Origin: Myxococcales bacterium
GTDB lineage: Bacteria > Myxococcota_A > Bradymonadia > Bradymonadales > Bradymonadaceae
Assembly (NCBI GenBank): GCA_007120035.1
Contig: SKON01000005.1
Coordinates: forward strand, 614 to 64,613
Length of the DNA stretch: 64,000 nucleotides
Reading direction: 5' to 3'
The notes beneath the pieces were generated by a model that saw nothing but the letters and a program-made list of their open reading frames with translations, made no database searches and had not been told where the DNA came from. How positions within the stretch are numbered: position 1 is the stretch's first letter; each line of letters opens with the position of its first letter. This document shows positions 1 to 64,000 of the stretch, piece by piece. The translations under genes were made by a program, and so were the position numbers.

Positions 1-209
1 GGCTTCTTCCAGAGTGCGTTGGGAGCGGCGCAGGCGGCGCAGAAGGTCCTTGCGTTGGTCACTCATCGGTCGTCCCTTGCGTTGAAGGTATCGCTGCGGT
101 ATGTATCCCCGTCTTTCCGGGGCCCTGTCGGCCGCAGGGCCAGTACACACCGGCGAGAAAGCCAGAGTTCAGGCGTCAACTTATACCATCGGGCCGGTTC
201 GGAACCACT

Positions 210-980
210 ATGCAAACGTTCCTCCTCGTTCTTCATATCGTGCTGAGTTTTGTGATCGTCGTCGTGATCTTGCTGCAGTCTGGCAAGGGCGGCGGTATGG
301 GCGCCGGATTCGGTGGCGCCGCAGCGGCGGGCCAAGAGATCTTCGGTGGTCGAGGAGCGGCGACGTTCCTGGGCAAGCTGACGGTTGTTCTGGGTGCGAC
401 GTTCATGACGACCAGCATCGCCCTGGCCTGGTTTTCCAGCAAGCCTCAATCGGTGCTCGATCTCACCCAGGGTGGGGCGGCCGGGGCTTCGCAAGCCCAG
501 GTGCACCAGATCGTCGAGGAGGGCAGCGGCCCGATGCCGGGGGCCGAAGAGCAGATCATCGATCCGTCGGTGGACTTCGGGGATCTGGAGGCGCCCGGTG
601 AGCCGGGGCAGCCCACGGAGATCCCGCCGGAGATCCTGGAGCAGCTTCAGCAGCAGCTCGACGAGATCGACGAAGGGGAAGGCCCCGTGGAGCTTCCGGA
701 GCTTCCCGTGGATGAGGTGCCCGCCGGACAGGACGCAGCCCCGGCGCCGCCGGTGCCGTCGCCACCGTCGGAGACCCAGCCCGAGGTAGAGGTGGAAGAA
801 GAGGCAGCGCCCCAGCCGGCCCCGGAGCCCGCCGTGGCCCCGGAGCCGACGCCTCGGTTGGAGCCGGAAGCCGATCGGGAGCCCGAGCCGGAAGCGGCGC
901 CGGAGCCGGAAGCAGCCCCGGAACCGGAAGCGGCGCCCGAAGAGGCTGGTGACGACGCCGACGACGAAGCCGAAGAATAA
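210..980 (+). CDS. secG: Preprotein translocase subunit SecG with a ~170-aa acidic Pro/Glu/Ala-rich C-terminal extension
   Basis: The first ~80 aa show the SecG pattern: TM1 FLLVLHIVLSFVIVVVILLQ, loop SGKGGGMGAGFGG, TM2 LTVVLGATFMTTSIALAWF. The rest is low complexity, including 3x EPEAAP. Confidence 0.85.
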   Translation: MQTFLLVLHIVLSFVIVVVILLQSGKGGGMGAGFGGAAAAGQEIFGGRGAATFLGKLTVVLGATFMTTSIALAWFSSKPQSVLDLTQGGAAGASQAQVHQIVEEGSGPMPGAEEQIIDPSVDFGDLEAPGEPGQPTEIPPEILEQLQQQLDEIDEGEGPVELPELPVDEVPAGQDAAPAPPVPSPPSETQPEVEVEEEAAPQPAPEPAVAPEPTPRLEPEADREPEPEAAPEPEAAPEPEAAPEEAGDDADDEAEE

Positions 981-1069
981 AGCGCTTCGATTGACTCAGT
1001 TCCGGGGGGTGTCGTAGTGGTCTGGGAGTACCCATTGCCCGGTGAACCACAACCGCATGCGAGAGAGCT

Positions 1070-1912
1070 ATGACGCGACACCCCCTGTTGGACCGCCTTG
1101 ACGAACATTTTCAGCGACCGCCGGCGGAGCTCGGCGCCGACGCTCGGGAGGACTTTGAGTCCTTCCTGAAGCTCTTGGAGACCGGAGCGGTGCGGGCGGC
1201 CTCGCCGGGGCCCGATGGATGGCAGGTGGAGCCCAGCGTAAAGCGGGGCATCCTCCTGGGGTTTCGATTGGGAACCAACGGGGAGATCGACGCCGGGCCG
1301 GCGCTGCAGTTCAGCGATAAGGACACCTATCCGGCCCAGCGATTCGACGTGGTAGAGCGGAATCTGCGGATCGTCCCCGGTGGGAACTCGATCCGTCGGG
1401 GGGCCTACGTGGGTCGGAACGTGACGATGATGCCGCCGGCCTTCGTGAATGTCGGGGCTTACGTGGGCGATGGGTCGATGATCGACAGCCACGCCCTGGT
1501 GGGGAGCTGCGCTCAGATCGGGGAAGGGGTGCACCTGTCGGCGAGCGCCCAGATCGGCGGGGTGCTGGAGCCGATCGGGCAGACCCCGGTGGTGGTGGAA
1601 GACGGTGTCCTGGTGGGCGGAAACACAGGACTCTACGAAGGCGTTCAGGTGGGGGCCGGGGCGGTGATTGCCGCCGGGGTGGTGATCACGGCGAGCACAC
1701 CGGTCTTCGATCTGGTGCGGGAGGAGGTCTACCGATCGACCCCGGAGGAGCCGCTGCGGATCCCCGAAGGGGCGGTGGTGATCCCCGGGAGTCGACCGGC
1801 CCGCGGGGAGTTCGCCCGAGAGCACGGGCTGCATATGGCGGCGCTCCTGATCATCAAGTACCGAGACGAGAAGACCGACGACCGAACGGCGTTGGAGGAT
1901 CTGCTGCGATGA
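1070..1912 (+). CDS. dapD: 2,3,4,5-tetrahydropyridine-2,6-dicarboxylate N-succinyltransferase
   Basis: Near full-length resemblance to DapD. It has left-handed beta-helix hexapeptide repeats (NVGAYVGDGSMIDSHALVGSCAQIGEGVHLSASAQIGGVLEP) and the typical C-terminal ...EDLLR. Confidence 0.9.
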   Translation: MTRHPLLDRLDEHFQRPPAELGADAREDFESFLKLLETGAVRAASPGPDGWQVEPSVKRGILLGFRLGTNGEIDAGPALQFSDKDTYPAQRFDVVERNLRIVPGGNSIRRGAYVGRNVTMMPPAFVNVGAYVGDGSMIDSHALVGSCAQIGEGVHLSASAQIGGVLEPIGQTPVVVEDGVLVGGNTGLYEGVQVGAGAVIAAGVVITASTPVFDLVREEVYRSTPEEPLRIPEGAVVIPGSRPARGEFAREHGLHMAALLIIKYRDEKTDDRTALEDLLR

Positions 1913-3075
1913 AGACGTTTGGGTTGTCGGCCAGGGCGGCGGCGATTCAGCCTTCTATGATCCGATCCGTGCGGGCCGGGATGAGGCCGACGACCATCGA
2001 TCTGGGATTGGGGCAGACCGATCTCCCCGTGACCCAGGCGGTGGTGGAGGCGACTCGGGACGCGCTCTCAGGTTTCCTGCGGGCACCCTACACACCGAAC
2101 GCCGGTTCTCCCGAGGCTCGAAGGGCCGTGGCGACTCATGTGGGGGTGGATCCCGAGGCGGTGATCCTCACCTGCGGGGTACAGGAGGGATTGGCGGTGG
2201 CGCTCTACGGCCTCTGTGAAGAGGGCGCCGAGGTGCTGGTGCCGGACCCGGGGTTTCCGGCCTATCCGAATCTGGTGCGCTCCGCCGGCGGGCGGCCGAT
2301 CAGCTATCCACTGAGGGCGCCCCAGGCTCCGGGAGGCCCCTGGCGGCTCTCGGCCCAGGATGTAGTGGATCGGATCACTGACAAGACGACTCTGGTGGTC
2401 TTGAATCAGCCGTCGAATCCCACGGGATCGATCGCCGATCCCGGTGAGCTCAAAGAGCTCCTGGAGGCCTTAAAGCAACGGGGGATCCTCTGGATCAGCG
2501 ACGAGATCTACGAGGACTATCTGTGGTCGGGCCAGTTCTGTCCGGCCCGACAGGTGTCCGGGGCCGGTCCGGGGATCACCCTGTCGGGGCTCTCCAAGAG
2601 CCACCACCTGATGGGGTGGCGCCTGGGGTGGATGGTGGGGCCGCCGGATCTGATCCGGGGGTTGATCCCTCTGCATCAGCATCTGGTGACCTGTGCGCCC
2701 GAGCCTGCACAGCGGGCGGCTGTGGTGGCCCTCTCGGTGCACGAGGAGGCCGTGGCAGAGACCCGATCGGTGTTAAAAAAGCGACGGGATCTGGCCCTGG
2801 AGAGCCTGGATGGCCTTGGGGTGATCACCGCCGAGGCGGCCGCGGGGGCCTTCTACCTCTTTCTCGACGTCCGGCCCTGGTTGAAGACGTTCTCGACCAC
2901 CGCCGAGATGGCCCGTGCTCTCTTGGCCGAGGAGGACGTGTTGGTGATCCCCGGTGAAGGATTCGGCGAAGGGGCGTTGGGACATTTGCGAGTTGCCTAT
3001 ACCATAGGGGGTGACCCCCTGGAGGAAGGACTCCAAAGAGTCCGCCGATTTTTGCAACGCACACGAGGAGAATGA
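1909..3075 (+). CDS. Class I/II PLP-dependent aminotransferase, possibly succinyldiaminopimelate aminotransferase by context
   Basis: PLP-lysine motif LSGLSKSHHLMGWRLGW and the NQPSNPTG motif. ATGA stop/start overlap with dapD at 1909-1912. Confidence 0.85.
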   Translation: MKTFGLSARAAAIQPSMIRSVRAGMRPTTIDLGLGQTDLPVTQAVVEATRDALSGFLRAPYTPNAGSPEARRAVATHVGVDPEAVILTCGVQEGLAVALYGLCEEGAEVLVPDPGFPAYPNLVRSAGGRPISYPLRAPQAPGGPWRLSAQDVVDRITDKTTLVVLNQPSNPTGSIADPGELKELLEALKQRGILWISDEIYEDYLWSGQFCPARQVSGAGPGITLSGLSKSHHLMGWRLGWMVGPPDLIRGLIPLHQHLVTCAPEPAQRAAVVALSVHEEAVAETRSVLKKRRDLALESLDGLGVITAEAAAGAFYLFLDVRPWLKTFSTTAEMARALLAEEDVLVIPGEGFGEGALGHLRVAYTIGGDPLEEGLQRVRRFLQRTRGE

Positions 3076-4070
3076 GAATGAGTGACGACCAGGATTTGCC
3101 CGTGGTGGATACTCGTGAGGGGGATCGCGCGTCGCTGTGGGAGGAGCGGTTCGAGATCCAGATCAACAGCTTTTTTGACGAAGCAATCGCCCGGGTGCCG
3201 GGGTTCGTGGATCGAAACCTGAAGAGCTTCTCCAAGGTGATGGGGCGGAGCCTGGGGCCCCGGACGGGGATGGCCGATCTCTTCATCTCGGCGCGAAACG
3301 TGGCCGCCGGGGTGTCGCGAAACCTGGGGGGGCCCGATTTCGCGACCTCCACGTACACCGACGACAAGCTCGGGGAGTCTTTCGAGCGAGAGGTGGTCAG
3401 CTCCGGGGAGCTGAGCAAGCTCTTGGAGCGGTTGTTTCGGGAGTTTCAGCAAGATCAGTGGAAGGCGTTCCGGGAGTCCTATGCTCAGAAGGTAGGCGAT
3501 CCGGCGCTGGCCGATGAGGAGGGCAAGGCCCTGCAGGATCATCTGGTGGCGATGATGGAGAAGGAGATCGCCCACGATCCCCTGCTGGCCCAGGCGATCC
3601 GATCCGGTGTGCGCCTGGGGATCCCGGCGAGCCTGGGATATGTGCTCTTCGGGCGGGCTACCTTCGTGGGCGGGGAGGGGGCCACCGAGGGGTACAAGAA
3701 GCATCTGGATTTCTATCGGCGCTCCTTGATCAAGCTCGGGGGGACCGAGGTGCCCGGGTGGATGGGGGCGGCGGGGATCGCCGGCGGGGTGCTGGGGAGC
3801 CTGGCGATCGGAGGCCTGATGGAGTACGCGGTGAACAATATTCGAGACATCAAGGGCCACTATATCCGCCAGATCAACGCGGCCCGGTATGTGCTGCTCT
3901 ACGGGGAGGATCCCGATGTGCCCGAAGGGCAGGGGCTGCTCCACGTGGTCCGGGGGCTGGAGCGGCAGTTTGAGAAGCTGCCGAAGCTGAGCACGGACCT
4001 CCTGAAGGGCAAGGGGGAGGACGAAGAAGAGGTGGCCGAGCTGGCGAGCGCCGGTGGGGACGAAGAATAA
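3072..4070 (+). CDS. Hypothetical protein with two C-terminal hydrophobic segments
   Basis: Long ORF with normal amino-acid composition and an ATGA overlap with the upstream aminotransferase (alternative ATG at 3078). Hydrophobic stretches are LGIPASLGYVLFG and GWMGAAGIAGGVLGSLAIGGL. No family recognised. Confidence 0.5.
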   Translation: MRMSDDQDLPVVDTREGDRASLWEERFEIQINSFFDEAIARVPGFVDRNLKSFSKVMGRSLGPRTGMADLFISARNVAAGVSRNLGGPDFATSTYTDDKLGESFEREVVSSGELSKLLERLFREFQQDQWKAFRESYAQKVGDPALADEEGKALQDHLVAMMEKEIAHDPLLAQAIRSGVRLGIPASLGYVLFGRATFVGGEGATEGYKKHLDFYRRSLIKLGGTEVPGWMGAAGIAGGVLGSLAIGGLMEYAVNNIRDIKGHYIRQINAARYVLLYGEDPDVPEGQGLLHVVRGLERQFEKLPKLSTDLLKGKGEDEEEVAELASAGGDEE

Positions 4071-4110
4071 CCCTGGAAGCTCCCTTTATAGGGCTGGATA
4101 GGAGACGGTC

Positions 4111-5133
4111 ATGGTAGGTCTTGGCGTCCTGGCGGTGGCCCTCTCCACCCTGATCTTGTTGTGTTATCTCGGGTTTATCTGGTGGCTGGATCGCTATGAG
4201 CGCGAGCCCCTGCGGTGGGTCGTCTTGACCTTCTTGTGGGGAGCCCTGGGGGCGACCTGCCTGGGGGTGCTCCTGAGCGTGGTGATGGAGTTCTCCCTGT
4301 CCATGGTGATCCCCACGGCCTACGAGGGCTTGACGTCGGCGGTGATCGTGGCGCCCCTGGCGGAAGAGTTCACCAAGGGGTTGATCTTCCTGATCCTGAT
4401 CTTCTCGAAGGAGCTCGACAATGAGACCGACGGCCTGATTTACGGGGCGGCCGTCGGCATCGGGTTCGCGATGGTGGAGAACTTGCTCTACTACGGCGCT
4501 GTAGCGCTGACGGGTACTCCGGAGATGTTCTTCTTCACCGTCTTTGCCAGGACCTTCTTCTCCGCCCTGGTCCATACGGTGTCGTCGGCCCTGTTGGGCT
4601 ACACCATCGGCTATGTGCGGCACCGGCGGCTCTTCCCGTGGCTGTGGCTGTGGCCGGTGATCGGCTTTGTGTTGGCCGTGGTGAACCACGCTCTGTGGAA
4701 CCTGGCGGCGACCCTGTCGGGGTCGGGTCTGCTGGACGGGACCCGAGAGGACCTGGAGGTGATGGGGATCGGGATGCTTTTGGTGGTCGCCATGTCGGTG
4801 ATGATGTTCGCGATCACACAGTTTTCGCTGATGCGGGAACAGAAGATCATCAAGCGGTATCTGAGAGAAGAGGCCAAAGCCGGAGTGATCCCCGAGCACC
4901 ACGTCGACATCATCCCCTACTGGTTGAAGCGTCGAAAGAAGGACTGGTTACCGCCCCAGGTGAACCACCAGGAGTACCTGAGGGTGGCGACGTTGTTGGC
5001 GTTCCGGCGGTATCAGGCCGAGACCTCGAGCCCCGCCGCGAGCAGGGAGTATGAGGAGCGGGTCAAGGAGTACCGGGCTCAGGTCCGCCAGCTTCTGGGT
5101 CAAGAGGTCAGGGACAGCCCGTGGGGTCCATAG
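4111..5133 (+). CDS. PrsW-family intramembrane metalloprotease
   Basis: Multi-TM protein with the PrsW signatures LAEEFTKG (EExxK), FSALVHTVSSAL and NHALWN. AGGAGA Shine-Dalgarno 5 nt upstream. Confidence 0.8.
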   Translation: MVGLGVLAVALSTLILLCYLGFIWWLDRYEREPLRWVVLTFLWGALGATCLGVLLSVVMEFSLSMVIPTAYEGLTSAVIVAPLAEEFTKGLIFLILIFSKELDNETDGLIYGAAVGIGFAMVENLLYYGAVALTGTPEMFFFTVFARTFFSALVHTVSSALLGYTIGYVRHRRLFPWLWLWPVIGFVLAVVNHALWNLAATLSGSGLLDGTREDLEVMGIGMLLVVAMSVMMFAITQFSLMREQKIIKRYLREEAKAGVIPEHHVDIIPYWLKRRKKDWLPPQVNHQEYLRVATLLAFRRYQAETSSPAASREYEERVKEYRAQVRQLLGQEVRDSPWGP

Positions 5134-6268
5134 CGGCGATCCAATCGGTGACCAGCTCGACGCCGAAGTGGTCGATGGTGGTCAGGGGCAGCTCGGGCAT
5201 CTTGATGGCCGGGTCCAGGCTGTTCATTCGGAAGATCATGATCGACTCGTCGGGATGGCCGGGGACGATGCTGTAGCTGAGGCCGCCGGCGCCGGTGCCG
5301 GCGGCGACGGGGCGCTTACAGATGCCGAGGTCCCGGTCGTTGGTGACGTCGATACCCAGGTAGAGGTTGGAGGGGTTGGCCCGGCCCTGAGGGTTGTGGC
5401 AGTGGGCGCAGTTGGCGTCCAGATAGGCCCGGGCCCGGTCTTCCAGAGGTTCGGAGTCGTCGTAGTAGTGGGTGATTCTCGGCAGGGTGCTCAGGTCTGG
5501 GAGCTCCTGATCGAAGAGGCCCATGTCGGCGAAGACCTCCAGTTGTGACGGGGCTCCCGGGGTGCGCTGGTAGGCCTCGCCGAGCTGGAAGGTGCGAGGT
5601 CCCAGGGGGACCATCTGGCCGTCCTGGGCGTGGCAGGTGCGGCATTGGTTCTGGTTGGGGATCCGGTAGTCGACGTGGACCTCTTCGCCGTCGTGATCGA
5701 TGTAGGTCACGTCGACGCGGCGGCCCAGGTTATGGCGCCAGGCTTCTTTCTGGTCGTCGTCCCACAGATAGGATTGTGCGGTCCACCGGTCGTCGTCTTT
5801 GATCAACAACCGGGTCTCGAGGATCAGCTCGCCGGCGTCGGGATCCCGCTCGTCGTGGGGATAGTAGAAGGTCTTGGTGATGATCGTCTGATTTGGCCAG
5901 GTCCATCGGTCGTCGACGGAGAAGCCGATGTGCTCGCCAGGGGGCAGGATGATGAATCGTTTCTTGTAGCTGCCGTCGGAGTAAAGCGGGGCGGTCACGT
6001 CGTAGGCCACGACCCCGTCGACGGGGTCGTGGTCTGCGAGGTCTCCCTGGAAAAAGCAGTATTCACTCAGGCTCTCGAAGACGGAGCCGTCTTCGTTGGC
6101 GAACCGGGGCTCACAGGGAGGTTCCTCGTCGACGTCGGCGTCGGGCTCCTCCGCGTCAGCGTCGGGGCCGGTGTCGGTGAGCCCGGCGTCGTCGGGCATC
6201 GCCGGCGGGTCATCCCCGCAGGCGGCACCCGAGAGCGCCAGCAAGAGCACGAGAGCGATTCGCTTCAT
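5108..6268 (-). CDS. Diheme c-type cytochrome lipoprotein (HNE_0200/SO_2930-like family, assigned from memory)
   Basis: Lipoprotein signal MKRIALVLLLALSGAAC. Two CxxCH motifs (CRTCHAQDG and CAHCHNPQG). Lies 8 nt downstream of the beta-helix gene on the same strand. Confidence 0.75.
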   Translation of the reverse strand: MKRIALVLLLALSGAACGDDPPAMPDDAGLTDTGPDADAEEPDADVDEEPPCEPRFANEDGSVFESLSEYCFFQGDLADHDPVDGVVAYDVTAPLYSDGSYKKRFIILPPGEHIGFSVDDRWTWPNQTIITKTFYYPHDERDPDAGELILETRLLIKDDDRWTAQSYLWDDDQKEAWRHNLGRRVDVTYIDHDGEEVHVDYRIPNQNQCRTCHAQDGQMVPLGPRTFQLGEAYQRTPGAPSQLEVFADMGLFDQELPDLSTLPRITHYYDDSEPLEDRARAYLDANCAHCHNPQGRANPSNLYLGIDVTNDRDLGICKRPVAAGTGAGGLSYSIVPGHPDESIMIFRMNSLDPAIKMPELPLTTIDHFGVELVTDWIAAMDPTGCP

Positions 6269-6276
6269 AGGGACTC

Positions 6277-7653
6277 TCAGAGGTCTACGGGATCAAGGGG
6301 GGTGAGGTCACAGTTGTTATCACCCAGCTCCTGGGTGGCCGGACCTTCGCCCTGCAAGTTTACATAGGTGGCCGGTTCGCCGTCGTCATCGACGTTGTCG
6401 GGGAAGCAGCTCAGGACGTCGGCGGGGTCGGCGGCGGGGTTGACCACGCCATCCCACAGAATTCCGGGGACCGGCCGGAGATCGGTGGCGCCGGCGGCGA
6501 GGTCGATGGGGTTTTCGCCGTTGTCATAGATGGTGTTGCCGTGGACGTAGATGGACTCGGCGAAGGGGTAGTAGTCGGGATCTTGTTCGAAGGGCAGGCC
6601 GGTGGACATGAAGCTCACCACGCCCACTCCGAGGGAGAGGTTTCCGTAGATTTCGTTGTCGAAGATCTCGACGTCTTGGACGCCGATGACCAGGATACCC
6701 GTGCCGCGGGGGACGTTCTGCACGATCCCACCGGAGGTGAAGTTCGAGGTGTTGTTTTCGTAGACCTCGTTGTCGAAGACCCGGGTCAGCCGGCCCTCTT
6801 TGCGGGGGAGGTCGGGGAGGTTGAAGATGAGGATCCCGCCGGTGTTGTTGTAGGCCTCGTTGTTGTAGACGTCGATGTTGGTGGAGTTCTCCACCTCGAT
6901 GCCGGCGACGTTCTCGAAGATCTCGTTGTTTCGAAGGATGCCGTTCTCGGACTGCCCGAGGTACAGCCCGGCGTCAGAGGCTCCGGAGACGAGACTGTTC
7001 TCCACGATCACGTCCGTGGACTGCACGGGGTAGATTCCGTAGGCGCCGTTGTCGGGGTGGGGCCCGCGCTCCCAGATGACGGCCACGTCGTCGATGTGGA
7101 CGCCGTCGCCGTTACGGACCACCAGGCCGTCGCCGGCGGTGTTGAGGATCGTCAGGGAGCGGATGGTGATGTTGTCCACGTCCTGGATGTCGATCCCGTT
7201 GGATCCCGCCTGGCCGTCGAAGTCGAGGCGGACGCCGTCGCGGCTCTCACCACGGATCTCCACGTTGGAGACGGCGAACTGCAGCTGATCGTCGAGCTCG
7301 TAGTCCCCGTCGTGGAAGCAGAGGATATCGCCGGCCTCGGCGTCAATGAACATCGCCAGGATGGCCGGCTGGTCTTCGGCGGCGTCGCCCGTGGCGGATA
7401 CTGAGGCCGTGCAGTCCTCGAAGGGATGGGTGGGATCGTCCTGGTTCTGATTCTGGTTCTGATTCTGGTTTTGATTCTGGTTTTGATTCTGGTTCTGATT
7501 CTGATTCTGGTTCTGGTTCTGGTTCTGATTCTGGTTCTGATTCTGGTTCTGATTCTGGTTCTGATTCTGGTTCTGGTTCTCTTCCGGATCATCGCCGCAA
7601 GCGAAGAGGAAGGCCGAAGCGGTGAGGGCGACCAAGAGGCGATGCAGTTTCAT
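6277..7653 (-). CDS. Parallel beta-helix repeat lipoprotein (NosD/CASH-like) with an (NQ)23 linker
   Basis: Lipobox LFAC. Repeated beta-helix turns ([29 protein letters not shown]..., [59 protein letters not shown]). Confidence 0.8.
7441..7578 (-). repeat. Hexanucleotide microsatellite (CTGGTT/CTGATT)x23 encoding (Asn-Gln)23
   Basis: Read directly: 46 alternating CTG and GTT/ATT codon complements between the lipobox region and the beta-helix domain. Confidence 0.95.
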
Positions 7654-7950
7654 TGGGGTCTCCTAGAGGGGAAAAAATCAGTCGTATCGTCATTGTATCG
7701 TCATAGATGCTCACGATTCGCGCCATTGTACAGAAAGGTAGAGCGAGGTCAAAACTACGAGAGTCCGGCGTGGAGGGCGACGCGTTGGGAATGACCCCCG
7801 GCCGGGCACGGAAGGATATTCGAGTTTGATCTTCACCTGCGATTCCTGGATGCTGCCGCGAATTTTGACCAAGTCTTTGCTCGAAATGAGCATCCGTGAA
7901 TGAATCTTGGAGCTGCGCCGCAGTTCGTGAATTGGCCAGAGGAGTCTCCC

Positions 7951-9108
7951 ATGGATCACCTGAAGTTCGGTACCTTACGCTTGCGCATCATTGCTATCGC
8001 GCTCTTCGCACTTTCCCTGACCTTCGCGACCAGCGCGTGCTCCGAGGCCGTTGACACCGAAAACGCCTACGCCGCCGATGGTGAGGACGACAGTTTCTTC
8101 TCGGGCGGTCGCGCTGACCACCTGGGTGGATTCGAAGAGGGGAGCCTGGCCGCGCAGGGAATCCTGCGGATCGTGAACACCTATACCTTCGATGAGCTGG
8201 ACGCCCTCATCGATGTGCGGGCGGCGCGTAGCATCATCGCCTACCGGTCCGGTCCCGACGGCATCCTGGGGTCCGCCGATGACCGGCTCATCTACAGCCT
8301 GGAGGTCCTGGACTCCATCTCGTGGGTGGGCCCTCGGGCGGTGGAGCAGCTCTACAATCACATGATCGCCGAAGGGCTCCAGCCCAGCGACGAAGACCTC
8401 GTGCATGGCTTCCGCGAAGGCGGCCCGGCGGCGATCGGGATCCTCTTCGTGGTCAACACCCGTAGCTTCGAAGAGCTGGACGCCCTGATCGACGTGCGAG
8501 GGGCGCAGGGTATCGTGGACTACCGGGAGCAGCCAAATCAGGGGGAGCCCCGGCTCTTTCAGAGTCTGCGTGAGCTCGACGGCATCCCCTACGTGAGCGC
8601 CACGGCCTTCGCCATCCTGCATGGCTACGCCTCGGAGCAGGGGTATATCTCGGCTTCCTTCCCATCGGAGGATCCGGAGCCCGGTGAGGAAAACCCCCTC
8701 CTCCGCGAGGTAGAACTGATCGGCGAGGCCGCGGAGCGTAGCGCTTACTTCTCGAGCGTGTCGGAGCATTCGTACCGGTGGGCTCTCGATGGGTACAGGG
8801 TCATCCGTGATGACGTCTCCCTCGAGGATGTCGTCTCAGCTGTCATGGAGCTCGACGACTTCGTGAACAGTGATTTCCACACGATCGTGTATGAAGAGGC
8901 CCACGAGTTTTCAGCGAGAAACATTGATACAGTGGAAGCCACGGAGGCTGTCGAGGCGACCTATGGAACGGACTATACGGTCGGGTATCTCCAGGGAACG
9001 TTCCCTGCAGAAGACTCGGAGTATGTGGATTGGTACCAAGATATTGTGGTGTACTACTACGGTGCCCAGGACCTGGCTGTTGTGTTTACCGACGAGTTCA
9101 TCTGGTAG
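7951..9108 (+). CDS. Lipoprotein with two tandem ComEA-like helix-hairpin-helix modules and an unassigned C-terminal domain
   Basis: GAGGAG SD 7 nt before the ATG at 7951. Lipobox LTFATSAC. Internal duplication: GILRIVNTYTFDELDALIDVRAARSIIAYR versus GILFVVNTRSFEELDALIDVRGAQGIVDYR. Confidence 0.7.
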   Translation: MDHLKFGTLRLRIIAIALFALSLTFATSACSEAVDTENAYAADGEDDSFFSGGRADHLGGFEEGSLAAQGILRIVNTYTFDELDALIDVRAARSIIAYRSGPDGILGSADDRLIYSLEVLDSISWVGPRAVEQLYNHMIAEGLQPSDEDLVHGFREGGPAAIGILFVVNTRSFEELDALIDVRGAQGIVDYREQPNQGEPRLFQSLRELDGIPYVSATAFAILHGYASEQGYISASFPSEDPEPGEENPLLREVELIGEAAERSAYFSSVSEHSYRWALDGYRVIRDDVSLEDVVSAVMELDDFVNSDFHTIVYEEAHEFSARNIDTVEATEAVEATYGTDYTVGYLQGTFPAEDSEYVDWYQDIVVYYYGAQDLAVVFTDEFIW

Positions 9109-9146
9109 GACAGCAAGGTAAGGAGAACAGGTAAGGAGAACCAGTA

Positions 9147-9195
9147 GTCGGCCCGACCCTCTCCGCGGAGGACTCGGGCCGACCGTCTTTCTTGG
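9147..9195 (+). terminator. Hairpin downstream of the HhH lipoprotein gene
   Basis: 10-bp perfect stem GTCGGCCCGA / TCGGGCCGAC (9147-9156 / 9174-9183) followed by CGTCTTTCTT. The T tract is weak. Confidence 0.4.
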
Positions 9196-9215
9196 GACTT
9201 CGGAGCAAGAAACGC

Positions 9216-9250
9216 AAAAAACCCCGCTTCACCGAGAAGTGAAGCGGGGT
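9216..9250 (-). terminator. Rho-independent terminator after tRNA-Ala
   Basis: 11-bp stem (9222-9232 / 9239-9249), 6-nt loop, then T6 on the minus strand (9216-9221). Confidence 0.6.
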
Positions 9251-9259
9251 TCTGTGAAG

Positions 9260-9332
<73 letters not shown>

Positions 9333-9392
9333 AACGAATCCTTGTGTAGCGCTCCGGGGGCCAGGGATCAAGTCAGAAATGGCGGGATGGGG

Positions 9393-11090
9393 TTAGTCGG
9401 TGTCGTCCGGGGAGTGACGGGGGAGGATGAGGGTGACGCGGGTGCCCTGTCCGGGGGTGCTGGAGAGAGAGATCTCGCCGCCGAGGCGGTGGACGATCTC
9501 GCGGGTTAGAAAGAGGCCGAGGCCTGTGCCCTGGCCGGAGGGCTTGGTGGTGAAGAAGGGCTCGAAGACGCGCTCCTGGTGCTCTTCGGGGATGCCCGAG
9601 CCCGTGTCTTCCACGGTGATGGTGACCTGGCCGCTCTGGGAGCGGGTCATGAGGTGCACCTCGTTGTCGGCCGGGGAGCCGGGCTCGATAGCGTGGGCAG
9701 CGTTGACCAGGAGGTTGAGGACCACCTGGCTGATGCGGTGGGCGTTGGACCACACCGGGCCTTTGGCCGCGAGGGTCGTCTTCAGGGTGGCCCGGTCGTG
9801 AAGCATGGACTCTACCCACCGAAGGGGTGGCTGGAGGGCGGTGAGGAGATCCACGTAGTCGAGATCTTCTGTGGGCTCTCGAGCGAAGCTGTTGAGGTCG
9901 GCGGCGATGGAGCGGATCCGATCGACGCCGCGAAGGGTGGCGTCGAGCGCCTCCCGGACGTCGTCGAGATCCGCCTCGGAGGGGGATGGCTGGCTCAGGA
10001 CGTCGCGGAAGAACTCCAGGTTGGAGTGGACGAAGGAGAGGGGGTTTTTGATGTCGTGGCCGACTCCGGCGGCGACCATGCCCATGGAGACGATGCGGTC
10101 CATCTCCATGGCTCGGGCCAGGACTTCGTTTCGGAGGGTCACGTCCTGGAGGATCGAGACGTGGACCGGGTGGCCTTGGAAGTGGGCGTTCATGGTGCGG
10201 AATTCGGCGTCGACGGGGCGCCCTTCGCGACCGGTGAGTCGGATCTGATCGGGGACACCCTGGTGGTCGCCGAGGAGGGTAGCCAAGATCGCCGGCTGCT
10301 GGGAGAGCTCCGACAGGGGTCCCAGGAGGCGAACGGCGGCCTGGTTGAGGTAGTGGATCTTGTCGTCGTCGAAGATGATCACGGCGTCCGGGGAGTGCTC
10401 CACGAGGTCTCGGAAGCTGGTCTCGGATCGACGGACGTCCTCGAAGCTGGCGACCAGGGACTCATGCTGGGCGGCGTACTCCTCCATGAGCTCGTCGGAG
10501 CTTAAAGCGGCCGTGACAGCTCGTCTCAGCCGGGCCGGGAGGCTGAGCGACGGGGGCAGGTCGATCATGAAGTCTCCCCGTCGGGGGGTCAGGGAGAGCT
10601 TTACCCGGGCGGGCTCCATGCCGAGGAAGGTCGGGCCCTCCCGGTCGAAGGAGGCGGTGGCCCGGAAGAATTGGGGGCAGTCCCGGAGATGGTCAGGGAT
10701 CTCCATCGCCACGTGGAGCCGCCGGGGCCCGGCGTCTTCAAAGGTGGTCAGCTCCACGGCAGGGAACATGGTGGGCCCGAACCAATACTTGGAGGCGTGG
10801 AAGTACCACCGGGGGCTGGCCAGGCGGCCGCTGGCCTTTAAGAAAGGGCGAAAGGAGATCAGCGACGGCAAGATCTTGCCCAGGTTGTCGATGGGCTCAG
10901 GGCCGACGAGATCCTCGACGCGTTGGAAGTAGAGGGCGAACTCATCCCAGGGGATCCGGCGGTAGAAGGAGGAGCGGAGGTCTTCGTGGGTGAACGACAG
11001 GCCCCGGATCAGCTCGGTCTCGTCGAGATCGTGGGCCTCCACGACGTGAAGGACCGGGTCGAGGGCCCGGCTGAGGACATAGTCCTTCAT
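9393..11090 (-). CDS. Cytoplasmic sensor histidine kinase (unassigned N-terminal domain, PAS, HisKA, HATPase)
   Basis: H-box GVGHDIKNPLSFV, N-box LLVNAAHAI, G-boxes EDTGSGI and GQGTGLGL. No TM segment. The start MKDYVL at 11090 overlaps the upstream stop (ATGA). The track's upstream extension is Arg/Pro-rich and looks non-coding. Confidence 0.85.
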   Translation of the reverse strand: MKDYVLSRALDPVLHVVEAHDLDETELIRGLSFTHEDLRSSFYRRIPWDEFALYFQRVEDLVGPEPIDNLGKILPSLISFRPFLKASGRLASPRWYFHASKYWFGPTMFPAVELTTFEDAGPRRLHVAMEIPDHLRDCPQFFRATASFDREGPTFLGMEPARVKLSLTPRRGDFMIDLPPSLSLPARLRRAVTAALSSDELMEEYAAQHESLVASFEDVRRSETSFRDLVEHSPDAVIIFDDDKIHYLNQAAVRLLGPLSELSQQPAILATLLGDHQGVPDQIRLTGREGRPVDAEFRTMNAHFQGHPVHVSILQDVTLRNEVLARAMEMDRIVSMGMVAAGVGHDIKNPLSFVHSNLEFFRDVLSQPSPSEADLDDVREALDATLRGVDRIRSIAADLNSFAREPTEDLDYVDLLTALQPPLRWVESMLHDRATLKTTLAAKGPVWSNAHRISQVVLNLLVNAAHAIEPGSPADNEVHLMTRSQSGQVTITVEDTGSGIPEEHQERVFEPFFTTKPSGQGTGLGLFLTREIVHRLGGEISLSSTPGQGTRVTLILPRHSPDDTD

Positions 11091-12058
11091 GAGGGCCCCC
11101 AGATGGTTGGAAGAGGGGCCTCCACGGCGATGCGGTCGTCCGTGATGGGGTGGGTCAGCTCGATCCGCCAGGCGTGCAGCGCGTGCCGGGGAAAGGGGAG
11201 CCTGGCGAGGAGGGCCTGGTCGTCGGGGTGGTCGCAGATGTCGGTGAAGAAGTCGTCGGTCTGGCCGTAGAGCTTGTCGCCGGCGATGGGTGTGCCCTCC
11301 ATGAATAGGTGGACCCGGATCTGATGCTGGCGGCCGGACTCGATGCGGATCCGAAGGTCCGCCATTGGTGAGTAGGGGTGGTCGATCCGTCGCAGGGCTT
11401 GGACGTGGGTCGTAGCGGAGAGATCGCCCTTGGCCATCCGCATGGGGAGCCGGCTGGTGGGGTCGAACCCCAGCGGGGTGGTCAGGGTGGCCCGCTCTCC
11501 GGGGGGCCACCGGTGGTCGGGATCCAGGACCAGGGCCCGGTACATCTTTCGGGGGTCGTCGCCGGCGAAGAGACCGCGCAGGGGGGCGACGACGCCGGCG
11601 GTCAGGGCGCAGACCAGGACGCCGCTGGTCTCCCGGTCGATGCGGTGCACGGGCTCGGCTTCGGGGAGCCCCTGGCGCAGCAGGTAGTGGGTGATGGTGT
11701 TCAGACGAGTCGTGGCGGTCTCATGGACCAACATGCCGGCGGGCTTGTCGAGGATCAGGAGGTGAGCGTCGCGGAAGAGAGGGGCGACCTGATGGTCCTG
11801 GACTTCCTCGGGGGGCAGCTCCTGCCGGAGGGTGACGACGTCGTCGAGGCGCAGGCGGGTGGAGGGCTTGGCCCGCCGGCGAGGAGCGACGGTGGCGTTG
11901 CCTTCTTTAATGACCCGGGCGGCCAGGGTGCGGGACATGCCATCGATGCGATTGGCCAGGTACTCGTCGAGGCGCCAGCCCACGAAGTTATGATCCACCT
12001 CGTAGGAGCGAACCCGGACGTTCTCTTCTATTCGCTGTGGGATGGTGTCTTCCATCAT
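11087..12058 (-). CDS. RluA-family (RluD-like) pseudouridine synthase with an S4 domain
   Basis: Catalytic motif HRIDRETSGVLV. N-terminal S4-like segment RLDEYLANRIDGMSRTLAARVIKEG. Confidence 0.9.
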   Translation of the reverse strand: MMEDTIPQRIEENVRVRSYEVDHNFVGWRLDEYLANRIDGMSRTLAARVIKEGNATVAPRRRAKPSTRLRLDDVVTLRQELPPEEVQDHQVAPLFRDAHLLILDKPAGMLVHETATTRLNTITHYLLRQGLPEAEPVHRIDRETSGVLVCALTAGVVAPLRGLFAGDDPRKMYRALVLDPDHRWPPGERATLTTPLGFDPTSRLPMRMAKGDLSATTHVQALRRIDHPYSPMADLRIRIESGRQHQIRVHLFMEGTPIAGDKLYGQTDDFFTDICDHPDDQALLARLPFPRHALHAWRIELTHPITDDRIAVEAPLPTIWGPS

Positions 12059-12091
12059 GGTCGTGACAGTAGCATGGATCGTAGGGAACGA

Positions 12092-13636
12092 TCATTGCTG
12101 GGGCCGCAGAAACTCCTCGATAAGGCCGGGGTCATCGCGGAGCTCGGCGACCTCTTCCAGGACGGAGATGGCCCGGTCGGTGAAGTCGTCGCCGAGCTCC
12201 AGGGAGAGCCGGAAGAGGGCGGCAAACCCCACCCGCTCCCCGTAAGGGTCGTCAACCCGGGGGAGAGCTGCGACCAGGGCGTTGAAGAGGGCCTCGGAGA
12301 CCTCCCGGGGGCGGTCATGGCGAGACCACTCGGCGGCGGTGGAGATCACCATCGTTGGACTCAGCTCGGGGCTCGACTCTTCGATGTGTCGGGCCATGAG
12401 GATCTCGTCGGCCTGGCGGTCGCCGAGGCCGTAGGTGACGGCGAAAGCCGAGCCCACCAGGAAGATCGCCACCAGGAGTCCGGCGAAGAGAGTGGTCAGA
12501 CGGGAGACCGGGGGGCGAGGGAGGAAGGGGCCTCTGTGGGGAGCTGTCATGGCCCAGGCCAAGGCCATCCCGGCGGCGAAGCCCCCGAAGTGGGCCCATT
12601 TGTCGATGACCGGAACGAAGACCGAGAGAGCCACGTTCAGGCCGAGGATCACGGCCCACCACATGCGACTCTGACGGTACGGGGGAGGGAGGGAGGCGCC
12701 GTATCGGAGCTGGACGGCGAAGTAGGCGCCCAGGAGACCGAAGAGACCCGTGGACATCCCCACGGAGAAGAGCGCCTGGCCTGCGATGGTGGAGGCCGTG
12801 GCCCCGGCCAGAGCCGTGGCCAGCACGAGGACGACGGTGCGAACCTCGCCGAGGAGACGCTCGGAGTAGGTGCCCAGGAAGTAGAGGGCGAAGCCGTTGA
12901 CCAGGATGTGGACCGTGTTGCCATGGAGGAGGTTGGCGGTGATCACCCGCCACCACTGGCCGTGGTCGAAGACCAAAAGCGAGGAGTTAGCGCCCCAGTA
13001 CAGGGACTCCAGGACCTGCACGGGGTGGCCCAGGAAGTACTGGCCGGCGAAGACGGCGATCAGCAGCCACAGGAGGTACTTGGAGAACCGGGGCTGCACG
13101 GCTGTGGTTTCTTGGCTGAGCTCGGCCAGGGCCTGCATCTCCCGGAGGCGCTCGAAGGCCCGTGGCCGACGTTGGATGCGATCCAGGATCTGGGACCAGA
13201 ACACTCGCCAGAGCTCGGGGTGGGGGAAGTCGCTGGCCACATAGATCTGGGTCTTCTGGCCACCATCGATGACGAGCGCTGGTTCGCCCCGGGAGACCAG
13301 GGGGACGATGGTGCGGATCTCGTCGTAGGGGAGGTCTCGGTACCGCCAGGAGTTGCGGCTCTTGGGCAGGCGGAGGTGGTCCTTCTCGAAGAAGATCACC
13401 CGCGGTGATCGGGGCAGGGAGAGGCGCCGTAGCCCTAGGAGGATGGCCGGCAGGAGCGCCGGGGCCAACCAGGCCCACCAGGGCAATTCGGTGTCCAGGA
13501 TCTCCGCCGATTGCTGGAGGAGCCCGAAGATCAGAAAGGCCAGGAGCGCCGCCAGGATCATCATCCCGCGGGTGATCAACCGGGGGGGAGCCAGGGGGAG
13601 CTGCTCCATGGGCTTTGGCGGGGTAACGTCGATCAT
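12092..13636 (-). CDS. Rhomboid-family intramembrane serine protease with N- and C-terminal extensions
   Basis: Rhomboid motifs WWRVITANLLHGNTVHILVNG, GMSTGLFGLLGAY (GxSxG) and AHFGGFAAG. Start MIDVT at 13636 overlaps the upstream stop (ATGA). Confidence 0.85.
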   Translation of the reverse strand: MIDVTPPKPMEQLPLAPPRLITRGMMILAALLAFLIFGLLQQSAEILDTELPWWAWLAPALLPAILLGLRRLSLPRSPRVIFFEKDHLRLPKSRNSWRYRDLPYDEIRTIVPLVSRGEPALVIDGGQKTQIYVASDFPHPELWRVFWSQILDRIQRRPRAFERLREMQALAELSQETTAVQPRFSKYLLWLLIAVFAGQYFLGHPVQVLESLYWGANSSLLVFDHGQWWRVITANLLHGNTVHILVNGFALYFLGTYSERLLGEVRTVVLVLATALAGATASTIAGQALFSVGMSTGLFGLLGAYFAVQLRYGASLPPPYRQSRMWWAVILGLNVALSVFVPVIDKWAHFGGFAAGMALAWAMTAPHRGPFLPRPPVSRLTTLFAGLLVAIFLVGSAFAVTYGLGDRQADEILMARHIEESSPELSPTMVISTAAEWSRHDRPREVSEALFNALVAALPRVDDPYGERVGFAALFRLSLELGDDFTDRAISVLEEVAELRDDPGLIEEFLRPQQ

Positions 13637-14409
13637 GAGCAGTGGGTGTCTTCGGCGGGGGACCAGGCATCGCGGACGGCGTGGAGGTCCTGGACGGTGT
13701 CGATCTCTCGCCATCCGCCGTCGATGGGGACGGCAGTCAGGGGTACGCCGGCGTCGATCATCTCCTCGAAGAGGTCCGCCAGGTAGGCCCGCCGGAAGGG
13801 GCGCCCCTGTCGGAAAGGGGCGTCGTCGGTGAGGCGCTCCCGTACTCTATGAAAGTGTTCTCGGAGCGCCTCTGTTCCCCGGGCCGTGTAGGAGGCCAGG
13901 CCGATGAACTCCCCCAGGGCGCCGTCGGGAGGGACCTGCTTGCCGACGGCGGTGATCTGTCCGGTGTCGTCGACCCTGGTGAGCTCGGCTTGCTCCACGG
14001 GGTGGTCGTGGCGCCCCTGGTAGGCCCTACGCCACTGGCGGTCGACGATGAGGTTGATGTCGCCCGGGGCCGAGAGGGCGGCTTTCACCACGTCGGCGGT
14101 GAAGACGATGTCCGAGTAGGTCGTCAGCAGCGGGCCTTCAAGGGCCTCCTCGGCGCAGAAGAGGGAGTGGAGGATGTTGTTCTGCTCCCACCGGGGGTTC
14201 TCGTGGTAGGTGGCGCCGTCGACGGTCAGGCGAGTGGCGAGGTAGCCGCGGACGATGTGGATGTCCGTGACGCCACAGGCCTCAAAGGCGGCGAGCTGGT
14301 GGTCCAGGATGGACCGGCCCCCCACGGAGACCATGCATTTGGGCTTCTCGTCGGTGAACCCCTCCAGGCGGCTCCCTCGTCCGGCGGCGATAATGATCAC
14401 TCGTTTCAT
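13633..14409 (-). CDS. Nucleotidyltransferase, cytidylyltransferase-like (LicC/IPCT-type NTP_transferase)
   Basis: MKRVIIIAAGRGSRLEGFTDEKPKCM (GxGSR...K signature) and C-terminal WREIDTVQDL. ATGA overlaps at both ends. Confidence 0.85.
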   Translation of the reverse strand: MKRVIIIAAGRGSRLEGFTDEKPKCMVSVGGRSILDHQLAAFEACGVTDIHIVRGYLATRLTVDGATYHENPRWEQNNILHSLFCAEEALEGPLLTTYSDIVFTADVVKAALSAPGDINLIVDRQWRRAYQGRHDHPVEQAELTRVDDTGQITAVGKQVPPDGALGEFIGLASYTARGTEALREHFHRVRERLTDDAPFRQGRPFRRAYLADLFEEMIDAGVPLTAVPIDGGWREIDTVQDLHAVRDAWSPAEDTHCS

Positions 14410-15164
14410 CGATAGAATCCCGGGGAGCCCAGGCGCAGGAGCACCTGTAGGCCCGTCTTGGTCAGGTAGAGAAGATAAACACCGAGGAAGGGGACCAGAA
14501 AGAGGATCGCCGTGTCCAGGGGGGCGACAAACCCCAGGAGGGTGACCCAGAGGATCCATGACGGGTAGTGAACGAAGTATCGGGCGATGGCCTCGGCGAG
14601 CCACACCGCCTTGCCGATCAGGGAGGCCGGGACGGGGCGCTTCTTGGCGGACTCCCCGGGGGCGATCTCCCGACCGGCGTACTCGGGGCGGCGGATGAAG
14701 TTGGTCAGCGAGGTGGCCACGCTGACCAGGGCGACGGCGACGAGGCCTCCCAAGAGCCACAGGGGTTCGTCGTAGAGGAGCCACAGGCGGATTCCGCAGG
14801 CGCCGACCAGGGCCAGGGCCTTGATCTCGTCCATCAAGAAGTCCAGGTGGGCGCCCACCTCGGAGGTCATCTCTTTGAGCCTGGCGAGTTGGCCGTCGGC
14901 GCAATCAAGCACGTAGGAAGCCTGCACCAGGAGGGCGCCGACCAGAAACCCCAGGGGACCCGGGATCAGGGCCAGGGCGGCGGCGGCGAAGAGAAAGAGG
15001 CCGCCGCCGAGGAAGGTCACCTGGTTGGGGGTCAAGGGGGTTCGGGCCAGGACGTAGACGACGACGGCGGCGACGGGCCGGGCGACGTACCGGTTCCAGG
15101 CGATGTCCTCGGACTTGCGGGACTGCCGGTAGACCTGGCGGATGGAGTCGGCGACGCCGGTCAT
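14406..15164 (-). CDS. CDP-alcohol phosphatidyltransferase family membrane protein
   Basis: Exact signature D-x2-D-G-x2-A-R-x8-G-x3-D-x3-D in LDCADGQLARLKEMTSEVGAHLDFLMDE. Multi-TM. Start MTGVADS at 15164 overlaps the upstream stop. Confidence 0.85.
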   Translation of the reverse strand: MTGVADSIRQVYRQSRKSEDIAWNRYVARPVAAVVVYVLARTPLTPNQVTFLGGGLFLFAAAALALIPGPLGFLVGALLVQASYVLDCADGQLARLKEMTSEVGAHLDFLMDEIKALALVGACGIRLWLLYDEPLWLLGGLVAVALVSVATSLTNFIRRPEYAGREIAPGESAKKRPVPASLIGKAVWLAEAIARYFVHYPSWILWVTLLGFVAPLDTAILFLVPFLGVYLLYLTKTGLQVLLRLGSPGFYR

Positions 15165-15750
15165 CGATCCCCCACGTCCAGGCTGGCCCAGGAGGTCATG
15201 GTCTCTTCTTCCATGACCATGGTCTGGCCGTCCCACCGCCAGAGGTGTTGGGCGCCGCGGCCGGCGCCGTCGGCCAGGGCGAAGCCCTCTTCGTGGACCC
15301 AGTACTCGCCATTGGGATCGGGGGCGGTGATCTCCCAGGTCTGGGGGAGCTCTTGATGCCAGACGCTCCAGAACTCGTAGTGCCGTCGGAAGTCCTCGTC
15401 GGGATCCTCGCCAGGGGTCTCCAGGAAGGCCCGCCAGTGATCCTTGAGGACGATCAATGCCTGATCGGTGTCGGTGTTCATCAGCTCCCGGCCGGCGATG
15501 AGCCCGGGGACGTCGGTGATGAAGAGGAAGAGGCGCTCCGGCAGGGGCTGGCTCTTTAGAGCGGGGAAGTGTTCTTCGTGGCGACTGTGCTCCAGGAGCT
15601 CGAAGAATTGCACCAGGACGCCGCCGGTGATCCGGCGCTGCCAGTGTTGGCGGGCGTCGAGATCGGAGGGGTCGCCGGCCGGGACGGCCCGTGGCTCGAG
15701 GAATCGAAGGAGGCTGTCTCGCCAGGTGACGACGTCGTCGCGCAGGGTGG

Positions 15751-15754
<4 letters not shown>
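15161..15754 (-). CDS. Hypothetical cytoplasmic protein (197 aa)
   Basis: ORF with balanced composition and ATGA overlaps with both neighbours. No family recognised. Confidence 0.6.
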
Positions 15755-17214
<1,460 letters not shown>

Positions 17215-17241
17215 GGATTGATTCTCCCGGCGTTGGGGGAC

Positions 17242-18951
17242 TCAGACGCCGGGAGTGTAGTCGTCGTCGCGAGGAGGCGCAACGGGGAGGGTAAACCAGA
17301 ACCGGGCGCCCCCTTCGTCGCGCCGGGAGTACCCCACTTCGCCGCCCATGGCGGTGACCAGGTGCTTGACGATGGAGAGGCCAAGGCCGGTGCCGCCGAG
17401 CCCGGGGGTGCGGCCTTCGTCGGCCCTGTAGAACCGCTCGAAGATACGCTCCTGGTGGGCGGGTTCGACGCCGGGGCCGTCGTCGAGGACTTCGATCAGG
17501 ACCTCGAGATCACGGGGTTGGGCTCGGAGGATGATAGCTCCGTCTTCGGGGGTGAACTTCAACGCGTTGTCCAAGAGGTTCAAAAGGACCTGGTCGAGGG
17601 CGCCGGGATCGGCGATCACGCGGATCGAAGGGTCCACCTCGTGGAGAAGGGTGGGGCTCTCTTCCGTGGCCGGGGCGGCCTCGATGGTGTCGCCCACGGC
17701 CGCGGCCAGTTGGATCTCCTCGGGCTGGAAGGTCCGTCGGCCGGCCTCAATGCGAGAGATGTCGAGGAGGTCGGCGATGAGGCGGGTGAGGCGCTCGGCG
17801 TTGCGGTGGATCCCGTCGGTGAACCGGCGGGCGTGGTCCGGGGTGTCGAGGGCCCCGTCCAAGAGGGTCTCGGCGTTGGCCTGGATCACGGCCACCGGGG
17901 TCCGCAGCTCGTGGGAGACGTTGGCGACGAAGTCGCGGCGCATGGTCTCCAGCCGTCGGATGGCGGTGACATCGTGGAGAACCAGGATCAGCCCGGCTCC
18001 TTTTCGGCTGGTCCCGTGGGCCAAGAGGCGCACCCCGGGGGGATCGAGGGTGAACTCCGCCATGGCCTGCCCGGCGTTGTGTGCTTCTTCGAAGAGGGTG
18101 AAGAGCGGTGCGTTGGGGACCAGCTCTTCCAACGGACGCCCGTGCACGGCGTCGCTGGCGTCGAGGAGAAGACGGGCGGCGGGGTTGATCAAGGTGACCC
18201 GGTGCTTCTCGTCGAGGACCAGCACCCCTTCGCTCATGCCCTCCAGGACGGCCCGAAATCGATCCCGCTCTTCGGCGAGGGTGCCCATGGTCCGCTCCAA
18301 CTCCCGGGTGAGCTCCCGCACAGATCCCCCCGAGGGGGATCGGTCGGACTCCCGGCTTCGGGCCAGGAGCTCTTGCAAATGTCGAGACATCATCGAGGAG
18401 GCGAAGCTGCTCATGAAGATGGCGACGCCCAGGCCGAAGAGGCCGCCGATGAAGAGGAGCAGCCGGAGGTGGCCCAGGACCTGATCGACGTCGCTCAGGG
18501 GCATCGCGACCCGGACGACGGAGTCGGTGTCGGGCAAGTCCAGGGCGACGTAGAGGAGATCGGTGCCCGTGGAGGTGCTTCGCCGCCGAGCCCGCCCCAG
18601 GCCGTCCTCCCGGGCGGCGACGATCTCGGGGCGGAGGTTGTGGTCGTCGAGGTCGGCCAGGCGTTCTGCCTCGACGGTGTTGTCAGCCAGGACCCGGCCG
18701 TCGCCGCCGATCAGGGTGATTCGGTATCCCAGGTCACCGATCTCGTCGATGAAGCTCTGGCGAGCGTCTTCCTGGTCGAGGGCTTTCAGGGATTGCGCGA
18801 CCAGGTGGGCCCGATCGCGGAGATCGGCCTCGATCATGGACTCCGTCCAGCCTCGGAGGGTCTGGTGGAGGTACACACCGGTGATCAGGAGAAACCCGGC
18901 GATCAAGGCCAGGGAGAGGAGAAAGAGCCGGCTTCGAAAGGAGAAGAACAC
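17242..18951 (-). CDS. Membrane sensor histidine kinase, PhoR-like architecture (TM, periplasmic domain, TM, HAMP, PAS, HisKA, HATPase)
   Basis: H-box FVANVSHELRTPVAVIQ and G-boxes DDGPGV / GGTGLGLSIVKH. Proposed GTG start at 18951, 4 nt after the regulator stop, giving VFFSFRSRLFLLSLALIAGFLLI. Confidence 0.85.
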   Translation of the reverse strand: MFFSFRSRLFLLSLALIAGFLLITGVYLHQTLRGWTESMIEADLRDRAHLVAQSLKALDQEDARQSFIDEIGDLGYRITLIGGDGRVLADNTVEAERLADLDDHNLRPEIVAAREDGLGRARRRSTSTGTDLLYVALDLPDTDSVVRVAMPLSDVDQVLGHLRLLLFIGGLFGLGVAIFMSSFASSMMSRHLQELLARSRESDRSPSGGSVRELTRELERTMGTLAEERDRFRAVLEGMSEGVLVLDEKHRVTLINPAARLLLDASDAVHGRPLEELVPNAPLFTLFEEAHNAGQAMAEFTLDPPGVRLLAHGTSRKGAGLILVLHDVTAIRRLETMRRDFVANVSHELRTPVAVIQANAETLLDGALDTPDHARRFTDGIHRNAERLTRLIADLLDISRIEAGRRTFQPEEIQLAAAVGDTIEAAPATEESPTLLHEVDPSIRVIADPGALDQVLLNLLDNALKFTPEDGAIILRAQPRDLEVLIEVLDDGPGVEPAHQERIFERFYRADEGRTPGLGGTGLGLSIVKHLVTAMGGEVGYSRRDEGGARFWFTLPVAPPRDDDYTPGV

Positions 18952-18955
18952 GCCC

Positions 18956-19663
18956 CTACTCCTGGGGTGGGGGCTGGTCGGCAAACCGGTACCCGATCCC
19001 GCGGAGGGTCTCGATATAGGCGCCGACGGGGCCAAGCTTTTCGCGGAGCCGCTTGATGTGGGTGTCCACGGTTCGTGTCATCACGTCGGCCGTGATATCC
19101 CAGACGTCGGCCAGGAGGACCTCTCGGGATTGGGCGCGGCCTCGGCGGACAAAAAGGGTCTTGAGGAGGCGAAACTCCAGCGCCGTGAGTTGCACGGGCT
19201 CACCATCGACGGCGACCTCGCAGGCCGGGATATTGACCAGGAGGCGACCAAAGGAGATCTCCTCCTGGATCGGCTCGGAGGTGGAGCCTCGCCGCCGCAG
19301 GAGGGCCCGGACGCGGAGCATAAGCTCTCGGACGCTGAAGGGTTTTACGACGTAGTCGTCGGCCCCGGCCTCGAAGCCGACCACCCGATCGGTCTCTTCT
19401 CCCCGGGCGGTGAGCATCAACACGGGGATCTCCCGGGTGGTCTCGTCGTTGCGGAGGCGGCGGCAGACGTCGGTGCCCGGGAGATCGGGGAGCATCAGGT
19501 CGAGGATCACCAGATCGGGGAGCTCGTCACCGCGGAGGGCCTCGATGGCGGACTCGCCAGTGGTGGCGCTCTGAGTTCGGTACCCCTCTTTCTGAAGGTT
19601 GTACTCCAGGGTGTGGACGAGATCGACTTCGTCCTCGACGACAAGGATCAGGGGACTGCTCAT
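18956..19663 (-). CDS. OmpR/PhoB-family response regulator
   Basis: Receiver domain (LILVVEDEVDL, DLVILDLMLPD, VVKPF) and winged helix (TRTVDTHIKRLREKLG...IETLRGIGYRF). Start MSSPLIL at 19663. Confidence 0.9.
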   Translation of the reverse strand: MSSPLILVVEDEVDLVHTLEYNLQKEGYRTQSATTGESAIEALRGDELPDLVILDLMLPDLPGTDVCRRLRNDETTREIPVLMLTARGEETDRVVGFEAGADDYVVKPFSVRELMLRVRALLRRRGSTSEPIQEEISFGRLLVNIPACEVAVDGEPVQLTALEFRLLKTLFVRRGRAQSREVLLADVWDITADVMTRTVDTHIKRLREKLGPVGAYIETLRGIGYRFADQPPPQE

Positions 19664-19673
19664 GGAAGGCTCG

Positions 19674-21107
19674 TCATTGAGTTCGGGCCCGATTCTTTGC
19701 GCGCTCCAAGACCTCATGGCGAAGGTCACGGAGGCGCAGGCTCAAGCCTACTTTGTAAATGTGGGGGTTGTCGAAGCGTTGGTGTTCGTCGGGGAGGAGA
19801 GCCAGACGCTCTCCGGCGTAGGCTCGGGCCTCCAGGGTGGAGTGGAGGGGGGCGCTGAGCTCGCCGCCGTCGAGGACTCGGTGGAGGAGGGGCTCCTGAC
19901 GCAGATGACCGACGGCCACGTCCCGGTAGGGGTCGTGGGGGTGGAAGAGGTGATCGACTTGATCCTCGTCCTCGCAGGCGATGGCGTCCCCGTAGAAGAG
20001 GCCCTCGTCATCGTAGAGGCGATAGACCACTTTGGGGCCGGGAAAGTTCACCTTCTCGAAGTTCTCGGAGATCTTGATCCGGGGGGAGCCGGAGAATTCG
20101 CAGAGTTTGTAGACGCCGTCGAGGGCCGGGTCGTCGTGGGCGGTGACGAGCTGGGTGCCGACGCCGAAGACGTCGAGGGGCGCGTCCTGATCGCGGAGGA
20201 GGCTGCGGATGACCCGCTCGTCGAGGGAGTTGGAGGCGGCGATCTTGACGTCCGGGAACCCCGCTTCGTCGAAGAGGCGGCGGGTCTCCCGAGAGAGGTA
20301 GGCCAGGTCCCCGCTGTCGAGGCGGACGCCGACGAGCTCGTGGCCTCGGGCGCGGAGCTCCCGGGCGACGGTGATGGCGTTGGGGACGCCGCTGCGCAAC
20401 GTGTCGTAGGTATCGACCAGGAGGATGCATCGGTCCGGGTAGTGTTCGGCGTAGGTGCGAAAGGCCGTGAGTTCGTCGGGGAAGCTCTGGATCCAGGCAT
20501 GGGCCTGGGTGCCGGCGACCTCGATGCCCTCGTTCTTGCCGATCAGGACGTGGGAGGTGGCGTCGAACCCGCCGATGATCGCCGCTCGGGACGCCTGCAG
20601 TCCGCCCATCCCCGGGGCCCGTCGGAGTCCGAAGTCGATCAGCTTACGGTCGCCTGCGACCCGTCGCATCCGAGAGGCTTTGGTGGCGATCAAGGAGGAG
20701 AAGTTGATCAGGTTCAGCAGGGCCGTCTCGATGAGTTGAGCTTCCAGGACCCGCCCGCGGACCCGGATCACTGGCTCGTAGGGGAAGACCACTTCCCCTT
20801 CGGCGGGGGCCAGGATCTCTCCCTGGAACCGGAGATCCTTCAGGGCCGACAGAAAGGGATCCCCGAACCCGAGGGTGGCCAGGTACTCCAGGGCGTCGTC
20901 GTGAAACCGAAAGCCCTGAAGGAGGTCGATGAACTCCTTGAGGCCAGCGAAGATCACGTAGCCGCCGTCGAAGGGGGCCCGTCGGAAGAAGTAGTCGAAG
21001 GTCGCCGGCTCGTCGGCGGTGCCCGCCAGGAAGTGCCCCTGAGCCATCGTGAGCTGGTAGAGATCGGTGTAGAGGGGCAGGTCGCGGGAGAGGAGATGGG
21101 CGCTCAT
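19674..21107 (-). CDS. pncB: Nicotinate phosphoribosyltransferase
   Basis: N-terminal [15 protein letters not shown] and the phospho-His region [12 protein letters not shown]. Start MSAHLL at 21107. Confidence 0.9.
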
Positions 21108-21199
21108 GGGAGTCCCGAGGCAGTGGTTGAAAAGTGGAACCATCCGGGCAATGGTGGTCACGACCACGGGAGATTGCAACCCTTTTGCGGAGCCCGTCT

Positions 21200-21697
21200 A
21201 TGGCAGGAAAGCAACAATCGGTGCTCCAGGCGGTCTGGCGCCTGTCTCCAGGGCCCCTGGAGGAGGGAGCCGTGGCGCGCAGGCTCTTCGAGTGTGCCCG
21301 GGCCGTGATGGGGGTGGAGTTCCACCGGTATGACCTAAACCAGCGGGGGCAATGGAAGCCATACCATGAGGAAGCGCTGGTCGTAGACGCAGTGACCCAA
21401 CGGACGCAGACGGTGCAGATCGAGGGGCGGTATCGGGATGACTCTCGGGAGATCGCGCCTCGGGAGCCCACTCCGGTCATGGTGGTGGCGACCGGGAAGC
21501 ATGGAGAGGCACCCCAGGCGGTGGCTCGGTGGGAGGAAGGGTGGGATCCCGGGAGGCGAATGGAGATCGAGGAAGCCCTGCGGACCCTCGACGGGTTGCC
21601 CCTGGAAGAGTTCCGGCTCGGTGCGCCCGACGGCGATCCCCTGGTGGTGGTGACCGAGGACGGGGTGCAGGTTTCTTGGAACGAGGAGGAGCGATGA
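21200..21697 (+). CDS. Hypothetical protein
   Basis: ORF ending in an ATGA overlap with the dCMP deaminase gene. Start uncertain (21134 or 21200). No family recognised. Confidence 0.45.
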   Translation: MAGKQQSVLQAVWRLSPGPLEEGAVARRLFECARAVMGVEFHRYDLNQRGQWKPYHEEALVVDAVTQRTQTVQIEGRYRDDSREIAPREPTPVMVVATGKHGEAPQAVARWEEGWDPGRRMEIEEALRTLDGLPLEEFRLGAPDGDPLVVVTEDGVQVSWNEEER

Positions 21698-22146
21698 CTG
21701 ATCGGGTGAGCTGGGATGAGTACTTCATGGCGATCGCCAGGCAGGTGGCCACCCGGGCCACCTGTGATCGCAAGCACGTGGGTGCCGTGATCGTCCGGGA
21801 TCGGACGATCCTGTCCACGGGATACAACGGGAGTATTCGGGGGTTACCCCATTGTGATGAGGTGGGGCATATGATGGAGGCCGGGCATTGCGTCCGGACC
21901 ATCCACGCCGAGGCCAACGCCATCATTCAGGCCGCCAAGAACGGGGTGGCCATCGCCGGGGCCGACATTTACATCACGGCGTCGCCCTGTTGGTTGTGCT
22001 TTAAGATGATCGCCAACGCCGGAGTGCAGCGGATCGTCTTCGGAGAATTCTACCGGGACCACCGGATCTACGAGGTGGCCCAGGCGCTGGGGATCGAGCT
22101 GATACAACTCACCGAGGACGAGCCCGGTCAGATTCCAGCGGAATAG
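21694..22146 (+). CDS. dCMP deaminase (ComEB-type cytidine/deoxycytidylate deaminase)
   Basis: Zinc motifs HAEANAI and PCWLCFKMI. N-terminal WDEYFMAIARQVATRATC. Confidence 0.9.
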   Translation: MTDRVSWDEYFMAIARQVATRATCDRKHVGAVIVRDRTILSTGYNGSIRGLPHCDEVGHMMEAGHCVRTIHAEANAIIQAAKNGVAIAGADIYITASPCWLCFKMIANAGVQRIVFGEFYRDHRIYEVAQALGIELIQLTEDEPGQIPAE

Positions 22147-22159
22147 ATGGTAGGAGAAA

Positions 22160-22232
22160 TGCGAAGGGGCGGACTCGAACCGCCGACACCGGCCTTTTCA
22201 GGGCCGTGCTCTACCTGCTGAGCTACCTTCGC
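22160..22232 (-). tRNA. tRNA-Phe (anticodon GAA)
   Basis: 73-nt cloverleaf: acceptor GCGAAGG/CCTTCGC, D arm GCTC-AGCAGGTA-GAGC, anticodon loop CTGAAAA, T arm GGCGG-TTCGAGT-CCGCC. CCA is not encoded. Confidence 0.9.
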
Positions 22233-22522
22233 CCGGTACGGGAGGGTCGTAACGCGAGGGGTTCGCGTCAGGACGGCCCGACTTATAAGTCCGGTGTTTC
22301 CCTGGTGTCAAGAACAATCCGTCGGGGCGTTTCGCGCCGCCCCGCCCTCTACGGAACCTCCCCTCCGCGCACCCCTCCGTTTCGGAGCCGCGGAGTCCTT
22401 GCATTGGTGGAATCCATAGGGTAGAACAGGTCGCCTGTAAATATGCACTCCAGAGCAAGAAAGTCGCGGAGTGTAGCGGTCCGTAGGAGGCTGCATAGAA
22501 CTCATGGCGAGGAAAGGTAGAC

Positions 22523-24163
22523 ATGAGAGTAGGTGTGACCGAGGGAGAGCGAAATCGCGGCAGCCTGGTCCCCACAGCGGTAATGCTGGGGGGATTGTTG
22601 ATCGGGGTTTCGATCCTGGCAATGAGCGGCTGTGATACGGTGGCTCAGATCGCGTTTCCGGAGCGGCGGTTTCAGGAGATTCGACCCATCGGGGTAATGC
22701 CCACGGGCGGCCAGTGCGATGGGGTGGGCAATCGAGGGTCGCTGCGGATGGTCTTGATGGCCAACGATGGGACACCGATCAAGCCCGGCGAAGATCTCTC
22801 CCTGGCGTCCGTGGATCTGCGGGCCCAGGATCTGAGTTGGAGCGACGGTCGTCTGTACACCTTCCCCGACGAGACCTGTGGCAGTGGCGAGTGTCCTCCG
22901 GCGTTTACGTGCACGGAGTCGACCACGGGTGTCGAGGAGCTCGGCAACCGATGCATGAACACAACGGCTCTGGGCGTGCCTTCGGATCCGGTGTTCGTGG
23001 GCAATGAACCTACCAGTCAAGCCCTGGCGGTGGTGCTCTCCAACGAGGGTCGGTGGCGGGGATGGCTGCCCGACGATCTAGGGACCTACTTCGAGGCCAA
23101 CCCGGACGGAACAGCGGTGGCGGGCGCCTCGGCGGATATTGGTCTGGACGATGGGCGAGCCGGAGACCGTCCGGGAGAGCGATACGGAGCCCTCGATCAG
23201 GCCCGTCAGGTGTGGCAAAACCTGGTGAATAACGTCGTCGAGCCCCAGGGGCGACAGGCCTTCTTTGGGCTGTGGACCTTCGCGGAGACGTCGGCGGAGA
23301 CGACCTCCCATGTGGGCCAGTTGAGCAGCCCCGAACAGCCATCGGTGTGGACCCGTCAGCCTCTCCGGGTAGCGCAGGCGATCCGGCAGGCGGAGGACAC
23401 CAACCCTCAGCGGACCCGGGCTGATGTGTACGCCCGTCTGCAGGACATCCTGGACGAGGGGTTCGGGCCCGACTCCCAGGTCGCCGCGGCGGTGCAGAAC
23501 GTCGAGGATCGGCACCTGGTGCTGATCGTGGGCGGTCCGAACGAGCGACCCCGACCGACCCTGGGGTACCAGGAGGTCGTGAGCGCCGCCCAAGATCTGG
23601 GGGTGACCATCTCGGTGATCCAGGTGGATCCGGCGATGGACAAGGACCTGCTTCGAGACGATCCCCGATACTACGAGACCGCAGCGAGTTGCTCCAGCGA
23701 TGCTGATTGCAAGAACTTCGAGGAGTGTCGTCAGGTGCAGCTCTGGTGCAACGCGTCGTCGGCGCAGTCCTGCAACGACGTGGCGTTCCCGGCGAACCCG
23801 GACAATCAGTACTGCGTCCCCGCCCGGGATGAGAACGGCCGCGTCGGGCCGATCGAAGATTATCAGCTCTTGGCCTGCGAGACCGGCGGCAGCTACTCCT
23901 ACATCCCGACGGTGACGAACAACCTCCTCTTTTCGCGATTGGCCGGGCAGGTGATGTGGCAGGAAGCGGGGTGGGAGGTGGAGATCGATATCAACGAGTC
24001 CGGGAGCTTGATCCCCGGTGAGCCCGCCGCGCTGCAGGGGGCCCTCCAGATCACCCAGGGGCAGACCCAGAGCTACAATTTCTCTCAACGGGGGAGCGTG
24101 TTGGGCACCCCGGGCGACCCATCGAGTTGGGACACCCGGCCGGTGTTCTTCAAGGCGCCCTGA
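22523..24163 (+). CDS. Cys-rich lipoprotein with a vWA-like alpha/beta core lacking a canonical MIDAS motif; first gene of the Glt/Nfs-type locus
   Basis: GAGGAAAGG SD and lipobox AMSGC. vWA-like strand pattern (LAVVLSNEGRW, FFGLWTFAETS, RHLVLIVGGPNE, GVTISVIQVD, ETGGSYSYI). 12 Cys after the lipobox. Confidence 0.7.
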   Translation: MRVGVTEGERNRGSLVPTAVMLGGLLIGVSILAMSGCDTVAQIAFPERRFQEIRPIGVMPTGGQCDGVGNRGSLRMVLMANDGTPIKPGEDLSLASVDLRAQDLSWSDGRLYTFPDETCGSGECPPAFTCTESTTGVEELGNRCMNTTALGVPSDPVFVGNEPTSQALAVVLSNEGRWRGWLPDDLGTYFEANPDGTAVAGASADIGLDDGRAGDRPGERYGALDQARQVWQNLVNNVVEPQGRQAFFGLWTFAETSAETTSHVGQLSSPEQPSVWTRQPLRVAQAIRQAEDTNPQRTRADVYARLQDILDEGFGPDSQVAAAVQNVEDRHLVLIVGGPNERPRPTLGYQEVVSAAQDLGVTISVIQVDPAMDKDLLRDDPRYYETAASCSSDADCKNFEECRQVQLWCNASSAQSCNDVAFPANPDNQYCVPARDENGRVGPIEDYQLLACETGGSYSYIPTVTNNLLFSRLAGQVMWQEAGWEVEIDINESGSLIPGEPAALQGALQITQGQTQSYNFSQRGSVLGTPGDPSSWDTRPVFFKAP

Positions 24164-24218
24164 GACAGTGACGATGACGATCGGAAGTGATCATCGCGGA
24201 TCAACGGAGAACCATACC

Positions 24219-24953
24219 GTGAAAGCCAGACCATGGAAGTTGGGCCTCGTAAGCCTCCTGATGCTGTCCCTCGTAGGCCTGAGCGGGCCTGTGATGGCCC
24301 AGGAGTTGGAGGAAGAGGAAGAGGCGGGCCTGCCGGAGCTCGATGATGACGACCCGATGTACTGGGCGCAGATGCGGGACGTGTACACCATGCAGCGGCG
24401 GGCGTTCCTGAAAGAAGGACGGTTCGCGCTCTCGGCGTACGCCGGCCTGATCCCGAACAACATCTTCGAGCAGTACTTCCCGCTGGGGCTGCGAGCCAAC
24501 TACTACATCCTGGAGAATATCGGGCTGGAGTTGTCGAGCTCCTATGCGTTCCGGCGGTCCACGGACCTGCGCCCGATCCTCACGGAGGACAGCGGGATCA
24601 ACGCCCGAGACGTGTTGATCGGTGACAAGCAGGTCTCCCACACGGTTTTCGGGGTCCAGTGGAGCCCGGCCTACGGGAAGTTTGCCCTCGGAGACTCGGG
24701 GCTCTTCTATTTCGATCTGAACGTCTTCGGCGGCGCCGGGATGGTGGTGGTCCAGACCGAGAGCGACTTCAACGCCCCCCCGGATACGACGGTGAAGCCC
24801 GAAGGGGTGATCGGTGCGGGAGCGGCGATCTTTCTGGGGCAACACGCCGGTCTTCGAGTGGACTTCCGACAGTTCGTCTTCCAGAAGGTGGAGGGCATCG
24901 GTGGGGTAGCCAACCCCTCGGAGGTCTCCGTGGGCTTTAGCTGGTTCTTCTAA
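24219..24953 (+). CDS. Outer-membrane beta-barrel protein, GltA/GltB (NfsA/NfsB)-like, paralogue 1
   Basis: Signal peptide KARPWKLGLVSLLMLSLVGLSGPVMA. Alternating beta-strand pattern. C-terminal SVGFSWFF. GTG at 24219 has a GGAGA SD 8 nt upstream (alternative ATG at 24174). Confidence 0.75.
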   Translation: MKARPWKLGLVSLLMLSLVGLSGPVMAQELEEEEEAGLPELDDDDPMYWAQMRDVYTMQRRAFLKEGRFALSAYAGLIPNNIFEQYFPLGLRANYYILENIGLELSSSYAFRRSTDLRPILTEDSGINARDVLIGDKQVSHTVFGVQWSPAYGKFALGDSGLFYFDLNVFGGAGMVVVQTESDFNAPPDTTVKPEGVIGAGAAIFLGQHAGLRVDFRQFVFQKVEGIGGVANPSEVSVGFSWFF

Positions 24954-24988
24954 GCGTTAAGCGACAACCGAGCAGGACAGGACATCTG

Positions 24989-25753
24989 ATGATCAAGAAG
25001 GCAAAGTGGAGTCTGGCAGCGGCGGCGGCCGTGGCGGTGTGCCTGGGGCTGAGCCTGCCGGCGTCGGCGGAAGAGGGCGGCCTGGACACAGAGCTCGAGC
25101 AGTTCTGGTCAGCCGACAGAGACGTCCGTGTGATCGAGAACCGCCTCTTCGAGCGAGAGGGCCGGTTCGGCGCCGGGCTGTACACGGGGCTTCTGTCCAG
25201 CGATCCCTTCTTCTACTACTTCCCCGTGGGGGTGCGGGCGACCTACCACTTCTCCAACAGCCTGGGGGTGGAAGTGGGGGGAGCGTTCATGGACGCCCCG
25301 TTTTTGACCCATAACACGGAGCTGACGGACTTTCTCCAGGAGAGCCGCCGAGAGAGCTTCAACAGCGCTACGGATACGATGGATCGGTATCTGTGGCGAG
25401 CCAACGCGGTGGCGGTGTGGAGCCCGTTTTACGGGAAGCTGGCGATCCTTCAGCGGAAGCTGGCCCACTTCGACCTGAACGTCGCCGGTGGGCTCGGGAT
25501 GGTGCAGGTGGAGCGTCCCGGGCTGGATACGGCGGGACAGCCGTCGCTCTCGGGGGAGGCGTTCAACCATATCACGATGGAAGTGGTGACCGGGGTGGGG
25601 GCCCATTTCTACATCACAGATTCCCTGCTGGTGCGTCTCGACGGGCGAGGATACCTGTACCGGGGGGCGGAGCTGGTCCACAACACGGACAGCTTCTTTC
25701 GCCAGTTGAAGTTCCCCATGGAGTTCCTGGTGGGAGCGACCTATCTCTTCTGA
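24989..25753 (+). CDS. Outer-membrane beta-barrel protein, GltA/GltB (NfsA/NfsB)-like, paralogue 2
   Basis: Signal peptide ending PASA. Shares the EGRF-x5-Y-x-G barrel start and overall pattern with the upstream gene. Ends LVGATYLF. Confidence 0.8.
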   Translation: MIKKAKWSLAAAAAVAVCLGLSLPASAEEGGLDTELEQFWSADRDVRVIENRLFEREGRFGAGLYTGLLSSDPFFYYFPVGVRATYHFSNSLGVEVGGAFMDAPFLTHNTELTDFLQESRRESFNSATDTMDRYLWRANAVAVWSPFYGKLAILQRKLAHFDLNVAGGLGMVQVERPGLDTAGQPSLSGEAFNHITMEVVTGVGAHFYITDSLLVRLDGRGYLYRGAELVHNTDSFFRQLKFPMEFLVGATYLF

Positions 25754-25811
25754 AGACGCCCCGCGAAGGGCCGGACAAGACGGCAGGACTACGACGATGC
25801 AGAAGGAAGCG

Positions 25812-27731
25812 ATGACAGAACGAGTAAGAGGTGTTCGTCTGCTGGCGGCTCTGGTGGTGGCGGTGTTGATCGCACTGCCCGCTGTGACGGCGATGGCGCT
25901 GGACAAGGATCAGATTGTCCAGATGACCCAGATGGGGCTCGACGACCGGGCGATCATGGGTGCCATCGACTCCGCCGGTGAGTCCCTGGCCCTCGATGAC
26001 GAGGACGTCGAGGACCTTCGAGAGCGGGGCGTCAGCGAGGATGTGATCAACCACCTGCGTCGGCGGGGGTTCATCATCTCCGATGCCGTCGAACAGGACG
26101 ACCTCGATGACGATGACTTCGACGATCTGGCGCCGGCGCCGGCGCCGGCCGAGGAGTCCGAAGAGGAGCGCGAAGAGCGAGAGCGCCTGGAGGCCGAAGA
26201 AGAGGAGCGAATTCGGCAGCGGGCCGAGGAGCTTCGTCGTGAGGAAGAAGAGGCAGCGCAGCGAGAGCGAGAGCTGGCGTCGGCCGCCGCTGAGCTTCCC
26301 CGGGCCCGGCAGCGCCTGGACCGCGACGACAATATGGCCGCCGCCCGGGTGTACCTGAGGTTTTTGGCCATGGACCCCCCCTACGACTCCGAAGAGTGGT
26401 ACGAGGCGACCTTCGGCCTGGCGCGAGCCCTGGTCCAGGAGGGGATCTACTCCGGGGCCACCTCGCCGCTTCTGGAGGTGTTGATGATGGGCGCCGACCG
26501 GAGCCACTTCGACGAGGCGTTCCGGATGCTCCAGACTTTGACCCGGGAAATTGGATATCAGCCGCCACTTCTGGAAGAATTGACCCAGTTTAACGTGGCC
26601 AATAAGAGCCAGTCCTTTCAGAACGAATTCAACTACTACATGGGCAAGTTCTTCTTCGACTACCGCCGGATGGATCTGGCGCTGGATTACTTCGAGCGGA
26701 TCCCACAGCAGGCTCCTCAGTATCCGGAGAGCCGGTATCTGGCCGGGGTGGCGCAGTTGGATCCGGCGGTCAACGACACCATCGGGGCCCTGCGAAACTT
26801 CGAGGATGCGATTTTGGCGGCCGAGGCGGCCACCGATGGCAATGAGGACATTCTGGAGCTGGGGTATCTGGCCCTTGCCCGAGTGTTCTTCGAGTTGGGA
26901 TTCTTCGATGTGGCGCTCTACTACTACCAGCAGATTCCCTCGGAGAGCGCCCGGTTCGCCGATAGCGTGTTCGAGTCGGCGTGGAGCTTCTTCATGAAGA
27001 ACGACTTCGAGCGGGCTCTGGGGGCGTTCCACTCGTTGCATAGCCCCTTCTACGCGCAGCGATACTACCCGGAGCTCTACATCCTGGAAGCGACGGTGTA
27101 TCTGAACCTGTGCAAGTTCCCGAAGAGCCAGCGGGCACTTGCGGAGTTCCAGAGGCAGTACCTGGATCAGCGGCCGATCCTCCAGGAGTATCTGGAGACG
27201 ACCTTTGAGCCCCGGGAATACTGGGAGATGATGAACAGGGTTTATCAGAATGGAAGCGAACCGGAGCTTCCCCGACTCTTTACCAACGCCGTGTTGGAGA
27301 GCATCTCGTTTTACAATATTCACCAGGTGATTCGAGCGCTGGAGGCGGAGAAGAGGGCGCTGATGGCCAATATCGACGCCCTGGGAGAGTTCGGAGAAGA
27401 GGTGTTGGGCCGAGTGGAAGAGCAATTGGAGCTGAACATCGAGGAAGGGGGGATTGTGGTACAGCAGCGCCTCAATGCCGTGGATCAAGAGTTGGAGACC
27501 TGGGTGTCTCGGGCGACGATGATCGAGATCGACATCGCCAGTGAAGAGATCGAACAGACTCGGCAACTCCTGCAGAACCCCGACTTTCAACCCCAGGACG
27601 GCCCGGAAGCGGGGACCACCTTGATGGTGGTGGCCGATGACTGGCAGTCCTGGCCCTTCGAGGGAGAGTACTGGGTGGATGAGGTCGGAAGCTATCGCAG
27701 CGCCTTGCGAACGGAGTGCATCGAACAATGA
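25812..27731 (+). CDS. Secreted TPR-repeat protein, GltC/NfsC-like
   Basis: Signal peptide MTERVRGVRLLAALVVAVLIALPAVTAMA, then a Glu/Arg-rich coiled segment and TPR-like repeats (FNYYMGKFFFDYRRMDLALDYFERI...). Alternative ATG at 25797. Confidence 0.7.
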   Translation: MTERVRGVRLLAALVVAVLIALPAVTAMALDKDQIVQMTQMGLDDRAIMGAIDSAGESLALDDEDVEDLRERGVSEDVINHLRRRGFIISDAVEQDDLDDDDFDDLAPAPAPAEESEEEREERERLEAEEEERIRQRAEELRREEEEAAQRERELASAAAELPRARQRLDRDDNMAAARVYLRFLAMDPPYDSEEWYEATFGLARALVQEGIYSGATSPLLEVLMMGADRSHFDEAFRMLQTLTREIGYQPPLLEELTQFNVANKSQSFQNEFNYYMGKFFFDYRRMDLALDYFERIPQQAPQYPESRYLAGVAQLDPAVNDTIGALRNFEDAILAAEAATDGNEDILELGYLALARVFFELGFFDVALYYYQQIPSESARFADSVFESAWSFFMKNDFERALGAFHSLHSPFYAQRYYPELYILEATVYLNLCKFPKSQRALAEFQRQYLDQRPILQEYLETTFEPREYWEMMNRVYQNGSEPELPRLFTNAVLESISFYNIHQVIRALEAEKRALMANIDALGEFGEEVLGRVEEQLELNIEEGGIVVQQRLNAVDQELETWVSRATMIEIDIASEEIEQTRQLLQNPDFQPQDGPEAGTTLMVVADDWQSWPFEGEYWVDEVGSYRSALRTECIEQ

Positions 27732-30700
27732 ACATTTCACCGCTGATCAAGAAATCACTCGTGGCGCTGGCCCTGGTCTCGTTGACCGGGGCGTCGTCGA
27801 CGGCGTTTGCGCAAGACGTTCGGGGCTCCGGTCGAGCGACGACCGACGATATCCTGTCCGCCGCCGAGGAGCGACTGGACGCGCAGGTGGAGGAGGAGGC
27901 CGAACGGGAGGTGGAGACCGACCTGGAGGCCGAGACCCGGGTGCGGCTGGAAGACACCCAGGTCGATGAGCGCTCTCCTGAGGAGATCGAGGCCCTGCAG
28001 CGCCAGTTGGAGTCTCGGTACGACAGCCAGATCCAGCGATTTCGCCAGCTGATCGAGAGCCAGCCCTACGATGCTCAGCGGCCGAACTGGATGTTCCAGA
28101 AGGCCGAGCTGCTGTGGGAGCTGCGGAACATGGAGTATGTCCGGGCCCGGTCGGAGTACAACGTGTGCCTCGACGCTGTGTATCAGGGGACTCTGGACGA
28201 GGCTGACTGCGATGAACCGTCGCCGGAGTACGAAGAGCCCCAGCGGCTCTACGAGGCGGTGCTCCAGGAGTTCCCGGACTATCCGCGGCTCGACGAAGTC
28301 CTCTTCCGACTGGGGAGCGGGCTGCTGGAGGCCGATGAGGGCGCCCAGGCGGTGAGCTATCTGCAGCGTTTGGTGAGCTCCTACCCGAACTCCCGGTACC
28401 TGCCGGACGCCTACCTGGCGCTGGGGGATTTCTTCTTTGACCAGCAGATGACCAGCGCGGCCCGGGACAACTACGAGAACGTCCTGAACCACGAGAGTTA
28501 TCGCAACTTCGACTACGCCGTGTATAAGCTGGGGTGGACCCACTTCAACATGGGCGAGCACCGGGAGAGCGCCGATCGGTTCAAGCAGGTGATCGAGGCG
28601 TCGGAAGGCCACCAGGCGTGGGGGTTCTTGCAGACCCAGGCGGCCAACGACCTGATGCTGGCGCTGGCGGAGCTGCCCGGGGGCTGGATCGAGGCCCGGG
28701 ATTACTTCACCAATCTGCGGGATATCGACTACGCCTACGAGCAGTTGGATCGGATGGCGGGATACCTGGAGATCCAGGGCAAGGATGAGGACGCCATCGC
28801 CGTGTACGACTGGTTCCTCCAGGAGCGGCCGAACCACCGAAACGTGCCGAGCTGGATGGACGCGGTGGCTCGGTCCCTGCGAGAGGTCGACTTCGAAGGG
28901 TATGAAGAGCGGGTCAATCAGGCCGTGGCCTACCTCCACCCGGACAGCATGTGGTCTCAGCACAACCGGGAGGAGGAGCGGGCCCGACGCAACGCCGATC
29001 TCTTCGTGGAGAGTAACCTCGCCCGTCTGGCCAACCATTACCACCGGCAGGCCCAGCGGCAGGAAGACGTGGAGAGCTACGCCACGGCCGCCGACTACTA
29101 CCAGCAGTTCATCGATTGGTTCCCGGAGCACCCGGCGTCCTTCGATATGACCTTCTTCCTGGGTGAGATCTACCTCTACGCCCTGGAAGACTATGAGCGG
29201 GCCGCCGCCCAGTATCAGATGGTGGTGGACCTGTACAACGGCGACAATATCCCGTCGGAGGCGAACGAAGACGACGTGGAGGCCCTGGTTCGGGACTCGG
29301 CGTACAACATCGTGGTCGCCTACAACGAGCTGGTGCGGATGCATCACCCGGAGAGCGTCCTGGTGGATATGGCGGAGCGGGCCGGGGAAGACCCGGAGCT
29401 GACCGTGCAGAGCGTCGACGAGCTCTCCGGCGAAGACGGGGAGACCCCGCCGATCGAGCGGCAGGATCTCTTGCGTTGGGAAGAAGGGTTCGTGCGGGCC
29501 AGCGATCAGTTCTCGGAGATGTATCCGAACGACGACATCACGCCGACGGTGGACTACGTGGCCGCCGAGGTCTATCGAAGCCGGGGGCACTACGACAACT
29601 GCATCCCCCGGTACGAGAGCATCATTCAGAACGCGCCTCAGCACCGGTACGCGAGCTTCGCCGGGAACTCCCTGTTGGAGGCGAACTATCGCCTGGAGCG
29701 ATGGGATGAGGTGGAGAAGTGGGCCCGGCACCTGTTGGAGAACGAGATCTTCGACGTGACGCCCGAGGATTCGCTGACCTCGGCGATCGCGTATGCGATC
29801 AACGAGCGGGCGATCAACCTGATGGAGGACGAGCAGTTCGACGACGCTGCCGACGACCTGCTGCGGCTGGCCGCGGAGTTCCCGGAGAGCCACCTGGCGC
29901 CGGGAGCCCTGTTCAACGCAGCGGCGATCTTCGAGCGCGGCGATCGGGTGAACCGGGCCGTGGAGGTCTACCTCCAGGTGGTCGACGACTATCCGTCCAG
30001 CGACCAGGCTCCGGAGGCCCTCTTCGTGCTGGGCTTGATTCACGAAGCCCGGACGGACTTCGCCCGGGCGGCGGACTTCTTCCAGCGCCTCGGGGAGGAG
30101 GAGTATCGAGACAACGAGAACGCCTCCACGGCGGTGTTCGACGCGGCGGTGTTGCGAGAGGCCATGGAGGACTGGCAGCTGGCCATCTCGACCTACGAGG
30201 ACTACCTGAGCTTCTTCGAGGACATCGACAACCGCAACGAGGTGGAGCTCCACCTGGCGTTTTTGGAGAAGGAGCGGGACGCGTGGACCGATGCGGAAGG
30301 GCGGTTTGAGCGATACCTTCAGAAGGAGGACATCCCGGACTCCGAGCGGGTGGAGATCCACCTGGAGCTGGGGTTGATCGCCGAGCGTCTGCAGCGAGGC
30401 AACAACTGGCAGGAGGAGGCGGATCGACACTTCACTCAGACTCTGGAGATCTGGGAGAGCCTGGAAGACGAAGAGGTGAAGCGAGCCTTGCGGCACCAGG
30501 CTTCGCAGGCTCGGTTCCGGCAGACGGAGGTGATCTTTGAGCAGTTCCGGGACGTGAACCTGTCGTTCCCGGTGGCCCGGCTTCGAGAGACGGCGGAACA
30601 GAAAGCGGAGCTTCAGCAGCAGGCGGAGACCATGTACCGAGAGATCATCGGCATGGGAAGCCCCCTGTGGGTGGCAGCGGCGTCGTTCCGAATTGGTCAG

Positions 30701-31129
30701 AGCTACCAGGAGTTCGCCGAGGCGCTCTTCGCCCTGCCGATTCCGGAAGGGCTGACCATGGAGCAGGAGATGGACTACGAGATGTCCATTGAGGATCTGG
30801 CGATGCCGCTTCAGGATCAGGCGCTGGCGGCGTATCGCAACGCCCTGGATCTGGCCCTCCGATTCCAGGCATACAACGAGTGGAGTAGCCGGTCGGCGGA
30901 GCAGATCAGCCAGTTGGAGCGGATCGCCTTCCCGATCACCGGCCAGGACGGGGTGACCGTGGAACACAACCGAACGGAGTTCTTCTCGCCGCCGGCGGTG
31001 GATTCCCTGGATGTGGTGTGGGAGCGAGGCGCCCCGCGGTGGGAGCGGCTGCGACCGCCGCCGCCGCCGGAGCCGGAGCTTGATGAAGAGGGCAACCCCA
31101 TTGAGGTCGACCAGGAGCCCGCATCGTGA
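27728..31129 (+). CDS. Giant secreted TPR-repeat protein (1133 aa), GltD(AgmU)/NfsD-like
   Basis: Signal peptide MNISPLIKKSLVALALVSLTGASSTAFA. Many YbgF/BamD-type TPR units (SYPNSRYLPDAYLALGDFFF, DYPSSDQAPEALFVLGLIH). ATGA overlap with the upstream gene. Confidence 0.75.
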   Translation: MNISPLIKKSLVALALVSLTGASSTAFAQDVRGSGRATTDDILSAAEERLDAQVEEEAEREVETDLEAETRVRLEDTQVDERSPEEIEALQRQLESRYDSQIQRFRQLIESQPYDAQRPNWMFQKAELLWELRNMEYVRARSEYNVCLDAVYQGTLDEADCDEPSPEYEEPQRLYEAVLQEFPDYPRLDEVLFRLGSGLLEADEGAQAVSYLQRLVSSYPNSRYLPDAYLALGDFFFDQQMTSAARDNYENVLNHESYRNFDYAVYKLGWTHFNMGEHRESADRFKQVIEASEGHQAWGFLQTQAANDLMLALAELPGGWIEARDYFTNLRDIDYAYEQLDRMAGYLEIQGKDEDAIAVYDWFLQERPNHRNVPSWMDAVARSLREVDFEGYEERVNQAVAYLHPDSMWSQHNREEERARRNADLFVESNLARLANHYHRQAQRQEDVESYATAADYYQQFIDWFPEHPASFDMTFFLGEIYLYALEDYERAAAQYQMVVDLYNGDNIPSEANEDDVEALVRDSAYNIVVAYNELVRMHHPESVLVDMAERAGEDPELTVQSVDELSGEDGETPPIERQDLLRWEEGFVRASDQFSEMYPNDDITPTVDYVAAEVYRSRGHYDNCIPRYESIIQNAPQHRYASFAGNSLLEANYRLERWDEVEKWARHLLENEIFDVTPEDSLTSAIAYAINERAINLMEDEQFDDAADDLLRLAAEFPESHLAPGALFNAAAIFERGDRVNRAVEVYLQVVDDYPSSDQAPEALFVLGLIHEARTDFARAADFFQRLGEEEYRDNENASTAVFDAAVLREAMEDWQLAISTYEDYLSFFEDIDNRNEVELHLAFLEKERDAWTDAEGRFERYLQKEDIPDSERVEIHLELGLIAERLQRGNNWQEEADRHFTQTLEIWESLEDEEVKRALRHQASQARFRQTEVIFEQFRDVNLSFPVARLRETAEQKAELQQQAETMYREIIGMGSPLWVAAASFRIGQSYQEFAEALFALPIPEGLTMEQEMDYEMSIEDLAMPLQDQALAAYRNALDLALRFQAYNEWSSRSAEQISQLERIAFPITGQDGVTVEHNRTEFFSPPAVDSLDVVWERGAPRWERLRPPPPPEPELDEEGNPIEVDQEPAS

Positions 31130-31155
31130 AGACGACAGAACTCGAGGAACGAAGC

Positions 31156-32361
31156 ATGAAGATCACGACGATGATGAGAGCCCCGGCGCTGCTCCTGGTG
31201 TTGTTGGTGGTGGCCACGGCCTGCCGGACGGCGCCGACGGTGGAGGACGATACAGCGCCGCCGGAGCCGACGAAGTTGGAGCGGATCTCTGAGGACACGG
31301 GGTTGTCCATCGAGTCTCTGGAGCTCTTCGATGAGTCTCTGGGGGTGATGGACTCCGACCGGAGCGCCGCGGCGGCGATCCTGGAGCGAGTGGTGGAGCT
31401 GGAGCCGACCTTCGCGGAGGCCCACTTCAACCTGGGGCTCCTCTACGGGGACATGGATCGCCCCGAGGACGCGGTGGTCCATATCCAGCAGGCCCGAGAG
31501 CTCGATCCCGACGTGTTCGACTACACCGTGGCGATGGCCAAGGCCTACGCCGAAGCCGGGGAGTACGAGGACGCCAAGCGGCTGTTCAACGAGGTCGTCA
31601 CCCGTCAGCCCGACAACCTGGTGGCCAAGAATAACCTGGCCGTGATCGCCCTGCGGCAGGGAGACGAGGAAGAAGCCCTGCGGTTTGTGGAAGAGATCCT
31701 CCGGGAAGACAACCAGAACGTGGGGGCCCTGAACACCCTGGGGCTGGTGTACATGGAGCGACAGAACCTCTCCCTGGCGAAGTTCGTGCTGGGTCGGGCC
31801 CTGGAGCAAGACGAGCACCAGGTCGATGTGTTGAACAACCTGGGGCTGGTGTACATGCAGGAGGAGAACGTGCCGGCGGCGGTGCGGGCCTTCGCCCGGG
31901 CCGTGGATGCCGATCCGAACTACCTGGAGAGCCGCCTGAACCTGGGCTCGATCCTCCTGGAGTATCTCGATTACGAGCGGGCCCACGACCACTTCGAGAA
32001 CGCCGTGAGGATCGCGCCTCAGAACTGCGTGGCCAATCTGGGTAAGGGGGCGACCTCCTTTGCCCTGGGGAGCCACGAAGAGGCCTACGAGTTGTACTCC
32101 TACTACCTGGACAGCTGCGACAGCGATCACTATTCGTCGACCCAGCGGCTGGCGTCTCTGGCGGAGAACTACCTGCAGCGGCCAGGGGACGCGATTCGTC
32201 ATTACGAGCGGCTCATCGAGCTCAGCGATGACGCCAGCGATATCGCCAACTATGAAGCCACGATCGGGTTCTTGCGGACCCAGGCCGACCAGGCACAGCA
32301 GGCCCAGCCCGTGCAGCCTGACGAGATCGCCGAAGAAGAGGAAGAAGGCGATCAGGACTGA
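31156..32361 (+). CDS. TPR-repeat lipoprotein, GltE(AglT)/NfsE-like
   Basis: GAGGAA SD. Lipobox LVVATAC. Canonical TPR units (AEAHFNLGLLYGDMDRPEDAVVHIQQARELDP...). Alternative GTG at 31126 overlaps the upstream stop. Confidence 0.7.
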   Translation: MKITTMMRAPALLLVLLVVATACRTAPTVEDDTAPPEPTKLERISEDTGLSIESLELFDESLGVMDSDRSAAAAILERVVELEPTFAEAHFNLGLLYGDMDRPEDAVVHIQQARELDPDVFDYTVAMAKAYAEAGEYEDAKRLFNEVVTRQPDNLVAKNNLAVIALRQGDEEEALRFVEEILREDNQNVGALNTLGLVYMERQNLSLAKFVLGRALEQDEHQVDVLNNLGLVYMQEENVPAAVRAFARAVDADPNYLESRLNLGSILLEYLDYERAHDHFENAVRIAPQNCVANLGKGATSFALGSHEEAYELYSYYLDSCDSDHYSSTQRLASLAENYLQRPGDAIRHYERLIELSDDASDIANYEATIGFLRTQADQAQQAQPVQPDEIAEEEEEGDQD

Positions 32362-32443
32362 TGGATTGACGGTCAACGATCCTGTTTGTTACCTTGAGGG
32401 TCAGCAGTGAGCTGAACAGCCAACAACCGAAAAGAGGCTTGCG

Positions 32444-32704
32444 ATGAAGAGGAATCTGCTTTTTGCCCTGATTTTGGCAGCGGTGATGGCTCTGGGGTCC
32501 ACGGCGATGGCCGATGATGGAGATGGGGAGGAGCGAGCACGGTTCTACGATTTCGAGAACATGCTCATTGACGGGGAGTTCAGGTCGCCTGACCTGATGC
32601 TGATGGAGGGGCAGGGGCGAGCTCAGTTTGACCGTCTGTTGAACCTTCGGACCAGCTTCATCCCGAAGATCGAAGAGAGCACAGAAGAGCGCTCGTTGCG
32701 CTGA
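32444..32704 (+). CDS. Small secreted protein (86 aa) in the GltF/NfsF position
   Basis: AAGAGG SD. Signal peptide MKRNLLFALILAAVMALGSTAMA. Assigned by size and position only. Confidence 0.55.
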   Translation: MKRNLLFALILAAVMALGSTAMADDGDGEERARFYDFENMLIDGEFRSPDLMLMEGQGRAQFDRLLNLRTSFIPKIEESTEERSLR

Positions 32705-32792
32705 TGGGTCGGTTCTCCGGGGCGTTGCTGATTCGTCCTGAGCAACAGAGAGCGACGATGACTGAGCACGCCAGGAAAGGAGCAGTTCCACA

Positions 32793-34724
32793 ATGAAAAT
32801 CATTTGCGACAGCTGTGGAGCGAAGTATTCCATCGCCGATGAAAAGGTGCAGGGGAAGGTCTTCAAGATTCGCTGCAAGAAGTGCAGCGAGGTGATCGTC
32901 GTCAAGGGGACCGACGACGGTGGTGGCGGTGGCGGCGGAGATTACGGCTCGGCGTACGGCAACGGAGCCGGGGCGGCTGAGTGGTACGTCGTGATCGATG
33001 GAGAGCGGGACGGCCCGATCACCCCGGAGGAGATCGAAGCCTACTACACGATCGGCAAGTTGGGGCCCGAGACCTTCGTCTGGCGAGATGGGCTCGATGA
33101 TTGGGTGATGTTGAACACCCTGTCGGAGTTTGCTCATCTGACGGCGGACTCCGCCGGTCCGGAAGAGAAGACCATGATCGCCGCCCGATCCCCGGAGCTG
33201 GCGGACTCTCCGATGGCCGCGTCTCCGATGGCCGCGGCACCGGCGGCGGCCTCTCCGGCCGCGACGGCGCTGGGGATGGGAGGTCTGGCGGGGCTGGACG
33301 GTGGCGATGATGAACTGGAAGACTCCACGATGGTGATGGAGTCGGGGCGGTTCGAGGCCGGCCAGTTCGAGGCCCCCGAGGAGGAAAGCCATGCTGCCGT
33401 GGAGAGTGGAAGTTACGGTTCCCTGAGCGGGGCGTCCGGCGGTGCCGGGGCGGCCAACGGAGTCAACAACGGGTATGACTCGGGGTACAGCTCGGGAGGA
33501 ATCGAGGCCAGCGCGGCAAGCACCGATACTGGTGGAATGGACACGGGCGGTGGGTTTGACGCCGGGTATGACTCCGGCAGTGGCTACGATGACGGTGGCT
33601 ACGACGACAGCGATCAGGGGGGGATGTTTGCGGCCTTCGATTCGGGAGACGACTCCGACTACAGTAGCTCGGACTACTCGGCGGACGCCGGTCCCTCGCT
33701 GGAGAGCTCCGGCGGTGATGACCTGGTGGGGGCCCGAAACGATAACAGCGTCCTCTTCAGCCTGAGCAGCGTCGATCAGGTCAAGGCGGTGAGCAAGCCC
33801 GGTGACGGTCAGGCTCAGGGCAACGACAAATCCGGGCTGATCGACATCCAGGCGTTGGCGTCGACCCAGGCGGCCCTGAAAGGGGGAGGCGGCCTCGAGG
33901 ATGACGATGACGCCGACTTCGCGGCCGGAGCGATGAGCGTTCCCGCGTTGATGCCCATGGGTAGCCATAAGAAGAGCAACAATGGGCTGATTATCGGGAT
34001 CTCCATCGGCGGTGGTCTGGTGGTGGTGGCTTTGATCGTTATCGTGGCGGTGCTCTTGCTGAGGGATGGCGACGATCCACAGACTCAGCAGGTGGTGGCC
34101 GTGGCCGAGGAGTCCGAAGAGCCCGAAGAAGAGGAGCTCAGTGAAGAGGAGGCCGCCGAGGCGGAGGCGGCCGCTGAGGCTGCCCGAGCAGCCCTGGAGG
34201 CGGCCGAGGAAGAAGAGGAGGAAGAGGAAGAGGCCGAGCAAGAGGAAGAAGAAGCTCCTCGAGAGACGGCTCGAGCCGAGCGGACCCCCCGGCAGCCCCG
34301 CGGTGACAGTGGTGGGGCAGCGCGGCCACGTCAAGAGAGGCAAGAGACTCGTCAAACCGGCAGCAGTATCGTCGACCAGCTCGACCGGGGGCAGCGGCAA
34401 CAACAACAGCAGCCGGCACAGCAGCAGCAGGCCAGCCGATCGGACCTCCCGGAGAGCTTGAGCCGGAATATGGTGAGCAGCACGATCCGTCGATACAACG
34501 CTCAGATTCGAAGCTGCTCGCAGAATAACCCCGAAGGGGTGAGTGGGCAGGCGACGGTCCGGTTTGTGGTGATGGGCAACGGGTCGGTCTCCTCAGCGTC
34601 GGCTCAGGACGAGTTCTCGGGAACCACGGTGGGGAGCTGTCTGGAAGGAGTCGTGCGGGGGATGCGGTTCCCCGAGACCCAGGATGATCGCCGAACCATC
34701 GCGTTCCCGTTCCCCGTACGTTAA
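32793..34724 (+). CDS. Zinc-ribbon, GYF, single-TM, TonB-C-like (AgmX/PglI C-terminal) protein; GltJ/GltG/NfsG-like
   Basis: MKIICDSCGAKYSI...FKIRCKKCSEVIVV (MJ0042-type CxxC...CxxC). GYF_2-like segment EWYVVIDGERDGPITPEEIEAYYTIGKLGPETFVWRDGLDDWVML. TM segment GLIIGISIGGGLVVVALIVIVAVLLL. C-terminal segment ATVRFVVMGNGSV...VGSCLEGVVRGMRFP. Confidence 0.8.
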   Translation: MKIICDSCGAKYSIADEKVQGKVFKIRCKKCSEVIVVKGTDDGGGGGGGDYGSAYGNGAGAAEWYVVIDGERDGPITPEEIEAYYTIGKLGPETFVWRDGLDDWVMLNTLSEFAHLTADSAGPEEKTMIAARSPELADSPMAASPMAAAPAAASPAATALGMGGLAGLDGGDDELEDSTMVMESGRFEAGQFEAPEEESHAAVESGSYGSLSGASGGAGAANGVNNGYDSGYSSGGIEASAASTDTGGMDTGGGFDAGYDSGSGYDDGGYDDSDQGGMFAAFDSGDDSDYSSSDYSADAGPSLESSGGDDLVGARNDNSVLFSLSSVDQVKAVSKPGDGQAQGNDKSGLIDIQALASTQAALKGGGGLEDDDDADFAAGAMSVPALMPMGSHKKSNNGLIIGISIGGGLVVVALIVIVAVLLLRDGDDPQTQQVVAVAEESEEPEEEELSEEEAAEAEAAAEAARAALEAAEEEEEEEEEAEQEEEEAPRETARAERTPRQPRGDSGGAARPRQERQETRQTGSSIVDQLDRGQRQQQQQPAQQQQASRSDLPESLSRNMVSSTIRRYNAQIRSCSQNNPEGVSGQATVRFVVMGNGSVSSASAQDEFSGTTVGSCLEGVVRGMRFPETQDDRRTIAFPFPVR

Positions 34725-34725
34725 T

Positions 34726-35298
34726 ATGATCCGTACTATTCTCAGCGCGATCGCCGGAAGATCGGCGATCGCGCTCGTCGTTGGGGGACTCCTCGTGGTG
34801 GGCTGTCAGGGGCCCCAGGAAGAGCCGATTCCGTGGGTCCCCGAAGAGGAGGAGAGCTCCAAGGCGTCGACGCAGGAGACGGCGGAGAGCACCGGAGGGC
34901 TGGCCACCCAGGAGGACCCTCAGTTGCCAGGGGGACGTTCCTTGCGGGAGATGGGGCAGGATCTGCAGGCTCGGCAGGGATTCCGGCCGGAGATCACGGG
35001 GGTCCACCTTCGGTATCTGATGGGGGAGTATCGGGAGGTCTGGGAGGTCTGTTACGAAGAGCACGGCGGGGACGAGCGGCCCGAGGTGGTGGTGCATTTC
35101 TCTGTGAGCCCCAACGGGAAGCCCTTTGAAATCCAGGCGGCCGAGGAACTGGCGGGGGGAGAGCTAGCGACTTGTCTGACCGACGCTCTGGCGTCCTATA
35201 CCTTTCCCCCGTTGAACCGAGCGGAGCCGCAAGAGCTGCGGTACATCTTCCGGCCCGAGCCCCCTCAGGCGCTATTCTCCGAGCCCAGAAGGCGTTGA
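34726..35298 (+). CDS. Lipoprotein with an AgmX/PglI-type C-terminal domain, in the GltH/NfsH position
   Basis: Lipobox LLVVGC. The C-terminal segment VVVHFSVSPNGKPF...LATCLTDALASYTFPP parallels the C-terminus of the upstream gene. The start lies 1 nt after the upstream stop. Confidence 0.65.
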   Translation: MIRTILSAIAGRSAIALVVGGLLVVGCQGPQEEPIPWVPEEEESSKASTQETAESTGGLATQEDPQLPGGRSLREMGQDLQARQGFRPEITGVHLRYLMGEYREVWEVCYEEHGGDERPEVVVHFSVSPNGKPFEIQAAEELAGGELATCLTDALASYTFPPLNRAEPQELRYIFRPEPPQALFSEPRRR

Positions 35299-36806
35299 AG
35301 GCGAGGATCATCGGGGCGGACGGCCAGGGTCGAGCCGCCGGAGACTGTGACCAGACCGTGCGGGGCGTTAGAGGGCTTACGGACGTGCTTGGCCCGGGTG
35401 TAGGTGACGTCCACCAGGGTGTCTGACTTCCCACGAGAAAAGTGAGCGGCGAGGAGCGCGGCGTCGAGGAGGTCCTCACTGCGGGGATCGGCGTCTTTCT
35501 CCATTCGCAACACCACATGGGCTCCGGCGAAGTCCCGGGCGTGGAGCCACAGGTCTCGCCCACGGGCGACGGAGACGGTGAGCTCGTCGTTGTGGCGAGC
35601 GCCGCGGCCCACGAGGATGGTAGCGCCGCTGAGGGCCAGGAAGGTACGATAAGGGGGCAGCGAGGCGGCGCCTTTTCGACCGGGAGTGCGTCGGGGCTGT
35701 TTCTTCTTGAGAAGTCGCCGGCTGCGGAGGTCCTCCCGGAGAGCCTGGAGCTCTTGGAGGGGGAGCTCGGCGGTGATCTCGGCCCGGGCGGCTTCGATGG
35801 TGTCGAGGCGTTCCATGATGGATAGGAGGCGATCCTCGACGCGTTGCCGAGCCGCGCTGTAGCGGCGGTATTGATGAAAATAGCGGTCGATATTGGCCTG
35901 GAGGCTCTTGGCGGGATCCAGGGGGATCTCCACCAGGGGCATGCCCTCCTGGTAGTAATCGGGGACCTCCACGGAGGAAGCCCCCCGTTGGACGACGCCG
36001 TAGGCGCTCTGCAAGAGCTCGCCGCGGCGTTGAAACTCCTCGGCGTCTTCGATCTTTTCGAGGTCCGCTTCGATGTTCTGGACCTTGCGGCGGGTGCGGC
36101 GGGCGGCGCTCTTCAGGGAGCTCCGAAGGGCCCGGCGGAGCTCGTCGGCGGCGGCTTCGCCGAGGTGGCTGTCGAGGAAGCTGGCCAACGCCTGGGAGCG
36201 GCTGCCGTCGGGGGGCAAGTCGTCGAGGGGTGGCAGGTCGTGGGGATCCGTGTCCTGGGAGAGCTCCGGAGGGGGAGCGGGGAGGGTGTAGGGACGGCCC
36301 GGGTCGTCGGTGCGGTCGCCCAGGAGGGGACCGGGGGTGGCGCCGAGGATGGTCCCGGACTCCCGAAGGAGAAAGATCTTGGGGGAGCCGCCGACGAGCT
36401 CGGCGACGAGTCGCAGGGGGACCCGTGGGGCCTGGTCGTCGTCGTCGACGGGCTCCCAGTCGGGGTCCACGGCCTCGAGGTCCAAGGTGATCACTCGATC
36501 CCGGGGAGAGAGGGCGATGTCGGTGATCCAGGCGCCGTGGATCCACTTGCGAAGGAGCATCGTCCAGGCCGTCGGGGTGTCCGGCTGGGTGGGTTTCTGG
36601 GCCACCAGGTGCACCCTGGGCCATCGCCGGTGGGGGTCGAGGCGCAGGTGGTGGGTGTGCCCGGGGGAACGGATCTGGAGGACCACGGCCCGATCGGAGG
36701 CCCCCTGGAGATCGAGGCACCCGAAGGCCCGCTGGATCCGGGCCGGGATGAGCAGGGACCGGAGCTCTTCGGTGATCAGGTCGAGGGTGTGGTGTGAGAG
36801 GGGCAT
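35265..36806 (-). CDS. NFACT-family (FbpA/RqcH-like) protein with a DUF814 domain
   Basis: C-terminal DUF814 pattern DLWLHARDFAGAHVVLR...VDVTYTRAKHVRKP. The N-terminal domain is NFACT-N-like. Confidence 0.8.
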   Translation of the reverse strand: MPLSHHTLDLITEELRSLLIPARIQRAFGCLDLQGASDRAVVLQIRSPGHTHHLRLDPHRRWPRVHLVAQKPTQPDTPTAWTMLLRKWIHGAWITDIALSPRDRVITLDLEAVDPDWEPVDDDDQAPRVPLRLVAELVGGSPKIFLLRESGTILGATPGPLLGDRTDDPGRPYTLPAPPPELSQDTDPHDLPPLDDLPPDGSRSQALASFLDSHLGEAAADELRRALRSSLKSAARRTRRKVQNIEADLEKIEDAEEFQRRGELLQSAYGVVQRGASSVEVPDYYQEGMPLVEIPLDPAKSLQANIDRYFHQYRRYSAARQRVEDRLLSIMERLDTIEAARAEITAELPLQELQALREDLRSRRLLKKKQPRRTPGRKGAASLPPYRTFLALSGATILVGRGARHNDELTVSVARGRDLWLHARDFAGAHVVLRMEKDADPRSEDLLDAALLAAHFSRGKSDTLVDVTYTRAKHVRKPSNAPHGLVTVSGGSTLAVRPDDPRLQRLLGSENSA

Positions 36807-36931
36807 CAGGACGTTGTGGGGAGCCGGTGAGGAGGGAAGTACTTGGATTCTGTCTCGATCGTGGTAGCCTCATCGCGAGGCGGATTTTATGTCAGGAGGC
36901 CTCGGGCGGCGGAATCAGGGAGTAGAGAGCG

Positions 36932-37711
36932 ATGACGGAGTCGATGGGAAGAGGGCGAAGGGCGGTGGGGATCTGGGCCGCGGTGTTGGGGCTGCTCTTT
37001 TTCACGGGGTGCGCCATGCTCCAGAATCCCGAGAATGAGGATCAGAAGCAAGCCGAGTGGCACTACGAGATGGGGATGGGGTATTTCGAAGCCAATGACA
37101 CGACCCACGCGATCCGGGAGCTGACCCGGGCGTTGGAGTTGAACCCCGATCACAGCCAGGCCCACTACTTGATGGGGTTTATCTACATGGGTCGGCGGGA
37201 TTACACCCGGTCGATCCATCACTTTCGAGAGACCCTGAGGGTGGATCCAAATTACTACTTCGCCCAGAACAACCTGGGGACCGTGTATCTGGCGATGGAG
37301 CGGTGGGAAGACGCCGCGGAGCTCTTCGCGGAGCTTCTGGAGAGGCCGCTGTACACCACGCCGGAGCTGGCCCATAACAACCTGGGGTGGGCCTACTTCA
37401 AGATGGGGCGCCACGCCGAGGCCCTGGAGCACCTGCGGATGGCCGTGTTCTTGTCCCCCGATATGTGCCTGGCGGACAACAATATGGGGCAGGTCTACGA
37501 GGAGATGGGCAACCGATCCGACGCGGCCCGGTATTATCGGCGAGCCATCGAGAAGTGCCCGCGAAACTATCAGGAGCCTCACTTTCGGTTGGGGAGGCTC
37601 CTGCAGGAGCAGGGCGACCCCAACGCGGCGGCGCATTTTCGGCGGTGCATTGAGATCCAGTCCCGCAGCGATCTGGCCGAGCGGTGTCGGCAGTATCTGA
37701 GCGTGAACTAG
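36932..37711 (+). CDS. TPR lipoprotein resembling the type IV pilus secretin assembly factor PilF/PilW/Tgl
   Basis: Lipobox FFTGC. About 6 TPR units, including LYTTPELAHNNLGWAYFKMG, and a C-terminal Cys pair (CIEIQ...ERC). Size is about 250 aa, as in PilF/Tgl. Confidence 0.6.
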   Translation: MTESMGRGRRAVGIWAAVLGLLFFTGCAMLQNPENEDQKQAEWHYEMGMGYFEANDTTHAIRELTRALELNPDHSQAHYLMGFIYMGRRDYTRSIHHFRETLRVDPNYYFAQNNLGTVYLAMERWEDAAELFAELLERPLYTTPELAHNNLGWAYFKMGRHAEALEHLRMAVFLSPDMCLADNNMGQVYEEMGNRSDAARYYRRAIEKCPRNYQEPHFRLGRLLQEQGDPNAAAHFRRCIEIQSRSDLAERCRQYLSVN

Positions 37712-37726
37712 GACAGGACCAGAGAA

Positions 37727-39412
37727 CTAGGGGAACTCGGAACGAACGCTTCGCTCCATGAGCCTCTCGAAGAGGCCCGGGGCGACGCGTCGTAGCCAGT
37801 AGGAGACGTGGGCGGTGGTGCCGACCAGGGCCTGGCGGCGGCGGTTCAGGACGGCGTCGGCGATCTGGCGAGCCGCTTCGGAGGCGTCGACCTCGGTGGC
37901 GCCGTCGCGGGCGTTCTGGCGAAACTCGGTGCTCAGGTAGGAGGGGCAGACCATGGTGATGGAGACGCCCTGGTCGTCGACCTCGGTGCGGAGGCTCTCG
38001 AAGAATCCGTGGAGGCCGTGTTTGCTGGCGGCGTAGGCGGTTCGCCCCTTCAGGGGGGCGAAGCCGGCGACGCTGGAGATCACGGCGATGCGGCCCCGGG
38101 CGGCGATCAGGTGGGGCAGGGCTGCGTGGGTCATGCGGATGGAGCCCATGAGGTTGACGTCAAGGACCTCGTGGATCCGGGAGAGGTCGGCGTCATGAAA
38201 GAGGCTTCGCAGGGGCAGGCCGGCGTTGTTGTAGAGCACATGGAGCTCGCCGAAGCGCTCCAGAGTCTCGTCGACGGCCCGGCGGCAGTCCTCTTCGGAG
38301 GTGAGGTCCGCTTCGATGATGAGGTGATCGCCGTCGAGGTCGAGATCGGCGGGCCGGAGGTCGACGAGGGCCAGCCGGGCGCCTCGCCGGGCGTGCTCTT
38401 CGGCCAGGGCCCGGCCGAGACCGCCGGCGGCGCCCGTGATGAGCACTACCGGGGCGGTGTCCTGGCGAGCCTTGCGGTATCGCTCAAAGGCCTGGCGAGA
38501 GGTGTAGGTCGGGGTGAACCCGAAGTCCTCCTTCAGGGCCCGGTTGTCGAGGACCGGGCGGTGCTTCAAGAAGATCACCTGCTCCGGTCCGTAGGGGCTG
38601 AGGCCATGGCGAGAGAGCTGTTTGAGGGCCAGACGAACCAGGTGTTCCGGGAGGGCCAGGTAGCGACCGCCCATCAGCTCGGCGATCTCCGAGAGGTGGA
38701 GGACCCCGTCGCCGGTGAGGTTGAAGACGCCCTGGCGGCCTGTCTTGAGGCCGTGGAAGAGGGCGTCCACGGCGTCGTCGTCGGCGATGATGCAGAAGGG
38801 GGCGTCGGCGCCTCGGATCCCGGTGACCAGGGAGCGCTCGAAGAGGGCGGTGATCTGGTTGTCCGTGGTGGGCCCCAGGATGGTGGAGACCCGAAAGATC
38901 AGCTGTTGGAGCTCCGGGTGGTTTGCCCGGACCTCTTCGAGGTACTCCTCGACGAGGCGCTTGTGGTGGGCGTAGGCGAAGACCTCGTTGCCCCGGACCG
39001 GATCGGTCTCCACGAGGGCCGGTGGGTTGTCGGGGTGGTAGCCGTAGGCGGCGCCGCTGGAGGTGTAGAGAAACCGCGTAACGCCCTGGGCGAGGCAAGC
39101 CTCGACGACGTATTGGGTGCCCAGGACATCGACCTCGTACTGAAGACGTCGGGTGTCTCCCGGGGGTGGGGTGACCATGGCCGCCAGGTGGATCACCGTG
39201 GTGGGGGAGAATGCGTCAAAAGTCTCGTGGACGGCCGCTTCGTCTCGGATGTCCAGGATCCGGGTCTCGACGAGCTCGGGCCTGGACGGCGTGATGGGCC
39301 GAATGTCGGTGGCCATCACGGCGTCGGCCATCTCGGGGTTGTCCTCGATGCGCTGCAAGAGGCGAGCGCCGAGGAAGCCGGCGGCGCCGGTGATCAGGAT
39401 TCGTTCAGTCAT
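37727..39412 (-). CDS. Fusion of an extended SDR (NAD-dependent epimerase/dehydratase-like) and a classical SDR
   Basis: N-terminal half: ILITGAAGFLGARL and YAHHK (YxxxK). C-terminal half: VLITGAAGGLGRALA, NNAG, SSVAG and YAASKHGL. Confidence 0.85.
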   Translation of the reverse strand: MTERILITGAAGFLGARLLQRIEDNPEMADAVMATDIRPITPSRPELVETRILDIRDEAAVHETFDAFSPTTVIHLAAMVTPPPGDTRRLQYEVDVLGTQYVVEACLAQGVTRFLYTSSGAAYGYHPDNPPALVETDPVRGNEVFAYAHHKRLVEEYLEEVRANHPELQQLIFRVSTILGPTTDNQITALFERSLVTGIRGADAPFCIIADDDAVDALFHGLKTGRQGVFNLTGDGVLHLSEIAELMGGRYLALPEHLVRLALKQLSRHGLSPYGPEQVIFLKHRPVLDNRALKEDFGFTPTYTSRQAFERYRKARQDTAPVVLITGAAGGLGRALAEEHARRGARLALVDLRPADLDLDGDHLIIEADLTSEEDCRRAVDETLERFGELHVLYNNAGLPLRSLFHDADLSRIHEVLDVNLMGSIRMTHAALPHLIAARGRIAVISSVAGFAPLKGRTAYAASKHGLHGFFESLRTEVDDQGVSITMVCPSYLSTEFRQNARDGATEVDASEAARQIADAVLNRRRQALVGTTAHVSYWLRRVAPGLFERLMERSVRSEFP

Positions 39413-40322
39413 CAGGTGCTCCGCGTTTGCGATGAAGGAGGTTCCACACCGACGCCATGGTCAGGCCGGCGATGATATGCCAGATGCCCCACCAGGCGGC
39501 GATCACCGCCATGCCCCCGAGGCCTCCGAAGAACCCGAAGATCAGGACCAGGCCGAGGCCGGAGTTCTGGATCGCGACCTCGATGGAGACGGCCCGAACG
39601 TCGTCGCCCGGAAGGCGAGCCACGAGTCCCGCCCCGTACCCCACCGCCCAGGCCAGGGCGTTGTGGATCGCTACGGGGAGGAAGATCACCCCGATGACTG
39701 CCAGGAAGGCCCCGAAGTTGGCCTGGAAGGCCACGGCGATCAACAGGAGGAACAAGACGATGGAGCCCACTTTGAAGGGCTTGACCAGGCGAGCGGCGAA
39801 GGTCGGAAACCGATGGTTGATCCACATCCCCAGAACCAGGGGCACCCCGAGGAGGAGCATCACGTTACCGAACATCTCGACGGGGCTCAGGTGAAACTCC
39901 TCGATCAGCGCCCGGGTGTCCGCCGATCGGGTGCCCCAGAAGGTCACGTTCAGGGGGGTCATGACGACGGCAGCCGCCGTGGAGACGGCGGTCACCGAGA
40001 TCGAGAGGGCCGTGTTGGCTCGGGTGATGTGGGCGATGAAGTTGGAGATATTTCCCCCCGGACAGGAGGAGACCAGGATCATCCCCAGGGAGACGCTGGG
40101 CGGAAGTCCCAGGATCCGTGTCAGGCCCCAGGTCGCCGCCGGCAGGAGGAGAAATTGAGCCGTGAGGCCCACCAGGGGAGCCCGGGGCCGGGTCAGGAGG
40201 AACCGGAAGTCCGAGATCCGGAGGGAGAGGGCGACGCCGAACATGATCAGGCCCAGGATCACGTTCAGGGTGATCAGGGTAGAGGGCTCGAAGTCGAGCA
40301 CGATGGCGTCAATTCTTTCCAT
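39405..40322 (-). CDS. Bile acid:Na+ symporter (BASS/SBF-like) family transporter
   Basis: Multi-TM protein with the motif SSCPGGNISNF. Start MERIDAIV at 40322. An 8-nt overlap with the SDR fusion gene. Confidence 0.85.
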   Translation of the reverse strand: MERIDAIVLDFEPSTLITLNVILGLIMFGVALSLRISDFRFLLTRPRAPLVGLTAQFLLLPAATWGLTRILGLPPSVSLGMILVSSCPGGNISNFIAHITRANTALSISVTAVSTAAAVVMTPLNVTFWGTRSADTRALIEEFHLSPVEMFGNVMLLLGVPLVLGMWINHRFPTFAARLVKPFKVGSIVLFLLLIAVAFQANFGAFLAVIGVIFLPVAIHNALAWAVGYGAGLVARLPGDDVRAVSIEVAIQNSGLGLVLIFGFFGGLGGMAVIAAWWGIWHIIAGLTMASVWNLLHRKRGAPDD

Positions 40323-40532
40323 GATCCAGTGGTGACCCACACAGGGGGAAAGCGCAAGAGGACTGCGTGCTGACCGTTCGGTTAGGTTTTTAGTGAAAAG
40401 GATTGGCGACGTCAACGGGGCTTGTGTGCATGGGATTGTATAGAAGGGACTTTTCAGAAAACCCGGAAGTGCTGTAGGCTCGCGGGAACCAAAGGTCTGA
40501 AGGCGTTTCCTGGCGAGGGGAAGAGAGCGGTA

Positions 40533-43502
40533 ATGCAGGACTCAGTTTGTAGCCCCCCGGAAGAAGGTTTGTCGGGAGAGCGAGAGAGCAGGGGGAGTGA
40601 GGTGGTACGGATGTCCAGGGCCTTGTCGCTGGATGTAACGCGCGGCGAGACCGTGGAGACCGTGGGAGGACGGCTGCGGGATGCGTTGGGGTTGGGACAT
40701 CCGGGGATCGCGACCCTGGTCACGGCCGGTTGTGAGGGGGATGAGCTGCGGTTGGAGTGGGAGAAGCGGGCCGGGGAGGAGTCCCTCTCGAAGGTGTTGG
40801 GGGAGCTGGAGTGGCCGGATTTCCAGGATGTACTACAACAGCTTTTGGAGGCGCTCTCTCATGGACATGCCCGGGGGGTCGTGCACGGGGGCGTAACGCC
40901 CTATCGAGTCGGGGTGAGTTCGAAGGAGGAGTCCCGTGGAGTGGTGAGGATCTTCGACTTCGGGGTGCATAGCTCTGCGTCGTTGGATGGTTTACCTCCG
41001 GAAGAGGAGTGTTTCCGGGCGCCCGAGACCTGGGGGAGCGCCGATCGCTGGACGGGGGCGACGGATCTCTTCAGCGTGGGATGGATCGCACATCAGTGGC
41101 TCTATGGTAGGCGGCCCAACGAGGAGAGGGGTCATCGGCGGGAGCAGCACCACTTTGTGCCCGGGGAGTTTCCTCGGTGGATCGACTCCTGTCTGCGCCG
41201 GCAGGCGCCGCGGTTTCCGCTGGCCGTGGATGCACTGGAAGCCCTGGAGATGGTGATCGCCGGGGAGAGCCTGGAGGGCTTTCGAGGGTCGCCAGTGCGG
41301 GCGGACTGGCGGGAGGGAGAGCTGGAAGGGGGGGCGTTTGTTCGGCAGTGGTGGAGAGAACCGAAGCTCTACGGGATGCGAGAGTTCGCCATGGTGGGGC
41401 GGACCCAGGAGAGGTGGAGGCTGTGGAGGGCGTTGCTGGAGACCCGGAGGCGACGGCGGCCGCGGGTGGTGCTGATCAGTGGCCCTGGAGGGGTGGGCAA
41501 GAGCAGGATGGCGAGGTGGTTGTGTCATCGGGCACAGGAGACGGGAACGGGAGGAGCGCTGGAGGTGTCGGGGGTGACGGGAGAGCTGAATCAGTTGGGG
41601 GCCTACCTGGCCAGCCAGCGGCGGCCCTGGGTGGTGTGGATCGACGACGCCGATCGGGCCAGCGGGCTCTTGGACTGGGTCGAAGGGATGATCGGGACCG
41701 GCAAGGAGCTGCCGGTGCTCTTCGTCATCTCTGTGACCGATGAGTTGTTGGTCAAGCGGCCGGTGGAGGCGGTGCAGATCGCCCAGCTCTTGGAAGAACC
41801 GGGGGGGGAAGAGATCTCGTTGGGTCCGATGGAGAGGGGAGAGTTCATTCGGCTCTTGAGATCCCTTGGGCCGATCACCGAGGAGGGAGCGATCGCGTTG
41901 GAGAGGCGGTTGGGGGGGAACCCGCTCTTTGCCCGGCAGCTGATGCATCATTGGCTGGCCAAAGGGGTGCTGAGCGCCGACGAGCCGCGGTCGCAGGTGC
42001 CCGAGGGGGTGCCCGATGATCTGGTGGACTTTTGGGAGCCCCGAGTGGGGAGATTGATCGCCGAGGTGGCCGCCGACGAAGAAGAGATGGCGGGGCTTGT
42101 GATGAGCCTGAAAGTAGCGGCGGTGCTAGGTCTGGAGGTGTCGTTGGAGGAGTGGGGGGCGGTTTGTCGGGAGTTGGGGGTGCCGATGTCGGAGCTGTTG
42201 ATCCGTTCCCTGATGGCACATCGTCTGTTGGAGGAGGCTCACGATCCGGGGGCGGTGCGGTTTTCGCACAGTATGTTGAGAGAGTCCTTGGTGGGCTCCA
42301 TGAAGAAGAGCGGGGAGGCCAAGAGGATCCACGGGGCCTGCGCCCGAGTGCTCGCCACGGCCGGGGGAAGTCCGGAGCGACTGGGAGTGCATCTGCTGGA
42401 GACAGGAAGGTGTGAAGAAGCTCTGGAGGAGCTGATGGACGGGATGGTGGGGTTGGGGAATCACGGGGAGCATCGTCACGCCCTGGCGCTGCAGGTATGG
42501 TACCAGCGGGCCTGTGATGAGATGGGTCTGGGGCCGGGAGATCGCCGGCGGGTGGTGGGGTGGATCAGGCAGGCGTGGTCGGCCCAGGCGCTGGGGTTGG
42601 AGGAGGTGGCTCGGGAAGCGCTGAACGGTGCGAGGGCGAGGCTGAAGTCCGAGGACGAGGAGGAGCTTCTGGGGAGGATCTACTGGTTGGATGCGGGCCA
42701 GGCGTTTAGTCGGGGAGAGTTGGGAAGGGTGGAGGAGAGCTTGAGGAGGGCCCGGGATCACTTCGAAACCGTGGGAGACCAGCGGGGGTTGGCCGGGACG
42801 TGGATACGAGTGGGGTCCTACTATCGGGAGCGGGGAGAACTGGAAGAGGCCGAGGAGGCGTTCTCGCAAGCCCGGGCGTATTTTGATAAGGCCGAAGATC
42901 CGGCGGGATTGATGGCGGTGATTCGGGGCCAGGCGTCGATCTTGGGGCTGCAGGGACGGCTCGACGAGGCCGAGGCGCTCTTGTTGTCCTGTGAGGAGTT
43001 CATTGAAGGATCGCCGAAGTGGGAGGCGGATCTCTTGAATAACCTGGGGGAGGTGTATCGGGAGAGGGGGGGGTGGCAGGAGGCGGAGGAGGCCTATCGG
43101 AGAGCGGCCGAGATCTGTGAGGAGATGGGGGATCCCACCGCAGAGGTGTCGCGGATCAACCTGGGGATGACCCTGGTGGAGCAGGAACGATACCGTGAGG
43201 CGTTGGAGGTATTGGAGCGGGCGGAGGCGGCGCTGCGAGAGGTCAGCTTTATTCGGGAGCAGATGTATGCGATGGCGTCGATGCTGCCCTGCCTGGCGGC
43301 GACGCAAGACTGGCCCAGGTGGAGTGAGTACGCCCGGGTGTTGGAGGTCTACCTGACAGGAAATCAGGTGAGGTCCCGGGACCTGCGGCGGATGTTTGAG
43401 ATCAGTCTGGAGTTGGCCCGGGAGAGTGCCCCAGAGCCAGTGGTCGCCTGGGCTCGATTGTTGGTGGAGACCCAGGAAGAGTCAGGGGGGGATCGACGGT
43501 GA
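40533..43502 (+). CDS. Truncated pseudokinase, STAND/AAA NTPase and TPR repeat protein
   Basis: Kinase C-lobe-like segment with HGG in place of HRD (HARGVVHGGVTPYRV), plus IFDFGV and FRAPE. Walker A GPGGVGKS and Walker B VVWIDDAD. C-terminal TPR array. Start uncertain (40533, or 40611 with a GAGGTG SD). Confidence 0.75.
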   Translation: MQDSVCSPPEEGLSGERESRGSEVVRMSRALSLDVTRGETVETVGGRLRDALGLGHPGIATLVTAGCEGDELRLEWEKRAGEESLSKVLGELEWPDFQDVLQQLLEALSHGHARGVVHGGVTPYRVGVSSKEESRGVVRIFDFGVHSSASLDGLPPEEECFRAPETWGSADRWTGATDLFSVGWIAHQWLYGRRPNEERGHRREQHHFVPGEFPRWIDSCLRRQAPRFPLAVDALEALEMVIAGESLEGFRGSPVRADWREGELEGGAFVRQWWREPKLYGMREFAMVGRTQERWRLWRALLETRRRRRPRVVLISGPGGVGKSRMARWLCHRAQETGTGGALEVSGVTGELNQLGAYLASQRRPWVVWIDDADRASGLLDWVEGMIGTGKELPVLFVISVTDELLVKRPVEAVQIAQLLEEPGGEEISLGPMERGEFIRLLRSLGPITEEGAIALERRLGGNPLFARQLMHHWLAKGVLSADEPRSQVPEGVPDDLVDFWEPRVGRLIAEVAADEEEMAGLVMSLKVAAVLGLEVSLEEWGAVCRELGVPMSELLIRSLMAHRLLEEAHDPGAVRFSHSMLRESLVGSMKKSGEAKRIHGACARVLATAGGSPERLGVHLLETGRCEEALEELMDGMVGLGNHGEHRHALALQVWYQRACDEMGLGPGDRRRVVGWIRQAWSAQALGLEEVAREALNGARARLKSEDEEELLGRIYWLDAGQAFSRGELGRVEESLRRARDHFETVGDQRGLAGTWIRVGSYYRERGELEEAEEAFSQARAYFDKAEDPAGLMAVIRGQASILGLQGRLDEAEALLLSCEEFIEGSPKWEADLLNNLGEVYRERGGWQEAEEAYRRAAEICEEMGDPTAEVSRINLGMTLVEQERYREALEVLERAEAALREVSFIREQMYAMASMLPCLAATQDWPRWSEYARVLEVYLTGNQVRSRDLRRMFEISLELARESAPEPVVAWARLLVETQEESGGDRR

Positions 43503-43576
43503 CAAGGAGGGGGAGATTTGCTACCTGAAGGCAGTGTGCGTCAGAGCTTGAACCATCGAACCCGAGGAGACGTCGT

Positions 43577-44482
43577 ATGAGCCGTAAACTGTTGATGCTT
43601 AGCCTGTGGATCGCCCTTGTGAGTGCGTGCTCGTCGGCCCCGGCCGTGGAGGACGAAGGGCCGACGGAGGAGCCGGAGGTGGTGGAAGAGGAGGCGAAGC
43701 CGGCAGAGGATCGGGAGGCGTCCTACGACTCGCTGCGGGAGCGGCTGGAAGAGATCGTGGACGGGACCCATCGCAGCGACGCCAATCGAGCGCGAGACGT
43801 GTATCGCAACCCTGTGGACACCCTGAGGTTCTTCAAGGTCGAGCCTACGGATCGAGTGGTAGAGTTGTCCCCGGGCCGGGGATGGTACTCGGAGATCCTG
43901 GGGCCCTATCTGTATGGGGAGGGGACGCTGGTGGCGGCGGTGCCGCCCATTGATCCCGAGGACGAAGAGTCGTATTTGACGCAGATCGTGACGGAGTACA
44001 TGGGGTTCGTGGAGGCGAACCGGGACACCCTGGGGATGGTGGAGGTGGGGACGTTTGCGCCGCCGGAGGTGGCGGAGATTGGAGAGCCCGGGTCGGCGGA
44101 CGCGGTGGTGACGTTCCGGAATCTGCACGGGATGTACAACCGGGGTACCATCGAGGCGACGCTCTCGGCGGTGTACGAGGTGTTGAGGCCGGGAGGGACC
44201 TTCGGGGTGGTACAGCATCGGGCGCCGGAGGGAAGCGATCCGGCGGAGTCGGCCTCGATGGGGTATCTGCCGCAGGAGGTTGTGATCGAGTTGGCGGAGG
44301 CGGCGGGGTTCGTGTTGGACGGGGCCTCGGAGATCAATGCCAACCCGATGGACACCGCCGATCACGAGCACGGCGTGTGGTCTCTGCCGCCGACGCTGCG
44401 GGGCGGGGAAGAGACGGCGGAGCGGTACCAAGAGATCGGAGAGAGCGATCGGATGACGCTGCGGTTCGTCAAGCCGGAGTGA
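43577..44482 (+). CDS. Exported class I SAM-dependent methyltransferase-like lipoprotein (COG4798-like)
   Basis: GAGGAGA SD. Lipobox LVSAC. Methyltransferase fold motifs VVELSPGRGWYSEIL and LRPGGTFGVV. Confidence 0.7.
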   Translation: MSRKLLMLSLWIALVSACSSAPAVEDEGPTEEPEVVEEEAKPAEDREASYDSLRERLEEIVDGTHRSDANRARDVYRNPVDTLRFFKVEPTDRVVELSPGRGWYSEILGPYLYGEGTLVAAVPPIDPEDEESYLTQIVTEYMGFVEANRDTLGMVEVGTFAPPEVAEIGEPGSADAVVTFRNLHGMYNRGTIEATLSAVYEVLRPGGTFGVVQHRAPEGSDPAESASMGYLPQEVVIELAEAAGFVLDGASEINANPMDTADHEHGVWSLPPTLRGGEETAERYQEIGESDRMTLRFVKPE

Positions 44483-45158
44483 GCGTTCGCTTGCGGCAGA
44501 GGGTCAGTCCGTCGCCGATGGGGACGAGGCTGAGGTCGACCCGGGGGTCATTGTGGAGCTTCTGGTTCAAGGCTCGAATGGCCTGGGTGTCGGGGTCGTC
44601 GTGGGAGTGGAGGGCGACCTTGCCGCTCCACAGGACGTTGTCGATGGCGATCAAGCCCCCGGGCCGGAGGAGCTTGAGGGCCTGCTCGTAGTAAAGGTCG
44701 TAGGACCCCTTGTCGGCGTCGATGAAGGCGAAGTCCAAGGTGTGGGCGGATCCGTTGTCCAAGAGCTCCGCCAGAGTGTCGGCGGCTTTGCCGAGGCGAA
44801 GCTCGACGCGGTCCATCACCCCGGCGTCCTCCCAGTGGCGGCGGGCCCAGGCGGCCCACTCCTCGTTTTGTTCGCAGGCGATCAGGCATCCCCCGGGGGG
44901 CAGGGCCGAGGCCAGCCACAGGGCGCTGTATCCGGTGAAAGAGCCGATCTCGACGCCCTTTCGGGCCCCCAGGAGTCGGAGCTGGAGGTGGAGGAACTGC
45001 CCCTGCTCAGGGGCGATTTGCATGCTTCCCAGGGGGAGCTCGGCGGTGGCGGCCCGGCACTTCTGAAAGGCCGGGGGCTCCCGGAGGGAGACGGCATGGA
45101 GGTACTGGTAGAGCTGGTCGTTCAGGGGGAGGGTGCGAGTGCTCATCATGGCTCTCAT
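44469..45158 (-). CDS. Class I SAM-dependent O-methyltransferase (caffeoyl-CoA OMT-like)
   Basis: GVEIGSFTGYSALWLA, FAFIDADK and LLRPGGLIAIDNVLW. Confidence 0.85.
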   Translation of the reverse strand: MRAMMSTRTLPLNDQLYQYLHAVSLREPPAFQKCRAATAELPLGSMQIAPEQGQFLHLQLRLLGARKGVEIGSFTGYSALWLASALPPGGCLIACEQNEEWAAWARRHWEDAGVMDRVELRLGKAADTLAELLDNGSAHTLDFAFIDADKGSYDLYYEQALKLLRPGGLIAIDNVLWSGKVALHSHDDPDTQAIRALNQKLHNDPRVDLSLVPIGDGLTLCRKRTLTPA

Positions 45159-45236
45159 GGGGAAGGGAGAGGTTTCCAGGACTCTAGGTCTAGGAAACGT
45201 TCACACCGACCCGGGGAGAACAAGGCTCACCGGTGG

Positions 45237-46238
45237 TCACCGCCCGTTGCGGGAGGCCACGGTCATGGTCTGGCCCGTGCGCGGGTCAGGGGTGAAGATC
45301 AGGCTGAGCTCCTGAGAACCACGAGAGAAGTGGAGGGAGTCGCCGGTGGGGGTCTGGGTGTCGAAGTGCTCCTGAATGGCTCCCATGGTGGCGCCCAGGT
45401 CGGTGGGTTGCCAGCCGCGGGAGGCCATGGCTTGCTGGTAGAACCGGAGGGTCTCATCGATGCCCTGAGGGCCCATGAAGGCCATGTCGACCCGGCCTGT
45501 GCCGTGTCCCGATTCGGCGAACCGGGTCAGGCGCACACATCCCGGGCAGGCCGGGACCTCGACGTCGAAGCTGCCCCGCATGGAGTCGGCCTCGGGCTCC
45601 ATGGCACCCAGATCGAAGTCTTCGTCGCTCCAGGTAGCCACGATCGAGGTGTGACGGCTGTCGGGGCGGCGGACGATCTCGATGAATCGATGGCCTCGAA
45701 AAAGCTCGGTGGGATCTGCGGCGGCCTGGAAGTTCTCGGCCAATCCCTGGGCGTCGTCGGCGTGGTTGGCCGGGATCGCCGCGGCCAGGATGACCCGGTC
45801 TCGGCTGATCGCCAGGGGCACCACGCTGCCCGTCAGGCCCGCCTCGGTGGTCTCCCGGGCCTGGCCGGTCATGACCTCGCGGTAGAGGCGGTCGTTGAGG
45901 CCCTGGCGTCGAAACTCCTCCTGGTAGTCGAGGAGGAGGGACTCCGGGGTCTTCCGAGAGATGGCGGTGGAGAAGTAGACCCGGTTGCCGTTGAGGTCGT
46001 ACTCCTTGGGCTCGGAGTGTCCGAGCCGATCCAGGGCGGCCTCGAACCGATCCGTGTTGGATCGCTCGAAGGGGCTCAGCCAGGTCAGATCGGCGTGGGA
46101 TTCAGAGACCGGTCCGTCGGTGCCCACCACGGCGATCGCGAAGGCGATGGTAGCGACGATGGCTCCGGCGCCGGCGATCTTGCCGACGTTGAGGAGGTGA
46201 CGACCCAGGGGGGATTGTTTTTCCGCGCTGCCGTTCAT
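45237..46238 (-). CDS. Membrane-anchored hypothetical protein
   Basis: GAGGA SD before MNGSAEK at 46238. N-terminal TM segment IAGAGAIVATIAFAIAVV. No family recognised. Confidence 0.5.
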   Translation of the reverse strand: MNGSAEKQSPLGRHLLNVGKIAGAGAIVATIAFAIAVVGTDGPVSESHADLTWLSPFERSNTDRFEAALDRLGHSEPKEYDLNGNRVYFSTAISRKTPESLLLDYQEEFRRQGLNDRLYREVMTGQARETTEAGLTGSVVPLAISRDRVILAAAIPANHADDAQGLAENFQAAADPTELFRGHRFIEIVRRPDSRHTSIVATWSDEDFDLGAMEPEADSMRGSFDVEVPACPGCVRLTRFAESGHGTGRVDMAFMGPQGIDETLRFYQQAMASRGWQPTDLGATMGAIQEHFDTQTPTGDSLHFSRGSQELSLIFTPDPRTGQTMTVASRNGR

Positions 46239-46347
46239 ACCATCCTCGGGGACACGAGGAACGTGGGTTGATGTAGTACAGTGTAGTTCATGGTGCGAAA
46301 AATTCAAACGGTATACCCAGAAAAATTGTACCCATCGGGAGGAGCGG

Positions 46348-47361
46348 ATGCGAGCCTGGATCTTGGACGGTAGTTTTGGCCTGGAACAATTGACGCTGAA
46401 AGCGCGGGATCGCGCGGAGCCGGGGCCAGGCCAGGTGCGGCTGAAGATGACGGCGGCGTCGTTGAACTTTCGGGACCTCCTGATGGTTCGAGGGCTCTAC
46501 AATCCCAGGCAGCCTCTGCCGTTGATCCCCTGCTCTGATGGTGTAGGGGTGGTGGAGGCTGTGGGGGACGGAGTTGACGAGGGGATGCTCGGCCAACGGG
46601 TGATGCCTATCTTCGCACAGGGGTGGCTCGCCGGAGCGCCTACTCGAGAGAAGTTGATGTCGACTCTCGGTGGCCCTCTGGACGGAACCCTGGCCGAGGA
46701 GATGGTGGTCTCGGCGGACGGTGTGGTGGAGGTGCCGGAGCATTTGACCGATGTGGAGGCGGCGACTCTGCCCTGCGCGGGGGTCACGGCCTGGAACGCG
46801 TTGGCCGAGCAGGGGGGGATCAGGGCGGGGCAGACGGTGCTGACCCTGGGGACCGGGGGGGTGTCGATCTTCGCGCTGCAGTTTGGGAGGTTGCTCGGTG
46901 CTCGGGTGTTCATCACGTCGAGTAAGGAGGAGAAGCTCGCCCGGGCCCGGGCACTGGGCGCCGAAGAGTGCATCAACTACGTGGAGAACCCCAAGTGGGG
47001 GAAGGTGGCGGCGGAGTTGGCCGGCGATGGGGTGGATCTGGTCGTGGAGGTGGGAGGGGCCGGGACCCTGGAGCAGTCGGTTCGGGCCGTGAAGATCGGC
47101 GGGCGGATCAGCCTGATCGGGGTCCTCTCGGGAGGGGTAGAGGCCTTTAACGTGATCCCCGTGTTGATGCGTAATCTACGGATTCAGGGGGTGATCGTGG
47201 GCCACCGAGAGATGTTCGAGGCCATGAATCGGGCGATCGAGTTCCACGGGATGCGCCCCGTGGTGGATCGGGTCTACGGCTTCGAAGAGGTCCCGGCGGC
47301 CTTTGAGGATCTGGGTAAGGGCGAGCACTTTGGCAAGCTTTGCATCGACCTCACCCAGTGA
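46348..47361 (+). CDS. Medium-chain (zinc-type) NAD(P)-dependent dehydrogenase / quinone oxidoreductase family
   Basis: GroES-like N-terminus and a Rossmann segment LGTGGVSIFALQFGRLLGARVFITSS. Confidence 0.85.
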   Translation: MRAWILDGSFGLEQLTLKARDRAEPGPGQVRLKMTAASLNFRDLLMVRGLYNPRQPLPLIPCSDGVGVVEAVGDGVDEGMLGQRVMPIFAQGWLAGAPTREKLMSTLGGPLDGTLAEEMVVSADGVVEVPEHLTDVEAATLPCAGVTAWNALAEQGGIRAGQTVLTLGTGGVSIFALQFGRLLGARVFITSSKEEKLARARALGAEECINYVENPKWGKVAAELAGDGVDLVVEVGGAGTLEQSVRAVKIGGRISLIGVLSGGVEAFNVIPVLMRNLRIQGVIVGHREMFEAMNRAIEFHGMRPVVDRVYGFEEVPAAFEDLGKGEHFGKLCIDLTQ

Positions 47362-48174
47362 TCACTGGTTGCGCTCGAGGCGGCGGGTGACCGTGTTGAT
47401 CAGGCTGTTGGCCTGCTGTGTGTAGCGGCCGTCGGGATCTACCTCGAGGTACCGGTTGAGGGCCTCGAGAGCCTCGGCGTCCCGGTAGGTCCGAAGCAGC
47501 ACAAACCCTCGGTTGTAGTGGGCTTCAGCGAGGTTGGGGTTGGAGGCCAGGAGGCGGTCGAAGGTCTCCAAGGCCATGTCGGGCTGCTCTTGCACGAAGT
47601 AGAGGAGTCCCCGGGTCAGGTGGCCCCGTTCGTCATCGGGGTTGATCTCGATGGCTTTCTCGATGGTGACCACCGCCTCGTCGTGAGCGCTGAGGAAGGT
47701 GTAGGCGGCGGCGAGGTTCAGGAGGGTCTCGTAGTCGAGCTCTCCGGCGAGGGCCATGGAGGTGCGGTAGGAGTCGGCGGCGATGTCGTAGAGGCCTCGC
47801 TCCTGGTAGAGGTTGCCGAGGTTGAAATAGAGCACAGATTCCTCAGCGCCGCCGGCGTCGATGGCGTCGCCGAAGGCTTCGGTGGCGGCCCGGAACTCGG
47901 CCATCCGGAGCAGGGCGATGCCCCGGTTCATGTGGGCGTCCCACCGGGTGGGGTCGAAGTTTACGGTGGCCTCGAAGTACTGAACGGCGGTGGCCCACTC
48001 CCGGGCGTTGAGGGCGTCCGTGCCCTGGAGGAATTGCTCCTGGGCGCGCTCTTCGGGCGGCACGGGCGTCTCCGTGGGGGTCTCGTCGGGAGTAGACGAG
48101 GAGGTACAGCCCATGGAGACGAGGCCAACGGAAAGGCAGAGAGCGAAGAGCAGGTGGCAGGTGGCGAATTTCAC
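47362..48174 (-). CDS. TPR-repeat lipoprotein
   Basis: Lipobox LVSMGC, with a proposed GTG start at 48174. Canonical TPR units (AEAHYNRGFVLLRTYRDAEALEALNRYLEVDP). Confidence 0.65.
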   Translation of the reverse strand: MKFATCHLLFALCLSVGLVSMGCTSSSTPDETPTETPVPPEERAQEQFLQGTDALNAREWATAVQYFEATVNFDPTRWDAHMNRGIALLRMAEFRAATEAFGDAIDAGGAEESVLYFNLGNLYQERGLYDIAADSYRTSMALAGELDYETLLNLAAAYTFLSAHDEAVVTIEKAIEINPDDERGHLTRGLLYFVQEQPDMALETFDRLLASNPNLAEAHYNRGFVLLRTYRDAEALEALNRYLEVDPDGRYTQQANSLINTVTRRLERNQ

Positions 48175-48221
48175 GGGTATGCTCCAGAGAGATCGGTTCG
48201 TAGAAACGATGAGGAGAAAAC

Positions 48222-48704
48222 GTGGTGAGAAGGTATTACGTTCGAGCCGAACGGACAAGGTGGGCGGGGCGATTTTTTCGGCCCTGGATCTTGATGGTGG
48301 GGGCGCTTTGGCTTTGGGGATGCACGGGGTTCGCCGACGCGCCCGGTGACGAGGCGCCTCGGAGCGACGCCGGAGAGATGGCCAGTCAGCTCTTTGAGGC
48401 GATGGTGGCGGTCTTTGAGGAGGAGACGATGGGGGTGGACTTCATGCTGGAGACGAGCTGGATGGTCCGGAGCGAGTACGAAGGGCTCGACGATGGCCGG
48501 CGGCGGCGGTTCTTCGGGCGGGTAGTGCCCGTGGGGCGGAGCGGGTTGGGCGTGAGGATCACCGCCGAATATCAGGAGCCCGCCGGAGAGGGGGCCGAGG
48601 AGGAGTGGAGAGATCAGCCCCGGGAGGTGGTGGAGGAGGAGGCCGCGGCGGTGGAGATCAGGATGGCCCGGCAGGTGGAGCGGCGGTATCACGCCGACCG
48701 ATAA
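48222..48704 (+). CDS. Hypothetical lipoprotein
   Basis: GAGGAG SD 5 nt before the GTG at 48222. Lipobox LWLWGC. No family recognised. Confidence 0.45.
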   Translation: MVRRYYVRAERTRWAGRFFRPWILMVGALWLWGCTGFADAPGDEAPRSDAGEMASQLFEAMVAVFEEETMGVDFMLETSWMVRSEYEGLDDGRRRRFFGRVVPVGRSGLGVRITAEYQEPAGEGAEEEWRDQPREVVEEEAAAVEIRMARQVERRYHADR

Positions 48705-50397
48705 GGAAGAGGGCCATGGCGAGGAGGATCCAGAGGGACACAGGGGGGGTGGGGCTCGTGGAGCAGCCGCATCCGCCCTGGTCGGGGTCGTCGTCGATGG
48801 AGAACCCGGTGTCGGCCTGGTGACCGGCGTCGCTGTCGAAGGTGGCGAGATCTTCGACGGTGATCACTTCGCCCTGGTCGTCAGGGGGGACGAAGGTAAA
48901 GTTCAGGGGAGCTCCCAGGGGTGCCTGTTCGCCGTCCCGGGCGGTGGCGAGGAGCTGTCCGCACCATTCTCCCAGGGGGCGATCGGTGGGAGTGAGGACT
49001 TGGTCGACCTCGAAGGAGTCGCCGGTGTCGAGATCGATGTTTTGCAGGGAGAGCCAGGGGTCGGTGGGGTCCGGGGCGTCCTCGGCGTCGCAGGCGCCCT
49101 GTCGGATACGAAACTCGAGGCGTCGAAGCCGCAGCAGGGAGGGGCCGTCGTAGGTGAGGGTGGCCCCGAAGAAGGCCGAGGACCCTCGGGGGATCTCCCG
49201 GGGGGCCAGGGAGGGGCCGTCGGAGACGGAGAGGGCCGATAGATCGCCGTCGTCGTCGAAGAGGTCGGCGAAGAAGTCCACCGTGCCCGTGCCGCCCTGA
49301 CCCGATTGTAGCTCCAGGCGCAGGGGGGCGGCGTTCAGGGCGGCGGAGCTGGCCAGCAGGGGGGATGGCTCGGCGGGGTCGAAGAGGTGGACCCGGTGGT
49401 TGGTGTGGGGAGTCGTCCAGAGGCCAGGCTGCCGGGTGGCGGCCAGGATCAGGCCCGTGGGGAGCCACCGCGCCGATTGAAAGACCCCGCCGGCGGCGCC
49501 GCTCTCTTCCACGCCGATCTCGTCGAGGATCCCGCCCTGGGCGTCGACGACGAAGAGGGTCTCCCGAGAGGTGATCAGGAGGCGGCCGTCGATATCGGCC
49601 GTGAGGTCCTGGGCGGGGTAGAGATCGCTGATCAGGGCGGCTCCGGGGAAGTCCGGGGAGGTCGAGGAGAGGATGGCGGCGTCGATCACCGGTGGTGTGT
49701 CCAGGGTGATGACCAGGAGCGCTGAGGTGGAGAGGCTGGGCCAGTTCAAGAGGACAGCGGCGCGGTTGGAGGGCAGGAGGACGGCCCGGACCATATCCCC
49801 GGGGGTGTTGCTGAGGAGGAATCGCTCGCTGAAGAGGTACCGCTCGTCGACGAGGTCGTAGACCTGGACCCGACGCACGGAGTTGTCCGTCAAGAGGACC
49901 CGCTCGGGTTGATTGGGGCCCAGGTAGGAGGCGGCGACGGCGCTCTGCAGCGGGGGGAGTTGGCCCGGTCCGGCGAGCTCGTCGGTCTGGTGGCCCTGGG
50001 CGTCGAAGATGGCCAGGCCCCGGCCGGAGGCGTCGGTGCCCATCAGGTGGCCCCCGGGGAGGACGACCAGATCGGTGAAGGTCGCCGACGTGCCGGAGTC
50101 GAAGGTCAGGGGGAGGGCGGCGGCGGGACCGACGGCGGGAGGCTCATACCGGACCTGGACGCGCTCGACCTGGGAGACGCCGCCGGCGGTGAGGACGAAG
50201 ACGGGATCGTTGGCGTGGGAGGTGGCCGTGGCGAAGGTCGCCAGGGCCACGGCGGCGATGGCGAGGAGGCTCTTCAGGGCGCGCCGTCGCGAGACAGCCC
50301 ACAGCCGCTGTGGTAGAGTAGAGGGGTCGGTCAAGGAGGTGCCTGTGAAACGGTGGTTTGGGCCGTTCGCGTCGCATGGATAGCGCGTCGCACACAT
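48658..50397 (-). CDS. Secreted protein with a MYXO-CTERM-like C-terminal sorting signal
   Basis: Signal peptide LLAIAAVALATFATATSHA. C-terminus GGCGCSTSPTPPVSLWILLAMALFLIGRRD (GC-rich motif, TM segment, basic patch). Start uncertain. Confidence 0.7.
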   Translation of the reverse strand: MCATRYPCDANGPNHRFTGTSLTDPSTLPQRLWAVSRRRALKSLLAIAAVALATFATATSHANDPVFVLTAGGVSQVERVQVRYEPPAVGPAAALPLTFDSGTSATFTDLVVLPGGHLMGTDASGRGLAIFDAQGHQTDELAGPGQLPPLQSAVAASYLGPNQPERVLLTDNSVRRVQVYDLVDERYLFSERFLLSNTPGDMVRAVLLPSNRAAVLLNWPSLSTSALLVITLDTPPVIDAAILSSTSPDFPGAALISDLYPAQDLTADIDGRLLITSRETLFVVDAQGGILDEIGVEESGAAGGVFQSARWLPTGLILAATRQPGLWTTPHTNHRVHLFDPAEPSPLLASSAALNAAPLRLELQSGQGGTGTVDFFADLFDDDGDLSALSVSDGPSLAPREIPRGSSAFFGATLTYDGPSLLRLRRLEFRIRQGACDAEDAPDPTDPWLSLQNIDLDTGDSFEVDQVLTPTDRPLGEWCGQLLATARDGEQAPLGAPLNFTFVPPDDQGEVITVEDLATFDSDAGHQADTGFSIDDDPDQGGCGCSTSPTPPVSLWILLAMALFLIGRRDTAAPPAGPS

Positions 50398-50473
50398 AAT
50401 AGGGGAAGGAGGAGGAAGAATTCCAACCCCCTCGGTTTCTCCACAGCAACAACATCATCATCTTATCATCATC

Positions 50474-52228
50474 ATGGCGATTGGTATGAGTGGATCAGGT
50501 GCAGGGGTGATCTTGACGGTGGGGGCGCCGGTGGTGACCGGAGGGGGGCGAGAGGTGTTCGCCTTTCACCTGTACCGTTATCTGTCGCCCTGGTTGCGAG
50601 AGGCCGGGTGCGAGCGGGTGCTGGTGCGCCTGGGATTTCCCGGGTCCGCCGCCGATCTGGGATCCTATCAGATCAGCGCGTCCCGGGGGGTTCCCGTACA
50701 GGCCCACTGGACCGTGGAGGATCTGGAGGCGGCCTGGAGGTTTGGGAGCGGGGCGCTGATGTGGGAGACCGCCGAGGGTGGGGCCGTGGACTTTCGGTTG
50801 GTGCCGATTTCCTGCCCGGAGGCCCGGGAAGAAGCGGGGGCGGAGGAGTTCTTGGGGTTCTTATTGGTCCGCGGCGACGAGCGGTTGGAGGAGGAGGATC
50901 TGGAGCGCCTGTCGTTGCATGCCGCCGAGGCGGTGCAGGTGGCCCGCCGCAACGGGGTGCGGCTCTTCTTCGATGAGTACAGCGAGGCTCCGATCAAGGA
51001 GTGGCTGTACAGTCTGATGGATCGACTGCCGGAGTGGCTGGGGTGCGATCACTCGGCGTCGGTGATCCTGACCAATGACCTGGACGCGATGACGTTGCAG
51101 GGGTCTGACGGGGGGGCGTTTAACGTCCTGGCGGAGCGCCTCTTCGTGGCGGCCGAGCCGGGGACGAGCCCGGATCGGCTGGTCGGCATGGAGGTGGAGA
51201 TGTCGGCGGGACAGATCCTGGAGGACGCCATGGAGCGGGCCCGGGAGGAGCCCGAGGTGCCGTTCTGGGTGTACCACCACCGGGGAGGAGAGCGGGAGGA
51301 GTGGTGTCGGGCGGGGACCGAAGAGGGGTTGTCACGGTGGCATTGTCTGAGGGATCGGTCGCCGGAGGCTACGGTGGTGCTTGCGCCCTTGAGTCATCAC
51401 AGCCTGGGGGAGAGGGACCTGCTGGGGTTTCTGACGGTCTGTTTCCGGCAGCCCACGGCGTTGAGTCGGGCGCGGCAGAAGGTGTTGGCCGAGGTGGCCG
51501 ACGGGATCGCCGGCAGGTTAAAGCCGTCGGCGTTGTACACGATGAGCGTTCGAAAGATGTGGGTGTTGAAGGCCATCGCCGATCGGGTGGAGCGGCGGAT
51601 CGCCGGAGGAGAGCGGGGAGAGGGGGCTGTGGAGGCCATGGTGGCCGAGGTCAGCGATCTGGTGGCGAGCCACGTGGATGTGCCGTCCTTTGCGATCGGG
51701 GTACTGGTGGGGGGCGGTGGCGATCGTCGGCTGCGATACGATCATCCCCACGGTTGGAGCCGGTTTGAGAGGATCGAGTTGGCCGTGGATGTGGACGTCG
51801 ATGACCGAGTGGACTCAGGGATCTCGGCGTTGTCGATCCGCCTGGGTCGACCGGTGGTGCTCGCCGGAGGGCACGGGGCCGGGGTGGATCAGGAGTTTAA
51901 GAACTTCTTGTGGGTCCATGAGGAGGAGGGGGCGATCTACGACGCCCGGGGGCGAAGCTGTCCGGAGGAGCCCCGGGAGGCGGGGTGCACGCGGCTTCGG
52001 GAGTACTACAAGCCGGCCCGGGAAGAAGCCTACGCGTCGCTGGCCTATCCGATCACCTTCGGAAAAGAAGCGTTGGGGGTCCTGACCGTAGAGGTGGAGA
52101 AGACCACAGACTGGATCTGGTGGACCGGGTTCGGGGGCCATCTCTTCTGGGAGATGGTGGCCCGAGAGGTGGGGCTGGGGTTGTACGGGCTGCGGGGTGA
52201 GGACGGGGACGGGCCTCAGGAGTCCTGA
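50474..52228 (+). CDS. Cytoplasmic protein with about three GAF-like modules and no recognisable output domain
   Basis: Three recurrences of a GAF-like terminal strand (FLGFLLVRGD, LLGFLTVCFRQ, ALGVLTVEVEK). No SD at 50474, so the start is uncertain. Confidence 0.55.
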   Translation: MAIGMSGSGAGVILTVGAPVVTGGGREVFAFHLYRYLSPWLREAGCERVLVRLGFPGSAADLGSYQISASRGVPVQAHWTVEDLEAAWRFGSGALMWETAEGGAVDFRLVPISCPEAREEAGAEEFLGFLLVRGDERLEEEDLERLSLHAAEAVQVARRNGVRLFFDEYSEAPIKEWLYSLMDRLPEWLGCDHSASVILTNDLDAMTLQGSDGGAFNVLAERLFVAAEPGTSPDRLVGMEVEMSAGQILEDAMERAREEPEVPFWVYHHRGGEREEWCRAGTEEGLSRWHCLRDRSPEATVVLAPLSHHSLGERDLLGFLTVCFRQPTALSRARQKVLAEVADGIAGRLKPSALYTMSVRKMWVLKAIADRVERRIAGGERGEGAVEAMVAEVSDLVASHVDVPSFAIGVLVGGGGDRRLRYDHPHGWSRFERIELAVDVDVDDRVDSGISALSIRLGRPVVLAGGHGAGVDQEFKNFLWVHEEEGAIYDARGRSCPEEPREAGCTRLREYYKPAREEAYASLAYPITFGKEALGVLTVEVEKTTDWIWWTGFGGHLFWEMVAREVGLGLYGLRGEDGDGPQES

Positions 52229-52971
52229 ACGAGGTCGAAGAGGCGGGGAAGGGCTTCGCCGGTGGTCTCGCGGATCAGGACCTGGCAGAGATCCGAGAGG
52301 GCCGAGGGGTTGGGGTTGACCTCGATGAGGGTGGCGCCGTGGCGGCGGGCCGTCTCGGGGAGGGCCGCGGCGGGGTAGACCAGGCCGCTGGTGCCGAGGA
52401 TCAGACAGACGTCGCAGTCTTCGGCGGCCTGCACGGAGCGCTCCAGAGCGCCCTCGGGGAGGGCTTCTCCAAACCAGACGACGCCGGGGCGCAGGGGGCC
52501 TGAGCACCGGTCGCAGGTAGGCTCAGCGCTGAGATCGAGGGCGAGATCTTCGGTGCAGTAGTCGCAGTCGTCGCACCGGACCTCGAGGAGGGAGCCGTGG
52601 AGGTGGATGATCTCCGGTCGGAAGCCGACCTCGTCGGAGGCGGCTTCCAAGAGGTGATCGACGTTCTGGGTGGCGATGGTGTAGGTGGCCTGCCTGGCGA
52701 GCTGGATCAGGGCGATATGGCCGGGATTGGGGTGGATCTTGTGGAGGAGGTCCCGACGAGCCTGATACCAATGGAGCATCTCCGACCGGTGTGAGGAGTG
52801 AAAGGTGTCCACGTGGGTGAGGCGAGCGATGTCGGCGTCTTGGAAGACGCCGCCGGGGCCTCGGAAGGTGGGGACTCCGGACTCAGCGGAGAGGCCGCTG
52901 CCGGCGCAGACCAAGACCTTGTCGGCGGCCTTGAGGGCGGCGGCGGCGCGGCGAAGAGCGTCGAGATCCAT
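52216..52971 (-). CDS. cobB: NAD-dependent protein deacylase (sirtuin, CobB-type)
   Basis: GSGLSAESGVPTFRG, QNVDHL, HGSL and a Zn ribbon CDDCDYC...CDRC. Confidence 0.9.
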   Translation of the reverse strand: MDLDALRRAAAALKAADKVLVCAGSGLSAESGVPTFRGPGGVFQDADIARLTHVDTFHSSHRSEMLHWYQARRDLLHKIHPNPGHIALIQLARQATYTIATQNVDHLLEAASDEVGFRPEIIHLHGSLLEVRCDDCDYCTEDLALDLSAEPTCDRCSGPLRPGVVWFGEALPEGALERSVQAAEDCDVCLILGTSGLVYPAAALPETARRHGATLIEVNPNPSALSDLCQVLIRETTGEALPRLFDLVQDS

Positions 52972-53080
52972 GGGGTGACCGTCGGGGAGGAGGCGTTCGG
53001 CGACCCGATCGGCGGCGGCGACGACACCTCGACGGGCCAGACGAAGGAGGTTGCCTGTGATGGAGCCGAGTCGAGACAGG

Positions 53081-53647
53081 TCAGTTCCCGCGGAAGTGAA
53101 TCTCGTTGGCGCCGGCAGGCCGGAAGCCCACGCGGGCGGGCACGAAGCCGCTGAACTGACGGCCCGTGACCCGGTTGGGGATCACCACTCGCGTGCGGGG
53201 ACCGTCGGCCACCAAGTGAGCCGAGAAGGTCAGCTCCATGTCGGGGTGGGCGATGGTGATACGGGCTTCGGTGTCGCCCAACTCGATGCCGGCGATCCGC
53301 ATGAAGCCGACGTCGGTGTACTTCAGGGCGTCGGAGCGGAGCTCGATGAAGTCCTCGGTGTTGCGGTAGGCGTCAGGGAGGAACTCCCGGACCTCGGAGA
53401 AGGGGATATCGTAGGTGAGGACGAAGTCCATCCGGCCCTGGTTGGCCTCTCGGTCCGAGGAGATCTCCTCCCAGGGGAAGGCCAGGGGCACGACGTTGAA
53501 CCGGTCACCAATGATCAGATCCGAGGGTGAGAACTTCATGGGGGTGTAGGGCGGCTCACCGTCAAAGGCGGGCTCTTCGTCAGCGAAGGCCAGGGCGGGG
53601 ACGAGGAGGAGCAACGCCAACAGGGTCAAACCGGTGCGGATCATCAT
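53081..53647 (-). CDS. Secreted hypothetical protein
   Basis: Signal peptide MMIRTGLTLLALLLLVPALAFA. No family recognised. Confidence 0.6.
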   Translation of the reverse strand: MMIRTGLTLLALLLLVPALAFADEEPAFDGEPPYTPMKFSPSDLIIGDRFNVVPLAFPWEEISSDREANQGRMDFVLTYDIPFSEVREFLPDAYRNTEDFIELRSDALKYTDVGFMRIAGIELGDTEARITIAHPDMELTFSAHLVADGPRTRVVIPNRVTGRQFSGFVPARVGFRPAGANEIHFRGN

Positions 53648-53735
53648 GGCTCAAGATCTCCGGACAAGTAGGTGCAAAAGGGCTTCAACGGGGGAAGTGT
53701 AACCCAGGGGTGGGGCTGCGCCAAGGGGCGGATCA

Positions 53736-54316
53736 TCAGGGCCACTGAAACATCACCACGTTGCTCCGCTCTTCGACGTTGCGCACGGGGTTACGAGCCA
53801 TGCCGCTGAGCATGAACCCGTACCACACGCCCGATTCAGGCTCCCAGTCCCAGAAGGGATCCTGTTTGATGTGGTCGCCGGCGACGGCGGAGGCGAACTT
53901 GAAGGTCTGGTTGGGGCGCATCCACTCCCAGGTGGCGGCGTACCACTGACCCTGGTGCCGAATGAAGATCCAGGGGTTGCCGACGACGTCGGGGCTAGTG
54001 CTGTCGTAATGGCCGATGGGCCACTCGCCGGCCTTGTCGTAGGGCAGGTGGATGTAGGAGCCCGAGATGTAGACGTCGCTCGGGTCGCCGTCTGAGGCCA
54101 GTCGGAGACGTCGTGGTGGAGCCAGATGACGTCTGTGAAGTCGGCAGGTACCTCTTGATAGGGGGCTTTGGCGCAACTTGGCGAGGACGGGAGGAGAACG
54201 TCTCGAACGCCCACGAGGGTAGGGAGGGTCAAATTGATTGTAAAGGCGTAGCCCGTGGGTGTGATCGGCCTCCGTCGGCAGGGACGTCGCCGTTCCGCAG
54301 CGGGCCAGCCGATCAA
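53736..54316 (-). pseudogene. Hypothetical gene apparently split by a 1-nt frameshift near 54088-54100
   Basis: Protein-like sequence runs in one frame to ...FTDVIWLHHDVSDWP and continues in the adjacent frame as SDGDPSDVYISGSYIHLPYDKAGEWP... Each frame's other half is Arg/Pro-rich and looks non-coding. Confidence 0.4.
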
Positions 54317-54370
54317 CGTGGATCACACACCCCGGTAGTCGAGAGGGAGTCACCGCCGGGGAGGAGACGC

Positions 54371-54400
54371 AAAAATGCCGCCAGCGAAAAGCGGCGGCAT
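54371..54400 (-). terminator. Rho-independent terminator after tRNA-Leu
   Basis: On the minus strand: stem ATGCCGCC / GGCGGCAT, a 10-nt loop, then TTTTT. Confidence 0.6.
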
Positions 54401-54422
54401 TGAGCTACCAGGTGTTGTGGGA

Positions 54423-54506
<84 letters not shown>

Positions 54507-54635
54507 GAGTGATCGGACGGGAAGGCACCTTCCCGAGGACGAGGAGTACTACGATAAGATGCCGGGGGTGTCAACAACGATCGGTGAACAAAGGTCCTCC
54601 CCGCCGGGTGGAGGGCGGGGAGGAGGAGAGGGGAG

Positions 54636-54785
54636 TCAGGCGGCGGTGCCGTCGCTGACGTTGGGGTTGTCCAAGTCCTCGAGGGAGAAGGACTGGCGGC
54701 GCTGCAGTACCCAGGCCACCAGGGCTCCCACCATGAGGAGAAGGGGGATCCCGATGAAGAGTCCCATGACGATCCATTCAAACAT
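54636..54785 (-). CDS. Small single-pass membrane protein (49 aa), absent from the ORF track
   Basis: GGAGG SD 7 nt before the ATG. Sequence: MFEWIVMGLFIGIPLLLMVGALVAWVLQRRQSFSLEDLDNPNVSDGTAA. Confidence 0.5.
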   Translation of the reverse strand: MFEWIVMGLFIGIPLLLMVGALVAWVLQRRQSFSLEDLDNPNVSDGTAA

Positions 54786-54975
54786 GGCAGACCTCCTGCA
54801 GGGTTAACGTGAACCCACATCGCCCCGAAATGTTGGTGGTGAAGGGCGACGACCGAGAGGCTCGCCGGCGGGGCCCGACGGCGCAGACCTTCGGACTCTG
54901 AAAGGATAAGCACGGCCGGGGGGTCGGCAAGGGTGTGGTCGGCGTTTTGCAAAGAGTTACAGGGGGATAGGACGG

Positions 54976-55104
54976 TCAGTCCCGGCCGTTGGAGGCTACT
55001 TCCTCGGGGAGTTCCTCTTCTTTGCGGAGGAAGGCCACGAAGGCGATCATGAGGATGATCGCCGGGATGGCGATGAAGAGAAGGGGGATCAGAAGGTCTT
55101 CCAT
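54976..55104 (-). CDS. Small single-pass membrane protein (42 aa), absent from the ORF track
   Basis: GAGGTA upstream of the ATG. Sequence: MEDLLIPLLFIAIPAIILMIAFVAFLRKEEELPEEVASNGRD. Confidence 0.5.
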   Translation of the reverse strand: MEDLLIPLLFIAIPAIILMIAFVAFLRKEEELPEEVASNGRD

Positions 55105-55195
55105 GGGATACCTCGGTGCTACGAGTTGCGTGTCAGGTGGGAAGCCACCCGCATCCGAGAGGCAATCCTCGGCACGAGACCGGAAAGGTCCAGCC

Positions 55196-55603
55196 TCAGG
55201 GGTCTTCGAGCGCCGGCGATCCCGGCAGGAGGAGCGCCAGGATCGGTTGGAGGGACTCCGGGGTGGGATCGTCGAGGGCGTCGATCAGGAGGGCCAGGGC
55301 TCGGGCCCGGTGAGCGCCGGGGAGGGGGGTGGTAGCGGCCAGATCGAGGACAGCCCGGCCGAGGCGAGCCTCCCGATGGGGCGCCTCGCCGGGGGAGGTG
55401 GCGGTCGGAGACGGGGAGGCCGGCCCAGACGGGGAGGGCGGCGGAGACGAGGTGGCGGGCGGGGAAGGAGGCTGGCCTCGGAGCAGGGAACGGAGCTGAT
55501 CCATGGGGTCGCCGGCCGGCGTAAGGGCCGGGGCCGGGGGGATGTCCCGGGCCTGGTCGACGAGGGCTGTGAGGGTGTCGAGGGGGGAGGAGTCAGGGTC
55601 CAT
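55196..55603 (-). CDS. Hypothetical Pro/Ser-rich protein
   Basis: ORF 28 nt downstream of the HD-domain gene. Helix-like ends flank a PS-rich core. Coding status uncertain. Confidence 0.3.
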   Translation of the reverse strand: MDPDSSPLDTLTALVDQARDIPPAPALTPAGDPMDQLRSLLRGQPPSPPATSSPPPSPSGPASPSPTATSPGEAPHREARLGRAVLDLAATTPLPGAHRARALALLIDALDDPTPESLQPILALLLPGSPALEDP

Positions 55604-55631
55604 GATGTACCGAGTGGGGAAAGAGCCTGGG

Positions 55632-57029
55632 TCAGGAGAGGATCTCGCGGAGCAATCGGCGCTGGAGGTCTTCTTCGGGGCGGAGGTCGTCGGCGATCTC
55701 GGGGGCGACGTAGATCCGGATCTTCTTCACCACAGAGATGAAGTCATCCTGGATGCCAGCGACGACCCGGGAGAGTTCGTGGAGTTGATAGTGGGCTTGT
55801 CCGGAGACCCCGGGGTAGATCACCTCGATGGTCTCCAGGCGATCCTTGTCCCGGGGGGGAATGTCGATGATCACCGAGGCCGGATGCAAGGGGCGGCCCA
55901 CCAGGGTGCCGATGCGAGCCGTGAGGCGAGCGGTGAGATCCGAGAGGGTGGCCCGATCCATGGCGTAGATGGTGTTGTACGCCTCTTGCTTCTCCCGCTC
56001 CACGTAGGCTCGACTGTAGGTGGCAATGCGCTTGTACAGGCTTCGTCGTCCGTCACAGAGTCCGGAGACGAGCAAGCCCGTAGCGCTCTGAAGGGGCATT
56101 TGGTCCCGGAGCCACCCCAAAAACGCCTCGTCGTCGAACCGCAAGAGCGGCGAGAGGAGATCCTGGTCGTCCGGGGAGGTCCGGCTGTGAAAGGCGGCCA
56201 GGGCATTCTCCACCATGGCGCCGGCGGACCGGACCGTGTGGTGCCAGTACACCTCGCTGAACATGGTGTACCGGGCGAAGACGAACATCTCGGCGGAGAC
56301 CTTGGCCTTGGCGCCGATGGCCAGCGCTCGCTCGTCATGGCTCAAGGTGAGGTGGTCCAGGAGCCGCTCCTTATCGAAGGTCCGGCCGTAGGGGACCCCG
56401 ATGTGGTGGCTGTCGCGGCGGAGGTAGTCCATCTTGTCGGCGTCGATGGTGCCGCTGATCAGAGAGTGGAGGATGGAGTCCATCTGGGAGGGGCCGTCGC
56501 CGAGATCGCCGGTGCAGAGACGGATCACCCGGTCCGGGTTCACCCCCCACCGGCCGCGAAGGATCTCGGCGATGGGCTGATCCCCCCTGAGTTCGTCAAC
56601 CTCCCCCCGGAGGATCCGGCCGCCGACCTCTTCATGTCGCGGGGTGTCCTGCCCCTTGAGGTGCAGGGCCTCCAGGCTGTGGGCGAAGGGGTAGTGACCG
56701 AGATCGTGGAGGAGGCCGGCGGCGAGCACTGTGAGGAGATCCTCCTCGGAGGTGGCGTCGGCGAAGGCCGGGACGTCCAACACGGAGAGAAGGAATCGCC
56801 GAACATGGCCGAAGACCCCCAGGGAGTGCTCAAACCGAGTGTGGGTCGCCCCGGGGTACACCAGGTGACTGGGGCCGAGCATTCGGACTCGTCGGAGCCG
56901 TTGAAACGCGGGGTGATCCACGACGGCGGCCACCCGATCGGTGAGGGGGACGTTGCGCAGCTCCGGGATCCGCACCGACGGAGTGCGGCCGGTCTCAAAG
57001 GAGAGTTCCGGGAGCGCTTTGAGGTTCAT
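55632..57029 (-). CDS. HD-domain phosphohydrolase (COG1078 / dNTP triphosphohydrolase-like)
   Basis: HTRFEHSLGVFGHV and AGLLHDLGHYPFAHSLE. Confidence 0.85.
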   Translation of the reverse strand: MNLKALPELSFETGRTPSVRIPELRNVPLTDRVAAVVDHPAFQRLRRVRMLGPSHLVYPGATHTRFEHSLGVFGHVRRFLLSVLDVPAFADATSEEDLLTVLAAGLLHDLGHYPFAHSLEALHLKGQDTPRHEEVGGRILRGEVDELRGDQPIAEILRGRWGVNPDRVIRLCTGDLGDGPSQMDSILHSLISGTIDADKMDYLRRDSHHIGVPYGRTFDKERLLDHLTLSHDERALAIGAKAKVSAEMFVFARYTMFSEVYWHHTVRSAGAMVENALAAFHSRTSPDDQDLLSPLLRFDDEAFLGWLRDQMPLQSATGLLVSGLCDGRRSLYKRIATYSRAYVEREKQEAYNTIYAMDRATLSDLTARLTARIGTLVGRPLHPASVIIDIPPRDKDRLETIEVIYPGVSGQAHYQLHELSRVVAGIQDDFISVVKKIRIYVAPEIADDLRPEEDLQRRLLREILS

Positions 57030-57144
57030 CGCAGCCCTAGTGGAGCCTTGACAGTGGCGAGGGATTGGCCAGACCGTAGGAGGTCAGAAGCGGCGACGAC
57101 TGTACCTCTTTGCGGCGCCGCCGGTCCAGCCTGGAAGGAAGTCG

Positions 57145-58221
57145 ATGACATGGGAACTCTACATCAGTCAAGCGAGCCCCTATTCCATCAAGATCGCGGC
57201 GTTGATGGGGTACATGGGGATCGATCACGAGGTGAAGATCCAAAACCTGTGGACCCGGTTCTCGGTGATTAAGAAGCTCACCGGGAAGACCATGGTGCCG
57301 ATCTTGCGAAGAGGTCAGTGGGCGATGAACGACTCCACCGAAATCGCCCGGCACCTGATCGAGGAGTCCCCGGTACCGACGCTTCCTCGTGCCCGGGAGG
57401 CGGAACTCTTATGCTGGCTCTTGGAGGACTTCGCCGACGAGTGGGTGGTGCGATGGCAGATGGTGACCCGGTGGGGGGTGGACCGGGACCGGCGGGCGGT
57501 CTCGGAGCTGATCGGCCGAGAGCTCACCGGGGCGGTTCCCGTGGGGAGCCGGGCCCTGGGGGAACGGGTGGGGCAGGTGATTCAGAAGAGCTTGCGGCCC
57601 TATGGCCTGCGGCAGGAGAACGACGCGGCACTCCTGGCCTCCCGGGAGCGGACCCTGCAGGCCCTGGAGGCGATCTTGAGCGGTGGGCCGGCCTATCTCT
57701 TCGAGGGATACCCCACGGTGGCGGACTTCGCGTTCTTCGGGCCTCTGGGGCAGTTTCGGCGAGATCCTACGGGCCGAGAGTGCCTGGAGGGGTATCCAGC
57801 GATCCAGGGGTACTTGGACCGGATGGAGGCAATGGCAGCGCGGCCCCCGGAGGTGGCTGTGGTAGACTGCGAGTCCCGACCGATCGAGGAGCTCCATCCG
57901 CTCTTTGCAGAGGTAATGGGCACCTATTGGCCGTCGTTGATCGCGAACTTCGAAGCTCAGGAAGCGGGGGGCCGAGGCCGAGAGGCAGTGGCGCCTCTGA
58001 TCGACGGGCAGTCCTTCCGGTTTCGAAGCTCCCGGTATCTCGTGGAGCGGCTCCAAGAGATCCTGGGGGCCGTGGATGAGGCCTACGGAAAGAGAGATCA
58101 CCTCTTCGGGGAGTTCGGGCTGCGAATGGAGCATGGGTTGGTCCACCGGATCGCCGATCTGAGCGAGACCGAGAGTGGGCGACGGCTTCTCTCGGAGTAT
58201 CGGCATCTGGGGCTGCATTAG
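57145..58221 (+). CDS. Glutathione S-transferase-like protein with an extended C-terminal domain
   Basis: GGAAGGAAG SD. N-terminal thioredoxin-fold GST pattern (LYISQASPYSIKIAALMGYMGIDHEV...VPILRRGQWAMNDSTEIARHL). Confidence 0.7.
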   Translation: MTWELYISQASPYSIKIAALMGYMGIDHEVKIQNLWTRFSVIKKLTGKTMVPILRRGQWAMNDSTEIARHLIEESPVPTLPRAREAELLCWLLEDFADEWVVRWQMVTRWGVDRDRRAVSELIGRELTGAVPVGSRALGERVGQVIQKSLRPYGLRQENDAALLASRERTLQALEAILSGGPAYLFEGYPTVADFAFFGPLGQFRRDPTGRECLEGYPAIQGYLDRMEAMAARPPEVAVVDCESRPIEELHPLFAEVMGTYWPSLIANFEAQEAGGRGREAVAPLIDGQSFRFRSSRYLVERLQEILGAVDEAYGKRDHLFGEFGLRMEHGLVHRIADLSETESGRRLLSEYRHLGLH

Positions 58222-58611
58222 AGGCGGCGACGGCGCAGGAGCGACGTGGGGGAGGACATGTTGCCGAGCAGCATTCGGGGACGGCAGGGCTCCAGGGTCT
58301 CACTCCAGGGGCTTGTGTCAATGTCTTTGGAAATGAAGGGGTGACAAAAAACGAACGGTGAGAAAGAGGAGTTGTGTGCGTTTGTGTGTGTGATGTATAA
58401 GTCTTTGACATGGAAGCGGTTTTTTTTTGGTGAAAGTGTCGGGTTCGAACCGGCATAGAACTTGAAAGCTCGCACCATAGTGCCCGTTGACACGTCGTCG
58501 GGTATTCCATTACTGTTCGCCATCCGTTGTAGGTCAAAAAAGTACGAGCCTGCCGGAACCCCGTGCGTCACAAAAAAAGAATCGCCGGTACGGCACCTGT
58601 TGGAGGAGTTT

Positions 58612-61398
58612 ATGCGTCAGATCGTGAAGAAATGTTGGGCCCTGGTGGCGGTCGTTGCCGTCCTGGTACTGCTGGGGGGCTGTGGGCCCACTGAGGAGTG
58701 TCAGATCGATGATGACTGTGGCGCCGGGCAGGCCTGCTTCGATAACGCCTGTGTATCGGTCAGCGTCGGGGAGTGCACCATCGATGCGCAGTGTGGCCCC
58801 TTTGAGCGGTGCTCCGCCGGAGAGTGTGTGGCGCGGTCGTGCGGGACCTCGGCGGACTGTCCGGCCGACGCGGCCTGCGATGGCGGTGCATGCGTGGAGC
58901 GGCAGTGTGACGCGGAGAGCGACTGCTTCACCGGTCTGGTCTGTGACGACGGGATCTGCCGAACGACACCTCGGCAATGCACGGCGCCGGGACAATCTTG
59001 CGATCCCGAAGAAGCGGTTCGGCGAGGGTTTTCCTGTGAAGATCTGGGGTTCGGGCATCAGTGCTACCGGACCTGTAATCGGTATCGAGTGTGTCTGCCC
59101 AACGGCACCGCGAGCACCCGGTTGGACTGCGGTGTGGGTTCGGACTGCGTGGCCAGTGGTGTGACCAATGCGGTGTGTCGCCCGTCGGAGTGCGGCGGGT
59201 TCTTCGACACCGCGTCCTGCGCGCCCCTGATGGAGTCCAGTCCGGGGCAGTTCGCCAATGGCGTGCACTGTGCTGAGACGAACACGGGATCCTTCCGATG
59301 CGTGGGCGCAGGTACGGCCGGCGTGGGCGCTCAATGCAACTCGACAGCCAACTGTCAGGAAGGTCTGACCTGTGCGTTCGGGGCGTGCGCCGAGCCGTGC
59401 ACGTCGGACAGCGAATGTGATGACGGTCTGGGGTGCATCGGCGCTGACGTGGGCGCCACCGACGGCGTGGGATTCTGCGACGTGAAGTGTGAGGCGCTGA
59501 CGATGGAGCCTCAATGTGACGAGGAGACGGCCTGTCTGCCGGTGACGGCCACTGATGGAGTGTGCGCGATTCCATCCTTGAAAACGGCAGCGATCTGGGA
59601 GGCCTGCGGTGGTCCTGATACGGTGTGTCCTGATAACTCAACGTGCTTGGACTTCGGGGCCGGGGCGCGATGTGCTCCGTTCTGCGATCCGACGCTGAAC
59701 ACCCAGGCGGCTCGTAACGCGACCTGTCCGCAGCCAACGACCACAGGGTATGTGCAGGTAGCCCACCTGGGTGTGAGTCTCCCCGATGTGGACGTCTACG
59801 TGGATGGTGCGTTGGTGACGACTTTGTCGTTCGGCGACGTGGAGATGGGCGAGGATGGATTCCTCGAGGTGCCTCAGGGCGCCCGGGAGGTCGAGATTCG
59901 TGCTGTCGGGGGAGCTACGGCGATCCTGACGACGACGTTGAACGTGGTGGCTCGCCAGGCGACCCTGGTGGCGGCCATCGCCGATACCTTCCAGCCCGGT
60001 GGGCTGTCGTTGGTGACTGTGGACGTCCCCCGGGACGTGGAAGCGGGCGCCGGCGAGGCGACCCTGCGGTTCGTCCATAACGTGGTAGGCGTGGGCGATG
60101 TGGACGTGGTGGTGGTGGAAGACGGTGGAGATCTCACCGTCGCCGGCGACCGATTCCTTCTGCAGGAAGGCATCGGGTTCGGGGAAGCCTCGGCGTTCGA
60201 GACGATCGCTCTTGGTGGGGGCAGCGCGATTGTCGATGTGTATTTGATCCCCGCCGGCGGCGATGGGAGCGACGTGCTCTTCACCGTGGAAGGGTTCGAA
60301 GTGTCCGAAGAGACCGTGGCTACCGTTCACGCCACCGGTGATGTTCGTACCGGAGGCACGGGCGCCGTGGGACCGGAAGCGGTGCCCGTGGCCTACGCGT
60401 CGGCCCCTGAGGGCCGGGCTCTTGGCGGGTACTGTCTGGATCTGAATCGGAATCAGGGGCTGCCGCCGGAGATCGGTTCCGGGGTGTGCCTGGAGACCTG
60501 CGCCAACAGCGATGATTGGGGCGGAGACCAGTGTACCGGTGAAGGCGACAGTTGCTCGCCGGTAGGCGGCGGGCTGGGATGGTGCTTTCCGGGACTCGAG
60601 GAGCGGGAAGCGGGAGAGCCCTGCGACAATGATGACTACTGTGCCGACGGTCTGTTCTGCGATGGCGGCGCCTTCGGAGAAGGGGTGTGCCGGTCCTATT
60701 GTCAGACCACGACGCAGACCAATCCCCACCTGGGTTGCGAAGCCGGTGAGGCCTGCATCCCGATGGCCGGGTACGTCAACCTGGGTCAGTGCCGGATTCC
60801 CTGTAATCCGGGATCGGACTTCCGGGATGAGAACTGCCCGGCGGGAATGCAGACCTGTCTGGGATCTCCCGGGGCGGCCTATTGCACGGCGTCGGGGAGT
60901 GTCCCTCAAGGCCAGGAGTGTGGTGGAGCGAACGGCGATCCCCGGGTTCAGGATTGTGCCGCCGGTCTGGTTTGTGCCCAGAGTGGTCGAGACCTGAGCG
61001 GTGTGCTTCTGGATCCCTTCGCGGCGCCAGATGCCTCCTATGGTCCCCCGACCTGTCGGGAGATCTGCACGCCTTTCACCAGCAACAGCGGGTGCTCCGA
61101 AGGGTTCGCCTGCTCTCCGATCACGCCTGATGGCGAGAGCCCGACCCTGGGACACTGTGTGGAAGCGATCGATACCCCGATCCCGTCGTTGCAGGACTGT
61201 CCGGCGGAAGACATCGGCAAGATGTGTGACGAGAACTCGTACTGCATCGTGGCGTCGAGCAACCAGTGTGTGCCCCCCCGAGGACAGTGTCTGCAGCTGT
61301 GTAACTTCAACACCGGAGCGGGCTGCACGGGCGGCACGAGCTGTGTGGAAGGGTTCTCCGGTGGACCGCTCTTCGACCTCTTCGGGCTCTGCCGGTAA
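58612..61398 (+). CDS. Cys-rich repeat lipoprotein with two central DUF4397-like domains (928 aa)
   Basis: GGAGGAG SD. Lipobox LLGGC. Four tandem ~20-aa modules (ECQIDDDCGAGQACFDNACV, ECTIDAQCGPFERCSAGECV, SCGTSADCPADAACDGGACV, QCDAESDCFTGLVCDDGICR). DUF4397-like VQVAHLGVSLPDVDVYVDG and LRFVHNVVGVGDVDVVVV. Confidence 0.8.
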   Translation: MRQIVKKCWALVAVVAVLVLLGGCGPTEECQIDDDCGAGQACFDNACVSVSVGECTIDAQCGPFERCSAGECVARSCGTSADCPADAACDGGACVERQCDAESDCFTGLVCDDGICRTTPRQCTAPGQSCDPEEAVRRGFSCEDLGFGHQCYRTCNRYRVCLPNGTASTRLDCGVGSDCVASGVTNAVCRPSECGGFFDTASCAPLMESSPGQFANGVHCAETNTGSFRCVGAGTAGVGAQCNSTANCQEGLTCAFGACAEPCTSDSECDDGLGCIGADVGATDGVGFCDVKCEALTMEPQCDEETACLPVTATDGVCAIPSLKTAAIWEACGGPDTVCPDNSTCLDFGAGARCAPFCDPTLNTQAARNATCPQPTTTGYVQVAHLGVSLPDVDVYVDGALVTTLSFGDVEMGEDGFLEVPQGAREVEIRAVGGATAILTTTLNVVARQATLVAAIADTFQPGGLSLVTVDVPRDVEAGAGEATLRFVHNVVGVGDVDVVVVEDGGDLTVAGDRFLLQEGIGFGEASAFETIALGGGSAIVDVYLIPAGGDGSDVLFTVEGFEVSEETVATVHATGDVRTGGTGAVGPEAVPVAYASAPEGRALGGYCLDLNRNQGLPPEIGSGVCLETCANSDDWGGDQCTGEGDSCSPVGGGLGWCFPGLEEREAGEPCDNDDYCADGLFCDGGAFGEGVCRSYCQTTTQTNPHLGCEAGEACIPMAGYVNLGQCRIPCNPGSDFRDENCPAGMQTCLGSPGAAYCTASGSVPQGQECGGANGDPRVQDCAAGLVCAQSGRDLSGVLLDPFAAPDASYGPPTCREICTPFTSNSGCSEGFACSPITPDGESPTLGHCVEAIDTPIPSLQDCPAEDIGKMCDENSYCIVASSNQCVPPRGQCLQLCNFNTGAGCTGGTSCVEGFSGGPLFDLFGLCR

Positions 61399-61425
61399 CG
61401 AGTAAGCGAAGAGAAGCCTTGGCGA

Positions 61426-61465
61426 GAGGCCAGACGCCGCGGGTATGACCCGGGCGTCTGGCCTC
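61426..61465 (+). terminator. Strong hairpin between the two Cys-rich lipoprotein genes
   Basis: 13-bp perfect stem GAGGCCAGACGCC / GGCGTCTGGCCTC. No clear T tract follows. Confidence 0.45.
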
Positions 61466-61572
61466 TTGCGCTCTGGGTACGTGAATTTTGATGGCGATTG
61501 ATGCAGAATGCTGGGGGAGAGAAGGCGAGTCGGAAGTCGTTACGAATTCTGACGTTTTCCAAGGAGCGACGA

Positions 61573-64000
61573 ATGACGTCCACAGGAACGACGGGATGGA
61601 CGAGGATGGTGAGGGCTTGGCTGGTGGCGGGAGCGCTCGTGGTGTTCCTGGGGGCCTGCGGTGGGGAAGAAGAGGATCCCTGCGCCGAGGTGAGTTGCCC
61701 CGAGGGGGCGGTGTGCATCAACGGGAGCTGCGTGGACGGCGGTGGCGGGGAGTGTTCGCCGGCCTGTGGAGACGGCGAGTTGTGCAGTGGTGGGCGATGC
61801 GTGTCGGCCGGTGGGGGATGTGATTACCACGGGCAGTCCTGTGCTTCGGACAGGTTCGGGGCGTATTTGGATGGACATCTGTGCATGGATTGGACGGTCC
61901 AGACCGGGGCGGAGGCGGTTTGCTCCCAGGACTGTCGGGCGTCGTCCTGCCCGCAGGGATCGGGGTGTTTTCTGATCAACCTGCAGCCTGCCCAGGCGTG
62001 CACAGGAGATGATGGCTGTGGGGAGGGGCAGTTTTGCTATCAGGGAGCCTGCGCGTTCGCCTCGTGTCGCCCGTCGGATTGCGAGCTCCCCGATGGGCCT
62101 GACGATGCCTGCGGGAGTGGGCTGCGGTGTGCCGAGGTGTTGCCGGCGGTGAACTACTGCGTGCCCGCCGGGCCTCGAGAGGTCGGGGAGAGCTGTCTGC
62201 CTGCCGGGCAGGCCTTTCAGGAGGGACGGACCGAAGAGGTCTGCGCCGAGGATGGGGCGTGCGTCAGCGGGGTGTGCAGGGCGTACTGCGCAAGCGATGG
62301 GAGTTGTTCCGGGGCGGGGGAGATTTGCTCCGAGCTGTCGGGGCGGCCCGGGGTGGAAGTCTGCGCTGTGACCTGTACGCCGGGAGAGCCCGATGCCTGT
62401 GGTGGGGACGAGACCTGCATCCCCTCGGGAGAGGGGGGGGGAATCTGTCAGGAGGCGGGGACGACCCCGGCCTTTGAGGCCTGCACGGTCGGGGGGGAAG
62501 CCTGTGAGGCAGGAACGATCTGCGTGGAGGCTGAGGGAGGCCGGGCTGTGGGGAGGTGCTTGCCGGTCTGTGATCTCAGCGCCGGACCGTCGAACCCGGA
62601 CGGGCCCCTGAGTCGGCAGTCACAACTCGCCCGGGACCAGACGTGCCCGGAGGTCGAACTCGCTCAGGGGAGCTTCGCGGTGTGGCACCTTGCGGACGCC
62701 CTGGGGAGCCTCGATTTCTACGAAGGGAGCCAGACCTCGCCGGTGGCCACGGCGGCGCCCGGAGGATTGGCGCAGGGGCAGGAGGAGGCGTTTCTGCGGC
62801 GTGACCAGGGGCGGGTGACCTGGGCATTGCGGCAGGCCGGCGATCCCGTCTCGGAGGTGCCTGTGGCGGACGGCGAGTTTGATCTCTCACCGGGGGAGGT
62901 CCAGCTCCTTTTGGTGATGCCCGAGGCCGGTCGGGATCAGGGGGTGGAGACAGCGGTGGTGACCCTGGCGCCTGGGGAAGGGAGCGTGCAGTGGGTGCTG
63001 GCGATCCCCGACCTGGGATCCGTGGATCTCTGGGCGGGCACCGGCGACGATCTGGAGCTCGTGATCGATGATTGGGCGCCCGGGGAGGTCCGGGGTGAAG
63101 AGGCACCGCAGGGCGCGGTGGATCTGGTGTTTCGCCCCGCCGATGCCGGCGATGACGGGGAGGAACTACTGCGGTTTGAGGCCGTGGAGTTCGGAGAGGA
63201 GAGCATGGTGGCGTTTCGGGGAACCATGGATGGTTCCGATCTCCACGTGGTAGCGCCCCCGGTGTTCAGCGCCGAGGAGATCCCGGACCTGCAGGCCGAG
63301 GCCCAGCTGCCCTGGTCGTGTCGGGCGGTCAACGATGGCGGCGTGGGGGCCTGCTTTCAGCGATGCGACGGGGGAACGGGGTTGCAGACAGGGATGTGTC
63401 AGGGCGAGGGGATGGGGTGTGGCCCGCGACTTCATAACGAGCGAAATCGGTGGGGATCGGTCTGCCAGCCTGTAGGGAATCTCGCCGAGGGAGATCAATG
63501 CAGTCCCGTGGCGGATCATCCCTGCGGCGAGGGGCTCTTCTGTGAGGCCTATGGAGCCGTGGATGGCCAGCCAGCGGCCGGGACGTGTAGGTCGTTGTGC
63601 GTGGAAGGACAGGAGGGGGCCTGCCCCGACGAGCGGGGGTGCCGGCCGATCGCGGCGGGCACGGAGTACGTCGTGGGGGAGTGCCGGCAGGAGTGCGTGC
63701 CCGACGGAGGTTACACGGATCCCTCATGTCCCGAGGGGCTGGCGAGCTGCAAGCCTGAGGCGGCGTTGATTCCCCTTGGTGATGGGGTGTCCGGTGGGTT
63801 TTCGGTACATGAGGAGCAGCCGTTCTGCTGGGCGTCGGGGAGCGCGGAGGTGGGGGAAGCCTGCTCCACGGGGAGCTGTATGCCCGGAGCGGAGTGTCTC
63901 TATGAGAGGTCCCTGCAGTTTGATTTCGTCACCACTCTGCTCTCGCCGTACTTTGGCGGTGGGGGGCTGCCGCGGTGTCGGCCGATCTGTGATCCCTTCT
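61573..64000 (+). CDS. Cys-rich repeat lipoprotein with DUF4397-like central domains, 3' end outside the window
   Basis: Hand-translated frame is open from the ATG at 61573 (AAGGAG SD) to the window end, so it is absent from the closed-ORF track. Lipobox FLGAC. Cys-rich modules flank FAVWHLADALGSLDFYEG and VQWVLAIPDLGSVDLWAG. Confidence 0.75.
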   Translation, partial: MTSTGTTGWTRMVRAWLVAGALVVFLGACGGEEEDPCAEVSCPEGAVCINGSCVDGGGGECSPACGDGELCSGGRCVSAGGGCDYHGQSCASDRFGAYLDGHLCMDWTVQTGAEAVCSQDCRASSCPQGSGCFLINLQPAQACTGDDGCGEGQFCYQGACAFASCRPSDCELPDGPDDACGSGLRCAEVLPAVNYCVPAGPREVGESCLPAGQAFQEGRTEEVCAEDGACVSGVCRAYCASDGSCSGAGEICSELSGRPGVEVCAVTCTPGEPDACGGDETCIPSGEGGGICQEAGTTPAFEACTVGGEACEAGTICVEAEGGRAVGRCLPVCDLSAGPSNPDGPLSRQSQLARDQTCPEVELAQGSFAVWHLADALGSLDFYEGSQTSPVATAAPGGLAQGQEEAFLRRDQGRVTWALRQAGDPVSEVPVADGEFDLSPGEVQLLLVMPEAGRDQGVETAVVTLAPGEGSVQWVLAIPDLGSVDLWAGTGDDLELVIDDWAPGEVRGEEAPQGAVDLVFRPADAGDDGEELLRFEAVEFGEESMVAFRGTMDGSDLHVVAPPVFSAEEIPDLQAEAQLPWSCRAVNDGGVGACFQRCDGGTGLQTGMCQGEGMGCGPRLHNERNRWGSVCQPVGNLAEGDQCSPVADHPCGEGLFCEAYGAVDGQPAAGTCRSLCVEGQEGACPDERGCRPIAAGTEYVVGECRQECVPDGGYTDPSCPEGLASCKPEAALIPLGDGVSGGFSVHEEQPFCWASGSAEVGEACSTGSCMPGAECLYERSLQFDFVTTLLSPYFGGGGLPRCRPICDPF

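Follow-up and report, generated by a model that had tools for sequence, protein, structure and literature searches.

The nine genes at positions 22523-35298 of the window (the whole 64-kb stretch of DNA analysed), all on the + strand, very probably encode a trans-envelope complex of the Glt/Nfs family. The periplasmic and outer membrane (OM) parts of a Myxococcus-type Glt machine are encoded here in one piece, and the locus departs from the model system in having a vWA surface-type lipoprotein built in and an anchor of the GltJ type, not the GltG type. By analogy with that system, we put at roughly 60% the probability of the reading as a whole, in which the output would be gliding or substratum adhesion via a Glt-type transducer with an unlinked motor. 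A single-locus envelope machine of this kind had been proposed in an initial annotation of the DNA, and the TIGR04565 barrels, the best matches to Glt models, the alignment of g4 with GltC and the gene order in ~80 loci all bear this out.

The intergenic gaps from g1 to g9 are 55, 35, 43, -4, 26, 82, 88 and 1 nt; g4 and g5 overlap by the ATGA at 27728-27731, whilst g8 and g9 are separated by the single base 34725. GC3 is coding-like across the nine frames (0.72-0.87). Recomputed coordinates and spacing agree with the short gaps, ATGA overlap and 1-nt gap first described for the nine same-strand genes. The arrangement is not accidental, since dozens of species-level genomes keep the gene order. 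Barrel(s)-C-D-E-F stand in this order in ~80 species-level loci from Bradymonadia to Bdellovibrionota, and were recovered by the same GltC motif search in 27 Bdellovibrionota/Oligoflexia loci; the cassette order extends over two groups at about phylum level and dozens of species. The initial suggestion of nine-gene synteny holds for eight of the genes and fails for g9, which is found in no other locus. The conserved unit is thus eight genes, not nine.

Both g2 (24219-24953; 244 aa from GTG, the start also used by public gene calls) and g3 (24989-25753; 254 aa) are GltA/GltB-family OM beta-barrels, scoring 82.9 and 84.5 bits respectively against TIGR04565 OMP_myx_plus (cut-off 60), a model also matched by bona fide Archangium GltB/GltA. 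A Pfam OMP_b-brl match is present in g2. Both proteins have signal peptides and a C-terminal Phe (FF in g2, LF in g3), and they are paralogues (30% identity, E 2e-28), as first described, although the shared motif is EGRF-x4-Y-x-G and not EGRF-x5-Y-x-G, a minor slip. Some related loci have a single barrel only.

The profile-HMM comparison with NCBIfam/TIGRFAM that had been recommended gave results in keeping with the proposed family. The barrels pass the TIGR04565 cut-off, and the best NCBIfam matches of g4, g6, g7 and g8 are GltC, GltE, CglF (GltF) and GltJ, all under the ortholog cut-offs; these proteins are therefore distant homologues, and their function may have diverged. The GltC-like periplasmic, OM-associated TPR protein g4 (25797-27731; 644 aa, or 639 aa from the second ATG) matches NF033756 gliding_GltC with an E value of 1e-56 and 193 bits (equivalog cut-off 450) over profile positions 58-621 of 622; the reference Archangium GltC itself scores 1024 bits on this model. 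The two proteins align end-to-end (25% identity over 536 aa, E 6e-46) and have in common the C-terminal motif WPxEGEYWxDEVGxY...C. The giant periplasmic TPR scaffold g5 (27728-31129; 1133 aa) has a signal peptide and profile matches only of generic TPR, YbgF and BamD type. It lies invariably between the GltC-like and GltE-like genes and is GltD-like as a positional orthologue; phmmer relates it (E 1e-39 to 1e-69) to equivalent proteins of 1050-1100 aa in Bdellovibrionota loci that also have FHA-GltG and MotA_ExbB/ExbD genes. The TPR lipoprotein g6 (31156-32361; 401 aa), whose signal peptide ends in ...VATAC, has NF033758 gliding_GltE as its top match (E 1.6e-35, 122.9 bits, cut-off 225, profile 6-372 of 411); an alternative GTG start at 31126 gives 411 aa and a 4-nt overlap with the g5 stop. 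The sole match of the small secreted protein g7 (32444-32704; 86 aa) is NF033764 gliding_CglF (E 2.2e-8, 34 bits, cut-off 90, profile 9-87 of 88), and almost every locus has a g7-type gene after the GltE-like one.

The next gene, g8 (32793-34724; 643 aa), encodes a GltJ-type bitopic inner-membrane anchor. A zinc ribbon (ZnR, residues 1-37), a short Gly-rich linker, a GYF domain (64-113) and a disordered region precede a TM segment at ~396-422, an acidic periplasmic spacer and a TonB-C-like domain (556-640). Pfam (Zn_ribbon_4, GYF_2) and NCBIfam domains agree with this make-up, which had been recognised at the outset. The protein matches NF033761 gliding_GltJ (E 7.7e-43, 147.5 bits, cut-off 450) and exceeds the cut-off of 40 for the AgmX/PglI C-terminal domain, NF033768, with 46.4 bits. 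Its top PDB matches are the GYF (7z3c, 9e-11) and ZnR (7zok, 6e-7) domains of M. xanthus AgmX/GltJ, and a profile of its C-terminal domain is matched best by TonB C-terminal domains (7zc8, E 0.0014). In 23 species-level loci an anchor of the same ZnR-GYF architecture occupies this place after GltF, with 14-41 aa between ZnR and GYF in all of them; in g8 this linker has 26 aa. We rejected an assignment of g8 as GltG/NfsG: an FHA domain is typical of those proteins (PMC3169522, PMC11761067), the GltG model NF033760 is unmatched and the g8 N-terminus is of GltJ type.

The final gene, g9 (34726-35298; 190 aa, or 204 aa from the ATG at 34684), encodes a lipoprotein (lipobox ...VVGC; GC3 0.77, coding-like). 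Its C-terminal domain had been described as the same as that of g8; relatedness stands, although weakly (BLASTP E 0.001; hhalign 82%, E 1e-5, 77 columns), but sameness does not. Against NF033768 it gives E 0.0028, under the cut-off, and in a low-confidence model (pLDDT 55.7) nearly all top Foldseek matches are TonB/TolA/HasB C-terminal domains, with non-significant E values. The assignment of g9 as GltH/NfsH was rejected: GltH is a beta-barrel, whereas g9 is a lipoprotein whose C-terminal domain is weakly TonB-C-like. The gene-order match to nfsA-H originally noted thus survives for barrels-C-D-E-F, but not for g8 as NfsG/GltG or g9 as NfsH/GltH. A homologue of g9 is absent from Lujinxingia sediminis and every other locus compared, and the gene is a lineage-specific accessory outside the conserved cassette.

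At the other end of the locus, g1 (22523-24163; 546 aa) was described initially as a Cys-rich vWA-like lipoprotein; this is upheld, with the lipoprotein being of OM type, by an SGC lipobox (Cys37), 13 Cys in total, most of them invariant across the family, and the predicted fold. The AlphaFold model (pLDDT 89.3, pTM 0.88) is matched in Foldseek by the integrin alphaM I-domain and the vWA domains of TFIIH p44, Rpn10 and ITIH1 (E 1e-6 to 1e-4), from which g1 is predicted to have a vWA fold; no Pfam or NCBIfam match was found even at E 10. The MIDAS positions are occupied by S173/E175/R177 and G337, so that every MIDAS residue is missing. A member of the g1 family is the first cassette gene in 40 related Myxococcota loci and is absent from 30 other loci (Bdellovibrionota-type, an Archangium G2 cluster and second clusters), making this family the extra gene most consistently linked to the cassette in the clade. 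In M. xanthus, too, a vWA lipoprotein rich in Cys serves as the surface adhesin, where GltA/B/K hold it (PMC9946355); g1 may be a surface adhesin or may cap the barrel module. A search for a sequence relationship between g1 and CglB gave none that could be demonstrated. An assignment of g1 as GltK was rejected; g1 stands outside the nfsA-H/glt gene set.

Pfam tables of called genes, jackhmmer with Bdellovibrionales MotA_ExbB/ExbD seeds and NCBIfam scans of unannotated genes agree with the earlier remark that the 64-kb window contains no TolQ/TolR-type channel, MglA/MglB or GltI-like gene. Nor were GltH, GltK, AglRQS or AglZ found in the window, FHA-type GltG in the locus, or a TolQ/TolR-type motor in the Bradymonadia flanks. 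A motor encoded away from the structural genes is normal: M. xanthus has aglRQS apart from glt (PMC3169522). In Bdellovibrionota the core is directly followed by an FHA GltG-like gene, one MotA_ExbB gene and two ExbD genes, which connects the core with a motor of the TolQR type, in line with Luciano et al., 2011 (PMC3169522). However, GltG is the M. xanthus component shown to bind AglR (PMC3169522, PMC3858216) and the locus has no FHA GltG, so that g8 is only assumed to couple to a motor.

What the machine does is the less certain part. The g4 protein is 65-66% identical to Lujinxingia proteins and a MYXO-CTERM protein is also encoded in the window, which fits a host of the Bradymonadales/Lujinxingiaceae lineage; cultured Bradymonadales are reported to be contact-dependent predators that glide or glide weakly (PMC7188933). 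Against gliding, g1 has no MIDAS, whereas CglB mutated at the MIDAS Asp (D56A) is stably expressed and fails to restore gliding (PMC9946355), and the 26-aa linker of g8 compares with a 95-aa ZnR-GYF linker that holds the MglA-GTP binding site in M. xanthus GltJ (PMC11135422). Luciano et al. also stressed that core Glt-like clusters are present in non-gliding bacteria (PMC3169522). That observation also suits a non-motile surface conveyor of the Glt/Nfs family, hauling a polymer or coat (exopolysaccharide, cyst, spore coat) like Agl-Nfs, or keeping an ancestral core function. Consistent with such a role, the single operon runs barrels-C-D-E-F-anchor as nfsA-H does (PMC3858216), an epimerase/dehydratase gene of polysaccharide-synthesis type is located 2.4 kb downstream (37727-39412), every Glt match is sub-threshold, and some related MAGs of the clade have a second cluster, Glt-like and with an FHA GltG, that could be the motility system instead of the vWA/GltJ-type cassette. 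However, Nfs has an FHA-type NfsG and no GltJ paralogue (PMC3858216), which makes a locus with a GltJ-type anchor Glt-like rather than Nfs-like. The conserved vWA lipoprotein suits adhesion more than polymer handling, Wza/Exo-type export genes were not found in the operon and sporulation is unreported for Bradymonadales in PMC7188933 and PMC11509652; we consider a conveyor unlikely.

Similarly doubtful is an apparatus for predatory contact, in which g1 would be presented to prey or kin cells with no net translocation. Killing by Bradymonadales requires cell contact (PMC7188933, PMC11509652, PMC7460792), Kil/Tad-like predation systems are common to Bradymonadales, Myxococcus and Bdellovibrio (PMC8460266), and the conserved Cys-rich vWA lipoprotein is encoded in cis. 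Yet prey-killing effector or secretion genes were not found in the locus, g1 is without a MIDAS ligand-binding site, and the characterised homologous systems are force transducers with a TolQR motor (PMC3169522, PMC3858216); adhesion for gliding and adhesion to prey are, moreover, not exclusive, so the two readings overlap. A chance run of generic envelope-biogenesis genes (YbgF/CpoB, BamD-like TPR proteins, OmpA-like barrels, a TonB paralogue) is highly improbable, for although g5 passes TIGR02795, a short YbgF model, with 145 bits in 5 stretches and matches BamD models, and g6 matches many generic TPR families, the YbgF/BamD matches are repeated TPR units within a 1133-aa protein, no tolQRAB-pal or bamA context was found, and the idea is already contradicted by Glt models as the specific best matches of g4, g6, g7 and g8 and by an eight-gene order kept across dozens of species in two phyla-level groups, matches confined to BamD/YbgF models or a loss of synteny having been named at the outset as grounds for abandoning a Glt/Nfs assignment.

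For the preferred reading, a Glt-type transducer for gliding or substratum adhesion, we infer each step of a working model by analogy with M. xanthus Agl-Glt. The paired barrels g2 and g3 would form an OM platform, on or in which g1 may be held as a surface-exposed contact element, in a role analogous to that of CglB or perhaps GltK. Beneath the barrels g4 would dock, with g5 as a long periplasmic pillar decorated by g6 and g7. The anchor g8 would span the inner membrane, its TonB-C-like domain gripping the periplasmic scaffold, its TM helix coupling to a stator of TolQR/AglRQS type, driven by protons and encoded at another place in the genome, and its zinc-ribbon/GYF module receiving a cytoplasmic assembly signal. 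A second TonB-C-like plug, only in the source genome, may be provided by g9.

Of the known systems, M. xanthus Agl-Glt (gltD-J in G1, gltK-B-A-C in G2, aglRQS, CglB) shares with the locus paired GltA/B-family barrels and an identical order of the GltC-, GltD- (positional), GltE- and GltF-like proteins. Both also have an anchor of GltJ type, built as ZnR-GYF-TM-TonB-C, an unlinked motor and, as surface element (a candidate one here), a vWA lipoprotein rich in Cys. The M. xanthus genes are in two or more clusters, whereas one operon is found here, with no FHA GltG, GltH barrel or GltI in the locus or the rest of the window, and the linker of 14-41 aa has no counterpart of the MglA-binding segment. 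The vWA gene comes first in the cassette, at the place of M. xanthus gltK, but has no detectable sequence link to CglB/GltK. Like g1, CglB is a lipoprotein with many conserved Cys and a vWA fold resembling integrin alphaM/CR3 I-domains, associated functionally or genomically with GltA/B barrels. However, CglB is smaller (416 aa), carries the MIDAS Asp and is encoded apart from the glt genes, and its lipid-modified C20 lies ~36 residues from D56 (PMC9946355), compared with ~130 residues from the modified Cys to the vWA core in g1; homology at the sequence level is not demonstrated.

The Nfs system of M. xanthus (nfsA-H) shares a single cluster, the order barrel-barrel-C-D-E-F-anchor with a TonB-C-like domain, and the lack of GltI or GltK paralogues. 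It differs in being spore-coat machinery, in having the GltG (FHA) paralogue NfsG as anchor, in an NfsH/GltH-type barrel where the locus has g9, and in lacking the additional vWA lipoprotein. Bdellovibrio-type clusters (Bd0828-0838: GltA/B-C-D-E-F-G, then aglRQS homologues) have the same core order, with an FHA GltG-like gene, MotA_ExbB and two ExbD genes and no vWA gene, whereas in the Bradymonadia cassette a vWA gene is present, the anchor is of ZnR-GYF type and no motor is linked. The TonB-C-like domains of M. xanthus GltG and GltJ have both been modelled as binding GltD (PMC11761067). The TonB and TolA anchors of ExbBD and TolQR resemble g8 in being bitopic: the N-terminal part is cytoplasmic, a single TM helix follows, and a long, charged periplasmic spacer leads to a TonB-like C-terminal domain. 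Unlike them, g8 has no SHLS-type His in the TM helix but a conserved juxtamembrane motif, PALMPMGS(H/R)(K/R)SN, and adds a large cytoplasmic ZnR-GYF module, and its partner is taken to be a TPR scaffold rather than a TonB-dependent receptor.

The nine plus-strand genes at 22523–35298 (g1 to g9, in order) form a locus related to the Glt gliding machinery of Myxococcus xanthus. The initial annotation had proposed a Glt/Nfs-type machine, and this is upheld by the matches to Glt families and the conserved gene order; what has to be amended is the identity of g8, which is of the GltJ type, of g9, which is not GltH, and of g1, which lies outside the classical set. ORF calling recovers all nine genes, and the same nine are present in public gene calls on identical contigs: g1 (22523–24163, 546 aa), g2 (24219–24953, 244 aa), g3 (24989–25753, 254 aa), g4 (25797–27731, 644 aa), g5 (27728–31129, 1133 aa), g6 (31156–32361, 401 aa, or 411 aa from a GTG start at 31126), g7 (32444–32704, 86 aa), g8 (32793–34724, 643 aa) and g9 (34726–35298, 190 aa, or 204 aa from an ATG start at 34684). 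The ATGA overlap at 27728–27731 and the single base, 34725, between g8 and g9 are both as first described, and the remaining intergenic gaps are 26–88 nt. In a window of ~65% GC, GC3 is 0.72–0.87 across the nine frames, as for coding sequence, and the translations show signal peptides, lipoboxes (g1, g6 and g9) and a C-terminal phenylalanine (g2 and g3). The barrel motif said to be shared by g2 and g3 is present, with the spacing EGRF-x4-Y-x-G rather than x5.

The profile searches against NCBIfam bear out the placement in Glt families. The paralogous g2 and g3 (E 2e-28) score 82.9 and 84.5 bits against TIGR04565 (OMP_myx_plus, cut-off 60), and g4, g6, g7 and g8 have Glt models as their best matches: GltC NF033756 for g4 (193 bits against a cut-off of 450, E 1e-56), GltE NF033758 for g6 (122.9 against 225, E 1.6e-35), CglF NF033764 for g7 (34 against 90, E 2.2e-8; its sole match) and GltJ NF033761 for g8 (147.5 against 450, E 7.7e-43). 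We take CglF to be equivalent to GltF. All of these protein-specific matches fall below the curated ortholog cut-offs and thus denote distant homologues. As a Glt reference we used the G2 cluster (GltK/B/A/C) of an Archangium MAG, locus L077 of our genome scan; M. xanthus itself lay outside the best 80 loci. In this cluster CglC/GltK scores 169 bits against a cut-off of 60 and GltC 1024 against 450, and the bona fide GltB and GltA are two barrels that likewise match TIGR04565. The alignment of g4 with the Archangium GltC (25% identity over 536 residues, E 6e-46) spans the C-terminal WPxEGEYWxDEVGxY...C motif, and its match to NF033756 covers nearly the full length. Judged by sequence, g4 is a clear but distant GltC homologue, not a certified orthologue.

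The large protein g5 has a signal peptide and TPR content, and matches only generic TPR, YbgF and BamD models, with no Glt-specific model among its NCBIfam and Pfam matches. It always lies between the GltC- and GltE-like genes and is homologous to the proteins at the equivalent position in Bdellovibrionota clusters (E 1e-39 to 1e-69). We assign it as a putative GltD on this invariant position and on the homology to the Bdellovibrionota proteins. The generic matches might instead suggest YbgF/CpoB or BamD, which are short proteins of ~260 aa; the cut-off of TIGR02795 is passed only through five repeated TPR stretches in 1133 aa, and g5 has no tol, pal or bam neighbours in the window.

Gene 8 had been read as the GltG/NfsG equivalent, and this does not hold. 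The protein has the architecture zinc ribbon–linker–GYF–TM–TonB-C-like; Pfam Zn_ribbon_4 and GYF_2 exceed their gathering scores, and the AgmX/PglI C-terminal domain model NF033768 gives 46.4 bits (cut-off 40). Its top PDB matches are the GYF domain (7z3c, E 9e-11) and zinc ribbon (7zok, E 6e-7) of M. xanthus AgmX/GltJ, and when the C-terminal domains of 18 orthologues are combined into a profile, its strongest matches are to TonB C-terminal domains (7zc8 at E 0.0014, then several further TonB entries). GltG and NfsG possess FHA domains and are partners of AglR (PMC3169522, PMC3858216, PMC11761067). None of the nine proteins has a Pfam FHA domain, and g8 does not match the GltG model NF033760, which does detect a GltG-like protein of another lineage (scan locus L012). 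As the Nfs machinery is without a GltJ paralogue (PMC3858216), a GltJ-type anchor places the locus closer to Glt than to Nfs. The linker between zinc ribbon and GYF is 26 residues and glycine-rich in g8, and 14–41 residues in every orthologue with both domains called, whereas that of M. xanthus GltJ is 95 residues and contains the MglA-GTP binding segment (PMC11135422). Directly before the TM helix, on the cytoplasmic side (~33930–33970), lies the motif PALMPMGS(H/R)(K/R)SN, which is common to the ZnR-GYF anchors across the clade, is not present in the FHA GltG-like proteins, and may be where the motor or some other partner docks. Neither g8 nor its orthologues have a TonB/TolA-type histidine (SHLS motif) in the TM helix.

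The reading of gene 9 as GltH/NfsH also fails: its product is no barrel but a lipoprotein that contains a TonB-C-like domain, and the gene is not conserved. The initial annotation gave it the same C-terminal domain as g8, and the two are indeed related, if weakly: the last 80 residues of g9 match NF033768 at E 0.0028 and the g8 domain at E 0.001 in BLASTP, and hhalign aligns the two at 82% (E 1e-5), including both conserved cysteines. A single-sequence model of g9 is poor (pLDDT 55.7), and its top Foldseek matches, nearly all TonB, TolA or HasB C-terminal domains and none significant, may be taken only as supporting evidence for a TonB/TolA-C-like fold. The gene is absent in Lujinxingia sediminis. 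Nor is it the counterpart of genes found downstream of g8 elsewhere: the 281-aa gene at that position in locus L010 is unrelated to it, and no locus has a homologue, the C-terminal domains of g8 orthologues alone showing any similarity. Gene 9 is an addition specific to its lineage.

For g1 no Pfam or NCBIfam model matches even at E 10. The description of a Cys-rich vWA-like lipoprotein is confirmed by a lipobox (Cys37), a total of 13 cysteines, and an AlphaFold model built on an alignment of 33 homologues (pLDDT 89.3, pTM 0.88), whose Foldseek matches in the PDB are vWA domains: the integrin alphaM/alphaX I-domains (including 1jlm), TFIIH p44/Ssl1, Rpn10 and ITIH1. The family keeps Cys37 along with most of the other 12 cysteines, and shares the motif C-x5-C-KNFEEC-R ... 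RDENGRxGPI ... AC-x-TGG-x-Y-x-Y. When aligned by hhalign with a canonical vWA protein, the MIDAS DxSxS falls on S173/E175/R177 and the beta4 aspartate on G337, so that this g1 has no MIDAS residue at all. The wider family retains Ser-x-Ser and D337/D340, not the first aspartate. At residues 173–177 and 337–340 (~23039–23053 and ~23531–23542) the family reads N-x-G-S and V-D-G-P-D and the window's protein N-E-G-R and V-G-G-P-N; lacking residues that most relatives keep, it is the least MIDAS-like copy of its family.

An obvious point of comparison is the adhesin CglB (416 aa, lipobox C20, MIDAS Asp D56; PMC9946355). Both CglB (PMC9946355) and g1 are Cys-rich lipoproteins of the outer-membrane type that contain a vWA domain. 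The g1 protein differs in missing a functional MIDAS (DxSxS...T...D) and in its layout, the vWA core starting ~130 residues past the lipidated cysteine, against a spacing of C20 to D56 in CglB. Neither g1 nor ten remote members of its family have a CglB-type NCBIfam match; the ten weakly match generic vWA models only and are named in their sources simply as 'VWA domain-containing protein', and a profile search with the g1-family alignment (A4) yielded no new and no CglB-named proteins. That g1 is GltK, or a fused or enlarged GltK, can be dismissed, since hhalign of its family against Archangium GltK gives 0.4% with similarity at the lipobox only, and g1 does not match NF033754, the model that gives Archangium GltK its 169 bits. 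The classical Glt gene set does not include this conserved vWA lipoprotein. Adjoining gltK/cglC in the Archangium cluster there is a gene for a 472-aa secreted vWA protein (L077 2114–3532, minus strand) with a canonical MIDAS (DRSGSMSG); its likeness to the g1 family is confined to the vWA core (hhalign 66%), and its position may be coincidence or a further vWA–Glt linkage.

The search for missing components covered the window through Pfam tables of the public gene calls (1–62371), NCBIfam scans of unannotated genes and jackhmmer with MotA_ExbB/ExbD seeds. As the initial annotation had stated, the window has no TolQ/TolR-type channel, MglA/MglB or giant cytoplasmic GltI-type TPR protein by these three methods, and the same holds for a third barrel (GltH) and an FHA anchor. 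A GltK/CglC lipoprotein was not found in the window, and GltG (FHA–TM–TonB-C-like) is neither among the nine proteins nor elsewhere in it. The NCBIfam scans of unannotated genes revealed no hidden Glt genes in the window. Across the 64 kb and the flanks of all Bradymonadia loci, an AglRQS-type motor and MglA/MglB/AglZ are absent.

For comparison we scanned genomes, one for each GTDB species, for GltC motifs, using a narrower GltC alignment (A3) as query; a nine-sequence alignment (A2) that included the most distant homologues was too divergent. The scan gave 403 relatives, of which the best 80 loci were kept, and their ORFs were searched with the nine proteins, a g1-family HMM and GltG/AglRQS-like seeds from Bdellovibrionales. 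The core of barrel(s), GltC, GltD, GltE and GltF is found throughout the best 80 of the 403, in three forms. In Bradymonadia and allied Myxococcota MAGs the vWA lipoprotein comes first in 40 loci (six more are cut off on their upstream side and five are without vWA), the ZnR-GYF anchor follows GltF in 23 species-level loci, and the flanks are without motor genes. Other Myxococcota MAGs have the vWA gene and the core, with no anchor detected after GltF or, occasionally, one of the FHA type. Loci of Bdellovibrionota/Oligoflexia have no vWA gene; GltF is followed by an FHA GltG-like gene, after which 14 loci have a MotA_ExbB gene and a pair of ExbD genes (as Pfam confirms for one locus, L085). 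This last form is the Bd0828–0838 type (Luciano et al., 2011; PMC3169522). Synteny of all nine genes in relatives had been expected; g1 to g8 are conserved and g9 occurs in no other locus, and hence the conserved unit is g1–g8. In a different lineage the same cassette starts with a remote g1 relative of 463 aa (P0204), which implies that the vWA–barrel linkage is old. Two MAGs possess, besides a cassette of the Bradymonadia form, a second cluster with no detected barrels or vWA gene (L058 with L088; L027 with L084). The second cluster L088, GltC'-D'-E'-F', ends in an FHA-type GltG (Pfam FHA, E 1.6e-17) and has no MotA_ExbB/ExbD in the 2.6 kb after it; in L084 the contig ends within GltD'.

The setting of the locus marks it as chromosomal and vertically inherited, not an island: its flanks are housekeeping genes (NaPRTase, a two-component pair, dCMP deaminase, tRNA-Phe and NFACT), and Lujinxingia has the same flanks around its cassette. 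The window's sequence recurs without difference in ENA contig ERZ27301262:k141_1357304 (offset 143) and in a contig of NCBI MAG GCA_003562835.1. The g4 protein is 65–66% identical to those of Lujinxingia sediminis and L. litoralis (Bradymonadales, Lujinxingiaceae), and among the best 80 of the 403 scan loci its nearest species-level relatives are soda-lake-type 'CSSed' MAGs. The tRNA-Phe gene (GAA; 22160–22232, minus strand), ~290 bp upstream of g1, sets the upstream limit of the operon's control region and was the sole match in an Rfam search, with no riboswitch or other family in the intergenic region upstream of g1. Promoter and terminator scans gave background levels only, with no clear signals. 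Downstream, beyond the NFACT gene (35265–36806, minus strand), is a gene for a 259-aa TPR protein (36932–37711, plus strand). Lujinxingia and no fewer than seven scan loci (L009, L026, L029, L034, L036, L053 and L061) have a TPR ORF of similar size downstream of their cassette, in L009 again beyond a convergent NFACT gene; it may be no more than a conserved neighbour.

Three other features of the window deserve mention. The gene at 40611–43502 (plus strand), 5 kb beyond the locus on its downstream side, encodes a large signalling protein (963 aa) in which a Ser/Thr protein kinase is fused to a STAND/AAA_16 NTPase and MalT-type TPRs (Pfam, public gene call). A 579-aa protein (48658–50397, minus strand) with a C-terminal MYXO-CTERM sorting domain (28 bits, cut-off 20), which has several proteins without family match as neighbours, fits a Myxococcota host. 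A parallel beta-helix protein (TIGR03805, 322 bits) adjoins an SO2930-family dihaem cytochrome c (TIGR03806, 334 bits) at 5108–7653 (minus strand); these are a known co-occurring pair and are unconnected with the Glt-like locus.

On the model of the homologous M. xanthus machine (PMC3169522, PMC9946355, PMC11761067), from which we infer the contacts, energy source and output, g2 and g3 would form an outer-membrane platform carrying g1, with g4 beneath it. The putative GltD, g5, would be a periplasmic pillar together with g6 and g7, and g8 would link this pillar to the inner membrane and to a proton-driven TolQR/AglRQS-type stator encoded elsewhere, its ZnR-GYF region providing a link to cytoplasmic control. 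In a published AlphaFold model the TonB-C-like domains of GltG and GltJ occupy opposite faces of GltD (PMC11761067). Two such domains could be supplied by g8 and g9 in this genome, and in most relatives g8 would act alone.

We have also considered a stronger reading, which we regard as rather unlikely: that the eight-gene cassette is a self-contained minimal or ancestral gliding transducer with its adhesin in cis. A single GltJ-type protein would then combine the motor coupling provided by GltG in M. xanthus with the cytoplasmic switch provided by GltJ, and the short ZnR-GYF linker would imply a control input other than MglA-GTP. Were this so, the more common architecture would be the vWA-first cassette, which no fewer than 40 species-level lineages of Myxococcota have, and the split arrangement of M. 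xanthus, with separate CglB, GltK, GltH and GltI, the derived one.

Cultured Bradymonadales reportedly show weak gliding and contact-dependent killing (PMC7188933). The Bradymonadales literature that we searched names no gliding apparatus and does not mention glt genes, surface movement being put down to type IV pili/S-motility. The locus offers a concrete candidate for such an apparatus, an operon of eight genes that the cultured and genome-sequenced genus Lujinxingia also has. In dozens of lineages the vWA lipoprotein is physically linked to the barrel/GltC module, which lends support to the view that Glt machines include a vWA surface element as an integral part, in which case it is no peculiarity of Myxococcus. 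Similarly, the occurrence of an FHA anchor beside motor genes in Bdellovibrionota and of a ZnR-GYF anchor in Bradymonadia suggests that the cytoplasmic control module is exchangeable on a common TM/TonB-C scaffold. The main value of the locus is that of a small and genetically tractable Glt machine, which encodes its vWA element in cis and has a cytoplasmic anchor module that looks exchangeable; for reconstituting the machine or studying its structure it is a better start than the scattered genes of M. xanthus.

In comparison with known systems, the locus resembles Agl-Glt in its paired GltA/B barrels and its GltC, GltE, GltF and GltJ homologues, and differs from it in having no GltG, GltK, GltH or GltI in the window. 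The Nfs machinery has an FHA-type NfsG, an NfsH barrel and no GltJ (PMC3858216), whereas here the anchor is of the GltJ type and g9 is a lipoprotein rather than a barrel. The locus extends the known Glt system and leaves the current understanding of it standing.

Follow-up and report, generated by a model that had tools for sequence, protein, structure and literature searches.

The inner-membrane anchor GltJ (AgmX, MXAN_4862) of the Glt gliding machinery of Myxococcus xanthus is composed of a zinc ribbon (ZnR), a GYF domain, a long disordered cytoplasmic region, one transmembrane (TM) helix, a periplasmic spacer and an AgmX/PglI tail, and its gene follows gltI in the G1 cluster. A second machinery, NfsA-H, which serves sporulation, is encoded by a single operon in the order barrel(s)-C-D-E-F-inner-membrane anchor, and its anchor, NfsG, also carries an AgmX/PglI tail. 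A single motor serves both Glt and Nfs in M. xanthus. In the case of GltJ, Attia et al. (2024, PMC11135422) found that MglA-GTP binds neither the ZnR nor the GYF domain but the ~95-aa linker between the ribbon and the GYF domain (L86-T107), with AglZ as the partner of the GYF domain, and the linker and MglB as those of the ZnR. The statement of an earlier note on the DNA analyzed here, that the ZnR+GYF pair is the docking site for MglA, does not agree with this mapping; its second statement, that the Nfs cluster uses a GltG-like anchor, was correct, NfsG being of the FHA type.

The locus described here lies in a window of 64,000 nucleotides from a bacterium of the family Bradymonadaceae (class Bradymonadia). 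It comprises an operon with the order lipoprotein, barrel, barrel, GltC-like, GltD-like, GltE-like and GltF-like, followed by a gene for a ZnR-GYF protein (hereafter the anchor; Table 1). This protein probably serves a Glt-like trans-envelope machine as its dedicated anchor in the inner membrane, where it would couple the envelope complex to cell polarity.

Table 1. Features of the operon, the anchor protein and the following ORF (positions in the window).
Feature	Position	Strand	Basis or remark
Cys-rich lipoprotein, 546 aa, heads the conserved cluster	22523..24163	+	lipobox
GltA/B-like outer-membrane beta-barrel 1	24018..24953	+	TIGR04565, Pfam OMP_b-brl
GltA/B-like outer-membrane beta-barrel 2	24989..25753	+	TIGR04565
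GltC-like TPR protein, 644 aa	25797..27731	+	NF033756, GltC tree
GltD-like large TPR scaffold, 1137 aa	27716..31129	+	TPR matches, phmmer, GltD tree
GltE-like TPR lipoprotein, 411 aa	31126..32361	+	NF033758
GltF/CglF-like small exported protein, 86 aa	32444..32704	+	NF033764
Anchor ORF, 643 aa	32793-34724	+	last gene of the gliding-type envelope-machine operon
Anchor residues 1-38: MJ0042-type zinc ribbon (C5, C8, C28, C31)	32793..32906	+	Pfam, TIGR02098, 7zok
Anchor residues 39-63: short Gly-rich linker, ribbon to GYF	32907..32981	+	composition, 48% Gly
Anchor residues 64-116: GYF_2 domain	32982..33140	+	Pfam, 7z3c, AF2, Foldseek
Anchor residues 117-312: disordered cytoplasmic tract, A/P/E-rich then D/G/S/Y-rich	33141..33728	+	pLDDT, composition
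Anchor residues 313-397: juxtamembrane region with near-invariant short motifs	33729..33983	+	orthologue conservation
Anchor residues 398-423: single TM helix (N-in, C-out)	33984..34061	+	Kyte-Doolittle, AF2
Anchor residues 424-555: periplasmic spacer with E/A-rich helix (451-483), E9 run and Q-rich block	34062..34457	+	composition, AF2
Anchor residues 556-643 + stop: AgmX/PglI C-terminal domain, TonB/TolA-CTD-like fold	34458..34724	+	NF033768, AF2, Foldseek
Orphan ORF, possible lipoprotein from M15	34684-35298	+	weak match to the tail model

The head lipoprotein did not match any Pfam or NCBIfam model, and a head-lipoprotein HMM matched the first gene of the cluster in L. sediminis (L010, 162 bits) and in genome G015 (L089, 194 bits). 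Barrel 1 scored 82 bits and barrel 2 84.5 bits with TIGR04565 OMP_myx_plus (cut-off 60), and barrel 1 also matched Pfam OMP_b-brl; the closest Myxococcus match of both is GltA (52.6 and 53.8 bits, respectively). The true start of barrel 1 is probably later than that of the longest ORF. The GltC-, GltE- and GltF-like proteins matched NF033756 gliding_GltC (193 bits), NF033758 gliding_GltE (122.8 bits) and NF033764 gliding_CglF (34 bits), each under the respective cut-off of 450, 225 or 90 bits, and the start of the GltE-like gene overlaps the stop of the D-like gene. Neither a motor gene nor GltG or GltK was found within the anchor's operon, and a search with an NfsH HMM gave no GltH/NfsH homologue in its cluster.

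The earlier note had called the synteny Nfs-like, and this applies in part, to the gene order only: the A/B-A/B-C-D-E-F-anchor series in one operon matches nfsA-G, and in phmmer searches the D-like scaffold scored higher with NfsD (294 bits) than with GltD (239 bits). An Nfs-type machine for the transport of a polymer or a spore coat, with the FHA anchor swapped for a ZnR-GYF anchor, is nevertheless a very improbable explanation. In the GltD tree the operon's D falls in clade 2 (SH-aLRT 100), apart from Glt and Nfs, and in the GltC tree its C falls in clade 2 with the identical 13 rows (SH-aLRT 99), while NfsD and NfsC sit together with GltD and GltC in clade 1; the trees are unrooted, were computed with LG+G4 only and contain several rows of skewed composition. 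These trees showed that the operon's GltD and GltC are members of a third clade, which is separate from both the Glt/Nfs clade and that of the motor-linked core complex. They exclude the operon from both Glt and Nfs, and the Nfs-like gene order is therefore not a sign of Nfs orthology, an assignment that had been prompted by the phmmer preference for NfsD and was ruled out. Furthermore, the clade-1 cluster of this genome is a different one (C342), NfsH has no counterpart in the operon's cluster, the operon is headed by an extra Cys-rich lipoprotein, unlike Nfs, and its anchor has ZnR and GYF domains with no FHA match, whereas NfsG has an FHA domain. To our knowledge, sporulation has not been described for Bradymonadales, which also counts against a machine of the Nfs type. 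The earlier note had proposed an ancestral or hybrid design. As the trees are unrooted, the ancestral option is not one that they can judge; the results are in line with a hybrid that acquired its ZnR-GYF anchor by recruitment.

L. sediminis and the genomes G015 and G039 have retained the order lipoprotein-A/B-A/B-C-D-E-F-J, as have two MAGs with identities as low as 33%, and a GltF/CglF-like gene was present at the equivalent position in every Bradymonadia locus examined. In all nine Bradymonadia genomes examined, which represent two families, the anchor gene lies directly 3' of the gltF-like gene on the same strand (88 bp), and the ZnR-GYF start is found 1.7-2.3 kb downstream of the D orthologue. 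This layout of the machine's genes is confined to the class Bradymonadia. The ORF that follows the anchor, in which the tail of the anchor had been thought to recur, does not belong to this layout. Its score with the AgmX/PglI tail model was 17.5 bits (cut-off 40, E 0.003), no homologue was found among 25 genomes of the same family, and relatives lack it at the syntenic site, where an NFACT gene comes directly after the anchor. This ORF is an orphan and not a conserved part of the cluster. It was also considered as GltH/NfsH and ruled out, since the NfsH HMM did not match, relatives have no homologue and the ORF is missing from the syntenic site.

The N-terminal CxxC...CxxC ribbon and the GYF_2-like segment that the earlier note had read from the sequence were confirmed by profiles and by solved structures. 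The ribbon scored 46 bits with Pfam Zn_ribbon_4 (cut-off 30.3) and 28.3 bits with TIGR02098 MJ0042_CXXC (cut-off 20.9), and its sequence matched the ZnR of M. xanthus GltJ (7zok) with an E-value of 6e-7; in the AF2 model its pLDDT is ~80-86, and Foldseek led to the zinc finger of ZitP (2nb9, probability 0.90). Pfam GYF_2 matched residues 64-113 with 53.1 bits (cut-off 25.8). The solved GYF domain of M. xanthus GltJ (7z3c) was matched by sequence (E 9e-11, 44 bits) and by Foldseek (probability 1.0), with a pLDDT of 88-95. The long cytoplasmic tract that follows has a pLDDT <50; it was first described as ~230 aa rich in D, G, S and Y, a figure that has to be reduced, the strictly D/G/S/Y-rich part being ~113 aa (200-312, 66% DGSY) within ~195 aa of disorder. 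The single TM helix stood up, with a best Kyte-Doolittle window of 3.16 and an AF2 helix at 397-423, and the HKK just before it fits an N-in topology. In the periplasmic spacer, the E-rich and Q-rich blocks were located as an E9 run at 472-480 and Q runs at 536-546. The analysis showed that the anchor is bitopic and that its cytoplasmic side consists of the ZnR, the GYF domain and ~280 disordered residues.

The TonB-C-like tail was likewise borne out. It matched the AgmX/PglI model NF033768, a domain of ~92 aa, with 46.4 bits over residues 556-640 (cut-off 40). The tail has a pLDDT of 95-98, and Foldseek returned the C-terminal domains of TonB, TolA and FusB with probabilities of 0.84-0.99 and E-values of only ~1e-2, as well as that of HasB; the E-values are weak because the query was the whole 643-aa model. 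The predicted fold is thus supported by a consistent Foldseek list together with NF033768 and not by any single E-value.

Compared to GltJ, the anchor has the same series of domains, and the anchor and M. xanthus GltJ are each other's best hits. The GltJ-like module proposed in the earlier note stands to this extent; orthology is not supported. That the anchor is a true GltJ orthologue, and its operon the equivalent of Agl-Glt, switched by MglA-GTP and MglB via ZnR, linker and GYF as in Myxococcus, is unlikely. The best PDB matches of the anchor are the GYF and ZnR domains of GltJ, the two proteins have the motifs GG[LM]F and SGLIDI / S.LLDV in common, and NF033761 gliding_GltJ leads the NCBIfam matches, but its 147.5 bits are under the equivalog cut-off of 450. 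In the J-family tree, the anchor and GltJ belong to separate subfamilies, and the anchor falls among ZnR-GYF-tail proteins from other lineages that likewise have short linkers (support 93/93). A joint clade of the anchor and the Myxococcaceae GltJ proteins was disfavored by an AU test (p=0.021) of a group that had been named after the J tree had been seen. The gene context is F-J and not I-J, and the D and C proteins of the operon lie outside the Glt clade. Moreover, both proteins have a disordered periplasmic spacer, which is E/Q-rich in the anchor and Pro/Ala-rich in GltJ.

The proteins with which GltJ works in M. xanthus are partly present in this genome, a point in favor of the GltJ orthologue. 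A single mglB-mglA pair encodes an MglB 50% and an MglA 67% identical to the pair of Myxococcus sp. Y35. The MglA candidate was not assigned to any NCBIfam family, and its identification is based on the 67% identity to the Myxococcus sp. Y35 MglA, encoded beside mglB. As both the ribbon and the GYF profile were matched and an MglA homologue was found in the genome, neither of the observations that the earlier note had named as refuting its proposal, an anchor that could be regulated by a small GTPase, was made. Two GltI-like giant TPR proteins are encoded on contigs C141 and C173. On the other side, a heuristic search of the assembly, which is 93% complete, for REC joined to a long coiled coil yielded no AglZ-like protein. 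A single long REC protein turned up in this search (C232, 1021 aa); it was ruled out as AglZ, since its REC domain is combined with TPR repeats, a TM segment and a PATAN-like domain.

The linker between ZnR and GYF is the part in which the anchor departs most directly from the switch described for GltJ. It has 21-25 aa in the anchor and 21-35 aa in all Bradymonadia orthologues, compared to ~95 aa in M. xanthus GltJ and 104-174 aa in Myxococcaceae GltJ proteins. With so short a linker, the mapped MglA-GTP- and ZnR-binding stretch of GltJ is absent from its place, and the L86-T107 motif does not lie between ZnR and GYF. An HMM that was built from 35 orthologues for residues 78-112 of the GltJ linker gave nothing significant against 76 orthologues of the anchor, with best scores of 0-2 bits, and homology to the MglA-binding stretch is therefore not claimed. 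The only likeness to the GltJ site is a GGMF tetrapeptide located after the GYF domain. A profile over the 76 orthologues showed five conserved short motifs in the disordered cytoplasmic part: EDSTMV (176-181) and GGMFAAFDSG (276-285) in the tract of residues 117-312, and RNDNSVLFSLSS, SGLIDIQALAS and DF..G.MS.PALMPMG in the juxtamembrane region. Residues R315, N318-L324, S347-D351, P384, P388 and G390 are invariant in 50 orthologues.

A search for related loci with the whole anchor yielded one distant locus only, the patterns being derived from low-complexity runs, and relatives were therefore sought with the solved GYF sequence and by genome searches. ZnR-GYF proteins were found in 44 of the 51 sampled Myxococcota genomes, mostly lying alone, and the genome under study has a second one (C183) outside any cluster. 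Stand-alone genes are nearest to the anchor in the J tree, and some of them come from genomes that lack GltD altogether (G004, G012, G019), which indicates that the anchor family can work without a Glt machine. ZnR+GYF has also been called a widespread switch module by Attia et al. These observations would fit a general-purpose ZnR-GYF transmembrane adaptor of the wide AgmX/PglI-tail family that serves another process and merely adjoins Glt-like genes. We regard this explanation as quite unlikely, given that the position after the gltF-like gene is strictly kept in every one of the nine Bradymonadia genomes, which span two families and identities as low as 33%. In addition, ZnR-GYF-tail genes have become linked with GltA/B, GltI or C-D clusters independently in other lineages.

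Compared to other membrane proteins with related parts, the anchor exhibits several distinct features. First, FHA anchors of the GltG/PglI type with the motor-linked core complex (the G4 cluster of M. xanthus; Luciano et al., 2011) share with the anchor the tail family and the association with C-D-E-F, and the anchor did not match the GltG equivalog model at E<=0.1. Both types are also present in the anchor's genome: the C342 cluster has two FHA (GltG-type) anchors, and the C145 cluster has an AglRQS-like MotA/ExbD set with a tail-only anchor. Second, ZitP of Caulobacter has a zinc-ribbon fold as well and is laid out in a generally similar way, with a cytoplasmic adaptor part at the N-terminus and a membrane segment behind it; unlike the anchor, ZitP binds PopZ and is without a GYF domain or a TonB-like tail, and no PopZ-type partner is implied here. 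Third, TonB and TolA have in common with the anchor the C-terminal fold class, a bitopic N-in arrangement and a long periplasmic spacer. Pfam TonB_C (PF03544) did not match the anchor. Unlike TonB, the anchor has no Pro-rich rod, its spacer being E/A/Q-rich, and no SHLS-type TM motif, and its cytoplasmic part of ~400 aa with signalling domains is not found in TonB or TolA.

The preferred reading, a dedicated anchor of a Glt-like machine, can be outlined by analogy with M. xanthus. The docking site for the tail of the anchor may be the N-terminal domain of the GltD-like scaffold from the operon, as in the structural model of M. xanthus GltJ (PMC11761067), and the cytoplasmic region with ZnR, GYF and motifs may recruit cytoplasmic partners. 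Candidates are MglB via the ZnR, the two GltI-like giants via the GYF domain and, possibly, MglA-GTP via the relocated GGMF. In this way the anchor would couple the outer-membrane/periplasmic A/B-C-D-E-F complex to cell polarity. In M. xanthus the contact with the motor is made by GltG and not by GltJ (PMC11761067), and the operon of the anchor has no G; the AglRQS-like MotA/ExbD set encoded in the C145 cluster would probably act in trans as the energy source. The likely output would be surface gliding as in cultured Bradymonadales, gliding having been reported for Persicimonas, Bradymonas and Lujinxingia (PMC7188933). A more specific version is put forward tentatively, as a possibility that is still rather doubtful. 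According to this version, the Bradymonadia operate a third-lineage Glt-like machine (lipoprotein, two barrels and C-F) that has no FHA-type motor coupler in its operon and only one dedicated subunit in the inner membrane, a ZnR-GYF anchor drawn from a family independent of Glt. The machine would drive the gliding of these predators, and the MglA/MglB input would enter via a motif that lies after the GYF domain and not before it.

Glt-type genes are not mentioned in the literature on Bradymonadales that was searched. The scenario of Luciano et al. (2011) is revised by these results in that Glt-linked J-type anchors also occur outside the classical Myxococcales. The Myxococcota have at least three D/C lineages, one of which is absent from Myxococcus, and ZnR-GYF-tail genes have joined Glt genes several times and in differing positions. 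In M. xanthus the roles of the anchors are entangled, with GltG in contact with the AglRQS motor and GltJ with the MglA/AglZ platform. An operon with a J-type anchor only, in cultivable gliding predators such as Lujinxingia, Bradymonas and Persicimonas, is a simpler system. The Bradymonadia system could reveal the function of a J-type anchor by itself, and whether the MglA switch is older than the Myxococcaceae.

The gene at the centre of this analysis encodes a 643-residue protein, here termed the anchor, and the zinc ribbon (ZnR) and GYF domain that the earlier note read in it are borne out by profile searches. Residues 1-35 match Pfam Zn_ribbon_4 (46 bits) and residues 64-113 match GYF_2 (53 bits), both above cut-off, and MJ0042_CXXC of NCBIfam is matched at 28 bits (cut-off 20.9). 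The AgmX/PglI C-terminal domain, or tail, spans residues 556-640 (46.4 bits against a cut-off of 40, NCBIfam). The best whole-protein match is NCBIfam gliding_GltJ, at 147.5 bits, far under its 450-bit cut-off. By sequence alone, the anchor also matches the solved GYF (7z3c, E 9e-11) and ZnR (7zok, E 6e-7) of Myxococcus xanthus GltJ.

An AlphaFold2 model built from an alignment of 50 orthologues predicts the ribbon (pLDDT ~80-86), the GYF domain (88-95), a single transmembrane (TM) helix at 397-423, a periplasmic helix at 451-483 and the tail (95-98), with everything outside these elements below 50. Foldseek searches with this model returned the GltJ GYF domain among the matches, the ZitP zinc finger for the ribbon and, for the tail, a consistent run of TonB/TolA/FusB/HasB C-terminal domains (probability 0.84-0.99, though at an E of just ~1e-2). 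Composition and hydropathy bear out the E-rich (E9) and Q-rich runs and the one TM helix described previously. The D/G/S/Y-rich tract, put at ~230 amino acids, shrinks to ~113 in the strict sense, inside ~195 of disorder.

Features of the window and of other contigs (C numbers) of the same genome
Feature	Location	Strand	Details
Cys-rich lipoprotein	22523-24163	same as anchor	546 aa; no Pfam/NCBIfam match
Two OMP_myx_plus barrels	upstream of anchor	same as anchor	
GltC-like, GltD-like, GltE-like genes	upstream of anchor	same as anchor	
GltF/CglF-like gene	upstream of anchor	same as anchor	86 aa
Anchor	32793-34724	+	ZnR, GYF, TM helix, tail
ORF after anchor	34684-35298		
Tgl/PilW-like TPR lipoprotein	36932-37711		NF033762, 147 bits, under cut-off
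Glt-like cluster	C342:75035-87251		C-D-E-G(FHA)-F-G(FHA)-TPR
Glt-like cluster	C145:22169-29809		D-E-MotA-ExbD, then tail-only 465-aa anchor; cut by contig end
GltI-like giant TPR protein	C141:94-11292		3732 aa; 813 bits vs GltI C-terminus
GltI-like giant TPR protein	C173:12664-24330		3888 aa; 433 bits vs GltI C-terminus
Second ZnR+GYF+TM+tail protein	C183:74600-76558	-	about 620 aa if read from MKFYC; not in any Glt cluster

The operon genes upstream of the anchor are co-oriented, with short gaps or overlaps between them. The Cys-rich lipoprotein also heads the cluster in L. sediminis, in G015 (same family, complete genome) and, with weaker conservation, in G039 (another family of the class); it could serve the machine as an adhesin or as a partner in the outer membrane. 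These three genomes, and metagenome-assembled genomes (MAGs) at 33-37% identity, also share the window gene order. Named homologues occur in Lujinxingia, Persicimonas and Bradymonadaceae MAGs, which places the genome in Bradymonadia. In 9/9 sampled Bradymonadia genomes, the ZnR-GYF sequence begins 1.7-2.3 kb downstream of the D orthologue. For three genomes of one genus (G008, G021 and G033), a single in-frame TGA is reported within the matched frame of the D orthologue.

The tail domain was said to recur in the next gene. That ORF does match the tail model weakly (17.5 bits; cut-off 40), but it is not conserved: it has no homologue among 25 genomes of the family and is absent in relatives, where an NFACT gene directly follows the anchor. 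It therefore lies outside the conserved cluster and is likewise no GltH/NfsH. The Tgl/PilW-like gene stays after the NFACT/RqcH-like gene in three fetched loci (L010, L081 and L089) and thus keeps synteny with the cluster throughout the family.

The locus had been called Nfs-like. Reference clusters (Glt G1 and G2, Nfs, G4 and G5) were located in Myxococcus genomes, 51 Myxococcota genomes were sampled with the window GltD as query, and local HMMs were used to annotate about 45 retrieved loci. Three layouts were found. The first, (A/B)-C-D-E-F-G(FHA)-(H), takes in Glt and Nfs as well as the C342 cluster. The second, A/B-C-D-E-F, carries the ZnR-GYF anchor in Bradymonadia and lacks an anchor gene in several other families. 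The third is C-D-E-F-MotA-ExbD-ExbD followed by a tail-only anchor. A maximum-likelihood tree of GltD yields three clades that equal these layouts exactly (SH-aLRT at least 99 each), with the window D in clade 2 (SH-aLRT 100), apart from both GltD and NfsD; clade 2 reappears with the same 13 rows in the GltC tree (SH-aLRT 99). Clade 2 is without a Myxococcus member. Both trees are unrooted and hence silent on whether the design is ancestral. Since they place the window operon in clade 2, the Nfs-like gene order stands as a common layout but not as Nfs orthology. As a description, the note's GltJ-type module in an Nfs-like order is fair.

The anchor and M. xanthus GltJ are reciprocal best matches, but ZnR-GYF proteins occur in 44/51 sampled Myxococcota genomes. 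In a tree of 45 ZnR-GYF-tail proteins (three domains concatenated, 195 columns), the in-cluster anchors of Bradymonadia join (93/93) stand-alone proteins with short linkers from other families, and Myxococcaceae GltJ is placed elsewhere. A tree constrained to unite the Bradymonadia anchors with GltJ is 21.9 log-likelihood units worse (AU p=0.021; the group was picked after seeing the tree). The ZnR-GYF linker separates the groups by length, with 21-35 residues in Bradymonadia anchors compared to 104-174 in GltJ. This difference matters because MglA-GTP binds the GltJ linker (L86-T107), not the domains; a proline-rich segment of AglZ is the partner of the GltJ GYF, and the linker or MglB that of the ZnR (Attia et al. 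2024, PMC11135422). An HMM of the GltJ linker found nothing significant in 76 orthologues of the anchor.

Some motifs are nevertheless shared. GG[LMIV]F is present in 4/5 GltJ proteins, in 4/6 in-cluster anchors and in only 2/34 other family members; in GltJ it starts the MglA-binding stretch, whereas in in-cluster anchors it lies after the GYF (residues 276-279 here, within a conserved GGMFAAFDSG). The near-invariant SGLIDI of the anchors resembles S.LLDV/SGLLDV of GltJ. These likenesses are leads and do not count as evidence for binding. Control of the anchor by MglA is possible, though unproven and on balance rather doubtful.

An MglA-like GTPase, expected somewhere in the genome, is indeed encoded there, in one mglB-mglA pair (50% and 67% identity to the pair of Myxococcus sp. 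Y35). In that Myxococcus (L085, 5763001-5783000), a G4-type cluster immediately follows mglB-mglA in the same orientation and comprises a 234-aa gene, then C-like, D-like and F-like genes and a tail-only anchor. A heuristic search of the genome found no AglZ-like protein. Two further Glt-like clusters are present. In C342, D and C belong to the Glt/Nfs clade, and two tandem GltG paralogues (FHA+TM+tail, 641 and 660 aa) include, as the second, the reciprocal best match of M. xanthus GltG. Cluster G4 is the M. xanthus equivalent of the C145 cluster. Three D paralogues, the same ones as here, occur in 8/8 sampled genomes of the family. Neither GltI-like giant is linked to any Glt cluster. The second ZnR-GYF-tail protein is the reciprocal best match of a second such protein of M. 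xanthus (L079), and kinase+GYF+tail (C207) and kinase+tail (C77) proteins are also encoded.

Elsewhere, J-like genes follow a GltI-like giant, as in Myxococcus (L156 and L160, in G005 and G044), directly precede two GltA/B-like barrels (L158 and L151, in G024 and G048), lie about 4.5 kb upstream of A/B-C-D (L145, in G014) or diverge from a clade-3, motor-type cluster (L095, in G018). These varied linkages support a real functional tie of the anchor family to Glt-type machines, and repeated recruitment.

Collectively, the anchor finding is real, and both the label "Nfs-like" and the idea that MglA docks through ZnR+GYF are unsupported as worded. The literature searched on Bradymonadales names no Glt genes; cultured members do glide (PMC7188933). 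The best-supported reading is that this protein anchors the clade-2 machine, to which it is dedicated, in the inner membrane. In an AlphaFold model of GltJ, the tail docks on the N-terminal domain of GltD (PMC11761067). By analogy, the tail of the anchor would be what holds on to the D/C/E/F-barrel complex in the periplasm. On the cytoplasmic side, the ZnR, the GYF and the conserved linear motifs would recruit polarity or scaffold proteins, and the C145 motor would supply power in trans.
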